Shown: piece after piece, positions 1-62,200 of the stretch
How the letters are laid out: every line of letters begins with the position of its first letter
How positions within the stretch are numbered: position 1 is the first letter of the stretch
Assembly (NCBI GenBank): GCA_010015585.1
Contig: ML975154.1
Reading direction: 5' to 3' (one strand)
DNA length: 62,200 nucleotides
DNA from: Eremomyces bilateralis CBS 781.70
Taxonomy: Eukaryota
Notes under the pieces: model-generated
What the model was told of the DNA's origin: nothing
Databases searched by the model: none
The model's input: the letters and a program-made list of their open reading frames with translations, nothing else
Made by a program: the position numbers and the translations under genes

Positions 1-126
1 AGCCGTGCTATGAGTGGACTTTCCGATAAGAACGTGAACATCTTTCGCTTCAACGAGTATGGCATGGGGACGATCAACAGCATGAAGAGGACCATCTCTG
101 CCATCAGCAGGAGGAAGACCTATTAA
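1..126 (+). CDS. Possible 3' end of a gene starting left of the window (…SRAMSGLSDKNVNIFRFNEYGMGTINSMKRTISAISRRKTY*)
   Basis: Frame 1 is open from base 1 to TAA at 124-126 with coding-like composition. The family is not recognised. Confidence 0.35.
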   Translation, partial: SRAMSGLSDKNVNIFRFNEYGMGTINSMKRTISAISRRKTY

Positions 127-921
127 GGTGTTAATCGGACGTTGGTCGCTGTACACTTGAACCGAATACAACGTACAAGACTGTAGTAGAGCGTCATCTT
201 GCCCAGGTCAGGACCTCTGAGAAGAAGTCTGGATGAGAAGTTGCTGTACAAAAGGGCACAAAATCTTGTGCTTAAGTTCAGAGAGGAATACACAAAGGTA
301 TTTCAAGGACAGCTTTCGGAATATTGCAAGTGAGATGAAGGACAGGTGTTTATAAGAGAAGTTGAAGTGTGAGGCTTGGTTTGCAAAGAAGGATCACGTT
401 GCTCTCTCCATGGTCTCTGTGTGTTTACGTCACTTCCAGTCTGATCACTCAGTCAAACTCTCCAGTGTTTTCAGGGGTGCTAGTCAATCAGCCAATCAGC
501 TGTTGATTTACAGAACCTTACCTATTCTGCAGGGTATTACTTAGTAAGCCAGTATTCAAGACATGGCACCTTGGCATAAATATGAAGAAGTGAATATGTA
601 TTCGGAATAATATTCCAGGTGAATTTATTCTAGGAGATAATTCGTCTCCTAGTTAGAAGTTCAGGTGAAGTTAAGCGGGCAGTCATCTATTGCTCAATTG
701 CTACTGTTCAGCTTGCTAGCCCCATCAACGCTTCGCCTCTCGCCCCTCCATAAAATTTTGACGAGATACGCAATTCTTTGCAGCTCTCACATGCAGTTAT
801 TACTGGCGGCATTTATTCTCTACGACTGGTATTTTAGGCCGAGCGTTTAAATCATTCTTAATTTCATCCACGGGGCCTCTCCGATAAGAAACCCCATCAT
901 CGCCTCCCTAACGTAGCAACG

Positions 922-3215
922 ATGGAAAATGAATCCGTCGATCACCCTGTCTTGCCAAAAGTCACTCGCGCTACGCATGGTTTGGACTCGGAAGTTCAAG
1001 AATCACCGTCGAAACGGGCCAAATTGGACAATGGAGTCTCAAACAATGACCCCAATCCTGGAACCCAACGTGAACCTGCTCCTAGAGAGAAGGGCGTCGC
1101 GCCGGTGAAAGCAGAGTACGCCCTCCATTGCCTAAAGTCATGGCAAAGCACAAATTAACTATTAGAATAGATACCTGATCTTCCCGAAACCGGAAGAAGG
1201 AATAGTCAAAGGCCGTCAAGCTGACGATGATGCCGCCGAGCTCACGGGCAACCATGAAGTGGAGCGGCATCGAGGCGAGAAGCCCCCGGCCAAGAAAGAC
1301 AAGAAGTTCAAAGATAAGAAGTCTAAAGACAAGGGGCAGAACAAAAGCCGCAAATTCGGCAGCTCACACGATGCGTTGAGGCTTTGCACCACAAGAGCGT
1401 TGTATCCCGAGTTCTCCCCTCGAGAGTGTCCTTTCGGAGAGAAGTGCAAAAACGAACACGATATCAGGAAGTACCTCGCCGAGGGAAGGCGTGGGGACCT
1501 AACTACCTTCGACGGACAGTGCCCCTTGTTCGATGAACTCAATTTCTGTTCCTATGGCTGGAAGTGCCGGTTTGTTGGATCCCACTCGAGCGAACGGACG
1601 TTAGAAGACGGGAGAAAAGAACTCTATCTAATCGACAATCGTACCGAGGAGGCCAAAAAAGCGACATCTACCGAAGATCATGAGCATGGAATCGTCAATG
1701 TCATCCCCACACAGTCGCGATTCGACCTGTCACGAAAGCGGCTCAAGACTGAGAAATCGGACATTTATCTGCAGTATCTCTCCGGCCTTGCGGACTGGAA
1801 CGAAATCCGAAGAGAGGGCGGGAAGGGGCCGGCAGATGAAGCGTCGGAGAATGGCGACGCGGAGAAGGCCGAGATCGAGGACAATCGCGCGACATACAAG
1901 GAGCCACCGTTCCGAGCGTCCGAGAAGAGGAAGCTTTATTACGGAACCGAGACGCCGATTCTTGCGCCATTGACGACCCAGGGCAACCTACCATTCCGAA
2001 GACTTTGCGTCGGACTGGGTGCTCAGGTGACCTGGTCGGAAATGGCCATGGGAATGCCGCTGGTTCAGGGCGAGAAAGGAGAATGGGCACTTCTGAGGGC
2101 CCACGAGTCCGAAACCAAGCCACCAGCGTTCCAATCCAAAGGAACGGTGGTCCAAGACTATGACAACGCGCGAGATTTGAAATTCGGCGCGCAAGTAGCG
2201 GCTCACAAGCCATGGGTTGCCCTCAAAACGACCGAGATCCTACAAAAGTACTGTCCATCACTTCGGGCCATCGATCTGAACTGTGGCTGCCCCATCGACC
2301 TTGTCTACGAGCAGGGCGCTGGATCCGCCCTCCTGGACCGGTCCGCGAAACTGGAGACCATTCTGCGCTCGATGAATGATATATCTGGTGAGATCCCCAT
2401 CACGGTCAAGATCCGAATGGGGACGAAAGACAAGGAGCCAACGGCACACAAGTTGGTGAAGCGATTGATGCTTGGGGGTGTCGAGGCGCCTTACCCGTGC
2501 GGTGTGGCGGCAATTACGCTCCATGGCCGGAGTAGAGAGCAGCGATACACCAAGCGAGCGAACTGGGAATACATCGCAGAATGTGCGGCGGTCATCAAGC
2601 GAATGAACCAGGAAATGAACGAGGTCGCCGACACGGTTCGCGAGCCCGATGCCCGCAACCTTCCGAACAACAACGTCTATTTCGTCGGCAACGGAGACGT
2701 CTACTCGCACGTCGACTACCAAGAACACCTGACGAACGGTCTCGTCGATTCCGTCATGATCGCCCGCGGCGCGCTCATCAAACCGTGGATCTTCGAGGAA
2801 ATCGAGAAGGGACAGTACCTCGACAAATCCGCCAGCGAGCGACTCGCCTATATCGAGCAATTCGTCCGGTATGGGTTGGAGACGTGGGGCTCGGACGAGA
2901 TGGGCATTGGGAGTACGCGTCGTTTCTTGCTGGAATGGCTGTCGTTCAGTTGGAGATATACGCCCGTCGGGCTCCTCGAGCATCTCCCTCCGCACATCCA
3001 GGATCGACCTCCTCGTTACCGGGGACGGAACGATTTGGAGACGCTGATGGCCAGTGATAATCACAGAGACTGGATTAAGATCAGGTAAGGGATTCACTTC
3101 GAAAATGAACTATCGCCAACTAACTGTCTGCAGTGAGATGTTCCTCGGCCCTGCTCATCCGGATTTCAGATTTGAGCCAAAGCATAAGTCCAACAGCTAC
3201 GATGTGCAAGGCTAA
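922..3215 (+). CDS. DUS3: tRNA-dihydrouridine(47) synthase Dus3, 3 exons (922-1115, 1171-3084, 3134-3215)
   Basis: Motifs [34 protein letters not shown] and [11 protein letters not shown], plus N-terminal CCCH fingers. GT-AG introns restore the frame and the C-terminal [10 protein letters not shown]. Confidence 0.95.
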
Positions 3216-3515
3216 ATCGTGATCAACGATCAGGGGTATTTAGATGCGAGAGGATAGAGGCTGGGGATCAGCTGTCCGAATTACTTGCATTAAGCCTTGC
3301 GGTAGGCTTATATAGTTCTAATTCGGAACTTGTACATAAGCTCAGCTTTAGTCTTCCAGCCGCCATCAAAACCCAAGTCTATAGAGGTTATCCCATTACC
3401 GTAATATGTATCTGTTCCAGAACACCCGTTGCGCATCAAGACCTAGAGTCTGTATCCCCTAGGCACGAGTGCCGATTTATCCGTATCCAATATGTGCTCT
3501 CGCTCCTCATGTCGC

Positions 3516-4724
3516 TCATTCCTCCGGGCCAGCAATTAGAATCTTGATCCCCTTAGCCGCATTTACGTCCTTGAAAGCATCCTCTGCTTCCTTGAACGAG
3601 ACCTTCTTCGAGATCAGTGGCTTCACATCCAGTCGATCCGAGGCGACCAGCTGTATAGCCAACCGATAATCATCTTCCGCATACCGGAACGACCCCTTAA
3701 TATTCAGCTCCTTCACGCACATTGTTGTGATCGGGAATGTGATCTCCGGCTTCCCCATCCCTGCCTGGCAAAACGACCCACCCGGCCGCAACGCATGCAT
3801 CGCCATTTGAATGCAGTACTCCGCCCCCGACGCATCAATCGCCTTATCCACTCCGGCACCAAAGTCGCCCTCCTCCACTAACCGCCTCCCCGCCTCCTCC
3901 GCGCTCTCCCCCCTCTTCGACATAAACCCCTCCGTCGCCGCATACTTCTTCGCGAACTCCAACCGCTCCTCATTGATATCCACGCTCACCACCCTTGTAG
4001 CCCCGAACGCCTTCGCCACCGCGCAGCACAGCAACCCCACCGGCCCCGCCCCGAACACCACCATCGTGCTCCCCGGCCGCACGTCCACCTGCTTGCACAC
4101 GTGCACCGCCACCGCCGCCGGCTCGATCAGCGCACCCTCCTCCAACGACACGGTCTCCGGCAACTTATAGCAGAAATCCTGCGGCAGGACATAGTACTTC
4201 GCTAGCGTGCCGTCGTACGGCGGGGTGGCCGCGAACCGCATGTCGGGGCACAGGTTGTAGCGGCCCTCCTTGCATCGCACACAGCTGCGACAGGCGATGC
4301 CGGGCTCGAGGGCGCAGCGGTCGCCGGGCTTCACGGAGGTGACGCCGTCGCCGACGCGGACGACAACGCCGGCGGATTCATGGCCGAGGACGATGGGGGC
4401 TTTGACGATGAAGGAGCCGATGGCGCCATGGGTCCAGTAGTGGACGTCGGAGCCGCAGATACCGGTTTGCTTGACGGCGATGAGGACGTCGGTGGGGGAT
4501 TTGAGGTCGGGGACCGGGCGGGACTCGTAGGCGAAGTTGCCGATGGATTTGAGAACGAAGGAGGGGTTCTGGGAGTTTGTCAGAATTGCGTTCAGGCATA
4601 GATGAGAGGTAGGAAAGGCATCTTGTTAGGAGAGAATAGAAAGCTCCAGATGGCGGGGTATAAAATGACAAGGCGGGACGCAGATTTCACCAGAATTGAG
4701 AGTTTCACATACATCGTTTGCCAT
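3516..4724 (-). CDS. XYL2: Xylitol/sorbitol dehydrogenase (Zn-dependent MDR family); 12-nt first exon 4724-4713, second exon 4568-3516
   Basis: GICGSDVHY, GHESAG, structural Zn motif CRSCVRCKEGRYNLC, GAGPVG Rossmann motif and GSFRY. The GTATGT…CTGAC…CAG intron joins MAND to NPSFVL. Confidence 0.9.
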
Positions 4725-4960
4725 GTTGTTAGTTATGAGGAACAGATTCGGGTCTCTAAGCAGGTTGATGAGATATAGACAGAGACAGAAGAAGCGAGTG
4801 TCGTGAACATCGCTTCTCTCTAATGTGTGCCCTCATGAAGAAATGGCTTATTATAATATGACGAACCCTTCAAGCATGGATCATGGTCTAAAGGCCTTGA
4901 TGCTGGAAATATTGCATCTGCTGGTCCGCATTTGGGAATTTGAGTGGAACGGAAATGGCA

Positions 4961-4967
4961 TTTAGCC
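4961..4967 (-). promoter_or_regulatory. Candidate XlnR/Xyr1 site GGCTAAA about 240 bp upstream of the xylitol dehydrogenase ATG
   Basis: TTTAGCC on the + strand matches the GGCTAA consensus, upstream of a pentose catabolic gene. The motif is short and could occur by chance. Confidence 0.35.
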
Positions 4968-5199
4968 TTTTATGATTTGATGATTTTATCCGACTCAATC
5001 GGAAGTTCCCCTGGACCAATCCGGATATTAGTACGGTATCTCCATGTTCAAAGTAGTAACGACATGCATACACGATGGAATTTGCCGACGATTTAGTATC
5101 TTCGAGAGTTTAAGAATTCTATTGCGTATCTACTCTCTAATGAATCTATCGTTCTATGTCGTTTAACGGATATCCATTACATGTCCATCATAGCAATAA

Positions 5200-6376
5200 T
5201 CACGCCCAAGTCCAAACCGACCACCAACAACGCACCTCCTCAACTTCAAAGTCATCCCCCCAATCATCCCGACCAACATCTTTCCCTTCGTCGACAACCT
5301 TCAGACCGACCCGCTCAAAGCAATCCCGAAAATTCGTAATCTCCTTCTGATATGCCACCCGCATCGGCAACTCGACTACGACCCGAGCTTCGGGCTTTCG
5401 CGACAGCCACGCGGTGACCGTATTGGCAAGCAGCATGCCGTGCTCCGTCGAATACACCGAGTCCGTGGCGACGATTGTGTCGAACAGGTCGACGGACTTT
5501 TGGACCGGAACCCGCCCTTCGTGGTAGTCGAAAACTTTGGTCGGATCCGTCCAGTCGAGGACGGCCACGGTTGCCTCGCCGCCTCGGCTTTCGATTAGGT
5601 CTTTGTTCAGTCCGGAATTGCGCTGGAGGTTGGGCACGATGTTAGGTAGGTCAGTGAGGAGGACCTCACGCCCGAGGATGGCGCTGGCCGCAAACCCGAC
5701 GAGGCCCGTCCCGGCACCCAGTTCAAGGATCGGTCCGCTAGAAAGGGTGAATGGTGATTCCGACTTCTGGAAATGCCAGTAGAATATTCTGCGCGCCAGG
5801 ACGAACGCGGACGCCCACGTTTTCCAGCCGAGATTATCGGCAGTGAGGGTAGGTTCGTGGATGATCATGTCCAGATTCTGCTGAGGAATCTCATGATTGA
5901 GCGGCTGGATGCGGAAGGTTCTCGTCATTGCGACCATCGCAGTCCTTCCAGAGCGTTCAGATAGTCGAAGACTTGCTCGCTCCCAGACGCGTTCTTGTTC
6001 GGACTCATCCCTGATCCACGCTAAGGGGCTGGAAATGATGGAAGTCAGATACTGGGTCACCCCTTCGGACCGGACTCTTGGTCTCTGGCTCTTCTTCCCA
6101 GGAGGATTTTCCGATTCTTCGTCCCATGATGGCAGCTCGACACATAGGAGTTCCAGTGCATCCAGTAGATCTACCGCCGATGGCTTTGTATAAAGCTGCG
6201 GCAGATCAAACACTAATAACCGGGTTAGCAACAAATCACGATGAGCAGAGAAATCGAGCTAGATCACAAAAATGGAAAATTTTGTGGATTTCCTGGATTT
6301 CCTGGATTTGCCACTTACCATGAATGGTCAGCTCGTCCTCGTCGCACTGCGACTGTGATAATTGCACTCCAACCAT
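5200..6376 (-). CDS. Family-16 SAM-dependent protein-lysine methyltransferase (Rrg1/Efm2-like); exons 6376-6319 and 6212-5200
   Basis: DLPQLY, RLSERSGRTA, DNLGWKTW, ILELGAGTGLVG, LTDLP and LDW motifs. GTAAGT…GCTAAC…TAG intron. Confidence 0.85.
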
Positions 6377-6579
6377 CGTATATCAAATATCGCTATCTTG
6401 GACAGTATATCACCAATGATTGCGAGCAACATCAAGGTTGAAATATTAAACAGGGGCGAATATTCGGAGGGCGTCAAGCTAACAATTTTTGTCCGGAAAT
6501 TTAGCTCGCTTCCTAAAAGGGTATAGCCGAGGCGAGGCTGGTGCATCCAGACCGCGAGATAATAAGGGTCATTTTAGGG

Positions 6580-7397
6580 TCATTTTCTGGTAAGCGTGGT
6601 TTTGAAACCATTGTAGGCCTGGTTCATATCGAACGAGAACTCTCGGGCTTGATCCTCCGTGAGCTTTTCCGCCGCTCGCATCTGGTTGAGCGTGATAAGC
6701 CATTCTACGATCTTGCCCTTGTTGTCGAAATCTTTGTCGGAGACTTCATTGACCGCCTGAATGATGTCGACTAAGAGGGGATGAAGTAGGTCTTTCTCGA
6801 CCATGCCGACTTTGATGGCATCGAGCAACGTGATGAAGTTCTCGGTGGCTGCAACAACCAAGGTCGCATTGGCTTCGCTACCTTGGGTCGCTGGTCGAGC
6901 GGATGGATGCTCGACTGTGGCTGGAAGGCCTACTCGCAACCGTTCAGTTGCTCGCGGGCATTCGATCTGGTACCTTTTAGCAATAGATTCGGAATGGATA
7001 GTCTGCTTGACTGACATCCCATGCACCCTTGAACGTTTCAAGATCCACGAACGCTTTGGATACCGTCTCATCGGACAAGTTGGACTTATACTGCTTGAGT
7101 AGACGGTTACACGTCTCCGTGTACTCAGCATCAGTCACTGAGTCTTTTAGATAGGCTCTCTCCAAGGCATCTAGAGTGACGATGATGCTATACACCTCCG
7201 CGAGAGACTCGTATAGGTCTCGTTCCGCACTTGTGGTGGACAACTTGACTTCCTGTAACGACATATTAGCCACTCCAGTAAATCCAAACCAATTTCTTAA
7301 GCCTCTATACCTCATCCAGGTTTATTGTAGCTGATAGATTGGATGTTGGAGTGTATGAGTATGGCGTCGGGGCGTAGGCCAACTGTCTCCTTGACAT
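6580..7397 (-). CDS. VPS28: ESCRT-I subunit Vps28, 3 exons
   Basis: YAPTPYSY…INLDE|EVKL, ERDLYESLAEVYSII, LERAYLKDS, ECPRATERL, FITLLDAIK, DLLHPLL and WLITLNQM. Confidence 0.95.
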
Positions 7398-7619
7398 GAT
7401 GGCGGTTTCTATGTGATGGCGGACTTCCCATCAACAGCATCCGATAAGGTCGAGATTGTCCAGTATTTCGCAGGATTCAATTTATTGGATATTACCCGTA
7501 TCTTCACCAGTTTCATTAAACGAAGTAGAAGATTGAAACATGATAGTAGACGACTCCAATGGATGAATACGTCAGGGTCAGAGGTGCGGAGAAGTGGCCC
7601 GGCGACAACATCCCTGTCC

Positions 7620-7628
7620 AAAATTTTC
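7620..7628. promoter_or_regulatory. RRPE-like element (GAAAATTTT) upstream of NOC2
   Basis: AAAATTTTC lies about 115 bp upstream of a ribosome-biogenesis gene. A similar AAAATTTT lies at 752-759, upstream of DUS3. Confidence 0.4.
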
Positions 7629-7741
7629 GACGAAGAATTTCGCTTTCCCAACTCTTCACCACTGTACATCCGATCCCTATGAAACCTTCATTCACGACCA
7701 CTCCCTAAATTCTACACCCGGAGTCCATCCGACACGTCAAG

Positions 7742-9985
7742 ATGGTTCAGGGCAAATCGACCAAGAAGTTCGAGAAGAAACATCTGAAGGATGTCCTCAA
7801 GAACCGCAAAAGCTTCGCGAAAATCAAGCAACGCCATCAGCTCTCCGACAAGAAAAAGGCCAAGCGGGCAAAGGATGCCGCGAATGGCGAGGATGACGAG
7901 GCCAAGCAGCACGATGCCGCCGCGAATCAGGCTTTTGAGAACATGACCGTGGACGAGTTCTTCCAGGGCGGGTTCGAGATCCCCGAGGCGCCGAAGAAGA
8001 AGAAGGGTTCAAAAGACAAGTCGCCGCTTGGGAAACGGAAGCGAGACCAACCAGTCGAAGATGAGGAAGCGGACGAATCATCGGAGGAATTCTCCGACGA
8101 CATGGGATCTTTGCAGGATGAGCCGGTCCAAGACGAGAGCGCATCGGAAGATGGGTCCGCGCCCGATGAGGACATGGACGACCACCAAGATCAGCTGGAG
8201 GCGCTGAAGACCAAGGATCCGGAGTTCTACAAATTCTTGCAGGAGAATGACACCGAATTGCTAGATTTTGAGAAGAGCCAACTCGGCGAGGACGAGGACG
8301 ACGATATGGTTGACGAAAGCGCCGCTGCCGCTGCCGGGGCGGAGGAAGAGGGGGAGACCACCGGACAAGAAGAGCTGACACAAGCGACTTTGGACAAGTG
8401 GAAAACAGCCTTGAAAGAGAAGAAGTCGCTGCGCGCGGTGCGAGAGATCACCGTCGCGTTCCGAGCGGCAGCACATCTGAACGAGGAGAACGGGAAGGTC
8501 TACCGATACTCGATCACGAACTCGGATATATATCACGACCTCCTGGTCACGGCATTGAAGGAGATCCCCCCGGTCCTCGAGCACCACATCCCCGTCACCG
8601 AAGCGAAGAACGGCAAAACCCGCGTCGACATGAACTCGAAGCACTTCCGATCGCTGACCGCGGTGCTGAAGTCGCACATGATGGCGATGCAGCACCTGAT
8701 GCAGAACCTCTCGGACGCCGCGACGTTACGCCTGACCGTGTCTTCCGCCGTCCCGCTGCTGCCGTACATCCTGACATTCAAGAAGGTCGTCCGCGAGATC
8801 GTCCGCACGATCGTGGACATCTGGGCCGATGCGTCCAACGCCCAGGCGACGCGGATCGCCGCATACCTCGTCCTCCGCCGGTTGACTGTCATCGGCGACC
8901 CGGGCACGCGGGACGACGTGCTCAAAACGGTGTACCAAGGCCTGGTGAAGGGCAGCCGCAACACGACAGTGCATACGCTCCCGGGCATCAACCTCATGAA
9001 GAACTCGGCGTCCGAGCTCTGGGGCATGGACGCCAGCGTCGGGTACACGACGGGCTTCACTTTCATCCGTCAGCTCGCGATCCACCTGCGCAATAGCATC
9101 AAGCAGAACGCCAACGACTCCTACAAAGCCATCTACAACTGGCAATACGTGCACTCCCTCGACTTCTGGTCGCGCGTCGTCGCCGCCCACTGCAACCCCC
9201 TCGCCCCTACCTCCGACGCCACCGACGCCCCTCTCCGCCCCCTTATCTACCCCACCGTCCAACTCACCCTCGGCGCCCTTCGCCTCATCCCCTCCCCACA
9301 ATACTATCCCCTCCGCTTCCATCTCCTCCGCTCCCTCCTCCGCATCGCCGCATCCACCAACACCTACATCCCCCTCGCCCCCGCCCTCTACGAGGTCCTC
9401 AACTCCCCCGAACTCCGCAAGCCCGCCAAGGCCAGCACCCTCAAGCCCCTCGACTTCGACGTCGCCATCCGCGCCCCGAAGACCTACCTCCGCACCCGCA
9501 CCTACCAGGACGGCGTCGGTGAGCAGGTTGCCGAGCTCCTCGCCGAGTCGTTCGCGCCGTGGTGCACGAGTGTCGCGTTCCCGGAGCTTGTCCTCCCTGT
9601 CACGGTGACCGTCAAGCGCTGGCTGAAAGACGTCGGCAAGGGCAGTTCGGGGAACAAGAACGGCAAGGTCAACAGCCTGGTCAGCATCGTGGTGCAGAAG
9701 CTGGAGGCGAACGCGCGGTGGATCGAGACGCGGCGGGCGAAGGTGGAGTTCGCGCCGAATGATCGGGCCGGGGTGGAGGGATTTTTGAAGGGGATAGAGT
9801 GGGAGGGGACACCGTTGGGGGCGTATGTGGCGGGTCAGAGGAAGGGGAAGGAGGAGAGGCGGAAGGTGGTGGAGAAGGGGAGGAAGGAGGAGGAGGGGAG
9901 GAGGAGGAGGGAGAAGGAGGTGGAGAGGAGGGAGAAGATGGTAGAGGCGGAGGGGTTTGGGGAGAGTGAGGAGGAGGACGAATAG
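7742..9985 (+). CDS. NOC2: Nucleolar complex protein 2 (ribosome biogenesis)
   Basis: KSTKKFEKKHL, LKTKDPEFYKFLQEND, FIRQLAIHLRNS, YNWQYVHSLDFW and YYPLRFH in a single 747-aa ORF. Confidence 0.95.
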   Translation: MVQGKSTKKFEKKHLKDVLKNRKSFAKIKQRHQLSDKKKAKRAKDAANGEDDEAKQHDAAANQAFENMTVDEFFQGGFEIPEAPKKKKGSKDKSPLGKRKRDQPVEDEEADESSEEFSDDMGSLQDEPVQDESASEDGSAPDEDMDDHQDQLEALKTKDPEFYKFLQENDTELLDFEKSQLGEDEDDDMVDESAAAAAGAEEEGETTGQEELTQATLDKWKTALKEKKSLRAVREITVAFRAAAHLNEENGKVYRYSITNSDIYHDLLVTALKEIPPVLEHHIPVTEAKNGKTRVDMNSKHFRSLTAVLKSHMMAMQHLMQNLSDAATLRLTVSSAVPLLPYILTFKKVVREIVRTIVDIWADASNAQATRIAAYLVLRRLTVIGDPGTRDDVLKTVYQGLVKGSRNTTVHTLPGINLMKNSASELWGMDASVGYTTGFTFIRQLAIHLRNSIKQNANDSYKAIYNWQYVHSLDFWSRVVAAHCNPLAPTSDATDAPLRPLIYPTVQLTLGALRLIPSPQYYPLRFHLLRSLLRIAASTNTYIPLAPALYEVLNSPELRKPAKASTLKPLDFDVAIRAPKTYLRTRTYQDGVGEQVAELLAESFAPWCTSVAFPELVLPVTVTVKRWLKDVGKGSSGNKNGKVNSLVSIVVQKLEANARWIETRRAKVEFAPNDRAGVEGFLKGIEWEGTPLGAYVAGQRKGKEERRKVVEKGRKEEEGRRRREKEVERREKMVEAEGFGESEEEDE

Positions 9986-10301
9986 GCGTTGTAATTGTAT
10001 ATATCAAATACGGTGGGAGTGTTCGACGCTCAGCATCGAAAAGCGAGCGTGTAGACGACGTTGGAGAATATTGGCTTCAATTCATGTCTTTTCCGTGTCT
10101 CATCCCATCTATCCGGACTCCACCTATGCAATGCTAATAATACAATCCACCGTGAACGTCCAGTGTTCGTTAAGTTCATACGCATCTTCCTCATCATAAA
10201 CCCAACTTTTCTCCTTCCATCCCCTCATCGCCTCACCACCAAGCATCCCAAATCCCTCCATCCCAATATCCTGTCTCCACAAGATCTTTCCCAAGACCAT
10301 C

Positions 10302-11834
10302 TCATCGACCCAACCCCCCCGACATCTCCGCCGCCGTCGCCGCCCCCACAATCGCCCCCACAATCCGACTAATCGGCACCAACGCCCCCGGCCTCACGTT
10401 CTCCTCCACTGTCGCCGGCCCCGTCACGCTCGATGACGACCCCGCACTGCTCGCCGACCCCGGATTCGCCCTCCCCGGCTCCTCGGCCGGCGGGCCCGGA
10501 ACCTCGCTGGGACCCGGAAGCCTGACCGCAGGATCGGTCACGTTCCCCGCCTTCCTCGGTGCCCCTCCATTCGCGACTAGCAGCGCCTGCACGGCCTCCA
10601 GGGCGCTCATCTGTTCGCCGAGGCCCTCCATGCCGTCCCAATCGCCGGTATCCCAACGATGTCCGCAGGTGACACCATCGTCGCCGCCGGAGCAGGAAGT
10701 CGCGGCGGCGCGGGCGTTGGTTTCGATGAGGGGGCGGATCTGCGCGGCGAGGTCGGGGAAGAGGAGGGAGGCTTTGGCGAGCCAGCGGAACATATAGGCC
10801 TTGAAGGAGCGCATGTCGGTGTTGCACGTGTCGTAGGGCTCGCAGGCGGCCTCGTACATGATGTCGGTGGCGTTGGGGGCGGGGGTGAAGAAGGTGGAAG
10901 TGGCGGAGACGAGGAGGCCGCGGGTGCGGTCGGACCAGGTTTGGGTGTCGGGGGAGGTGGGGTCATGGGCGGCGGAGATGTTGTAGAGGTGGGCGGCACC
11001 GTGGAGGTAGACGGCGACGTTGTAGCTGAATTGCAGGTGGTTCAGATCGCTGCAGTTTTTCTTGTCGTCGGTGCCGTCGAAGACTTGGAAGGAGGGGGAG
11101 ATGAGCCCGATTGCTTCGGACCAGTTCCACGCCTTGTTCGCCCACTCGATGTAGGTGGTGTTTCCGGTGTAGCGCGCGAGACGAGCCGCCATCTGGAAGT
11201 AGGCGCCGTTGCTGATGGCGTTCTTGTAGTTGTATCCGTAGTCATTCTCCGGGTATATCTGCCACTTGAGCCCACCTCCACAGGACCCCATGTCCCACCG
11301 TGGCGTCTGAGTGTTGATCAATGCCTCCACCAACTGCAACCAGCTGGGTTTTCCGGTCGAAGGTGGAGGGTTGGGGAAACCATTCTCAATGCAGTTCAAG
11401 AGAGCGAGTCCCCAAAATGCTTGATCATCGTTCCCCTCGTCGAATTTATGCTCGGGGACCATATAGTCGTTGTCCGGACCTGTCTGTGCTAGAAGCGCGG
11501 TCGTGGTGGTCTCGACATATTGGGTATCTCCAGTGTATGCCGCATAGTCCACCAGTCCTCCCCATGCTGCACCAGACTGCCACCAATAGTAGGGAGGGTA
11601 TTCGAAAAGGCCGACTTTCGCTTGCTCGGCGTCAGGACCACCGTTAGGGTATAGAGAAATCAGTTTGCCCGCTATCGTTGAAGCAGCCTCCTTGATCGAT
11701 GCTGAGATGCATGAGTTTGATGGTTTACATTATCAAGAACGACATGCACACAACTCACTTTCATTTTGTATGTCGAGCTCCAACCCCAGGGTTAGTGACA
11801 AGAGGGGCAGAAAAGAAGCAAGAAGACGAAACAT
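10302..11834 (-). CDS. GH76 mannan endo-1,6-alpha-mannosidase (Dfg5/Dcw1 family), secreted, one 5' intron
   Basis: Signal peptide MFRLLASFLPLLSLTLG, then PYYWWQSGAAWG, catalytic NDDQAFWG, CGGGLKWQI, YKNAISNG and GLGEQMSAL. Confidence 0.9.
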
Positions 11835-13255
11835 GGCGGGGCGCTCAAAGAGTCAACAAACGAATGAAGGACGAAACAGCGAGGGTGGTTGTAATTGTTT
11901 GTATCAAGTATAGCGATCTCTGAAGACAAATATCTATCGCCAAAAAGAAGGATTGTATTGTGTGGCAACTCAACACGAAAGGAACGAAGGGACCAGCCTG
12001 GCAAAAGGGAAAGTGTGTGATGGTGGATTGCCACGAGGCGCCACTGGATTTTCGTACCTCTAACCCGTGAAAAGCGGAGGTGAATGCCAATGGACATGTG
12101 AACAATGACTCAATCACTCTGCGTCGGATCATTCAATCATAATGGAACAATTGGAACCGCAAACCCACACCCAGCGCAGCATGCCACGATATATGAAGTG
12201 AAGTCCGAATGTTTGGAAGCGGTGGCAAAGCGACGGTGCATCTCTGCTATTCATAGTTCAGGTCCAGGTGTCTAGCAATCCAGACCATCTCGGGATCCAG
12301 GGCAAGAATACGGGCCCTTCCGAGGCTGCTACAAAGAATCATCATGGCATTTTGTGTATCGGCGGTTGCGAATGGTCGTAGACATGTGGTTGAGTGGTGG
12401 TGAGGTGAGGAAGATGAAGGATGGGGAGGACAAGGATGTTTCGAAACGCTGGTGGTGGAACCAATCGGCGCGAGTCATGCGGAGAGATGCTTGGTGTTTG
12501 ATTCACCATTCGTCCTTAACCGCTGCGTGCACACGGAATACTGTCGCGTCCAACTGAATGCCTCTCATCATGATCGTCATACATAATACGATACACGCTA
12601 AAGCCCTTCTCCCTTCCTCGCGCTGCGGCGTTGTTACTTGCCTCCCATCGAACTCCCATGAGATAGTAAGCCATCAGGATCACTGGTACCGACAACCACA
12701 CATGCGGATCACCATCCCAACCGGTGGTTCGCCAATCCATTCGCCACCCGATCCAGGCACCCTCCGCCTCCCATTGGTACCCACCCGTTTCATCACGATG
12801 CATGCGCCTCACCGGAGTCGTTTCGAACTGATGGGTGGCGCCGGGCCTGGAATGGCAGTCGGGGATGCGGTCACGCTCGGTACGAGCCAGATCATCAAAT
12901 GTGAATTATGACTTTACTTTATGAGGGCTTACGGCCGGACGGTGGACATTGGTGTCCAATGAAATCCACGCCAGAAGGATTGCGAATAGGAAATTAGTTA
13001 TGTACAGGTGAATTGGATGGAAAGAAACAGCCCGCAGCAAATGCCCTAAGTGGGTATCAATACCTGATCAATTTCTGGCCGATGGGCAGTTCAGCGGCGA
13101 CCTGGAGAGTTTAAAAAAAGTATCTGGAAATTTAGACATAGGATAAAGTGAGTGGAAACCCGGACTCGGGTCGTCGGGACTTGCGTGGAGCCATCCAGGA
13201 CTGAAATGCCGGCCGGCGATAGCGGCCACGACTTCGAAATGGCCGTGATACGAAA

Positions 13256-15379
13256 TCAATGGAAGAATGGTCCGATGGATTCTCCGATATCTTTGACATT
13301 GTCGGGGTACACATAAAAGGCGATCGCGATGATGATATACCTATTCGATGTATCAGTTCCCGCACGCGTGGCACTCGATGATACGAAAACTTACATCGCC
13401 AGACACAGGACGCCCTCGAGGTAGTTGCTTTTGCCGTCCTGGATCAGGTAGTTGACCACCAGCACGCTGAGGAAGAAGCAGATGGTTTCGAAGCCTTGGA
13501 AGTGGAGAGTCATGTTCTGGCCGATGGCCCAGCCGAGCAGGACCATGAAGGGTGTGACGAAGAGCGCGATCTGCATGCTACTACCGATGGCGACGTTGAT
13601 GGCGAGATCCATCTTGCCTTTGTAGGCCACGATGCATGCGGTGACGTGCTCTGCGGTGACGTTAGAATAGCTTCCATGACGGGAGGGGAGTCACGTACCA
13701 GCGGCATTGCCGACGATGGGGATGAGAATTAGACCGATGAACGTTTTGGAGATGGCGCCGGTGGCGACGATGTCATCGACACTACTTTGGTTAGTGACAT
13801 TCATAACAACGGCCTCGAGAGACATACGTAGCAACAAGATAGTCTGCGCAAAGCGCGATGATGAGCGTGACGACAAGGAGGGCAATGGATGCCGGAATCG
13901 GCTTGAGGATCACCTCGGTTTCCTCGCTGTTCTCCTCATCCGTCCGCTCCTCGTCGAAGAGGTACGCATGCGATCGGAGCTGGAAGAAGAGGTAGAGGAT
14001 GTAGATGAATAGGAGAACGATAGAGGTGTAGTGGGAGAGGACGAGGATGTTGTTGTCGTTGGATGTACCGCCGTCGACGACGGAGTACAGGGCCGCCGGG
14101 ATGATCAATGCGCAGACGGACACGAACATAAGCGAGCTCATGGTGCTTGCGACGGTCTCGTTGAACTGAAAGCGCTCGTTAGGACTGGCTCATCAGTGAA
14201 TCTAACATATGTACTCACTCTCTGCTCGCCTCCGCGGATCCCTGCCGCGAGAAAACAGCATCCGAGAACCAAAAGGATATTCGAGAGGATAGAACCAAGC
14301 ATGGAGGCTTGGACGATTCGAATCTCGCCTCTCGCGAGCGCGACAATGCTAACCTATCCACCCATATCCGTTAGCGACCGTTTACTCCATCCTCAACAAG
14401 GATCCCTACAATCAACTCAACCGCATTCCCAAACGTCGCATTCATCAACCCCCCCAATGTCTGCCCAAGTTTCACGCTCAATTCCTCGGTTGCAAAGCTC
14501 AGCAGCGCCGCCAACGGCACAATGGCCAGGAAGTTCAGCACAAAGGTCGGTATGGGTCCCCAGTTCAAAGCGCCCGACAGGATCCCGAGCGGGACAAAGA
14601 TGAGCAGCACGTTGACGTAGTTGCTCGAGAGGGTCAGCCACGTCAAGTGCGCCGTCGCCTTCGGGAAGCGGGAGAAGATGCTATGGTCTGCATGACCCCA
14701 GATACGGGAATCGCCATGGGGAGTGGCGCCGCTGATGGTGCTGTTCGGGATCAAAGGCGCCCGTTCGCCGTTCGTGGGATGAGTCGCTGGCATCGATGCG
14801 GTGTCGTGATGTGATATGGAGTCTCGTCGATCGCCAGTCGGCTGTCGCGCCAATACTGCACTTTGACGTCGGAGTTTGTCTACGTGATAAGCGCAAGAGG
14901 GGCGCCGGCGGTTAGTGATAGAATCATGAAGTCCCAGGACGCTTGGAAAAGGAATTGACGATAAAGCGGGAATGGATCGACGCTAATCGGCTCGTATGAG
15001 GTCACCGGCAATTGATTCAACGGCAACGTTTAGGATAGAAGGTATTTACGGCAGCACGCAAAGTCAATGTAGAAGCAAAGAACAAAGGGACCAGCAGACT
15101 CAAATGAATTGAAGGAATGGGAGGAGTGTGTGATTGATATTGTCTTTGTCTGGATAATAATACAAAGGTGGCTGAGGTGTTGCGCGGGTTGTCGCCGTCT
15201 GAGTAAGACCCTGCAAATCTGCAACGATGCGGACATGCGGCGATCAATCCATAGGTGCAACCTAATGCCGTGGCAAGAGCTCGGCGACGTCACAGAGGAA
15301 CGGTGAATTGCGAACGGGACGGAGGATGATCCAAAGGAAATGAAGAATTGAGTTAAAGGGACAGCAGGGACTCACTCAT
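13256..15379 (-). CDS. VCX1: Vacuolar Ca2+/H+ exchanger (CAX), multi-exon; predicted 4-nt first exon 15379-15376
   Basis: [37 protein letters not shown](E)[15 protein letters not shown] and DGKSNYLEG. The final exon reads [12 protein letters not shown]. The start exon is inferred. Confidence 0.9.
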
Positions 15380-15652
15380 TTGTCACAAGGGAGGCTGGGT
15401 CGATGAATATCAACGGTGCCACGATCCCTGGGAATTCTGCGAATGCCGAAGCGTCGGGGTTGCGATTTCGCGCGGAGGTGGAATTCCTGACACTGACCAA
15501 GCCTCGTTGCTGTGACGAAACCGAAGGAGTGGAGGCCTTGGTGATGCGACAAGACCTGGGCCGTGGGATGGGAGCTGTGATGGCGAGGGGAAGCGTGTGC
15601 CGTGTGAACGGCAATCTGGAATTGGACCTGGATTATGGAAGAATTACACAAT

Positions 15653-15661
15653 GGGGCTGTG
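15653..15661. promoter_or_regulatory. Candidate Crz1/CrzA calcineurin-response element GGGGCTGTG
   Basis: Matches G[T/G]GGC[T/A]G[T/G]G about 275 bp upstream of the predicted VCX1 start. VCX1 homologues are known Ca2+/calcineurin-responsive genes. Confidence 0.35.
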
Positions 15662-15682
15662 CAATTGCTTGGAACTCGAAAC

Positions 15683-15722
15683 CCAGACGCGCGGGAATCC
15701 AGACGCGCGGGAATCCAGACGC
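15683..15722. repeat. 16-bp tandem repeat (CCAGACGCGCGGGAAT) x2.5
   Basis: Read directly from the sequence. Confidence 0.8.
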
Positions 15723-17152
15723 TCTTGGTATCTTGGTGGTCGTGATCGGCTTGCATTTGAAGGAAGTGGTGAGGTATGGAGAACGGGGGAGCAGGAGAAA
15801 CCACACGATTGGACTTAGCGAGATTTGTATGATCGACGACGGACAATCCATCGTCGTGCTGCGGACTAACTTGAGCTTGGCCTGGGAAACGTTTGGGCCT
15901 CTGATCTTTGAACGTGTTATCGGCCCACATTAACCAGGGTAGCTCGCAGGATGACGATAGATGGTGGCACTAACTAAGATTTGGTTGATTTTATTGCGCA
16001 TTGGTTTATCCTAGGTAGATTCTAATAAGACATTAATATTCACATTTAACCCCTAAAGTCCAACTCAAGAAAAGCAATCATAACATTAGGAGAGGCACAG
16101 AGCAACCTACTGGCTATGTGGACAGCAGTGTAAAACAGTGTAAAGCCGGAGGGGAATTATGAGCGCAGCTACATGGACTGGACTTTTGCCAGGTGCGCGA
16201 CTCCTCGTTGCTGAGACTACAGCCCCAAACCCCAATCCTACACGTCGATCAATGGTCGCATTGATACATACTGTAAGTCGTTAGCGGACTACCGGGATTT
16301 GTTGAGTAGTCGAGACGAGTCTACTCCGTACGGAATATAGGTACGGAATACGGAATACGTTTATTCACTTGCTACCACATGTACGCCCTGCATTCTACCA
16401 GCAACCAACTAAACTTTGGCCAACCCATGGTGGAAGACACTAATGGTCTTTGGCTTTTGACGTCCTCTAGTCTATAGAAAAGGAGAATCGTATCGGCTTA
16501 CTAGGAGGGGTTTCGAAGCTCCAGGGATACGATTCAAGGCCACCAATGATCAATTTCTTCCTCTCCAGAAGGTCCTTGACTAAGGAAACTCAAACATGGC
16601 CTTTTCACGATCTCGCACTTGTAAAGTCATGTCATGTCTCTCTTTGTGCGAAGTTTCCTTCCAATACAGAAGCTCGAAGTCTTGCGGGAAAAACCCAGCC
16701 ATCTCCCAATCAATGATGCAAGTAATCTCAAAGGTGTTCGGATCCACGAAAATGTTCTGACGACCTAGATCGGTATGGATATGGCAAACACATAATCGGC
16801 CGTATCTTTGAGCGTGGACGGCCAGACACGCTTGTCTTTCCACTCCCAAAGCCTATGGGGAGGGATGACTGGAAGTTTTGGATCGGGACCTCCCAAGGTA
16901 TTCCGACGTAGTTGGCGAAGCTGAGGAAGAATTGTTGACTCTAGCTGCTGAGTAACTCACTCAATTGCGGAAGGACGTAGGGGCTCGTCTATTTCTCCAA
17001 GCTCTACGCCAGTTTCACAAGTGCGGTTTTAAGATAGACGACTCCATTGTCCTCCCATAGGTCGAGTAACCTAGGGACCGGAATGGTTGTGTTTACTACA
17101 ATGAATTGTAGGGCGGCGGCTTCATTGCGGAGGCGATTGGCGATGTAAGGTA

Positions 17153-18456
17153 AAGTACTAGGACAAAAGTCTGTGCATGCCCCACACCAAAATCAAAACA
17201 AGCTGAACAACCACCAATCTTCAACCATCAATATTATCATCAAAATGAGGTCATTTGGGCAAGAAATTAGTGGTAATCGACAGAGAAATCGCGAATTAAG
17301 CGAACGTCAAAGAGCTGCGATTTTACAGGCCGTTGCGGACGGTAGAACTAAGGCGGAGGTTGCGGAGGAGCATAATGTCGTTGTTCGCACCGTATACAAT
17401 ACCATCAATCGATGGAACCACCACCACGTCACTGCATCCTTACCCCGTAAGGGGACCCCCCGAAAACTATCGCGGTCTAACGAACGACATATCGTCAAAA
17501 TTGCACGTAGATTCCCAAAGATAGAGTATACAGAGCTCCTCGAAAGCGTCGAATACCTCCGGATCTCGAAGAGGACTATCTACCGAACCCTTAAGAAATA
17601 TCACCTTACGAAGTGGCGAGCGAAGGAGAGGCCCCATCTTAGGCCTCACCACGTCAAAGACCGGCTCCAATTCGCCCGCGAATTCGTGAGATTCAACTTC
17701 TCAAGGACCCACTCTACAGACGAGTGCTCTTATGAGAAAGGGGCCGGCGAAAAACAGGTTTGGGTATGGCGCCTATATCACGAGGCATACGACCCAAAGA
17801 TGGTCGAGCCTAAGACCCCTGGCAAGGCGATTTCGCAGATGATTTGGGGCTCAATCTCGCGTGAAGGGAGGTCGGAGCTGGTGATCATGGACCGCGACGA
17901 AGACTCTCTAAGACAGGGCTATTCCGCGAAATCTTACATCGCTGCGTTAGAGGAGGGGCTGCTCCCTACGTACGAACCCGGGGATGTTGTTATCCAGGAT
18001 AACGCAAAGATACACACGGCCAAAATCACCCAGGAATGGCTGGAGATTCACGGCATCCGGGTCATCGATTGGCCAGCCAATTCTCCGGACCTCAACCCTA
18101 TAGAACACATGTGGCATGTGCTGAAAACGATGGTCAAGAAGCTCTACCCTGAACTAATGCGAATGGGGGCATCAGATGAGACACGGGAGGTAATGAATAA
18201 GGCGTTAAAGGAGGCGTGGTGGGCGATCCCTCAGGAGAAGATCCGGGCACTGATTGACTCAATTCCGCGACGTTTACAAGCGGTGATCAAGGCAAAGGGC
18301 TGGCATACGAAATACTAGGCTAGTACTAATTAGGCAATCAAAAAAGCATACACTGATCGCTTCCTCTGCGGTTTTGAGCGTATCTCACGATGGGGATGGT
18401 GGTGGTGGTGAAATCACGTGGTTGACGACCATGCACAGACTTTTGTCCTGTCAGTG
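17153..18456 (+). mobile_element. Tc1/mariner (impala-like) DNA transposon, about 1.3 kb, TA target duplication (17151-17152 / 18457-18458)
   Basis: A 20-bp inverted repeat core AGGACAAAAGTCTGTGCATG at 17160-17179 and 18430-18449 encloses a transposase ORF. Confidence 0.92.
17245..18318 (+). CDS. Tc1-family DD34E transposase, intact, 357 aa
   Basis: N-terminal HTH, then STDEC, IQDNA…(34 aa)…SPDLNPIE, and C-terminal RRLQAVIKAKGWHTKY. Confidence 0.93.
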   Translation: MRSFGQEISGNRQRNRELSERQRAAILQAVADGRTKAEVAEEHNVVVRTVYNTINRWNHHHVTASLPRKGTPRKLSRSNERHIVKIARRFPKIEYTELLESVEYLRISKRTIYRTLKKYHLTKWRAKERPHLRPHHVKDRLQFAREFVRFNFSRTHSTDECSYEKGAGEKQVWVWRLYHEAYDPKMVEPKTPGKAISQMIWGSISREGRSELVIMDRDEDSLRQGYSAKSYIAALEEGLLPTYEPGDVVIQDNAKIHTAKITQEWLEIHGIRVIDWPANSPDLNPIEHMWHVLKTMVKKLYPELMRMGASDETREVMNKALKEAWWAIPQEKIRALIDSIPRRLQAVIKAKGWHTKY

Positions 18457-19803
18457 TATTACCACTGGATTGCCGTATATGTCGTCGCCGCACTCATCGT
18501 CACGAGGTTGCCTCTTTATGAACACCTTCGTCGTGTAGTAGTAGGAAATACTACGGGAGACGACTTTCGTGACCATCGTTCCATCATCTGGCTTTAATTT
18601 TCGGGGGAAATTTGTCATCCATGGGACACATCGCTCGGAACCTCTCAGCATATTCAATGGCATTTTTCATGTGCTGGCTGACCTGGGCCATTGTCGAGGA
18701 GGGAAAATGGGATATCGGTGAGTTGGTGACGTTGAAATACAAGCGGAGACCCGGGGGGGGACCTAAGTAAACAGTAAACAGTGAACAGTGAACTAATGAC
18801 CAAATGAAGTCCAAAGCGAAATGAAGAGTGGAACGAAAGGTAGAAGTGGACCATAGGTAGGTATGAGATGATGAGAAACGAGGACAGAACAACATAACAG
18901 GAGAAACCCCTTGAATTTTGATACTCAGCGTCTTGGATACCATACGGGATGCTGGATAGTGTCTTAGCTTTCTAAAGGACTTGGAATCCATTGTACACAA
19001 CCAGAGGGACTTAGGTATCTCATCTACGAGGAGTTCAGTGAGTCGAGGTTTATCAACAACCCCGGATTCGGTTCTGAGCAACCGAACCCATATTAATATG
19101 GACAGTTTGATGGGTTTAACTATAAGTTTTTAATGTCGAACTACGGCTACAAGCAAGAGAGTGGGTACTGGGCGGTTACGCTGCCCAGACTAGGCACCTA
19201 CCAGCCCAAAATGGGTACTGGCCCTCCCTAACACAGCTGCCCAACCACCCACCTCCAGTGAGTCCAGCCTGCACCTTTGACCTAGCGGCTAGCAGCTTAC
19301 TGCGGGCGCCACGCTAAATTACCCGCTACCACAGGGGCAGTCCCGCCTAGTTTGGAGTGGGGCCGGTGGCATTTGACCCGTCAGCGACTGTTCCCTCATC
19401 ACTTCCAATTCTCAAGTCCCAAGCCCAGAAACCAGACAGGATTCAAATCTCCTCGTAGGATTTTGTGCGATTCTGATTATTATGCTTAAATTACTAGCTG
19501 CTAATTGCGTGACTGGCGAAGGTTGCATAGGATAAATGTCAAATCGATTCTAGGAGGGTGACCGCAGTTCTAGTTTAGCCTCACACCGTGTCGCATGTCT
19601 GAGGCAAGGATGAATAATGCTTGGGACTCTGTACACTCATTATCGTTGGATTCCGCTCAAATCGAGCATCAGGAGCCGTTTTATATATCCTAATAAATGC
19701 CCCTAACCGTCGTCCCTGCGTATATGTGAAATTCACCGCCCCCGATCCCCAAAACGCCATAATCCAGCCTGCGTAAAGACTTGCGCTCGAAATCGGCCTG
19801 CGC

Positions 19804-21623
19804 CTACCGCTCGTCAATCTCCATCCGATCCGCCCCCACCAACGTCGCCCTTCGCCGACTCGGACCAAAGATCATCTCCAACACCTTCGACTTCTGCCGC
19901 TCCCGTAGCTCCTTCAGATGCTCATGTGTTCCCTGGATCCCACGGATCTGCTCCGCGACGCTTAACGTGCTGCTCTCATTGCTGCGCACCAGTGGATTGA
20001 TCAGTCGTCGCCTCAGATTCTCCAGACGCTCCTGAAGTTGTCGTAAGCGCGCGTTGTGCTCCTCGAGGACCTGCTTGTTGCGGACGGTGCGCGCGCGAAT
20101 CGAGGTCAGCAGGCGCTTGTTGCGTTCGAACTTGGCGAGGGTGCGCGCGTTGGCGCCCATGACCTTCGTCCAGAGGGAGGAGAGCAGCTCGCTTTCCTCG
20201 CGGTCCTGCTGCGCGGACTCGCGGACGACGATGCGCTGCAGGTTGAGGAACTTACGGTCGACTTGCTCGAAGAGGGTGAAGAGCGCGGCGCTGTATTGGA
20301 GCTCGTTGTTGATGGACTCTTCGAGGACGTTAAGGAATTCGTGGAACGTGCGTTGGAGGGCGCCGCGGGTTTTTTGTTGGGGGGTTGGACCGAAGAAGGC
20401 GGTTAGGACGCGGCCTAAGGCGGTTGGTCGCCCAGTGTGCGCGTTTTCCAGGAGACCGATGTCGGTGAGCATGGAATGGAGGTTGGTATATGCGGACGAG
20501 AGGGGCGACGTAGGTGCCGATGAATATACGGACAGCTCACGCCTCGCCCACTCCATTACAATAAGAACGCTACCGGTTGTTAGCAGCGTGTTTCATGGAC
20601 AAGCGATATGGTCACGCACCTATCGATGTCGCCATCGACATTGGCAAAGAACTTGGTCAACTCAATTGCCAACCGCTTCAGTCCGTCGCCCAGCTCGTCC
20701 AACTCTCCGACAATGATAGCAGCGCTAGTCAGGTTGGTCTGCCTAATTGTTTCCCCCAAATCCCACACGGCCACGCCCGTATCTTGCAGGTCCTCGATCT
20801 GCTGGACACCATGCTCGCTGTAGTAAATCATCGGCTCCAATGACTTGGCGATGCCGGCCACTTTGACCAAGTCCGGCACGTATCCTTGCGAAGGCAATGT
20901 GAAGAGCACCCGAAAGAGGAAGATGGAGAGGAAGGCAATGCAGACCGCGACCACGGCGTTAGTTCGCGACTTTGTGATGAGATCGACTTTGTGTCTGATC
21001 CAAGTGACAACGGCTTCGATTGGTTCTGTTCGCTGCTGTACTTCCGCTCGAACGGCGAAACGAATGTCTATTCAATTGAAAATCGTGGTTAGTAACTATA
21101 CCAGGATATTGCGTTCAAATGCGTCAGACTCACAATTGTTATTCAACACTTCGGGGGCAACACTTTCCGACCGTTCCCTCTCATATTCCCTGCCGTGTCC
21201 CGCAGTGTCCCGCACTGGGGACTCTCGCGGCGTCCCTTTCTCAGGACTTGCCGGCAAAGGCACCATGGCCGGTAAGGTGAGATCTCCTTCATCCGCGCTG
21301 GCATACTCGGCGCTCCGCTCCACTGACTGACTATTGCTGCGACGGGGGCTAAAACTGGACCGCATGGGGCCACCTTTCCGTTCGTACCATCCACTGCTGG
21401 CCTTCCTCCACGCGGGAGGCGACCATTGAGAGGCGGCTGGATCGCTCTCAGGTTCTGAAGATCCGACAGAGTGTCCAGATAAGAAGCCGCTGTGCGCGGA
21501 GGGAATCGCCCATAGAGGCGATCGTTCTCGATCGGACGGTTCAAAGTCTTCGAGGGATGCGGTGAGAGAGGGGTGGTCAGAGAAGTGGAGAGAAGAGGGC
21601 CGTCCTGAGGCCAGTGTGCCCAT
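19804..21623 (-). CDS. Fungal protein of unknown function: disordered N-terminus, one TM segment, long coiled-coil C-terminus; 3 exons
   Basis: Spliced reading NNN|YIRFAVRAEVQQRTEP…TM…PDLVKVAGIAKSLEPMIYYSE…FFANVDGDID|SILIVMEWARREL with canonical GT-AG introns. Confidence 0.8.
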
Positions 21624-22419
21624 TGTGACGCGTGCGAAGAGATACGTCAATGACGGCTGATACGAAACCGGCGCTTAACTGATACAGTTCATATAAGGGG
21701 CCGTTGGAACTTTTGAATCCAGACAGTTGTACGAATAAATTTTAGAAGAGAAAAGAACAAAACTGAGAGTTGGACAAAACTTCTAAACCAGTGACAGAAC
21801 TCGACAAGGCGAGGCTGGTATCCTCTGATTCACCGATATACCCGAGCGACTCTTCCTGTCAAGAAACCCACTACTGATGCCACTGACACACGAGATTCTT
21901 TCAGGGGTATGGACGTTCTTCCCTAGTTCTTGACTCGATTTCCAAAACGAACGGATTTTGACCGGAAAGCAAACGGAATATACAGACCACAAATCGACTA
22001 CAGCCATCTCCAGCAAGATGAAACAAGAAATGGGGAGGTTGGTGGAGGGATTGGTGCATGATGTTCCCTTGATTGCTGCGTTGGCGGGGAAGATACGGGA
22101 GGATGGGGGACAATGCTGGGAAATGCAGTTTCGACGCGTTCATTGGACGAGACGGACGGGATGGTTGCACCAGGGAACCTGACTAAGGAAGTGATTAGAT
22201 GCCTCAGGCAGTTTATTACATTTATGCCTCAGGCTTCAAGGCAAACAAAATCCAACTTCGAAATCAATCAATCAGACCTCAATTTGTTCATTGTTCGGTC
22301 TCCAGGAATACTTTTCCGCGATTGAGATGCCACGACATCCAACCCGTGCATCGAATTAAGGCCAAATATACCGTTCCCATCCAAACAAAGTCTCTCATCA
22401 CAGGCTAAAGCCGGCCACT

Positions 22420-23460
22420 ATGGCAAATCCACGAATCTTCCGGTCGTTCACCGCGATCGCTCTCCCTATCCGACCACAGACAGCTCGGTGTGCCTCGCAA
22501 AGATTGGCGCCGGTTTCGATTCAATGCCGACGGTCCACGCGTGCATCGTCGAGCAACTCAGGAGAAAAACGACCGAAGGGACCCGATACTGATTCATTGC
22601 CCCATGTGTCCGAGGAAGCGGCGGCGACGGCCAAAATCACTGGAGACAAAGGACCGGATATCCAGCAGGGAACGCCCGTGCAAGAGGTCATCAAAGGCAA
22701 GAAGGAGCTGCACGACAAGCTACCCAAGGTGATGCAAGACGAGAAATCATCTACCGAACCACCAAGCGGCACCCGATCATTCTCCACCGTCGCGAGGAGA
22801 CAAGAAGACCTCCAAACCCTTCCCTCCACACCATCCTCCCTCCCCCCAACCCTCATCCCTTCCTCCTCCCTCCCCCTCTCCACTGGCGTCAAATTCGGCA
22901 CCCCCACTCTCCCCCTCCCCCCCCAAACACACCTCAAGCACCGCGACGACCCCATCGTCCAACAAGTCACCACCCTCCTCATGCGCCACGGCAAGCTCTC
23001 CGTCGCCCAACACAACATGTCCTTCATCCTCTCCCACCTGCGCACTGCGCCCCCCCCCAAGCTCAACCCCGCCCGCCCCCTCGTTGCCGGCCACCCGCCC
23101 CCGCACCAGCTCCCCCTCGACCCCGTCATGTACCTCACCCTTGCCATCGACTCCATCGGGCCGCTGGTGCGCATCCGCAGCCAGAAGGGCGCCGCGGGCG
23201 GTGGGCAGGCGTTGCAGATCCCCGTGCCGTTGAGGCAGCGGCAGCGGCGGAGGCAGGCGGTGATGTGGATTTTGGCGGCGGCGGAGAAGCGGGCAGGGAA
23301 GGGGGGGACGAAGAATATGTTCGCGCAGAAGGTGGCGGATGAGGTGGTGGCGGTGGTGGAGGGGAGGAGTAGCGTATGGGAGAGAAGGAATCAGTTGCAT
23401 CGGATTGCGGTGTCGAATCGGAGTAATGTGGGTTATAAAAAGCAGCCGGGGAGGAGATAA
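22420..23460 (+). CDS. RSM7: Mitochondrial small-subunit ribosomal protein S7
   Basis: Arg/Ser-rich presequence, then LLMRHGKLSVAQ, QIPVPLRQRQRRRQAVMWI and LHRIAVSNRSN. Confidence 0.92.
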   Translation: MANPRIFRSFTAIALPIRPQTARCASQRLAPVSIQCRRSTRASSSNSGEKRPKGPDTDSLPHVSEEAAATAKITGDKGPDIQQGTPVQEVIKGKKELHDKLPKVMQDEKSSTEPPSGTRSFSTVARRQEDLQTLPSTPSSLPPTLIPSSSLPLSTGVKFGTPTLPLPPQTHLKHRDDPIVQQVTTLLMRHGKLSVAQHNMSFILSHLRTAPPPKLNPARPLVAGHPPPHQLPLDPVMYLTLAIDSIGPLVRIRSQKGAAGGGQALQIPVPLRQRQRRRQAVMWILAAAEKRAGKGGTKNMFAQKVADEVVAVVEGRSSVWERRNQLHRIAVSNRSNVGYKKQPGRR

Positions 23461-24054
23461 GTGGGATTTTGGGAGCTGGATTATAGGATGCGTGGGAGCC
23501 TTTGGGGACGAACCGCTATTTGGGCGCTGGCGGTTGAGATACTTGTATATTTCACCAGCCATGTCCTTCGTTCGCGAACTAGTCAGGATGAGGTGAAGGA
23601 GAAAGTTGTTGCCAGTCATTTAGAATCACTATGACGCCGGAAGCATGTAAATCATTGGATAGATATCGGGACGATTCAGCCCGCCCGCACATTACTGTAC
23701 ACTAGGATAAGACTTTATATACAAAACTTAAAAGGAGCTCGAAGCCCGGAAAACGATTCTCATATTCATACATCAATCCCGGTACGTCCAAAGGGAATAT
23801 CCCACCATTTCCATCCAGCCGTTGCAACATCATTCGCAACCGAAATCCCGCCCAACCATTTTTCCAAGCATCATTATAAATACCGAAACGCCGTCCAGAT
23901 GCGTGGAATGCAGAGACCGCACTCTCGTTGAGCCTCGTAAACGGTACTAGGAAACATCGACAAAGGAGATCGATACATAAGAAATCCGTGAATGGGTATC
24001 AAAAGTTACATTATCGGACGAACCGGGATGTCTAGCAGAGTGGTCCCGCTCCTT

Positions 24055-25916
24055 TCATGCGCCGGTCAGCGGCACCTCGTCGAGTGACATCAGCGACGTC
24101 CGATGACTTGCCGTCTGCGCTTGTGACAGCGGCTGTGTCCCCTCCATCGGGGTGTCGAAACCGCCGAACACGCGCGGCTGCATCGCGCTCGTCGGCGTCA
24201 TCATCTGCTGCATATGCTGCAGGGCCTGGGCGGGCGGCTGCGGATGATGCGCACTGCCGTGGCTGTGGCTGCGGCGGAGGGACAGCGAGGAGATGCGGCG
24301 CAGCTTGGAGAGGGTGGGGTGCTGGGGTTGGGGGGTGGTCTGGACGCTCATGCTGGTGGGGGAAGAGGCGGAGGTAGGGTGGAAACCGTGGCGCATGCTG
24401 TGGTGGAGGTGGGGTTCGAGGGATTTGGCGGAGAAGCCGGGGTGGGAGCCGGCCGGGGGTGCGCTGAGGGACATGGCGAGGGATTGATTAAAGGGGTGGG
24501 CCTGGAGGGGGAAGGGATCTCGGGAGGGGTTGTACATGTGTGGCGAGTCGAGCTCCTCGGGGGCTTCGTGGACCTGGGAAAGGACCGGGGAGGAAGGGTC
24601 GGACATCATGGGGTGGGATAGCAAGACGGGCTGCGGGAACAAGGGATGGTCGGCATGCTCTGAAGGAGTGGGTGGTTGAGTGGAATTGAGGCCTCGAGGG
24701 GAGTGCAGCATCGGTTCGTCGAAGTAGAAGCTGGACTCCGAGTTGGCAAACGACGCGGGGGTCATGACGCCCGCATCGGCGTCGGGGATGAACTTGTCCG
24801 TAGACATTGGCAGCGGCTCGGCGAACTCGTATAGTTGGCGGAGGAACGTTCCAATGTCGGGAGCAAAGGATGAGGTCTCGAGTCTCTCCTTGAACGGGGC
24901 GGTCCGCTTCGGGTCCCACCTCAACTTGGGCCAGTTCTTATGCTCCTTCGGTCCATGATACAGTTCCAGGAGCTTCCTCCACTGAGGCGCCACCAGATCC
25001 TGCGCGAGCAGGTTCCGGATCTCAAGGGAGTAATCCCATTGGTGCTTCTTCAGCCTCGACTCGGTATAATGCTCGTCTCCGATATGGTTGAATCGAGCCT
25101 TCTCGGACGCCAGCAATTTCTTGCAAAACCCGCATCCCCAATACCGCTTCTTCTCCAGGTTCAGAACCAAAGGTTGCGGTAAATAGCAAGGTCGTCCCGG
25201 GTGATGGCTGCTGTCGTGAAGACGGAACTCATCTAGGTCTTTGAACGCGACGAAACAGTCATCATGGGGGCAGTGAACGATGGATGAGGGGTTATGAAAC
25301 TTGTTCTCGTGCTTTTTCCAGTCGGATTTCTTCCCGAATCCGGTGTCACATTCTCGATGCGTGCAAAAGAACAACTTATTTAGACTTTCGTGGCCCGCTT
25401 CGGAAGGCGTCTTACTCGTCGCCGACCTGGGGTTGACTTGCGATAGCTCGGTTGGGGCAGGCGAGCCTCGCTGAGTTACAGGGCTTGCGGCGACTCTGTT
25501 ATACGCACAAGCCCGAGCTACGGACCTCGGTGCTTGAGTCGTGCCGGATTGGACAGACCAGTTACTTGATGCTGTGCCGTAGGATAGTGAGGAACGGACA
25601 GAGTCAAACGTGCACACCGAAGCTCGAGGATCTGATGATGACGATGTGCAGAGGCTTGGAACTGAAGGGGTTGTTCGACCACTATTGCTAATGAATTGAG
25701 GATCTAAAGATCATCAGTCTTCGGTTTCCCACCCGTATGCATCGCATGATCTGCGGTTTTCTAGGGCTGAGTGGTGGAAATAAAATCGGACATACCACTG
25801 GTAGCTTGATAGACTAGGCTCATTACAGCCTGAGGCCCGAGATCTTGTACAAGAGCGCAGATGGTCTGCCAGTCCTCAGGCGTTGGATTACGTGGATAGG
25901 AGGGAAGGTTCGACAT
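24055..25916 (-). CDS. C2H2 zinc-finger transcription factor, 2 exons (intron about 25795-25705)
   Basis: FFCTHRECDTGFGKKSDWKKHENKFH, HCPHDDC…H…H and WGCGFC…RFNHIGDEH, followed by the WD…IRNLL.Q block typical of fungal C2H2 proteins. An upstream exon splices in frame. Confidence 0.8.
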
Positions 25917-28900
25917 GGTTCATGGAAGAATCGGGGCTTTGTACCGATGTCCTCGATTTCCCGAAATGCAGGTCCAGTGCGACGTTAGAAGTACTCCAAG
26001 CTAGAGATCGCGATCGGAGGCGTGCCGCGGGGCAGTGGAGCCGGGCGCAACAGGACACAAAAAGCAAAGGGACTTAAAGATGGAGCGCGGATAGACCAGA
26101 CGAGCGCAGTAAAGACAGGATAGGATGCAGATGTGATGCGCAACGAGCCGACGGCAAAGGGTGATACAACGCGAAGCAATGGAACAGTGGCGAAGGAAAA
26201 AGGGAAGGGGAGGTACAGAACAATTGATATTTGAATGGTTGGACACGATATCTTAGACAAGCTGCTCGAGGCTACGGTGCGGTGCCCCATGGTGGACTTG
26301 GGGGATGGTGTAAGGATGGACGGGACCATGGTCCATGGGGATGCGGATGGGGGTGCGTCTCATCTGTAGACTTTTGGGCGCAGAATTCAGTCCACTCGAA
26401 GCCTCGAACCACCTGCAGTCATGACAGGCCAAACAATGAACTGTCTAAACACCACTGCATCTGCGCTTCTGCAGGTGCAAAAACCGCTGACGCGACCCTG
26501 CCCATTCACCTGCAGGAGGTTAGCACTTAGCCTGTCGTCGTCTCGTCGAGGAGCAGGCTACGGGGTGAACCAAGTGTTAGAGAATTTTCCATGGCTTCTT
26601 CCATGCTTCTGGCGTGGCTTCTGGAAGCTTTCCCCGTTCGTCTAGTAACCTTTCGGGAACTCGGAGACGCTGTGGGCCGACTGGGGTAGGCCTGGGGGAA
26701 TCGATCGCGAATGGAGACTGGCGTGCTGCCAAACTCAAATGCTGCCCACTTCTCAACCGGCTCCTAACTTCGTTCACTATACAGCGGCAGTCCGTAGAAA
26801 GTAGAGACTCGGAATTGACCCTCTTCGCCCGCAGGTATTTGCGTGGAATAGGTAAGCAGCAGTGGTATTTGGAACGGTGAGCGTTCTCCTTTCTGGCTTC
26901 ATCTAACCCAAAAGTCGGAACACCACCGTGACAGGCACCAGTTCCCGCCAAGAAGCCCAAGACGACAGCAGCTTTTTGGCTTATTGCTCGTGCAGAAACG
27001 TACTGGGGATGTCATATGGTGAGGTGCAGAAATTCATCTATCTGCGACACACCACACAGACGGGAAATGACGAGAGGGCGCGAAACGACCAGTAGCCGCT
27101 CTTGGCACGTCTTCTAGAAGATTGCCGGAAGGGTTATAGGCTGATGCACGTATGAAACGCTCCCTCTATCGAAACCGGTGATTTGTTCATTGGCTCGCCC
27201 GTCTTCGCGTTTCTTGTACTCTATCGAGCCCCTGACCGGGTTCGTTCAGCCTTGTGGTGCAGGTTTGATGCGTCACCTCGCCCTAGTGCCGGCGGTCAGA
27301 TCTCGCCGCAGCCTGTGACCGACATTCTCACTTTACCGTCGGTTCATCGTGAATTCATGGCCCGGATTCCAGGAGAAATGCGGGTGGACCAGGCGATATA
27401 CCATGTAGGCGGCCAATTTTTAGAGTTTGGAATGGAACGTTTGGAAGCTTCTCGGAATACTCAGATTCGCCTAATAGCGACAAGGTCCAGCGGCACACTG
27501 AGGCACGGAGGTTCGCCGTTGTGACATGCTGATTATAGCCTTCGCCGGATGCTGGTCCCGACTGGATAAGCTCTAGTAGTCTGTATGACTTGCATCATCG
27601 CTTAGAAGAATTGTATGGCCTTCAAAGTTTCAACACGTTTCGAGCGATTCATCCATAGTCTGACAGGCTTCTGACACCAGAATGCCTTAAGACGTTGTTA
27701 AATGACGGCGAACCTGCATGCTATCCCAACACTCTCGCGTTCCCGGTAGACATAATTAATATTATTACGGAATATAGTTACCCCTAACATGTGAACTGTG
27801 GCTTCAATTGCTATATTCTAGCATCTGATTCTCGCAAGCGACGTCGGCCTAACCCGCCAGAAACGGCAAGGCTGCCGACCGGTTTGATGGGTAGTCCCGA
27901 CTTCTAATGACGCAGCAATTAACTTCAATATCAACGACAACGGTGGATAAACTACCGACCATGGATTCACATTGAGGCTCCGCAGCTGTCAAACAGCCGT
28001 CATCCCATGCTCAATATACCACAAACTGGTGGCTTGTGAAACGAGTCGGAAAAAGGGGTAACGAATCGCAGCTCGATCGCGGTCGAAGATCACGTTGAGA
28101 CGATTGAGAGGCCACCGGGAGACTAGAAGAGCATGAATCGGATAGCTCAGTCGTATCATTTCATTCGTTTTCTTTGTTGTCTATGGTAGAATGGAGAATG
28201 TCGATACGATAGTCGTCTGGTTTCACTACTGCACAGTGCACACAGGCTGTGGCTTGACGCGTGTGCGGCGAAGGGAAGAAAAATGGTGCTAACTTACCTA
28301 ATAACGGGCAGAAATAACGGAATGGAATAGAGGAGAACGGGTGAGCCAGTACCACCGCCCATTGCCCATCACTCAGTGTGGTAGGCTGCCCGTAAGCAGG
28401 TAAGAGGAGGGGGTCATGGGGGCACCGAGGCGCCACACAACGAAAATACGAAACAGAGAAAGAGTAAATTCCTGGTACCTGCCCGATTGGGTATGTCGAG
28501 GCAACCGAGCGGAATTTAATCCCGCCTTCTGGCTTTTACACCAGACAAGTGATAAGTGACAAGTGATGCCAACATGCGGGATTCACGTTACCTACCTGGA
28601 GATGAAACCTCCAGTATTCGGCGGTTCAGTCTACCGTGACCGTGCTGTCAAACTCGGATAGGCATTCTGCTGTACAGGCGGTAGCGAAATAGAGTTTCAA
28701 GTTGACATCTGATGATCTCATATCGAAGTTTCACAGGAGGACATGGTTTTCCACAGATATACTCTGGTATCAGCTACAGTCAGGTATCAGGTATGCTTAT
28801 GTCGCTTCCAGCTTTGGAAGATAGTTGGCTTCAAAGTTCAAACCACATGAGCAAAACCATCAAGATGCGAGAAACCTGCGGAGTTGTCATCCTCCTCGCA

Positions 28901-29810
28901 AAGTCGCGACATCCATGCGGGAAAGCGGAGCCATCGATCACAGGCGATGGCATCGAAATCGGCCCCTCCTGAGCATCTGATTATAATGCCCATCCACAAC
29001 CCGTTCTAGGTTCCAGGATATTAATACCGGCTTCCTGCACCAACATATGCAAGCAAAAGTCGGAGTCATCAGTTCGTATTCCCTTCTCTGGTATCTCCAC
29101 ATTGATGTCAAGATTTTGGGTCGAAACAGCGCCGTTCCCTTAGACGGGACTGGGAGAATGACCTGATTCAAGGATGTCCTCTATTGATATGAGCACCACA
29201 ATATTGCGTCAAAATTCCAGTCGTCTGAAGGTTCGCAACCCATTTACAACACAATGGATGAACCGTTCCAAAGGCCAACTGGGGTCGTGGTGGTATCAAC
29301 ATTGCAGATCTGGTGAAGGTGGTGCAATCCATTGAGTATTATTAATCCCGCGTCTTTGCAGCATTCACACATGTTCGGTTCTGCTGCCCGCACCCAATCC
29401 TCGTCGAGGCATCAAAGTCGAGTGCGGTGTCTCGAACGAGAATAGCGCGCCAACCTTTCGAGCGGCGGGGTTCGATCGATCGCATGGTGTCCCAATTTAG
29501 GTTGGTTCACAGCACTGCCCGCTGGAATGGCGGAGGGCGATTGAAGATTCAAAAACTGTATGGCTCCTCATCTGGAGCTGACAAACTTTTGATTTCTTCA
29601 ATTCTCATCTTCGCTCCTCGATTCCTAACCAGATCTCTTCTTGGCTGGAGCATGTTAATCGTGGCGAGTCTCAGCATATGATCTGGTTTGGGGATACCGA
29701 TAGTGATAGCGAACTCTACGCGTCAAATTGACCTTATCAACATTACAAATCGTCATTTCATCCTTCGTAGACATTTATTACTATTGTTCACAAAACAAAA
29801 CGTTCACATC

Positions 29811-32000
29811 ATGTTGGATCAATCTCAGCGAGTTGTTCCCACGCGCAATTTCGTCGTCTACCGGGCATCATTAGATCCGGCAGACCCGTATGATGCGTGC
29901 GCTCCCCTCGAATTCTATCCTGAGCGTGATTCGGACGAGCTGTTCGAGGCTCTAAGGGAGGCTTTCCCTCATGTTCGTACCCACAAGGAACGTGTCCGAG
30001 ATGCAGTCATCGAATATCTCCTCATGGAGAAGGAAGAGCTTAGGAAGCAAGAAGATACGACCATGCCGTCCGCCTCCAATTTCGACTTCGCCATGTTCCC
30101 CACCCCCACGGACAGCTTCACTGAGGCTGGGCCTTCAAATCCGCTTGGGAGCATGGACATATTCCCGCAATCTTCCAACATGATCCCGTCCCTCTCTGCA
30201 GACGGCTTCGAACTCGACCTCTCCCTCACCTCCCCATCCGATTCTTTCCTCTCCTCCCCCGATTCTTTCCTCACCTTCACCACTCCCGACATGACCCCAT
30301 TGATGTCGGCTCCTTTCGACTCTTTCCCAAGCGACGATGCCTCCCGGAGCGTTTCACAGGCGTCCTCAGTCGCCGGTCCCTCGGCCAGCGCGACACCAGC
30401 CATGGAGCAGTTGACCACGGTGTGGAGCATCTCAAGCGAGCCGCAGCCGAAAAGGCGGTCTCGACGAGCCATGACCGAGGACGAGAAAAAGGCGTACCGA
30501 AAGAAGAGGGTCGTTGGCGCATGTGCCGAGTGCCGGAGGAAGAGGAGGAAGGTTAGTCACTAAGATCAATCGTGTTGAATCCAGGCTAATTCAGTTCAGT
30601 GCCAACATACGGGCGTCGAAGCCCAGTATGCGAAGGTGGCAACCAATGATCAGATACCGATCAGGTATAAAGTCCGTCAGCCAGACAAACCACAATCTGT
30701 CCGACTCGATCGCTCCAGTCCGGGAATGGTGTCCGATCGTCTTGTCAGCTCCGCTGGCCTCGCAAATCTTCCCTCCAGCGACATCAACGAACCATGGCAG
30801 GCCATACCATTCAAATCGGAAGGCGACCTTGAGAGGCATTACGAAGACCTCTATCTCACCCCGATGTCCACCAGTTCGGAAGAGAGCGCAAACCAAGTAC
30901 TCCAGGACGAATTCGGCCTCAAGCAGAACGCCATCAACATGTCCCACAAGGCTCCAGGGGCAATAGTCATGAGAAACCAGCTCAGCCGCAATCCATTCCC
31001 ACTCCCAACCGACGACAGCTCATCGCTAGATCCCCGTGGACTATCGCCCGGCTTCGTTCGGCCTCCTGCCGCTACATCGATCTCGGAACACTCGTCTCCA
31101 GGACTTGGGTCGTCATTTACGGACCTGTCCTTTTCACTGTCGGGAGACCTTCTCCATACCAGTTCTCTCCGTCCAACCGCTAGCCAAGGAATCACCGGCC
31201 TCGGGGAATCCGTTGGGCTCAGCTCTTCCTCCTCTTCCCAGTTCACCGATGAAAATGTCCGACGTCGCCCTCGTTTGTCATTCCCCGCTACGGATGGCCT
31301 CGGGGATGCGGCCCGCACGGCTCACGTCTCCCGCCAATCCACCGCCGGGCTTACCGACTCTGTTTGGCCAAGCTCCTCCCTTATGCGGCAACTCACGAGC
31401 GACAACGTTCGGCGTCTTCCTTTGGCGTCCGGCACTCCGGATGTTCACCAAGATTCTGTTCGCGGGGTTCCCGTCTCCCGCCGCGTAATGGCCGCTATCT
31501 CTCTCCCCACCCCATCCGCACCGTCAGCAGCGCGGGAATCAAAGGGCGTATCCGCAATCGCCGGCCTCCCGCTTTCTGCCTCACCTGGCGTAACCGCTCC
31601 CTCTCCTTCCCCCACGACCTCAGTGTCGTCAAATGGTGGACTTATCTCCACCCCGTCCTCCGTGGCCATTCGACGGTTCAAGAACCCCTCCCCCCCTCTT
31701 CCGGTTCTTTCATCCCCGGTGGCCACGGCCGTGTCCGGCAGCGCCGACAAGCGCGCTGCCACGACCCAAACGGTCGCCTCCCTGGCCCACAGTGGTGTCA
31801 TGGGCGACCTGGTGTCGGCGGCGAAGATTTACTTCGCCGTCATGGGCGCGCTCTGTGTGCTCTGCAATATCATGAGTCAGCAGAATGCGCAGGCCAGGAA
31901 GACAGCGCGGATGCCGATCGACAGTGTGTGTCGTGCTGTTCGTGTACGGTCAGGCAGGATGTTCTGGGGGTCAATGCACGGTCCTATCGCTGTCGTTTAA
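29811..32000 (+). CDS. Putative transcription factor with a truncated Zn-cluster motif (GACAECRRKRRK|CQH); 3' end uncertain (32000, or 32060 if a final intron is used)
   Basis: Exon 1 ends RKKRVVGACAECRRKRRK before GTTAGT. The acceptor at about 30599 continues in frame into a 454-aa Ser/Pro-rich ORF. Confidence 0.7.
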
Positions 32001-32492
32001 CCCTACTGGTAAACATTTGCCGTAGGTGGGGTTGGCCTGGTGAGCTGGGGTTTACTTTGATGCTTTGCTCTTTAGCGTGGCGCTTGGTGTCGTGACTCGT
32101 TTTCAACCGTCACATTGGACTGTCTCAACGAAGTCTAATTCCCCATTGAAATCGATTTGGTTTTATGTATCGTAGGCCTTGGTGGCGGTTCTTAGCTGCC
32201 AACCGTGATGTATTACATCGACCTGAATGAATCTATAACTGAGGCTAGAATCTATCTACATGTAGCCTGTAGTGCGAAAGTGAGCCGTAAACGCGGCGTA
32301 TTCCGTCCAGGGAGATGATCGGTCATTTCCCGGCGCGGTCAGTGCCTGCCCATGATCCCAATGACTTCCTTGCGACCGGCAGTGTATGTAGCTTGGTGTG
32401 ACTCCATTCACAGGTTCAGCTAGTCCTAAAGCCAACCTCAATGGAATTCAGGTGAAATAGGTAAAAGGGTATCATCCCAAATCTTCTTGTTT

Positions 32493-32977
32493 TCAAAACG
32501 GACTTGCGGCTTCTAAAAGCCCGGCCGCCTTGAATGTCCGAGGCGACGAGATGACCACTTCCACGGGGTATTTCCACTCCATATACTTCCCCCAACCTAA
32601 AGCGCTGCGGTCAGCCGGCGATCATCCTAAATCAGCGACGTGAAGTACATACCCCAATAAGCACACTTCCTCCCAAAATACTTCCCCACATACGGCACCA
32701 CAACCATCGTCAACAGCAGCTCCAACTGCTGCAAGCTCTCCCTCCACTCTCGCTCGGCGTCGCTCTCGTCCCCGACGTCGGTGTCAGATCCGTCGTCCGT
32801 TGTCGCCTCGGACGGGAGGGAGTCGAAGTCGTTCTCGGAGGAGGGCTGCCGTTGCAGGAACTGGGAGGGGCTGTAGGATTCGTGGGGGGACGGGAGCTCG
32901 GAGGGGGTGGGGAGGATGTAGGATGAGGAGGTGGTGGTGGAGGCGCGGGAGGGGGGCGAGGGGGATGGGTCGGTCAT
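32493..32977 (-). CDS. MIM2: Mitochondrial import protein Mim2-like, 2 exons
   Basis: Acidic stretch followed by DAEREWRESLQQLELLLTMVVVPYVGKYFGRKCAYW|GWGKYMEW. Confidence 0.8.
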
Positions 32978-33169
32978 TGTGTGGAAGGATAGGGGTGGAG
33001 ATATATGCTTTATAACATCATGGACTTGAGATGGGAAGGCCCAGTTGCGAGCTGCGCAAGAGGATGGTTCAAGTGTCGACGTTGCTGCTGAGGTGAGCTC
33101 TCCACATCCTATCACGGGGATGGGGTTCAATTCACGGTCACATGACTGCCAAGGCTTTGCATTAGCTCG

Positions 33170-33193
33170 ACGCGTCTTCGTCTTTAAACGCGT
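33170..33193. promoter_or_regulatory. Pair of MluI cell-cycle boxes (ACGCGT at 33170-33175 and 33188-33193) upstream of RFC2
   Basis: Two perfect MCB elements lie 110-135 bp upstream of a DNA-replication gene. Confidence 0.6.
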
Positions 33194-33305
33194 CGGACTT
33201 TAGTGCTCGGATTTCCACTCATCTTCCAGATATGCTGAAATTCCCAGCCCATGAGACACGCTTCAATCCACACCAACTTATACGATCAGAGAATTGAGTC
33301 ACGCA

Positions 33306-34520
33306 ATGGCCAACTTCTTCGATCTCAAGGCCCGCAAGGCCGCGGCAAGCGCTGGTGCATCATCAAAAGGAACGCAGAAAGCAGACCGAAGCTCACTCCA
33401 GCCATGGGTCGAGAAATAGTATGTCCTTCCTATGCACCGATGCCAGCCAGCACCCGTTCTCACACCTCCCAGCCGTCCTAAATCCCTCTCCGAAGTCACC
33501 GCCCAAGACCACACCATCTCCGTCCTCCAACGCACCATGCAAGCCTCAAACCTCCCGCACATGCTCTTCTACGGGCCCCCGGGCACCGGCAAGACCTCCA
33601 CAATCCTCGCCCTCGCCAAGCAGCTCTACGGGCCCGAGCTGTTCCGCTCCCGCGTCCTCGAGCTCAACGCCTCCGACGAGCGTGGCATCGCCATCGTCCG
33701 CGAGAAGGTCAAGGACTTCGCCCGCCAGCAGCTGTCGAACCCGCCCTCCGGGCCAGCAGGGGTGGAGTATCGGAAGCGGTATCCCTGTCCGCCGTTTAAG
33801 ATCATCGTGCTGGACGAGGCAGATAGCATGACGCAGGACGCGCAGAGTGCACTGCGGAGGACGATGGAGACGTATAGCAAGATCACGCGGTTCTGTCTGG
33901 TGTGCAACTACGTCACGAGGATCATCGATCCGCTGGCGAGTCGGTGTAGCAAGTTCCGGTTTAAGAGCCTCGATCATAAGAATGCGAGTCAGCGGCTGAA
34001 AGACATTGCGGGGACCGAGGGCATCAGGGTGGGTGATGGGGCCGTCGATGCATTGGTCAAGTGCAGTGAGGGCGACCTACGACGAGCGATCACGTATCTC
34101 CAGAGCGCCGCACGTCTCGTGGTGCCGACGAAACAAGCCGCAAAAGGGGAGGATGAGATGGACATCGACGATGCCGAGGGGTCGCAGCTGGTCACGGTGA
34201 CGATCGTTGAAGAAATCGCCGGAATCATTCCGGGGCAGACGATCGAGAGTCTGCTAAACGCCATGCGACCCATGCCCAAAAAACAGGCGTACGACTCCAT
34301 CGCGACGGTGGTGCAAGATCTGATTTCGGACGGGTGGAGCGCGTCGCAGCTGTTAAATCAGATGTACGAGAAGGTGCTCTTCGACGAGCGGATCGCGGAC
34401 ATACAGAAGCAGACCATCGCGATCGTCTTCTCCGAGACGGACAAGCGGCTCGTCGACGGGGCGGACGAACATCTCGAAGTGCTCGATCTGGCGTTGAAGG
34501 TGTCCGAGTGCATGGCATGA
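33306..34520 (+). CDS. RFC2: Replication factor C subunit 2 (clamp loader); intron 33419-33472
   Basis: [54 protein letters not shown] and SRC motif. Confidence 0.95.
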
Positions 34521-34777
34521 GGAGTCCATGAAGCATACATGACCGTCACGAAATGAATGGGATGCACGGCGTTTCAACATTTCATTATCATCTGCCGAAG
34601 TCCAGGTTGTGATGAATCTTGCCAACTATCCAGGCTGACCTTCCTCTACACAAGACCCCTCGTTATTGCCTTGCGGACGCATTCGCATGCTATGTATACT
34701 GCGCTCGAACGGACCGGAACGATCTAAGTATGGGTTTGGGCCAAGATGTGGTCGACCGATCGGTCGGTATCGTCAAT

Positions 34778-36825
34778 CTATTTCAAGCTAAACCCCTTGA
34801 CCCTCTTAGCAAGCTGATCGGTAGAAGGACTGGCAGTGGCAGTGCTGGGGCTTGGGGTGTTGTCGGAAAAGGGCTGATGGTCTGAAAAGGGACGCTTCGG
34901 GGGTCTCTCACCGCTGTCATGGACAATTGTCCGGAGTGTGGCCCAACCGGGAGCGTTCTGCAACTGGTAGCCGTCGGCGAGGTCGTGCTTGGATGCGAGG
35001 CGGCACAGGACCTCCTCCTCCTCCTAATCGAATAATATTAGCGAGATATAGACAGCGAATGAAACGTGTACACACCTTGCTCAGAATGTTCAGCGAATGG
35101 ATGTAGCAGAGCAAGTGGAAGTCCGAGACCAGGTTGGTCCCACCCGCCTGGTTCAGCAACGGCGCCGACGACGAGGCCTGGATCTGCTTGGCTAACGCAT
35201 GGAAATCCTGCGCCGCTCCCAGAATCTCGCGGTTCTCGATCGGGAACCCGGTGTGCGTGAATTGCGGCTTTCCATCCGTCGGGAAGCCATGCGTCAGGGC
35301 GACCAGCAGATACTCGACCGGGAACGCGGGCTTCGCGTTCTGCTGCACCTTCGCGCCGTACTCGTTCAGCTTGCGGTAGAACACCTCGGGGATGTAGCGC
35401 ACGCGGCCCAGCGACTGGTCCTCGGTTTCGTTCTGCACGAGCATCTGCCCCGGCTCAGCGGATGGCTCGATGATATCCGCGTGGACCATCTCCACGGCGG
35501 AGTTGCTGGCTTGGTACGCGGAGATGCCGATTTGGCCCGATTGGTCGCCGCTGACGACGCAGGTGACGAAGTTGGATCCGAATTTGCCGGTGTCGCTCCA
35601 CTTGGTCGGTCTCGGATACCGGCCCTGGTATCGTGCTGCGAACACGATCTCGAGTGATGAAAGGAAGTACGAATCGATGTGTCGTTTGCACACGACCGTT
35701 CCATCGCCCGCTCCAGCGTCCAGCAAATCGGTGAAGATCACGCCTATCCTCTGCATCCCGCACATTCTCGCCACCTCGTCCACTGCGTCTTCGTTCGCCC
35801 ACTCTCCCAGACTGATTCCGTCCACTTCACAGACTTGCGGGGGTTCGTAGATCGCCTCGACGACCGCTTTGGTCCCGAGCGGCACTTCTGTGTATTCCTC
35901 GCATCTGCCATATAAGAAACCCAACCGCTGGGACCCCGAGTGCCTCCAGAATTCTAGCAACGAGTTGACCATTCCCGACGAGGAAAACTCCACGTGGTCG
36001 ACCATCCGGAATTCCTGTGGTTGTAGTGTGATTGCGCTAGGCTGGCATTTCGTACAGATACCATCCGGCCATGGTGGATGACCGGAGGGACATTCCGGCC
36101 GTACTCGGAAATAGGGCTCGGTCAGTGGAGGCATATATGACGAGCCGGACTCGGGTTTGTTCTTGCCGTGGTTGATCTTTCGGAGATAGCTGTGGAAGGA
36201 GAGGTGTTTGATGTTCTTCTCTTTTAAATGTCCGGCATCGTATGGCTCCAGCGGCATGCAGTAGTCGCACATGCCCTTCGCGCCGTGGCGGCACATCTTG
36301 ACGTCTTTCGGCCGCGAGATCTTGCCGTCTTGCTTGTCAAGGGCGTCATCCAACGGGGATTGTTTCACGACGTCCCACGGATTCCTTATGGTGGTTGGTG
36401 CGGTGTTTGACGAAGTGGCCGTGGCGGTACTTGTGCTTCGAGCCGGCTGTCCGTTTAGACTTCTCCCTCCTTCGGGTGCGGAGCCATTTGCATGCCCATT
36501 GCCGTCGACGTTGGTGGTCGCATAGTCGTAGTATAGCATATCTCCATGGCTAATGACAAATGTTAGCCGTCTCTAGATACTGGTGGTATGAGGCATTATA
36601 GCCCTACCTCAGTCCCACTCTCTCAAAGCTGATCCCTTTGAGATCCCGGATCGGCCTCTCATCCCCACCGCGGGGCTTATTACTGAGCGTTATAGAACTC
36701 TTATCGACGTTTGGCGGTAGCTTTTCGGCAAGCTCATTCTGGATGGACGGAAAATCCCCCTTGGGATTGACATTCAAGCGGAACTGGCCATCACGACCTT
36801 GGAAGCGGAGGATTATCTTGCTCAT
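34778..36825 (-). CDS. NPL4: Nuclear protein localization 4 (Cdc48-Ufd1 cofactor), 3 exons
   Basis: UBX-like N-terminus, zf-NPL4 ([39 protein letters not shown]), YFLSSLE, and [14 protein letters not shown]. Confidence 0.95.
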
Positions 36826-37395
36826 AGGGGGATGATGGGCTCTCGCTGAGCCAGGCTATGGGTATCAGATCGGAGCAGAACGAGAATGAAAAGTCCAGAA
36901 CAGCTACTTTTAGTTATGTGAGGGTGTTTGAGCGGTGTTTAAAATGGGAGAATGGGAGAGATAAACTTCGGAAGAGGCAAGAGGCAAGTTGTCAAGTGTT
37001 ATGTATTAGAACCGAAGCTCCAAGTTGAAGCTCCAAGTCGAGGTCGAAGCTTTGCGTCAGCGCGTTGCCTAATTATTTACTCCACAGTCCACACATCGCC
37101 ACTATCCAGGTTCACTGTCACTGGCTCAGTATCAGAACCTCTGCCGATGTGATCACGGACATATTCATTCACAGACATGTACACATAATCGCCTCGTCAG
37201 GTGTTGATAGAATCTACTGTTGTGTACCTATTTCCTACGAAGAAGCTGCAACACTCACCAGAATGGGCAGTGCATTTCTCCTACAGCATTGTGTATGCGA
37301 TTCCTATCACCTCCATCGTTGAGCTGCGAACCCGCCCTGCACCCTACCAAGCTTCTAGGTCGCCTTTGATGCGTGTTTCCTAGCTCCCATTGACA

Positions 37396-38152
37396 ATGGC
37401 GTCCAGCGATCGATGGATATGGCTCGGAGTTGGCGTGTTGACCTTCGTCGCTGTCAAGAGCGTCTCCTACGCCCTCGGAGACATCCTGCGCTTGACCGAA
37501 ATTCAAGACCATAAACGAACTCCAGGTGTCTCGCAGGAGACGGAAGATGGTATGTATGCCACGTCTTGATATCCAGAACTACGGCTCACATTTGCCTAGC
37601 GATCAACCTCGAGTCGCTATATCTTCTTGCGACCTGCCCAAATGTCGATATCCGGAAAGCGTATGTATCCCTTCGGTTTGCATCGCAGCAACGCTAACCT
37701 GTCCCAGCGCTCTCAAGATTTTCTGCGACCGCTTCTCCCAGAACAACACAGCCAAGATGCTCCTAGGCGACGATCTCCTCCACCCCGACCCCGAAACCCG
37801 CACCATGGCCGCCCAAGCGGCCGCCGTTTTGGAGAAGTACGACGTCTCCCACGCTATCCACCAACTGCCACTCCCCTTTCTAAACCCGCAGAACCCGAGC
37901 GCGCGGACGCGGACGCGGGAAGAGAATCCGGAAGAGCTCGCGCTCCGGCGACGACGACGGGAGGCGATGGTTCTGAACGAGGGGGATCACCCGGTGCGGC
38001 AGGACGATATTATTCAACGAGGGGGGCGGGCGAGAGACGACGAGACGGCGATGACGGAAAGAGCTTTGGCAAGTCTGTCGGAGGAGCCTTCTGCTAGTAC
38101 CTTAATGAACCGGCGTCGGGGGAGGCTGTCGGAGGAGACCGTCGGCATTTGA
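37396..38152 (+). CDS. Hypothetical protein with N-terminal TM anchor, 3 exons
   Basis: MASSDRWIWLGVGVLTFVAV…ETED|AINLESL…DIRKA|ALKIFCDRF…EELALRRRRREAMVLNEGDHPV. Two canonical GTATGT…AG introns keep the frame. Confidence 0.7.
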
Positions 38153-38826
38153 TATGTGATGCCATGCTTAGATGTCGTCCAACGGCACTCCATTTGTTGC
38201 GACTGGCGATCTATTGAATGGGCATTCATGAGACGACGCGATACCCCATTACCCTAGGGGCTTAACAGTCATGCGTTGCGGGTCATGGCGAGCAACAGGA
38301 CGCTTACACATTACACCGAAGCAATCCTCCAGCCTCCAAACCACTGAAGATTGCATGTTGGCGTGCTCAGCTCACGCCAACACTTGGACCTCGAAATCAC
38401 AGTTCGAGGCATAAGACTTTGGCTCGAAGCCCTCCATTTCCGAATCTCGAACTCCTGGTTGCAGATGCCATTTACACTGACCAATCTAATGAGCCTCGGA
38501 GCTCAGCCTGCGCTATCTACTTCATGGGCATGGCGGCTACTTGTAAGATCCCGTAACGGGGCCGGTAGATTCCCTACCGCCATGACTTCGGATCCGATAG
38601 CCGTTTATTATGCTCTTCGAAGCCCACCCTCATGGCTTCGCAACATCTTCGACGAATCTCTGTGGATCCCCCGTTACTGTTGAGACGACAGTTCTTTAAA
38701 GATGATCAGCTACCCCGCTCGAAGCGATTAGCTCAACAAGATGTATGGACAGGCACAACATTAGAGCGTTCTCTTCATTAGTGAACTATTCACTCGGAAC
38801 ACGGATTGGACCGATGTCTATTGAAG

Positions 38827-40614
38827 CTAGCGTCTCTCCACGGTGGCGTTCGAGGGCACACCCAGGCTGTCGATACGACCGAGCATGTATTCCATCATTC
38901 GATACGCGGCACTTGGAGCGAACTATTTATCCGCATTAGCGATTCGATGCATCTCAGAGAATGCTGGATTCAAAAAACTCGCCTGCGGAATCATGTGGCC
39001 ACTCAAGGATATCTCTACCCAAGTCAACCCTCGCTCCGTCCTCGTGTTCCCCACCGTCCCCGTCGAAGCCAACCCAGGGACATAGTCGTAATTCTGATTC
39101 CAGTACGTGTCCGGAACGTAGACGGGGTCCGACGGACGCTTGGTGAAACCCTGGACGCCGTTCCAGGTCATGTTTTGGATGGTCATCAACGTGCCGTTCG
39201 TGAGCAGGACATAGTCGAGGTTCCCGTGGACGATCATGGTGCGGTTGGTCTTTTCGATCACCCGGGGCAGGACGCTGATGCCGCTGGGGTCCGAGGTGTC
39301 GATGTCGAGCACACCGTCTGAACATTCTTCCCATAGGCCGATGGGCGCGTTGATGGCTTTTTGGACCTCTGTTGCGAGGTTAGTCGGCGCCAACATCAGT
39401 GCCTAGGAATATCCCTACCTTCCCGATTGAAGAAAATCTCCGTGCCTGGGGGGGTGTACGCGAAGCTGCCAGGGAAGCCGAGAACATCCCATAGGACGGG
39501 GCACGTCGTTGAGATTTCATAGACGCTAAAACAGGGGTTGATCAGAGAGACCGCGGTGTAGATGTCACCCCAGAGGTCGCAACCGGGATCGTTGCCGGTT
39601 TGGGGCGGAAGATCCATCTTTCCGACGGGTGGGAAGGTAAAGTACTTGTTGAAGTAATCGGTATAGCCGCAGGACTCTGCGCGAGCATGAATGTCGGCCA
39701 TGAAAGTCTCGTTTAAGCTGAACAAGTGGGGCCAATGATCAACGAATGGTACGGCAGGAACTGGAGCAAGTCAGTGATTTACGCTGCTATATACGACTCG
39801 AAGCCATACTCTGAGTTGCAAAAACGTCATCTCCAATGACGGGACTGCGGAAAGTTAGTGTACGGGTTCAAAGTCTCTATTCTGCCACTCACTCGTAGAT
39901 CGTAATGCCTTGGACATCGAAGTACTTCTCATTCGTTTCGTTGAGCATGGCATCCGCGATATACGGAACATAGTATCCAGCATACGATTCTCCCACGACG
40001 TAGATATGCTTGTTATGGAGCTTGAACGTGTCCATGAAGTTCTTCCAGAATCCAAGGAACTGTTCCGCAACTTCTTCCTCTGAGGTGGCAGTGGGCGTAC
40101 CCTGAGAGAAGCCAGTGCCGACGGGTTGCTCCACAAAGACGATGTTAGTCAGATTCTTGAACGCCCACGGATTGTAGGACACGCCGGCGGTGCCCCATTG
40201 CCAGAGAAAGTGGCCGGACTCTTGGAGCAGACCTTCGAGGGAGCTGCAGCCCGGTCCGCCGTTCAGCCAAATCGTGACATCATCTTTCCCGACGGGATTG
40301 TCGGTTGGGAAGTACCAGAAGTAGAGCTGGCTCGCATTCTTAGACTCGGAGATTGGCATCAGTCCAGCGTAAGACTCTCCTATGTCGAAGGGGACATCGG
40401 GAATCTCCTTTCCGTTGACTTTGTACTTCCTCGCTCGGTCCGTCTGTTCAACATAGGGCTCTCTGGGGGCCAGCGGGGCTGTCCGTGGCTTGATGGGCTT
40501 AGGATGCGGTCGCTCCGGCAGCTTCTTCCTCGTCCCAATGTTCTTCGAGCTACGTGCAGCAACGTCGCTGAACAAGACTCCAAACAGCAGAAAGAGGGAG
40601 ATGAGATATCTCAT
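38827..40614 (-). CDS. Secreted serine carboxypeptidase, S10 family (CpdS/PepF-like), multi-exon; last intron is GC-AG
   Basis: Signal peptide, WLNGGPGCSS, EQPVGTGFS, GESYAG (catalytic Ser), HGNLDY and GHMIPQ|FAPSAAYR. Confidence 0.92.
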
Positions 40615-42061
40615 TGTGACCGTATGGATCTGAACACCTATGATTGATCTTCAGAGTGTTGCATAGATGGAAGTCGAAATCAGAGGAAGGGGCCAAAGAA
40701 TATCAAATCGGATTCAGGACCTCTGTGGTTTGAGAAAGCCGGTGGTACTCAAAGTGCCACTCCAGGCTAAAGCACCTGTAAATCACTGATGAGGCTCGAA
40801 ACGAATTGACAGAACTGAAAGAACTGAAGTAAACTGAGGTGTTAAACGGATACCTAAGATTCCATCCGCCTACCTGGAACTATATGGGATTCCTGCAAGG
40901 TGAACATCGACTGTGACTTGTGTTAGTCCCTTACGTCCATCCAGCATCCCCAATATTTTCGAACCAACATGCTGATCATTGAAGCAGACTCCACCGACGG
41001 GAAGCAAACAAGAACAAAGCTGCCCATGTTTACTATCATGCTAGGATGATTATCGGGATACTGGCGTAATATTGCATGTGGATAGTCAATGGGACCTCCC
41101 AAGATGGGGATAGTTGACGGCAGGGGGAAGACTAGCAGACGATAGACGGGGGCGCGCCGGCGTAGAGCTGCAACATCCTCCTGCTGATCGGCATGATGAG
41201 ATACGTTCTAGGTAGGACGCAAGGAAACTTAGCAAAGATTGAAGGGCTGAAGGTCACGATGGCATTGACGAATACGAAGTGCTGGATTCCTGGAGGCTGG
41301 AGATAAGAGACTTATCCAAACCTAAGGGCCAAGACTTAGGAGTTTGGAGAATGGAAGCTAAGCCTGTGGGAAGCAGACAAGCTTTGGCTCCCCCGCTTGA
41401 GGTCCCAGCATTGAGCATATTACTATATACTACGAAGTAGTATATACATAGGGCAGAGATAGATGGGTAGTTATGTAATTATGAACTACCTTACGGAATA
41501 CGAACCGTTCATAGTATGGTTGAATAAGTAGAGATATGGTTGTATGAAAGCTCCCAGATTTGGCTCTTTCCCTGTTAGAGGTATCCTTCTTCGACTTCCC
41601 CACCATGGTCGAATATGAAGGTAGTACGGGAGGTAAAGCAGCATATTGCGAAAGGAATGCCGTCGCGAATCAACTTAGGCAGGATTGGTTTCCATGTAGA
41701 ACTTGAAGTCCCTCGCTGACATATGAGCAAAGTGCTGTCGCAAGCGGCCTGAAATTTTTCCAGGTCTTCAACTATGCTTATGCCTTATGATGCTTCATGA
41801 TGCTTCGAATCAGCTGCAGGAGATGAGCGACCGCGAGAAAAACGCGTCAAGACTTGCAATTCGACGCCACGCGACAACAATTGGGGTATATCGCAATTAA
41901 CGATTTCCTACAGACTGTGCGCTGGGCTGGTTGACTCGGGAGTCCCTTTTCCCATCCGTTCCTATCTCACATGAAGCTGGCATAGCAAACTATGCCCAAT
42001 CGTTCAGGCAGACTCTAGCTTGCCCATCTCAAAAACCGGCCTGGTGTTTCTCTAACGCTCT

Positions 42062-45000
42062 TCATACTGGCTTTTCCCCGTGCTTTTGCTCTACCACCTG
42101 CAAGTCATGGCATGGGTGCATGTCCTCGGCAGTAACATTACACATAAGACACAAATCGAAGTCGTTGCATACAGTACAGTGAAAGCGGGGACCATATATA
42201 TCCTGCCTTGCAGTTAGAAGAGTCTTCTGGTTCCTGACTGGACTTACATGGAAACAGCAGTTACACCAAAAGGAATCATCACCACGAACACCTTTCGTCG
42301 CCATTGCTAATGTCGAATTAGAACTGGACTGCGCAATGAGAGACGAAGATTCGGTTGTTCCCAACACTGCGGACAGTGACGCTTCCGTCCCAGGTTCAAA
42401 ATTGGGGTTCCTGTGGAACAGAGCCATAGAAACCGGGCTCCATATTCCTGGAGGGCGTACGGTATGAACCAATGTTTCATAACCACCATTCTTAATCAGA
42501 AGCTTGACGACATCCAGGTCGCCGGTTCTGCAGGCCCAATGCAATGGGCTCCATTTGTTTGCATCCGGAACCTTGATGGGATCGAGTTCCAACACCCTCT
42601 GGATGACCTCTATCGAACCACTAGAACAAGCATAGTAGATTGTGCTATTGCCCGCGAGGTCAACATCGCTGCAACGGAGCCCTTGGCCTAGCAGATAATT
42701 TACGCAGTGGACGTTCCCACCGCGAGCCGCCACATGAATCGGCGTGCGTCCCATTCGATCCCTAATGGTGATATCAGCCCCGTAGGTTTCCACTAGAGTC
42801 TGAAGCACTGTAAGATAGCCTTTAAATGCTGCAGCGTGTACAGCGGTACCATAATTATCGCAAGTGGCGTTGATATCGAGAAGGGGCTGGAGCGAAGAGT
42901 CGATAGGCGGAACTTTTTGGCCAGCTAGAGATCGGCCTGATGAATTGCGCGGTACAGTCTCCGGTGGGACCGTGGAACGATGTCTGATACCGAAGAGAAG
43001 GTTCACAATTTGGATATTCCCAGAAAGCGCTGAAGAATGTAATAGACTCTGTCGATTTTTGGTTAGAGTATTCGCTTCCGCTCCGCGGTCGAGCAGCAGC
43101 CGGACCACTTCGATGTGGCCGCTATCAGCTGCTGCGTTTATAGGCGTCCATCCGTCCTTGTTTGGAGTGTTGGCATCTGCTCCGCGGTCGAGCAGCAGAC
43201 GGACCACTTCGATGTGACCACGGTTCGCGGCTGAGTTCACAGGCGTCCATCCGTTACTGTTTGGNNNNNNNNNNCGCGGCTGAGTTCACAGGCGTCCATC
43301 CGTTACTGTTTGGAGCATTGGCATCTGCTCCGCGGTCGAGCAGCAGACGGACCACTTCGATGTGACCACTGTTCGCGGCTATGTTTACAGGCATCCATCC
43401 ATCGTTGTTTGGAGTATTGGCGTCTGCTTTGCGGTCGAGCAGCAGCCGGACCACTTCGATGTGACCACGGTTCGCGGCTAAGTTTACAGGCGTCCATCCG
43501 TTACTGTTTGGAGCATTGGCATCTGCTCCNNNNNNNNNNTTCGATGTGACCACGGTTCGCGGCTAAGTTTACAGGCGTCCATCCGTTACTGTTTGGAGCA
43601 TTGGCATCTGCTCCGCGGTCGAGCAGCAGCCGGACTACATCGATGTGGCCGCTATTAGCTGCTGCGTTTATAGGCGTCCATCCGTCCTTGTTTGGAGTGC
43701 TGGCGTCTGCTCCGCGGTCGAGCAGCAGACGGACCACTTCGATGTGACCACTGTTCGCGGCTAAGTTTACAGGCATCCATCCATCGTTGTTTGGAGTATT
43801 GGCGTCTGCTTCGCGGTCGAGCAGCAGCCGGACCACTTCGATGTGACCATGGTTCGCGGCTAATTTTACAGGCGTCCATCCGTTACTGTCTGGAGCATTG
43901 GCATCTGCTCCGCGGTCGAGCAGCAGCCGGACCACTTCGATGTGGCCGCTATCGGCTGCTGCGTTTATAGGCGTCCATCCGTCGCTGTTTGGAATATTGG
44001 CGTCTACTCCTCGGTCAAGCAGTAGCCGGACTACGTCGATGTGGCCGCTATCAGCTGCTGCATTTATAGACATCCATCCGTCGTTGTTTGGAGTATTGGC
44101 GTCTGCTCCACGGTCGAGCAGCAGCCGGACCACTTCGATGTGGCCGCTACCAGCTGCTGCATTCATTGCTGTGACCCCGTACTTGTTTGTAGTTCCGATC
44201 TCCGATCCTGCCACCAACAGAAAACTGACGACGTCCTTGAAACCTTTCTTCGCTGCTGTATAGAGCGCTGTCCGTCCCATAGAGTCTTTGAGTTCGAGCT
44301 TGGCGCCGTTGCTGGTTAAGGCTATGACCATATCCTCGAAACCTCCAGCTGCAGCAGCAACAAGAGCCGCACCAAACTCGCCTCCTTCAACATTCACGTC
44401 TGCACCCCATCTCATCAGCATCTCGAATGCCTTGTTGTTGTGCTTTGCGCAAGCCGCCTGTAGAGGGGTGCCATATCGACCACCCAAAACATTCAGTTGC
44501 GTCTTATCTTGGTTCCAGATGGATTCCAGTGTCATAAGAAGATTGAATAACGTGGCATAGTATATTGGGGTTCCAGCTACTTTCTCTTCGCCATCCTCAG
44601 CATTTCGGCAAGACTCAAAGTACTTTGCCCACCTGCTGAACTTCGAATTTCCAGTATGTAAGAAGTCGGTCACGATCCGTGACGCCCAAGGATCCTCTTT
44701 TACTACGTTTTCAAGGTGCAGTTGCCAAAACCTTGAAGCATAGTCAAGAAATGAATATCCACTGACATAGCTTTGATTATTATCTGAATCATTCCAGATG
44801 TTGTTGTAATTCAAATATGTCAGGCAAACGGCCGAAAGATAACGATGCTGATCAGCCGGATTTGCTGCGCACTCAGTTGTGGATGCTTCATCTGAGAGCA
44901 TTTGCCGATGCTTTGGCAGAACCGATAGGAGAAACTCTCTGACTGATGGATGAACGAGGTGGATGGTTTTGGAGGCGGACTGATCCTCGGAATTTGCTCT

Positions 45001-47290
45001 CCTGACTTCCACCAAAGAGCCGCAGATGGCTATAATCTCGTTTTCGATATACTTCTCGTCGATGTCGTCGGGGAGTTCATCTAACGGTAAACTGCTACAC
45101 TTGGCGTAAGTGTTAACAGCTAGGACTTCCGAAATCTCGGATACGGACAGTGGCCGTAAGGAAAATGTTGTCCAGCGCAAGATTGCAAATGCACGGTCTT
45201 GGTCATCTGCGGGCTGACGTTTGATGTCTTCCCAGTTCTTCTTGTACGTTTCAGTAAGTCCAATTGGCATGTTCTCAACGATATTTTCTAGTTTCGTCTT
45301 GCTTTTAGTGTCGCGCAGCTGTGGCTGCTGCATCTTGATCCACTGGAACATTCCCTCACATTTCTGAGTGAGTTTATCTGCCAGCCTCACTCGAAGGTTC
45401 TCATCCTTTCTTGGTAGCGTTTTATCCACCACAGATCTGGAGTAGAGTTTGAGATCGTCGTCGACATCTTTCTTCGTAATCTTGTATTTAAGAATGACTT
45501 GCTCTGATGATTTGACCGTTGACAACTCTACTTTAATATCAGTTTCTTCCCGGCTGGTTATGAGAATTCTCGTTGCGGTGCCGGCAGCCACGCTCTTGAG
45601 CTTTTGCAAGAAACTGACACGAGCGTCGTCTGTTTTGGAGTACTCGTCGAGCCCGTCAAGGAAAAGAGCGACACCCTGCTTCTGTGCCAGGACAGCTTCA
45701 AAAGCAGACCAGACCTCAGAGTCCAACGCTCTGGCTCCAACATCAGAGCGCTTGGCGTAGCCCCAGATCAGTTCGAGGGTGTCAGGATCTGGAGCTGCTA
45801 ACTGTGCCATCCAAGACCGAATGATGAAGCTCATATCGCCTGTCGGAGCTGATGCGGTGTGAAGTGAGGAGAAGAAGAAAGCCACCAACCACTCATGCTT
45901 AGCCTTAAAACGTTCAAGTATTTTGGCGCAAAGGACGGTTTTGCCAAACCCAGCAGGCCCACATACCCACAGTAGTCTAGGTGCATCGCTGCCGGAATCA
46001 TCAGAATCCCAGGCAAGGTATTCAGGTTTGTGAAAGATCCAGTTGCATGTGCCATGAAGGTACAATGACAACTGCTTATCATATTGCTGATGCATGTTGT
46101 ATAGTCGGTTGAAGTTTGTCATATCCAGCCAGTCGATGGTAGCCGCCATCGCTTGCTCCCTGGCTTTACGTCGCGCATTATCAAAGTACAATTGGATACT
46201 GCGCTGGAAGTTTGGGGACGCGGATCGGCCTCGTGTAGGTTGGTCTATTGAAAAGGTCATGAGCGTCATTTTCAGTACATCGCGGACTCTACATACCACC
46301 AGCGGGATTTATCAAGATTGTGCCTGGTCGGATGGGGTATGGCCCAATGTTGATTAGCTCTGCGATGTTATAGGATGCGTGGACTCCAGACTCCCTCCTG
46401 CCAATCAGTGCCGTCGGCGTATCCCAAGGCAGCGTTCCATTATCGATAACCTCTGCATCGCGATCAGAAGGAGCGGTCATTAATTCGCTGTAGGCAGGGC
46501 CCCATTGATGCGTAGAAGCGAAATTGGCCTGTAAGTTGAGCTGAGTATTGCTTGTGCGTTTGTAGATCTTCTCCTTCAGCCGACGCAATGCATGTTCAGC
46601 TCCTTCCCCATAATGAGGCGACATGAATATGTTGAATATGCCCAATAAAGAGTAAGCCTTGTCCTCTTCGCGCTTGGTCTCGCGGTTATCGGCCCACGAA
46701 AAGCGCTCATCGATGCTGAACTCGGAAAGACCATGCCCTTGTAGAGCTTCGATTTTGATCTTTGTTATCTCGTGAAGTTGGCGTTCCAATGACTGCTTGT
46801 CACCGAGGTGTTGCCCTTCTGAGGAGAAGAATTCGACCGACGTCGGTGCAATGAGCTCTTGGAGCGTCCAACCACGAGTAAACCATCTGCTTCTCCGAAA
46901 GGCAGGTTCCCAGAAGGATTGATCCATTTGGTCATAAGTATTCATCGAGACGTCTTCCAGATACACGTAACACTTGATCGCATTACGGTACCAGTGAAAC
47001 ATGGATGTAATAGCCTCTGAAAGCTCTGCAGAGCTCGATTTATCAATACAGCAAGTATCCACCCAGATGTGCTGGAGGCCATCGCGAATGGCTTGCTTAG
47101 CACAGAACCGAATCTTACTGTATCCAACCTTTGCCTGCCCAAGGCCTTCGGTCATATCTCCAAAGGTGACTTCCTCCTCCTCATCATCATCTCTCCAGGT
47201 GTGCGAAAGTATCGCATATCTGGGGATATTCCTATGCAGATCTTTGGTCAGGCTGAACTCGCCACTTTCCGAAACTCTTAAGAGACGCAT
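42062..47290 (-). CDS. Fungal NLR: HET effector - NACHT - ankyrin array - ZZ-type zinc finger; two introns and two 10-N gaps
   Basis: HET motifs YAILSHTW, WVDTCCIDK and WFTRGWTLQEL. NACHT motifs GTCNWI, GPAGFGKT, FLDGLDE and ITSR. Many ankyrin repeats follow. The C-terminus reads CNCCFH|DIYGPRFHCTVCNDFDLCLMC…HP.H. Confidence 0.9.
43065..44170 (-). repeat. Array of about 11-12 near-identical 99-bp ankyrin-coding repeats
   Basis: Recurrent GHI[E/D]VVRLLLDR.ADAN.PN..GW unit with near DNA identity. Assembly gaps fall inside the array. Confidence 0.92.
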
Positions 47291-48199
47291 TACGAAGATT
47301 GAAAGCGAACACTGAGAGTTTATAGAGAAAAACGTTCAAATTTTCAAAAAGAATATCCTATGCAAAATTGTCCTGATTGACAATGCATCGTAAGGGTCGA
47401 GATTAGGGAAGTTGAGAATCTGTGAGTTGAGAAGTGGGGCCTCCTTCAGAAATCAGTGAGGGGCATGACCGCATGAGGCTCCCCGATTTATTAATATCTC
47501 GATGCCTACGGAGTATCCGTGCCCTTGGACCCACCCACCACCTCAGTACGGGCCCTACGGGGGCAGTGCTCTGAGAAGCAAAGCAAAGCTGTGGCTGAGT
47601 TTCAAACTTGCACGTGCACGGAATTTACACAGAGAGATATTGGGACGGAGATGCCCTACGTACCTGCCTATAGCCCGGCCATTATCGAGGGCCTCAGTTT
47701 TGCCGATCAGCGACATGAGAGGATATTCGAAGCGCACCCTTAGGAAGGCCGTGATACATACCTCAGGTGCAGCAGCAGAAGACGTGCACTGCGCTGTCGT
47801 GTCGAACTGTCGATTACCGGTAGTCAAGACACGCTCACTTTACTGGTGTTTGCAGAATGAAACCATTTCTAACTATATACTTAGATTATTCTTAAATATT
47901 GCCGCCGCATTATCCGCCTTTTAAAGTACTGATTTGAATTGCAAATAATTCTGCACGCCCGCGAAGTCCAACTGTACGCGTCCACGTCACCGCGGGTGGA
48001 AACATTGATGGAGAAGAGTTCTCTATTGATGGCTAAGTACAGTGGCGATGAGAGAGACGCACGCGTCGCGCGTGCAGGTCGCAGGTGTTGAGCGTAGTAT
48101 CGCCATACCACCAACACCAGCACGACTGTGTCTACTGCCTCCGCTTAGACACGGTGTCCTTTCATCAAGGGAGGCCTCTTGAGGGATACAAAGGGATAC

Positions 48200-49935
48200 G
48201 AAAACCATCCGATAGGGGTCTATCTAGCTCGCAGCTGGATCCGGAAGCCTAACTTATCATTAGGTGGATGAGGACGCGTCCTAGGCCTCTAACAGGACAC
48301 CCTCAGGCTCGCCTACTCTGGGGTTACGCGTGAGCAACGAGCTGCGCGTAGCGAGGCCTTGGAACAATCCTAATTCTAAAGAACTTGTTAAGGCTAACTT
48401 GTATAAATCTAGGCGAACTCTGTTAAGGCCGGAGGGCCTCTTCGCAACGGGAGCGCTTGTTAAGGCCCCTCTATCGGAACCTGTTAATACCACAACGACA
48501 CGAGCTTACCGGGCGTAACAAGCACGACAGCTTACGGAACTGGAGTCACAGGCCAGTCGATAGAGGAGAAACACAGGTATGCTCCTGGTGGAGGCTTGAT
48601 GGAGACACAGACCCGTCGCGTGGATCTATACAATGGGAGAATCACGGGCCAACTTAAGATGATGGAGGACACGAGCTTGGTTAGTAGGATAAGGCTGCTT
48701 GCGTTGCCCGGAGCGGAACGAATGCGTACTGCCTTATCCTGCAAGACACGGTCGGCCAATCAGAGGGAGACCTCTATGGGCAACGCGAAACGGCTACTGT
48801 TTACAGTAGTCGCGGGGCGTAGTGCGTGGTAGCCACTGCTGGCTCCAAGGACCTCATCCCTTCAATGGGCTCTGACCCTTGGTGAATCTGAAAGCAGACG
48901 GGATCAAACCCCGGCCGGAGAGACTACCATGTGGCTCGAGAGAACGGATGCGCGTGTCGGTATACAGAGAGACAGGACCAGTCGCTAGGCTGGAACGCTG
49001 ATGATGTATGCTTAAGGAGCATACAGGCGTTACACAGGCAGAGACCCTTTTGGTTCGGGGGCGACTGTGGACGAGCGAAGTGCAGATGGCACAGCTCAGA
49101 AAACTGTGGCAGGAGTCTGGATAGGCAGACTGGTGAAACCTGCGATTGTATACAAACACAATATAATGTCCTGTCCCCCGGCCCGAACCAGTTAGGGGAT
49201 ATCAGACACAACAGCGAAAAGGCCCGCACCGGATGATTCAGGACGAGTATCGAGCGAAATGGAGGGAGAGATGGCAAGCCGAAGCGGCCAGACCAGGAAG
49301 GAGAGCAAGGACATGGAAGGACCCGTGGGAAACCCAGTGCCTTAACCGGTTCAATGGCCTTCAGAAACACGAGGCCTCGGCGCTTATGGCACTACGGACT
49401 GAGGTAGTTGGAGTTAAAGGATGGCCTGCGAAAATCGGTGTCCCGGGAATCCACCCAGCGTGTGAGTGCGGTGCCCCCCGACAGTCTCTCTACCATCTCC
49501 TTGCGTTTTGCCCGCAGCGGACCTACCAGAGGATCGCGCTCCTCCAACGAGCTGGAACAACGGACTTTAAGAGGATATTGCATGACAGGGACAAGGTGCG
49601 CCACGCAGCAAGGTGGCTGATCGATGCGGGAGGCCTAGAGCAATACCGGGTGGCCAAGGAAGTTGAGAAGGAAGTAATAGAGGACTGGAAACCGTTCCAG
49701 CTCCTCCACGACGTGCCAGAATAAGCTCTCCGCGTCGGCGGAAACACCGACCCGTGCGGAAAGATGAACAATGATTGAGATACTCTACTAAGGGGAGGAG
49801 GCGGGATTTTACGTACCTGCAGCCTCGGCTGGGGGGAAACTTTTGCCCGCGACAGACCAGATAGAATATCGTGCTCATAGACCCGAAAGGGATCCAGATA
49901 GTACGTTAAATTGATTCTTATTATTAATAATCTAA
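48200..49935 (+). mobile_element. Degenerate non-LTR retrotransposon (Tad1-like LINE) relic; 5' limit uncertain
   Basis: 49233-49724 encodes a LINE ORF2-type C-terminus (W…W, LRT, CECG…QSLYHLLAFCP, AARWLI..G.L.QY). There is a possible RT 'ADD' remnant near 48995 and an AT-rich 3' tail. Confidence 0.65.
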
Positions 49936-50057
49936 TAAGCAACTGTATTGCTACTCGCGTGATAAAGTACTTCGCTGGTCTCACCTTGTGTGCGCTGACA
50001 TAAATACTCCTGAAAGTAAGAATAGAATGAGTCGGAGAATATCTGAAGACAAGGTCT

Positions 50058-51188
50058 CTAGTTTCGGGACTGTGATTGAAATAGCGGTACTATCGTTTCG
50101 AAATCGAGGTTCGCCTCAGGATGCTCTTTTTTAACATGCTGTACCAACGATTTCTTTGAAAAGTATCCACCAACTCGACTACATCCATTAATAGGACAAG
50201 GGTATGGAGACTCGTCATGTATATGCCTCATATGCCTGGCATATTCTGAAGAAGTATTGAATGCATGCCCTTTAAAGTCTGGATGGAGTCGATCTAGGCG
50301 GAATTCCTTACAATCCATATGATGGCAGGAATATCCTACACTAGTGACGCCAATCCCATGGAAACTGCGTAAATGTGACTCTAGATGGTCTTTCCGCTTG
50401 AAGGCGTTTACGCCACTGTAACGGTTGCAGTGAAGGCATGGAAAGCGAGGCGCATCACTCCTATGATCGAGCAGGTGTCGAGACAGAGTGTCTATCCGAG
50501 CATAAGACTTCTGACACCCTTTAAAACCACATCGACAGATCTTGTGTGATGTTTCTTGGGCATGGATATTTGACAGGACTAAGGAGTCAAAGTTTTTCCT
50601 GCATTCAGAGCACGTTCTGCCACAGGAACTTGACTTCAGGTGTTCCAAGAATTCTGATGAGCTCTTGATATCGTTTTGGCAAATTGGACATATATAGATG
50701 TGTTCTCCGATGTTTTGGCTGAGTTAGGGTGTCAGAATCTACTACTGATAAATACCCTTCTAGTCCTGAACTTACCTTGACTCAATTCCTGTTGTACTAG
50801 GCGGGAAAACCTCAGCATCGCTATCATAGGCGGCATCACCAGGCTGAATATGAGATGCCGACGCCAGCGTCTTGCCGTCTGGCGAGAACGCCACGGCCCC
50901 GACGGTCTCCGAATGGCCCTTGAGCGTCTTCAGCGCCGCTCCCGGGAGGAATAACGATTCATGGCTGGTCCTCGGAATTTGTAAGATTGATGGATTACCA
51001 TACATCCATTCCGGTTGAGTCTGGCCTCGACCATTTTGAAATGAGTCTGACGACTGGGCCGGTCTGTAGTGGGTTGTTGTCTGGGGAGATTCATATTCTG
51101 GATTTGAGAGGTTCGTCCAGCTACCCGAAGGATTTGTGACAATATCAGACCGGATGAATCTCGGTAAACTGTTTTGCTCCGAGTTCAA
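50058..51188 (-). pseudogene. Out-of-frame continuation of the kinase gene: linker, one HET-E-type WD40 repeat, intron, about six C2H2 fingers
   Basis: TLKGHSETVGAVAFSPDGKTLASAS. A GTAAGT…CTAAC.CAG intron splices in frame to YICPIC…H, CSEC…H, CGFKGC…H, FPCLHC…H and YPCPINGC…H. Confidence 0.65.
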
Positions 51189-52246
51189 CCTAGCTCTTCA
51201 AGGGTTATGCGCTGTGACTCTATCCAGCGATGTTCAAGGCACTGGGTTGTAGTCATTCGCATATTAGGGCGCATCCCTATGAGATTACAGATAAATTCCT
51301 CCCCATCGCCTCTAGCAGATGACGGAAGTTGATCCGATGGGAAGGGCCGCTTTTGTTGATAGTATTCCATTAATTCCCACTCGGACTTAAATGTGGCATT
51401 GCCAGTCAGCATACGAAAGGCGATTTCTCCCAAAGCCCACATATCTGCCGCCTTAAAGTCAGAGATATGCTTAGGTTTAGTAAGATCAGGGAATCCGAGT
51501 AGCTCCGGCGCCATATACCCTTTCGTGCCTTGGATCGTAGTAGTAGGTGCGTTACTCTCCTCGTCTCGTTTACTGATACCGAAGTCAGCGAGTACTACCC
51601 ACCACTTCCCCTCCGGCGGTTTTAATTTGATAAGGATGTTCTAGCGATGTTACTAAATAATTGCTTAACATTTATATCGTACTTACTCCGGGCTTTAAAT
51701 CCCTGTGCGCAAATTCATTCTTATGCATATGATCAAGGCCTTCGAGTATTTGACGCGTCACTTGTTGAGCTTCTACCGCGAGCAGGGAACGTTGGTTGAA
51801 GAGGTAGTGATGAAGGTCACCATAATGGCAATATTCCATAGTAATGAAGATTGAGCTCAAATCTTCATACCATCCGAACGACTTTACGAACCAATGTTCA
51901 TACTATAATACTAATATCAGCTTACGTTAATATATCTCGAAGTAATTTAACTCACTCGTTTATGAGAAAATTTTGCAATCGCTTCTAACTCTCTGTTGAA
52001 ATTCGGGGACTTGTTGATGACCTTCACCGCGCGGAGAGCATCCTGCTTTGCACCGGTGGTAACACATATCTGCAGCAGAACCGCTCCAAATCGTCCGTAT
52101 CCAAAGTTTCTATCCCATTTCCAGTATTCTTTTCGGTAGGATCGAGAGCCTGCTTCGTCGATATCGTGAACTGCATGGATGGTTGCGGAATTGCTAAACT
52201 CCGTAATAAGTTTGGAGTCCGACACGAGATCTGGTGTTCGAGGCAT
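51185..52246 (-). CDS. Ser/Thr protein kinase domain, 3 exons
   Basis: GYGRFGAV, AVKVI, RELE, MEYC, HRDLKPG|NIL, DFG, GYMAPE and DMWALG are all present. Confidence 0.88.
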
Positions 52247-52829
52247 TATTCGAACCTATAATATTGTTAGCCGCGAAATAATAACTATATCGAAAGTTAA
52301 ACCGAGACTGACTGTGTGGTATCCTTCGGATACATAGCTTTGTTGGCCGATGAAGCTCACCTCGAATACTCTGCAAAGACCGAGACACTGAAAGACGAAG
52401 AAGTCCAAGAATGTTCCGATGCAAGTCTCTGGGGTAATATGGTCTCTGAGAATCGAGGGGAATAACAAAGTACACCGCCATCTCTACCTATATCGCATTG
52501 CTCTCAGCTGACGCATTCGATTGGCTGGATGTGAGGTAGCACAGTAGGGGGCGAAGCTCCGGCTGTGCTGGGCATACTATGTACTATGTTTTGGACTGAG
52601 AGTCCGCCATGGACTGGGACAAGTCGTGTTGCAAGATGCCCTGTTGGTTTCTACAGCCACCTAACATTCCTTCACTGCCCTCTACCCCTGGGCTAGGCCT
52701 AATCAGGACTCTTCAGTCTTCTCCATGTAATTAAGTTATCTTCATCCGGCTTAGTTACTAGCTAGATCTCCTTTTCTAGACAATGGGAATCTTTAATAAC
52801 TACCAATTCGCGTTAGTTAACTAAGTTAG

Positions 52830-54465
52830 TTATGACTCTACAGTAACTGAGCTTAAGCAGCGACCGTGCTTAATCATCATCCCCGCGAAATGCGACAGTT
52901 GCATCAACGGGCATTGCATCAATGATGACGTCGCTATTCGAAATCGGCGACTCGGTAATAGTAATATTGCCGCCCAGCGCCTGTGCATCTTGTACCTTGC
53001 GAGAGTACCGGTCCAATAGGTTGCGCTGTCCTGTCTTATGGACCTAAAGAGCTTGGACATCTCGTCTCTCAAGAAGCTTTTTAAACTCTTCTTCACTCAG
53101 GTGGCATAGGGCAAAGGGATCCGCCGTAGATGATAAGTCCGCCAGGAGAGAGAAAAGGGCATCTTCAGGAGGTGCGAGCACACCCAGCATAACCCGCGCT
53201 AGATTCTGAGACACATAATCCGGGAAATAATACTCCTGTTGAGTATTCGATTTGTGCATAAGCATCCAATGCCCAAGCAACTCGCCGAGAATTCTAATAA
53301 TTTTGCCCCCGGAACCGACTCGCATAGAGTAGGGGATCGGAGGATTCTCCATGCCGGCGACTTCGCACCAGCGATACCATATCCTATAGAACTGCGACCC
53401 GCTGATATCGACGAATGGGAAATCGTCCAGGCCTTGTGCCCAAGGAAGGAAAAGGACTTTGCAACCTCGAAGGTTGGGCCGGGTCAAAACTTGATCAAAG
53501 GACGTATATCCGGCCCGGAAGCACGCCGTGCTAGAGCGCGGCCAATGATGTGACTCGCAAGACAGACCAGTCGGCATGGCAAAATGGCCACGGCAAACTC
53601 GCGCCCGGGGCTCGCAGGCTTTATGGAAGCCACTCGCAGTTTGTTTTCTGGCATTCGGATTCGTACGAACGCGTTCGTTTTCCCGCCAACGTTGACGAGT
53701 CCTATCCTGACTTCTGCATACTTCAGGTTTCTAGGACAGTCGATCCGGAATCCGCCAATAGCTATATAGAGCACGATCATGGCGAAGTCGCTAAGTTGCG
53801 CCGTAGAGTGGAGGATATCGCTATAACGATTCAGGAGAGCCTACATGATGACTACTCTATCCTGAGCAGTCGTAGCCCGCTTTTGGCGCTTGAGTGCGTT
53901 AGAGATACCGGTAAGGAAAGGAAGGTCGTGGACAATCCACTACAGGGACGTTAGTATCCTTCTCCGCACAAATAGAGGGCAGACCTCACATTGGAAACCA
54001 CCCACACGGGCCCTGAAATAAGTTTTCCACTTGGATTGACGAGCCTCTATTGCCTCGCGGTTTGCCTGTTCTCTCTTCTTTTGGGTGTAAGGACTGCTTC
54101 GTCCCCTTCCTGCACAAGCGCTCTCCACACTATCAGGACGGTGGATACTCGATTCACCTGTCGGACCTCCTCGTATTCTTGATCTCCTAACGCAACCCCG
54201 GAGACCGAAGAGTCGGAGACATAGGTCTGGAGAAAGGCACGACATGTATCCTGAGCCAAGGCTACCTCCACTGGTGAAGAGCTGCAAAGGGATAACCAGG
54301 TGTTTCGTACTACTTGAAGAGCCACATCGCGTAGCCGCGCTTGTATGTAGTTCTGTCCGACACTGGGACCGTATCGTCGAGGGGCTTGTTCTGGAAGCTA
54401 GCTAGACGCTCCTTTGCCTCTTGTTCTCCGGCTTCGCCCTTTCGAATAGTGCGTCGTGGCACCAT
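52830..54465 (-). pseudogene. DUF3435-type tyrosine recombinase (Starship captain), copy A, with frameshifts and stops
   Basis: Fragments give CRAFLQTYV, IGGFRID (catalytic R), CLASHIIGRALA..AF..GY.SF, PYSMRVG, MLMHKS..QEYYF (H and Y) and TADP.A…L, in the order expected for this family. Confidence 0.8.
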
Positions 54466-54774
54466 AGTCAAAGACGTATCTTGGAATAGACGTCGAGAAT
54501 TTTGGCTGCGTGTAGCATTGATAGCGTCGACTACCTCCGAACCCGATGGAACTGGAACTGAAGAAGAGTACTGTAGAACTGCAAACGGAGCTCCTGACCG
54601 AGGGCGAGACTGTAGAAACTGCGAACAGGACTCATGACTGAGAGCGAGACGGGAAATCTAGGGAGAATGGGCATCTTTACGATCCTTACCAGAGTGCATT
54701 TTCGACGGGCCCTCGTCTTTCGGCGGTATTGACCCTCTGTTTTCGACCTCGTTTATATCGCTGGGAGACCATAG

Positions 54775-54796
54775 GGGAACTCCTATTGCTGCATGT
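54775..54796 (+). rRNA. 3' fragment of a 5S rRNA gene (from GGGAACTC to the end) followed by an oligo-T terminator
   Basis: GGGAACTCCTATTGCTGCATGT+TTTT. It overlaps the GGGAACTCCT end of the next copy, and its GCTGCATGT can pair with the 5' ACATACGGC (helix I). Confidence 0.8.
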
Positions 54797-54884
54797 TTTT
54801 ATTTTTATGACCATTATGTCAAGTTTTTCAGTGGGCGGATTGGATTTATGGTCGTTTATGATGTAAAAAACTTCAATTTCTAGC

Positions 54885-54991
54885 ACATACGGCCACATCA
54901 ACCTGAATATAGGGCATCCCGTCCGCTCTGCCGTACTCAAGCAGGTTAGAGATAGAATAGTACTACGGTGGGTGACCACGTGGGAACTCCT
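54885..54991 (+). rRNA. 5S rRNA gene; last ~12 nt fall in the assembly gap, predicted length 119 nt
   Basis: ACATACGGCCA…GGGCATCCCGTCCGCTCTGCCGTACTCAAGC…TAGTACTACGGTGGGTGACCACGTGGGAACTCCT matches the Pezizomycotina 5S pattern. Confidence 0.92.
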
Positions 54992-55276
54992 NNNNNNNNN
55001 NNNNNNNNNNNNNNNNNNNNNNNNNNNNNNNNNNNNNNNNNNNNNNNNNNNNNNNNNNNNNNNNNNNNNNNNNNNNNNNNNNNNNNNNNNNNNNNNNNNN
55101 NNNNNNNNNNNNNNNNNNNNNNNNNNNNNNNNNNNNNNNNNNNNNNNNNNNNNNNNNNNNNNNNNNNNNNNNNNNNNNNNNNNNNNNNNNNNNNNNNNNN
55201 NNNNNNNNNNNNNNNNNNNNNNNNNNNNNNNNNNNNNNNNNNNNNNNNNNNNNNNNNNNNNNNNNNNNNNNNNNNN

Positions 55277-55369
55277 ATCAACCTGAATATAGGGCATCCC
55301 GTCCGCTCTGCCGTACTCAAGCAGGTTAGAGATGGAATAGTACTACGGTGGGTGACCACGTGGGAACTC
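55277..55369 (+). rRNA. 5S rRNA gene copy truncated immediately after GGGAACTC
   Basis: Identical to the previous copy except one base (GATGG vs GATAG). It switches to non-5S sequence (ATCCGCCATAG…) at 55370. Confidence 0.88.
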
Positions 55370-55753
55370 ATCCGCCATAGTACTATCCGGCTCGCCTGCC
55401 ATTGGCCGGGTGCGTTACCATACATACTTAGTCAACGCGTCGTTAGAGGGAGATGGCTGATCGGCGGCCTTGGCCATTGCTCAGCCCGTCACTTCGACCT
55501 CCGACTACATCCCCTTTTTCCTCCTCCCAACTTCCTGAAGTTGGACACGTGGCGTCTTCTCACTGCGCTGTCTGCTTTCCTTGCACGTCATCAGTTACTG
55601 TTCGTCCCCAGGTCCATTTCTCTATGCTTTTATTTGGGCCGAATGTTTTCCCTTGCTTTGGTGGTTCCCGCTCCGCCTGAAGTGGGCTTTCCATGCAATT
55701 AATTCTGAAGTGCAATAGAGTTTTACGATATGCTTGATATTTTTTACAACTAA

Positions 55754-57404
55754 AATGACCGGCTAACCACCAACGGCCAGGTCTGTCCGTGGTCCATATG
55801 GGATAAGATCGACACCGAACTGGACGAAGACTGCGAGAATTTGCAGGACAAGTTTCCTTACGACGATTGTGTCACGATAGCTCTTGCATTTGTTCAATTA
55901 CGCGATGCGGAGCTTAATAAGAGGATCAAAGCCAAGGCGGCATAACTTGCATCATCAAGGGATTTAAGAACCTGATTGAATCGCTAGACGAAGATGAGGA
56001 TGTCGACGAATCACAGGACTAAGTCGAAGAGGAGCAGCGGGACGAAGGCCTTGCTGTACGCGATCGTTCGGAGAGTCTTCCGCCTCTAAATGACGCTACA
56101 GAAAAGGGAATCCGGGATCAAGTGTCACCATCCGTTGAACCGGAACTACTAAGGGTCGAGATGGAAGTGGAAGAGTCTGGCGATCGGACAAGAAACGCGA
56201 GAGTCAGCGCATCTCCAGCTCCAAGGCTTCATCCCACTCCTTCACCTGCCAGGGGCCATCATGCTCGCTTGTCCTCTGCCAGGAGTCTTCGGCCTACGGT
56301 GTCTCCTGAAAGGTGCCAAGCCACTTCTGTTCCTCCAGCAAGAGATCAACAAGACGACCGCTCTCCATCAAAGGGTATCTCCACCCAGGACTTCGCTCTG
56401 CGTGCCGCCCGAAGCGTAGCTGTCCCCCCGATAGCGAGAAAGAAATCCAACCTCGCAAATTCAACCCGGCGCCTCCTGCATCAAGTTCGACGAGTCCCAA
56501 ATCCAGCCAACTCAAGGTGCTGATCAGGCTCCACCCGGGCCGTCCAGCATACTTGAATTGTCAGTCGTTTGGAGGTGTTTTGGAAAGCTAATTGATCGGA
56601 GCCCCAAGCCTCGGCCATGAGCCCAGTGCAACCCGCGTTCCCTCCCTCAGTCATTCCTTCTTCTGCTCTTCTTCTGCTCTTCTTCTGCTCCTGAATGTGT
56701 CCGCGTCAACTGCAAGTTTCCGACTTTCTTCGCCGACGATGCCTTATGCCACGTCAGCAACCACACCAGCATCAGTTCCGGATTAGAGAACGCGCGTTCA
56801 CAAACCGGCGAAGGTGGTTGAATGGTTGGCCAGCCTCACCGTTGCGCCTCATCGTCATGATCGTATGATCATGATGGTGTCAGCCTGGCCCGCCATTCCA
56901 CTTACAGGGCGCGGCCATTACTATTCCGGTGTCCAAAGGGAAGGCGACGGTGACGCCTAGATGGCTTTCCAGGGTCACTCTGATGTTGATTGGCGATGCG
57001 TTCCCGAGGCAGTCAGGACTGTAACCAGCTGAACTTGCCTGCGACATGGACTAGTGACTGCGATGATGGCAAATTTGCCGCCGACCTTTTCAAGTTCACC
57101 TCGGTAAAGGCCAAGGGGGCGGCCGTTAGGGCCGTTGTGTCCCCAGACATCAGAGTCGTGGACCCTGCCGGATCTGATGGCGAGAAAGACCATGGTTCAG
57201 CGCAACAACTGGGCGAGTTCACCGATCTGCCAGGAGCGTAGACTCGACTCATGGCAGCGCGAACAGACGAAAGGGAATCCGCTGGCCATGTCGTATGATT
57301 CTACGCAGAGCTGCGATCAAGTAGCTCGACGGGTTCAAGGCTCGGAACAAGCGAGGACGGGCCATGAAAATGGCGAAGGGTTCAAGGATGAGATAGTGAA
57401 GTGA
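55754..57404 (+). pseudogene. Decayed ORF(s) of unknown family: acidic helical N-terminus and low-complexity middle
   Basis: Coding-like stretches such as WDKIDTELDEDCENLQDKFPYDDCVTIALAFVQLRDAEL are broken by stops and frameshifts. Confidence 0.4.
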
Positions 57405-57890
57405 GCGATAGTGGATCAGCTACCGGCCTGGCTCATGTCTCAGCGTCGAAGCTGCATGACTGCATTTTAATTTTGTTGTCCCTTCCGCTGCTCTCATATT
57501 CATCGCGATGGCAAAGTGATATACCCCTTCTTTGGAACCCCGAGTCTTATATCAACTGAGTGTGTTCCATTAGGCCTCGCACTCTTCCGGGGCGTAGTCA
57601 GACCATAAATTTGCTTCCATATCTTGGCATGGCTTCTCACGCCAAGACATGCTGAGCGAGGCTTAGCCCATCAACCTTGCAATTTCCTTCAGAAGTGGGA
57701 GAAGAGTCTGCACAAACAACAGTGAAGCCAAGATAAGCCAGGACCAGTTGTTGGTGGCCCTCAGACCTTGCGGGATATTGGTAATAGGTGGCATAAATGC
57801 TCCCCTCCTTATCCTCTTTTTATCACGCCCCTTTGTCTTCTTCGTATATCCAACCGCCTGTTTGATTTCTTTCGCCCAGCGTCCCTCATC

Positions 57891-58057
57891 ATGGGCTATA
57901 CATCTAGACAGTCGCGCATAACGAAACCACATCGTCAGCCAAGCAAACAACGAAAAGCCAGGTTCAATTTCCCATCATTACCTCCTGAACTCCAAGAGCA
58001 GATAGTCTCTGCTTCACTTCGCGATGGAATACTATCGGATTGGGAAGAGGGCCCCTT
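57891..58057 (+). pseudogene. Truncated F-box-like gene
   Basis: MGYTS…RFNFPSLPPELQEQIV, cut off where the retrotransposon relic begins. Confidence 0.4.
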
Positions 58058-59237
58058 TTATTCAACCTCTTTTATACTTAGTAGCTTTATAATGTCCTCG
58101 CCGTATACATTTACCGTAGGCCCTTGCGCGCGTCGATGCGCAAGGGCGCCTAGTTTCCCGAGTCTAATAGGACTTCGTGTGAGTCGCTGTCGGTAGGCTG
58201 CGCGGCTATAGCAGTGACTTGAGCTCTTGGGCGTGCCGCAGGTCGAAACTCGCATACGCTCGGGTTATGCTTAGGCTTCTTGCAACGCCCACATTTGCCC
58301 GCTTGTAGTAGTGCTGAGAACTCCGCTTGGGGTCGCTATTTTGCCCTAGGGCGCTTGTCTTCCTTCGTATTGCTAAGCGCGTCGAAACGAGCCGCTAGCG
58401 CTGCTATTTGAACTGATAGCGCGTTTACATCGGTCATCTTAACGTCGCCCTCCGCGTCGGTACCGCTCGCCTAAGGAGAGTATGATCCCTTATGAACCGG
58501 CGATCTATATAAGCCTTCGTTGACATAATAGTACGTTATAGACCCAGTCTGCTTATAAAAGTCTACGTGGGCTTCGAAGTTCGTCGCGATCGCCTAGACC
58601 CTCGTGACGTATGCGTCGTAATCGGTATTCGATAGTTCCACCGGAATGAGTGTCCTAGCCAGCGATGTGTTCAATGACCTCCTTATAATAGAGATCTTCG
58701 AGGCTCCTCTGTGACTAAGAGAGCCGGCCTGGGCTAAGAGTTGCTCAAATTGTTGTCTAAAGTCTTCGAACTTCTGCTTATCGCCTTGTCTCAGCCGATC
58801 TAGCTTATCTAGCGCCTTCCTTTCCTCTTCTCTATCTAGGAACTTACTATCTATATATTCTAGGAACTCCTCTGGTGCGTAGGACCCGCTATTATCTTCT
58901 TCTTATAGCCAGTAGATCACTCGCTACTGTTTCTCTTTTGGGAGACCGGTAAAGATGTTCGTATATATAGCCTTGTTGCTTCCTAAACGTCCTTACTCTT
59001 GCTCGATCTTAGACTCGATCGTCCACTTAAACAGGCTATAGCCGTCCTTAGTACTATCCCATTCTGGCCATCGTATAGCTCTCGAGGGGGTGTCGCGGTC
59101 TCTGTTCGCAGTGGTAAGGGCGGTGACAAGCGTGTTCAAAAGGTCGGTCGTGCTTTCCTTAGGCATATCGATTTCAATGCTTGCGAAGCCTTTAGTGATC
59201 TCTTCGAGAGATACTTCTAACCTAGGAGTATAGGTAG
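58058..59237 (-). mobile_element. Ty3/gypsy-type gag relic, heavily RIP-like mutated
   Basis: KALDKLDRLRQGDKQKFEDFRQQFEQLL (Retrotrans_gag-like), DAEGDVKM, zinc knuckle CGRCKKPKHNPSVC and terminal SGN. It has many TAG/TAA stops and a TpA excess. Confidence 0.8.
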
Positions 59238-59239
59238 TA

Positions 59240-61191
59240 CTCGTGCCAGGCTTCCCCCCCCTCCAGGGTGGGTGCGCCACAGATCAACGCAAACCACACA
59301 ACAACGCAAAATCTGTAAATTCAACTCAAATAGTTAATTATCTCAACACCAACATGCCTCCTGAGGAAGATGATCAAGAGAGTCGAATCCTTGCAGCTGT
59401 CACCGAGTACCGACGTGGTGAAAATAAAAATATCACGTCGTTACACAACGAGTATCGCGTTCCTTACTACGCCCTTCGATCACGTATCAATGGCAAGCCG
59501 TCGAAGAAAGCTCCAAAGCCTGCCAACCGAATACTTGATAAAGCACAGGAGGATGCAGTTAAACACTGGATCAAACAGCTTGACGAAGCTGGCCGCCCGC
59601 CGACTGCTGAAATGGTGACAAATTGCGCCAATGCCATCCTCTCTCGAAACCACGCAAACCCAGAAACCCCACCTCCAACAGTCTCAAAAATGTGGACGTA
59701 CCGCTTCCTTAAACGCCTTCCACCCGAATATAAGCGCATTAAACAGCGTCCAATGGATCCTAAGCGTATACAGGCTGAAGATATTGGGATAGTGCAGACT
59801 TTTTATGATCGCTGGGAGATTGCTATCAAAAGCCATCACATCCGCCCATGCAACATCTACAACATGGATGAGACAGGCTTCCAGATTGGCCAGGGAAAGG
59901 TTGAGAAGGTTATAACTGCTTTTCCTGAAGCAAATGCAAACATCGGAAGTGCCATGACACGGAAATTGGTCACTGTCATTGAATGTATCTCTGCTGAAGG
60001 CAAACCAACTAACCCCTTTCTTGTTCTGGCAGGCTCATACCATCTGGAGGATTGGTATAAGGATTGTGGGCTTCCAGACAACTGGATGATCACCCTTACA
60101 CCTAATGGGTATATCACTGATGAAGGAGGATATGATTGGATTCATCATTTCGATATAGAGACGCGCCCAGCTATATCTTCTGAATACCGGCTCCTCTTAC
60201 TTGACAACCATGGTTCACACCTGACATACGACTTCCTCAAATTCTGTGAGGACCGCCGAATTATTCCTTACTTCCTTCCACCACACATGACACACCATTT
60301 ACAACCTCTGGATGGAATCCCTTTTCAGCAGTACAAGCACTGGCATGCAAAGGCTGTCAATGAGGCTGCACGCCTGGGTGATGAGAGCTTCAACCATCGG
60401 CAGTTCCTTTCGGCTCTACCTGCAATAAGGGAGAAAGCCTTCACCCCACGAGTTCTCCGCGCCGGCTGGACAAGACGAAGAGTATGGCCAATTAAGCCTG
60501 AGCTTGTTATTAAAGAGTTGGAAAAGTTATGTGCAGATGATGGCCCTGTGCTTGAGTTTTTGGACGGCGAACCCGAACGTGAAAAGACCCCCTCTATATC
60601 TTCCTCCCAACTTTCCTCGCCAAAGAATGTACAAAAACTCCGACACAGTATTGAGAAGGTGAAGAAAAACCTTGCGGATATAGAGGATGTCCTTGGCGAA
60701 GTCTCGCCGTCGCTTAATAAAAAGATAAACAAGATTTTCAATGGCAGTTTACTGCAAGCAGAGCTCGGCGCGCAACAAGGCAGCGACTTAGATCGCTATT
60801 TAGATGCCAGCCACAATCGCAAACGAAAAACAACTCGTCGACGTGTTAATGCAGGAGGTCCTTTTTATGTTAAGGATGCAAATCGCCGGATTGACGAGCG
60901 GAAGGCTACGGAAATGAGGGAGGAGTGGGAGAAGCGTGAGCGACGCCGGGCGCGCGATACGAAGAAAAGGCAACGTGAGCTCACAGAGGAGGCTCGCAGG
61001 GGAGAAATAAATGGTGAAACAGCTGCTACAGCTACTGGGGATCAAGAAAATATCCCTTATTTTATAGATACTCAACCGTGGTAGAATAAATTGATTGTTT
61101 TGTTGCTTGATTTACTCGATTTTGCGTTGATCTGTGGTTTGCGTTGTTCTGTGGCGCACCCACCCTGGAGGGGGGGGAAGCCTGGCACGAG
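59240..61191 (+). mobile_element. pogo/Fot1-type DNA transposon, 1952 bp, with ~55-bp TIRs and TA on both sides
   Basis: CTCGTGCCAGGCTTCCCCCCC…GGGTGCGCCACAGA..AACGCAAACCACA at the left end and its reverse complement at the right end. TA at 59238-59239 and 61192-61193. Confidence 0.95.
59354..61084 (+). CDS. pogo/Fot1 DD35D transposase, intact, 576 aa
   Basis: HTH-psq/CENP-B-like N-terminus, then YNMDETGF and LLDNHGSH…(35 aa)…LQPLD. Confidence 0.95.
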   Translation: MPPEEDDQESRILAAVTEYRRGENKNITSLHNEYRVPYYALRSRINGKPSKKAPKPANRILDKAQEDAVKHWIKQLDEAGRPPTAEMVTNCANAILSRNHANPETPPPTVSKMWTYRFLKRLPPEYKRIKQRPMDPKRIQAEDIGIVQTFYDRWEIAIKSHHIRPCNIYNMDETGFQIGQGKVEKVITAFPEANANIGSAMTRKLVTVIECISAEGKPTNPFLVLAGSYHLEDWYKDCGLPDNWMITLTPNGYITDEGGYDWIHHFDIETRPAISSEYRLLLLDNHGSHLTYDFLKFCEDRRIIPYFLPPHMTHHLQPLDGIPFQQYKHWHAKAVNEAARLGDESFNHRQFLSALPAIREKAFTPRVLRAGWTRRRVWPIKPELVIKELEKLCADDGPVLEFLDGEPEREKTPSISSSQLSSPKNVQKLRHSIEKVKKNLADIEDVLGEVSPSLNKKINKIFNGSLLQAELGAQQGSDLDRYLDASHNRKRKTTRRRVNAGGPFYVKDANRRIDERKATEMREEWEKRERRRARDTKKRQRELTEEARRGEINGETAATATGDQENIPYFIDTQPW

Positions 61192-62200
61192 TAGAACTGC
61201 GACCCGCTGATATATATCGATGAATGGGGAATTGTCCAGGCCCTGTGCCCAAGGAAGAAAAAAGGATTTTGCAACCTCGAAGGTTGGGCCTGGTCAAAAC
61301 TTCATCAAAGGACGTATATCTGGCCCTGAAAGCACGCTGTGCTAGAGCGCGGCCAATGATGTGACTAGCAAGGCAGACCAGTCGGTATGGCAAAATGGCC
61401 ACGGCAAACTCGCACGCAGGGCTCACAGGCTTCAGGGAAGCTACTCGCAGTTTGTTTTCTGCCATTCGGATTCGTACGAACACGTTCGTTTTCCCCCCAA
61501 CGTTGGCGAGTCCTATCCTGACGTCTATATATTTCAAGTTTCTAGGACATTCAGTCCAGAATCCGCCAATTGCCATATAGAGCATGATCATGGCGAAATC
61601 GCTAAGTTATGCCGTAGAGTGGAGGATATCGCGGTGTCGATTCAGGAGAGCCTGCATAATGACTACTATATCCTGAGCACTCGCGGCCCACTTTCGGCGC
61701 TTAAGTTCGTTAAAGATACCGGTAAGCAAAGGAAGGTCGTGGACAATCCACTACAGAGACGTTAGTATCCTTCTCCGTACAAATAGAGAGCAGACCTCAT
61801 ATTAGAAATCTCCCACACGGGTCCTGAAATCAGTTTTCCACTTGGATTAGCGAGCCCCCATTGCCTCGCAGTGTGCCTATTCTCTCTTCTTTTAGGTGTA
61901 AGAACTGCTTAGTCTCCTTCCTGCACAAGAGCTCTCCACAAAGTAAGGACGGTTAATACTCGATTAACCTGTCGGACCTCGTCGGATTCTTGATCTCCCA
62001 ACGCAACCCGAGAGACCCAAGAGTCGGAGACATAGGTCTAGAGAAAGGCACAACATGTATCCTAGGCCAAGGCTACCTCCACTGGTGAAGAGCTGCAAAG
62101 GGATAACCAGCTCCCAGGTATCGTCCGGCTCGCGGTGTAGGACGTCGCAAACGTATCTAGAGGATGTGAGTGTAGGTCATAGGCATGATAAGTCCAGGTG
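61192..62200 (-). pseudogene. DUF3435 tyrosine recombinase (captain) copy B; C-terminal part missing, N-terminus beyond the window
   Basis: 61192-62110 aligns colinearly with about 53386-54299 of copy A. Differences in the stretch compared are mostly transitions. Confidence 0.85.

Follow-up and report, generated by a model that had tools for sequence, protein, structure and literature searches.

Phages and integrative elements occupy tRNA genes by means of a tyrosine recombinase, which exchanges strands in a short core common to the element and the RNA gene. The hallmarks of Starships are a DUF3435 captain, placed as the first gene at an element end and reading inward, direct repeats at both ends of the element, and a large size with cargo genes. 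Arwing is one of the Starship families with the strongest link to 5S rDNA, for which direct repeats of 6-16 bp are given in the available parts of PMC11162782. In the published table, Eremomyces bilateralis has a tyrCount of 15 and an elementCount of 0, that is, no annotated element.

Here we describe a locus in this species where captain fragments lie beside broken 5S rRNA genes. The window, that is, the whole stretch of DNA analyzed, spans 62,200 nt of contig ML975154.1 (E. bilateralis CBS 781.70, GCA_010015585.1). We hold with moderate confidence that the locus carries decayed Starship-type remains of the Arwing lineage (family 9), whose captain targets a specific site in 5S genes and enters it in a single orientation, and that a second same-orientation copy ends at the third 5S copy. 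The features are as follows.

52641-52897, no strand: LTR-like high-copy repeat (TG...CA), which abuts and truncates captain A; from contig depth and loose ends
52903-54465, minus: captain A, DUF3435 tyrosine-recombinase pseudogene, residues 1-526 of a 793-residue paralogue; tblastn with P0001
54466-54774, minus: captain-proximal end of element A, 309 bp, between the start codon and the 5S 3' fragment
54775-54796, plus: 5S rRNA 3' fragment, positions 98-119, GGGAACTCCTATTGCTGCATGT; 22 nt, with a T-run next
54797-54884, plus: spacer, 88 bp, between the 5S 3' fragment and 5S copy 2
54885-54991, plus: 5S copy 2, positions 1-107 visible; RF00001, 51.3 bits; 3' end within the N gap
54992-55276, no strand: scaffold gap, a run of 285 N
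55277-55369, plus: 5S copy 3, positions 13-105; RF00001, 51.0 bits; ends exactly at GGGAACTC
55370-55446, plus: putative distal end of a second insertion, beginning right after 5S copy 3
55447-58057, no strand: single-copy DNA without recognizable family, cargo or host; contig depth, no Pfam match
58058-59237, minus: retrotransposon gag fragment; PF03732 Retrotrans_gag, E=1.5e-5, at 58594-58902
59238-61193, plus: pogo/Tc5-type DNA transposon within captain B; open frame of 616 codons
61213-62200, minus: captain B fragment, residues 53-347; tblastn, 82-93% identity to P0001; four in-frame stops; runs towards the window end

The captains and their family

Fragments A and B are DUF3435 tyrosine-recombinase captain pseudogenes. 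Both are 79-93% identical to P0001 (P152DRAFT_347678), an intact E. bilateralis paralogue with a DUF3435 match at E=5.7e-16, and the DUF3435 profile (PF11917) also matches the captain A piece at 53044-53730 (E=3.4e-7), as the original prediction of such a captain on the minus strand implied. Captain A, which corresponds to gene model P0002 (P152DRAFT_513402), is recovered by tblastn with the 793 residues of P0001 in four pieces of 79-91% identity, with no match for residues 527-793; it carries in-frame stops, a frame change near 53520-53577, and an internal 12-residue gap. Captain B was likewise expected on the minus strand and is found there, reduced to residues 53-347. Both copies are dead: the captains contain stops and frameshifts, A is cut by the LTR-like repeat and has lost its interior, and B is split by the pogo-type transposon and adjoins the gag fragment. 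The LTR-like repeat, which by its sequence may be a solo LTR, stands out in depth (a summed contig depth of 11468 in bin 52577-53083 vs about 235-290 in single-copy bins) and holds loose contig ends at 52639, 52829, 52886, and 52897.

The predicted structure of P0001 (mean pLDDT 72.6) was compared with the PDB by Foldseek. The best matches are XerH (5jjv_A, E=4.2e-3), Cre (1crx_A, E=7e-3, TM by target 0.51), and lambda integrase (1z1b_A, E=6e-2), with probabilities of 0.98-1.00 and every E-value above 1e-3; in a PDB sequence profile search, the matches were confined to the C-terminal zinc fingers. Across the 25 sequences of alignment A1, R233, Y372, and R375 never vary, and K268 and Y406 show at least 90% conservation; these are candidates for the catalytic Arg, Lys, Arg, and Tyr. 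Captain A retains stretches that match conserved residues of this alignment.

Captains A and B would belong to family 9 by way of 347678, which is filed as fam09 in Table S4, family 9 being Arwing in Table 1 (PMC11162782). Intact captain paralogues in the species include 347678 and 510855, and the nearest full-length relatives outside it reach only 31-34% identity. Because no cargo was seen, we considered a Crypton, a small recombinase-only DNA transposon; in the published recombinase tree, CryptonF is the outgroup and 347678 falls inside the Starship families, as given in the available parts of PMC11162782.

The 5S genes and the junction at element A

Copies 2 and 3 match RF00001 at 54885-55004 and 55277-55373, both above the gathering score of 38, and the search of the whole window yields no further 5S match even at E<=10. 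The last 12 positions of the match to copy 2 are N, so that the "complete 5S" predicted at 54885 is visible to position 107 only. The 22-nt 3' fragment falls below the length that RF00001 can score and was identified by its sequence; its 3' end pattern also occurs in 4 metagenome 5S genes and in loose ends of run X4, which matches only short 5S-like and repeat pieces.

The junctions themselves are where they had been predicted. The 3' fragment starts at 54775 and opens with the core GGGAACTC (54775-54782), the 88-bp spacer follows, and copy 3 ends at the same core, losing its 5S likeness right after 55369. In copies 2 and 3, this 8-mer occupies RF00001 model positions 98-105, where both outer copies break and which both retain. 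The start codon of captain A lies 309 bp from the 3' fragment (about 310 bp had been proposed) and the gene reads inward, away from the junction; the start of captain B lies beyond the window end. The 8-mer by itself is not rare: it occurs 4 times in the window, where 2.36 are expected, and at least 4 times in 21 of 100 shuffles. The weight comes not from the 8-mer but from its context, namely the captain beside the junction and the same orientation.

The captain-proximal junction of element A with the 5S 3' end is real. A single contig (depth 279.3) agrees with the window at 54758 and at 54792, to either side of the junction. The element end is multi-copy in the genome, and other contigs pass from it into the 5S 3' end, in keeping with the prediction that the ends of this family are joined to 5S; the sequence from 55370 has no second copy in the window. 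Among the matches listed, 15 contigs differ at 54758 and 9 at 54792, vs only 2-5 in the spacer, so several further copies of this end seem to adjoin the 5S 3' end with other downstream DNA. The spacer itself recurs at few other genomic places (the 2-5 contigs have other letters at 54816-54865).

The final ~70 bp of the element A end (54698/54708-54774) behave as a separate conserved module: another letter is found in 13 contigs at 54697, next to the 15 at 54758 (among the matches listed), a joint connects 54393 to 54698, and two X4 contigs match from 54708 onward only. Aligned in register with the 5S sequence immediately upstream of the core, its last 16 nt agree at 11 of 16 positions (P=2.9e-4) and its last 21 nt at 13 of 21 (P about 3e-4). 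This resemblance suggests an element-borne recombination site that would mimic the target, as attP mimics attB. The stretch 54678-54796, which joins the element end to the 5S fragment, gives no 5S match by Rfam even at E<=10; the end does not rebuild a working 5S. The distal junction of element A is at none of the recognizable 5S genes within the window.

A site-specific insertion model

In the reading that we favor, a DUF3435 captain would integrate site-specifically and in a single orientation into 5S rRNA genes, and strand exchange would fall inside GGGAACTC. Exchange within the 8-mer would leave it on both sides of each insertion, in the arrangement 5S(1-105)-element-5S(98-119), with the captain ~0.3 kb in from the end next to the 5S 3' piece. 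The cut would lie immediately downstream of the internal control region of 5S; if so, transcription of the 1-105 fragment could still proceed into the element as far as the first T-run, 145 nt further. The break in copy 3 would be the distal junction of a second same-orientation copy, probably that of captain B. Copy 3 ends at position 105, the 3' fragment starts at 98, and captains A and B share a strand relative to 5S, which fits the strand-specific insertion described in the available parts of PMC11162782.

We conclude that these are real site-specific insertion relics. Two independent insertions are plausible, although one insertion followed by a duplication would leave the same picture. 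A fuller version remains tentative: a divergent Arwing-clade captain lineage, with a 5S site at 98-105 that would be new to the record, would read this site through the target-mimicking element arm, perhaps with the conserved C-terminal C2H2 fingers, and the mini-array would have been hit twice independently.

The window holds no element with both its ends. The 8-mer marks one end of element A and a break that is possibly the other end of B's element, whose proximal junction lies beyond 62200. Neither cargo nor large size is found: the remnant of element A measures ~1.9 kb (52903-54774), and the 6.8 kb between 55370 and the end of the window, of which a 1.96-kb transposon and the gag fragment form part, contain no further family match. 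Cargo was either lost by decay or never present. The runs with the locus, X1 and X2, come from one sample; they are probably the assembly's own data and thus not independent support.

The break at copy 3: one event, two events, or none

The original prediction of a proximal and a distal junction from two same-orientation insertions stands for the captain-proximal junction of element A. For the break at 55369, it goes beyond what we find: captain B lies 5.8 kb to the right, with single-copy DNA, the gag fragment, and the pogo-type transposon in between. By tblastn with P0001, residues 348-793 of captain B are absent to the left of and next to this transposon, so the DNA between 55370 and captain B is not simple element interior. 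The transposon contains DDE_1 (E=2.4e-18) and HTH_Tnp_Tc5 (E=9.2e-17) domains, has inverted ends (87 nt at 91%, or 76 nt at 96%), and reaches a summed depth ~8-10x the single-copy figure. In the gag fragment, an ORF at 58150-58335 has a zinc-knuckle-like CxxC...H...C pattern, read by eye. Exact contigs at single-copy depth cover 55417-59227 (X2) and 55654-58869 (X1); the X2 contig starts only at 55417, so the first ~50-75 nt after 55369 may recur elsewhere. The flank from 55370 differs from the 5S 3' end, agreeing with it at 3 of 14 positions, and to the right of 55369 there is no inverted match to the end of element A.

The alternative that survives best, though we consider it unlikely, is that one insertion was followed by tandem or segmental duplication of the unit formed by the 5S 5' part, the element, and the 5S 3' part with spacer and next 5S, so that both captains and both junctions derive from one event. 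Captains A and B are indeed paralogous (89.1% identity over 919 nt), and 5S copies 2 and 3 are 99% identical, with 1 difference over 93 nt. The spacer, along with the beginning of the following 5S, also appears to be repeated together with the element end, since the contigs that differ at 54758, 54792, and 54816-54865 all end near 54900-54918. However, more contigs among the matches listed cover the element end and the adjoining 5S 3' fragment than the spacer, which fits several junctions with different downstream DNA, and the interiors adjoining A and B have nothing in common within the window, though later insertions or deletions could account for the latter.

It is likewise unlikely that only the junction at A was made by a recombinase. 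In that case, copy 3 would have been broken at 105 by a deletion or some other mobile element, or would be a truncated 5S pseudogene, and would share the 8-mer by coincidence. We estimate that, in a gene of 119 nt, about 1 in 10 pairs of randomly placed breaks would overlap by 4-16 nt. Nothing in the window is related to the 55370 flank, which is single-copy from 55417 onward, and captain B is not contiguous with it. Against coincidence, the overlap falls exactly at the boundary of the other junction, its 8 bp fit the 6-16 bp direct repeats of 5S-targeting families in the available parts of PMC11162782, and 5.8 kb to the right lies a fragment of a captain that shares family and orientation.

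Very unlikely, finally, is a scaffolding artefact in which contigs that are not neighbors were joined through the repeated 5S, each junction being real and the double hit on one array not: both contig ends lie within repeated 5S (54991 and 55277) and are linked solely by 285 N, in a repeat-rich region near the scaffold end by published gene-model coordinates, but the 3' fragment and copy 2 sit in tandem on one contig, 88 bp apart. A 5S cluster of at least two units is therefore real, whereas the predicted tandem cluster depends, for copy 3, on the scaffold join, as this copy starts at position 13 directly after the gap.

Significance

If site-specific insertion is correct, the locus adds one precise 5S target core, the 8 bp at positions 98-105, together with a candidate end module of ~70 bp, both from a captain lineage and a fungal order without an annotated Starship. 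A short target and a short end are the pair that a transposition assay requires. The picture of Starship biology is unchanged: insertion into 5S, the use of several 5S sites, and hotspots rich in 5S are all in the literature, and the copies described here are dead.

Comparison with known systems

The likeness to integration into tRNA genes would lie in an element side that resembles the target beside the core; the difference is that the end described here rebuilds no 5S.

Osiris Starships in a 5S-rich hotspot on chromosome 3 of Aspergillus fumigatus repeatedly hit clustered 5S genes and fragment a 5S copy (PMC12153272, available parts). The predicted role of a 5S array as a multi-slot landing pad is thus an idea already in print. 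That hotspot is known from many strains, with empty and filled sites and Enterprise-family captains, whereas ours is one genome with a scaffold gap and decayed copies.

Voyager of Macrophomina phaseolina is likewise captained by a DUF3435 protein, always enters one fixed 5S position, and leaves direct repeats (PMC9156397, as far as its available parts go). Its cut lies 20 bp from the 5S 5' end, with the direct repeat GCCCTGTATTCT, rather than at positions 98-105; it is a family 10 element, intact and about 91 kb in length, that is polymorphic among isolates, in contrast to the present relics, in which no cargo is seen.

Arwing Starships (family 9, Gluck-Thaler and Vogan 2024, PMC11162782) resemble our locus in their insertion into 5S rDNA and in a captain at the element end. 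The available parts of that paper give their core motif as CCCG/GGGC in either orientation, whereas here it is GGGAACTC at 98-105, with both copies in one orientation. Aspergillus niger Starship-1 (Table S1: direct repeat ACATACAACAGAAGG, "targets 5S") uses, as here, the 3' end region of 5S. As we read it, this repeat spans roughly the final 15 nt of 5S, directly downstream of the 8-mer, and its site thus neighbors, rather than equals, the present core.

Captain genes and their relatives

Two broken captain genes lie on the minus strand. Their identity as tyrosine recombinases, proposed in the original prediction for fragments of open reading frame, is borne out by Pfam: a 228-residue minus-strand frame of captain A (53044-53730) matches DUF3435 with E=3.4e-7. 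The closest database relative of this frame is the intact paralogue P152DRAFT_347678 of Eremomyces bilateralis CBS 781.70, a 793-residue DUF3435 protein (Pfam E=5.7e-16), and tblastn of this protein against the window recovers two captain copies.

54465 down to 52903, minus strand: captain A, residues 1-526 of P152DRAFT_347678 (tblastn)
62155 down to 61213, minus strand: captain B, residues 53-347 of P152DRAFT_347678 (tblastn)

Captain A carries several in-frame stops, a frame change, and a 12-residue gap, and tblastn against the window finds no trace in it of residues 527-793; captain B carries four in-frame stops and heads toward the window end. Over 919 nt the copies share 89.1% identity, and transitions account for 63 of the 94 substitutions between them. 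Gene model P152DRAFT_513402 of the same species corresponds to captain A, with 96-100% identity per exon. Among other species, the closest full-length relatives, at 31-34% identity, come from Colletotrichum and Gaeumannomyces; a search of metagenomes with P152DRAFT_347678 alone found no relatives.

The predicted structure of the paralogue (mean pLDDT 72.6) finds its best PDB matches in XerH, Cre, and lambda integrase, with high probability and weak E-values (4e-3 to 6e-2), and a PDB sequence profile search picks up nothing but C2H2 zinc fingers (CTCF, E=2.3e-5), located in the C-terminal part. This zinc-finger part is absent from captain A. Across the captain clade, the C-terminus bears two conserved, CTCF-like pairs of C2H2-type fingers (~560-710 of the paralogue; 605-756 in the profile of our 25-sequence captain alignment). 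The literature already contains the suggestion that additional domains of captains may steer the choice of site, and these fingers may be readers of 5S DNA. A likeness of the model to TFIIIA (fold search rank 47, E=0.42, probability 0.14) was set aside as reflecting generic zinc fingers only.

The 5S genes and the shared core

Within the 62.2 kb of the window, Rfam (gathering score 38) recognises plus-strand 5S rRNA genes at just two places, and a permissive search of the window (E<=10) yields no additional 5S, including any second remnant for the far end of element A, the insertion headed by captain A.

54797-54884: 88-bp spacer, left of the first 5S copy
54885-55004, plus strand: 5S copy left of the gap (51.3 bits)
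54992-55276: run of 285 N between the two 5S copies
55277-55373, plus strand: 5S copy right of the gap (51.0 bits)

The visible part of the right copy starts at position 13. The copy at 54885, originally described as complete, can be seen only to position 107 (…GGGAACTCCT), the rest falling in the N run.

Contigs of four sequencing runs, X1-X4, were compared with the window. The locus is present in X1 and X2, two runs of one sample and probably the assembly's own data; X3 and X4 hold short pieces only, at a low share. A scan of metagenomes with a 5S 16-mer gave 118 loci, 4 of them 5S genes; all four have normal 3' ends, and no broken 5S copy was found among them.

The 8-bp core, GGGAACTC, corresponds to 5S positions 98-105. 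It provides the first bases of a 22-nt piece, GGGAACTCCTATTGCTGCATGT, which begins at 54775, precedes the spacer, and is followed by a T-run. The four metagenome 5S genes and X4 contigs share this type of 3' end, which identifies the piece as a genuine 3' end of 5S. Both the predicted 3' fragment beginning at the core and the 88-bp spacer separating it from the next 5S are upheld. At the other break, the right-hand 5S copy ends immediately 3' of GGGAACTC (55369), as predicted; ATCCGCCATAG… stands there instead of CTATTGC…, and only 3 of 14 positions resemble the normal 5S continuation.

By itself, the 8-mer is not rare (4 occurrences in the window vs 2.36 expected), and the fourth, at 26655, considered as a far-end site of element A, is no more than chance would supply. 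We estimate that if a 119-nt gene were broken twice at random, the overlap would come to 4-16 nt in roughly 1 case in 10. The case for insertions at a shared core draws its weight from context. Two independent hits on the 5S array are plausible. A single insertion followed by duplication would also give both junctions, a course of events we consider unlikely. Across the 285-N gap, the scaffold join is the sole link between the two 5S copies; that the twice-hit array is a product of this join is more improbable still.

Each junction carries the hexamer CCATAG on its element side, directly oriented in both cases (54769-54774 and 55376-55381), as …GACCATAG before the core at one and ATCCGCCATAG… after the core at the other. 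The hexamer is listed as the direct repeat of one Fusarium Starship (Table S1, PMC11162782), and its presence at both junctions may be coincidence.

The captain-proximal end of element A

The window letter has a depth of 279.3 at two positions, 54758 within the end of element A and 54792 within the 5S 3' piece, so the junction is very likely bridged by one single-copy contig. Among the contigs listed, those with another letter number 15 at 54758, 13 at 54697, 9 at 54792, and 2-5 in the spacer. Element A's end is multi-copy in the genome; several of the other copies appear to continue into a 5S 3' end with unlike DNA beyond it, an indirect sign of the pattern expected from repeated site-specific insertion.

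A joint 54393->54698 among the contigs, together with two X4 contigs that match from 54708 onward only, suggests that the last ~70 bp of element A form a separate conserved end module (candidate 54698-54774). Aligned in register with the stretch of 5S that ends where the core begins, the last 16 nt agree at 11 of 16 positions (13/21; P ~3e-4), a figure from a single junction with its extent picked after inspection. DNA folding of 54690-54800 gives no signal (z = 0.39). The sub-repeat CCTCKKYTTW of the module, a pattern chosen post hoc, has 5 matches vs 1.89 expected and was set aside.

Upstream of the captain A start codon lies a 93-bp tandem duplication (54541-54635), missing from other genomic copies (joint 54541->54635). 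The first ~120 captain codons and the upstream end (54098-54774) show variants in 10-15 of the contigs listed, vs 2-4 in the captain body, and summed depth is also higher there. Many truncated, end-only copies may exist in the genome.

The putative second junction and captain B

The DNA right of the 55369 break, the putative distal end of a second insertion, continues as one exact single-copy X2 contig (55417-59227), in which no family matches were found. That this contig begins at 55417 suggests that the first 50-75 nt of the flank recur elsewhere. Element A's end and this flank share no terminal inverted repeat (297 of 300 shuffles score equally), and free local alignments of both flanks to 5S stay within shuffle range (55/300 and 32/300). 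On its reverse strand, the flank agrees with 5S 73-87 at 13 of 15 positions, a score reached by 9 of 300 shuffles and not taken as meaningful.

59238-61193: pogo/Tc5-type transposon, 1956 bp (DDE_1 + HTH_Tnp_Tc5), interrupting captain B at residue 347

A retrotransposon gag fragment adjoins the transposon on its left, and the rest of captain B is absent there. Because this fragment stands in place of a captain remainder, and 55417-59227 is single-copy, we can only infer that the 55369 break belongs with captain B. Of the proposed same-family insertions at 5S, the break at the core holds for both outer 5S copies, and the tie of captain B to the 55369 junction stays at the level of that inference. 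If the captain B end mirrors that of A, residues 1-52, ~0.3 kb, GGGAACTCC, and a 5S 3' end are predicted beyond the window.

The transposon keeps a 616-codon frame open and is bounded by near-perfect inverted ends of 76-87 nt. It may still be active, as its summed contig depth is ~8-10x the single-copy figure. Inside the transposon, 60235-60410 is matched without a difference by a 176-nt contig of run X3, which carries a different organism label.

Neighbouring elements and genes

42062-47335, minus strand: HET-NACHT-ankyrin (NLR-type) gene
47507-50041: very high-copy repeat, retroelement fragment (summed depth up to ~61000 vs ~250 for single-copy DNA)
50772-52255, minus strand: single-copy gene, protein kinase domain then WD40 repeats
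52641-52897: TG…CA repeat, 257 bp, abutting the end of captain A

The TG…CA repeat looks like a solo LTR, since summed contig depth is very high across it and loose ends are numerous. The single-copy DNA left of this repeat contains the kinase-WD40 gene together with a gene for a C2H2 protein; a depth peak at 50854-50929 coincides with the WD40 repeat motif, which many other contigs match. One frame in 47507-50041, a region with no Pfam match, ends in a Cys/His-rich motif and is interpreted as the 3' portion of a non-LTR retrotransposon. The ankyrin part of the NLR-type gene comprises 11 highly similar repeats at 99-nt spacing, and both 10-N gaps (43265, 43530) fall within it. Housekeeping genes extend leftward from ~40 kb. 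The interior of element A is lost, and its far end lies at no recognisable 5S in the window.

A model for insertion

Most likely, the captain would integrate site-specifically and in one orientation into 5S, with strand exchange within the 8-bp core, which would be left on both sides of every insertion. A recombinase with similar arms bound in element and target would give the likeness of the A end to 5S. The cut, at positions 98-105, would lie just 3' of the 5S internal control region, so that the 1-105 fragment could still be transcribed into the element, up to the T-run at 55515. The original prediction largely stands as observation; its interpretation stands in part, two hits being inseparable from duplication or a scaffold join.

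Comparison with known Starships

Insertion of Starships into 5S rDNA has ample precedent: Voyager has its cut site 20 bp in from the 5' end (PMC9156397), 5S makes up 23% of 222 curated insertion sites, and in Aspergillus fumigatus a locus that holds six to eight 5S genes is a Starship hotspot (PMC12153272). We found no literature on Starships in Eremomyces bilateralis; a published supplement credits the species with 15 predicted recombinases and 0 elements, and enters the captain A model 513402 as a recombinase fragment (PMC11162782). The same source assigns gene 347678 to fam09, Arwing, for which its text gives the motif CCCG/GGGC. Those 5S repeats of its Table S1 that could be read lie elsewhere in the gene than the 98-105 core. 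Through Table S10 of that supplement, neither GGGAAC nor GGAACT, nor a complement of either, occurs in any direct repeat or TIR entry, barring two terminal-inverted-repeat entries with gttccc, and insertion at positions 98-105 was not found on record there. The relics are dead copies of a known kind of element on a known kind of target.
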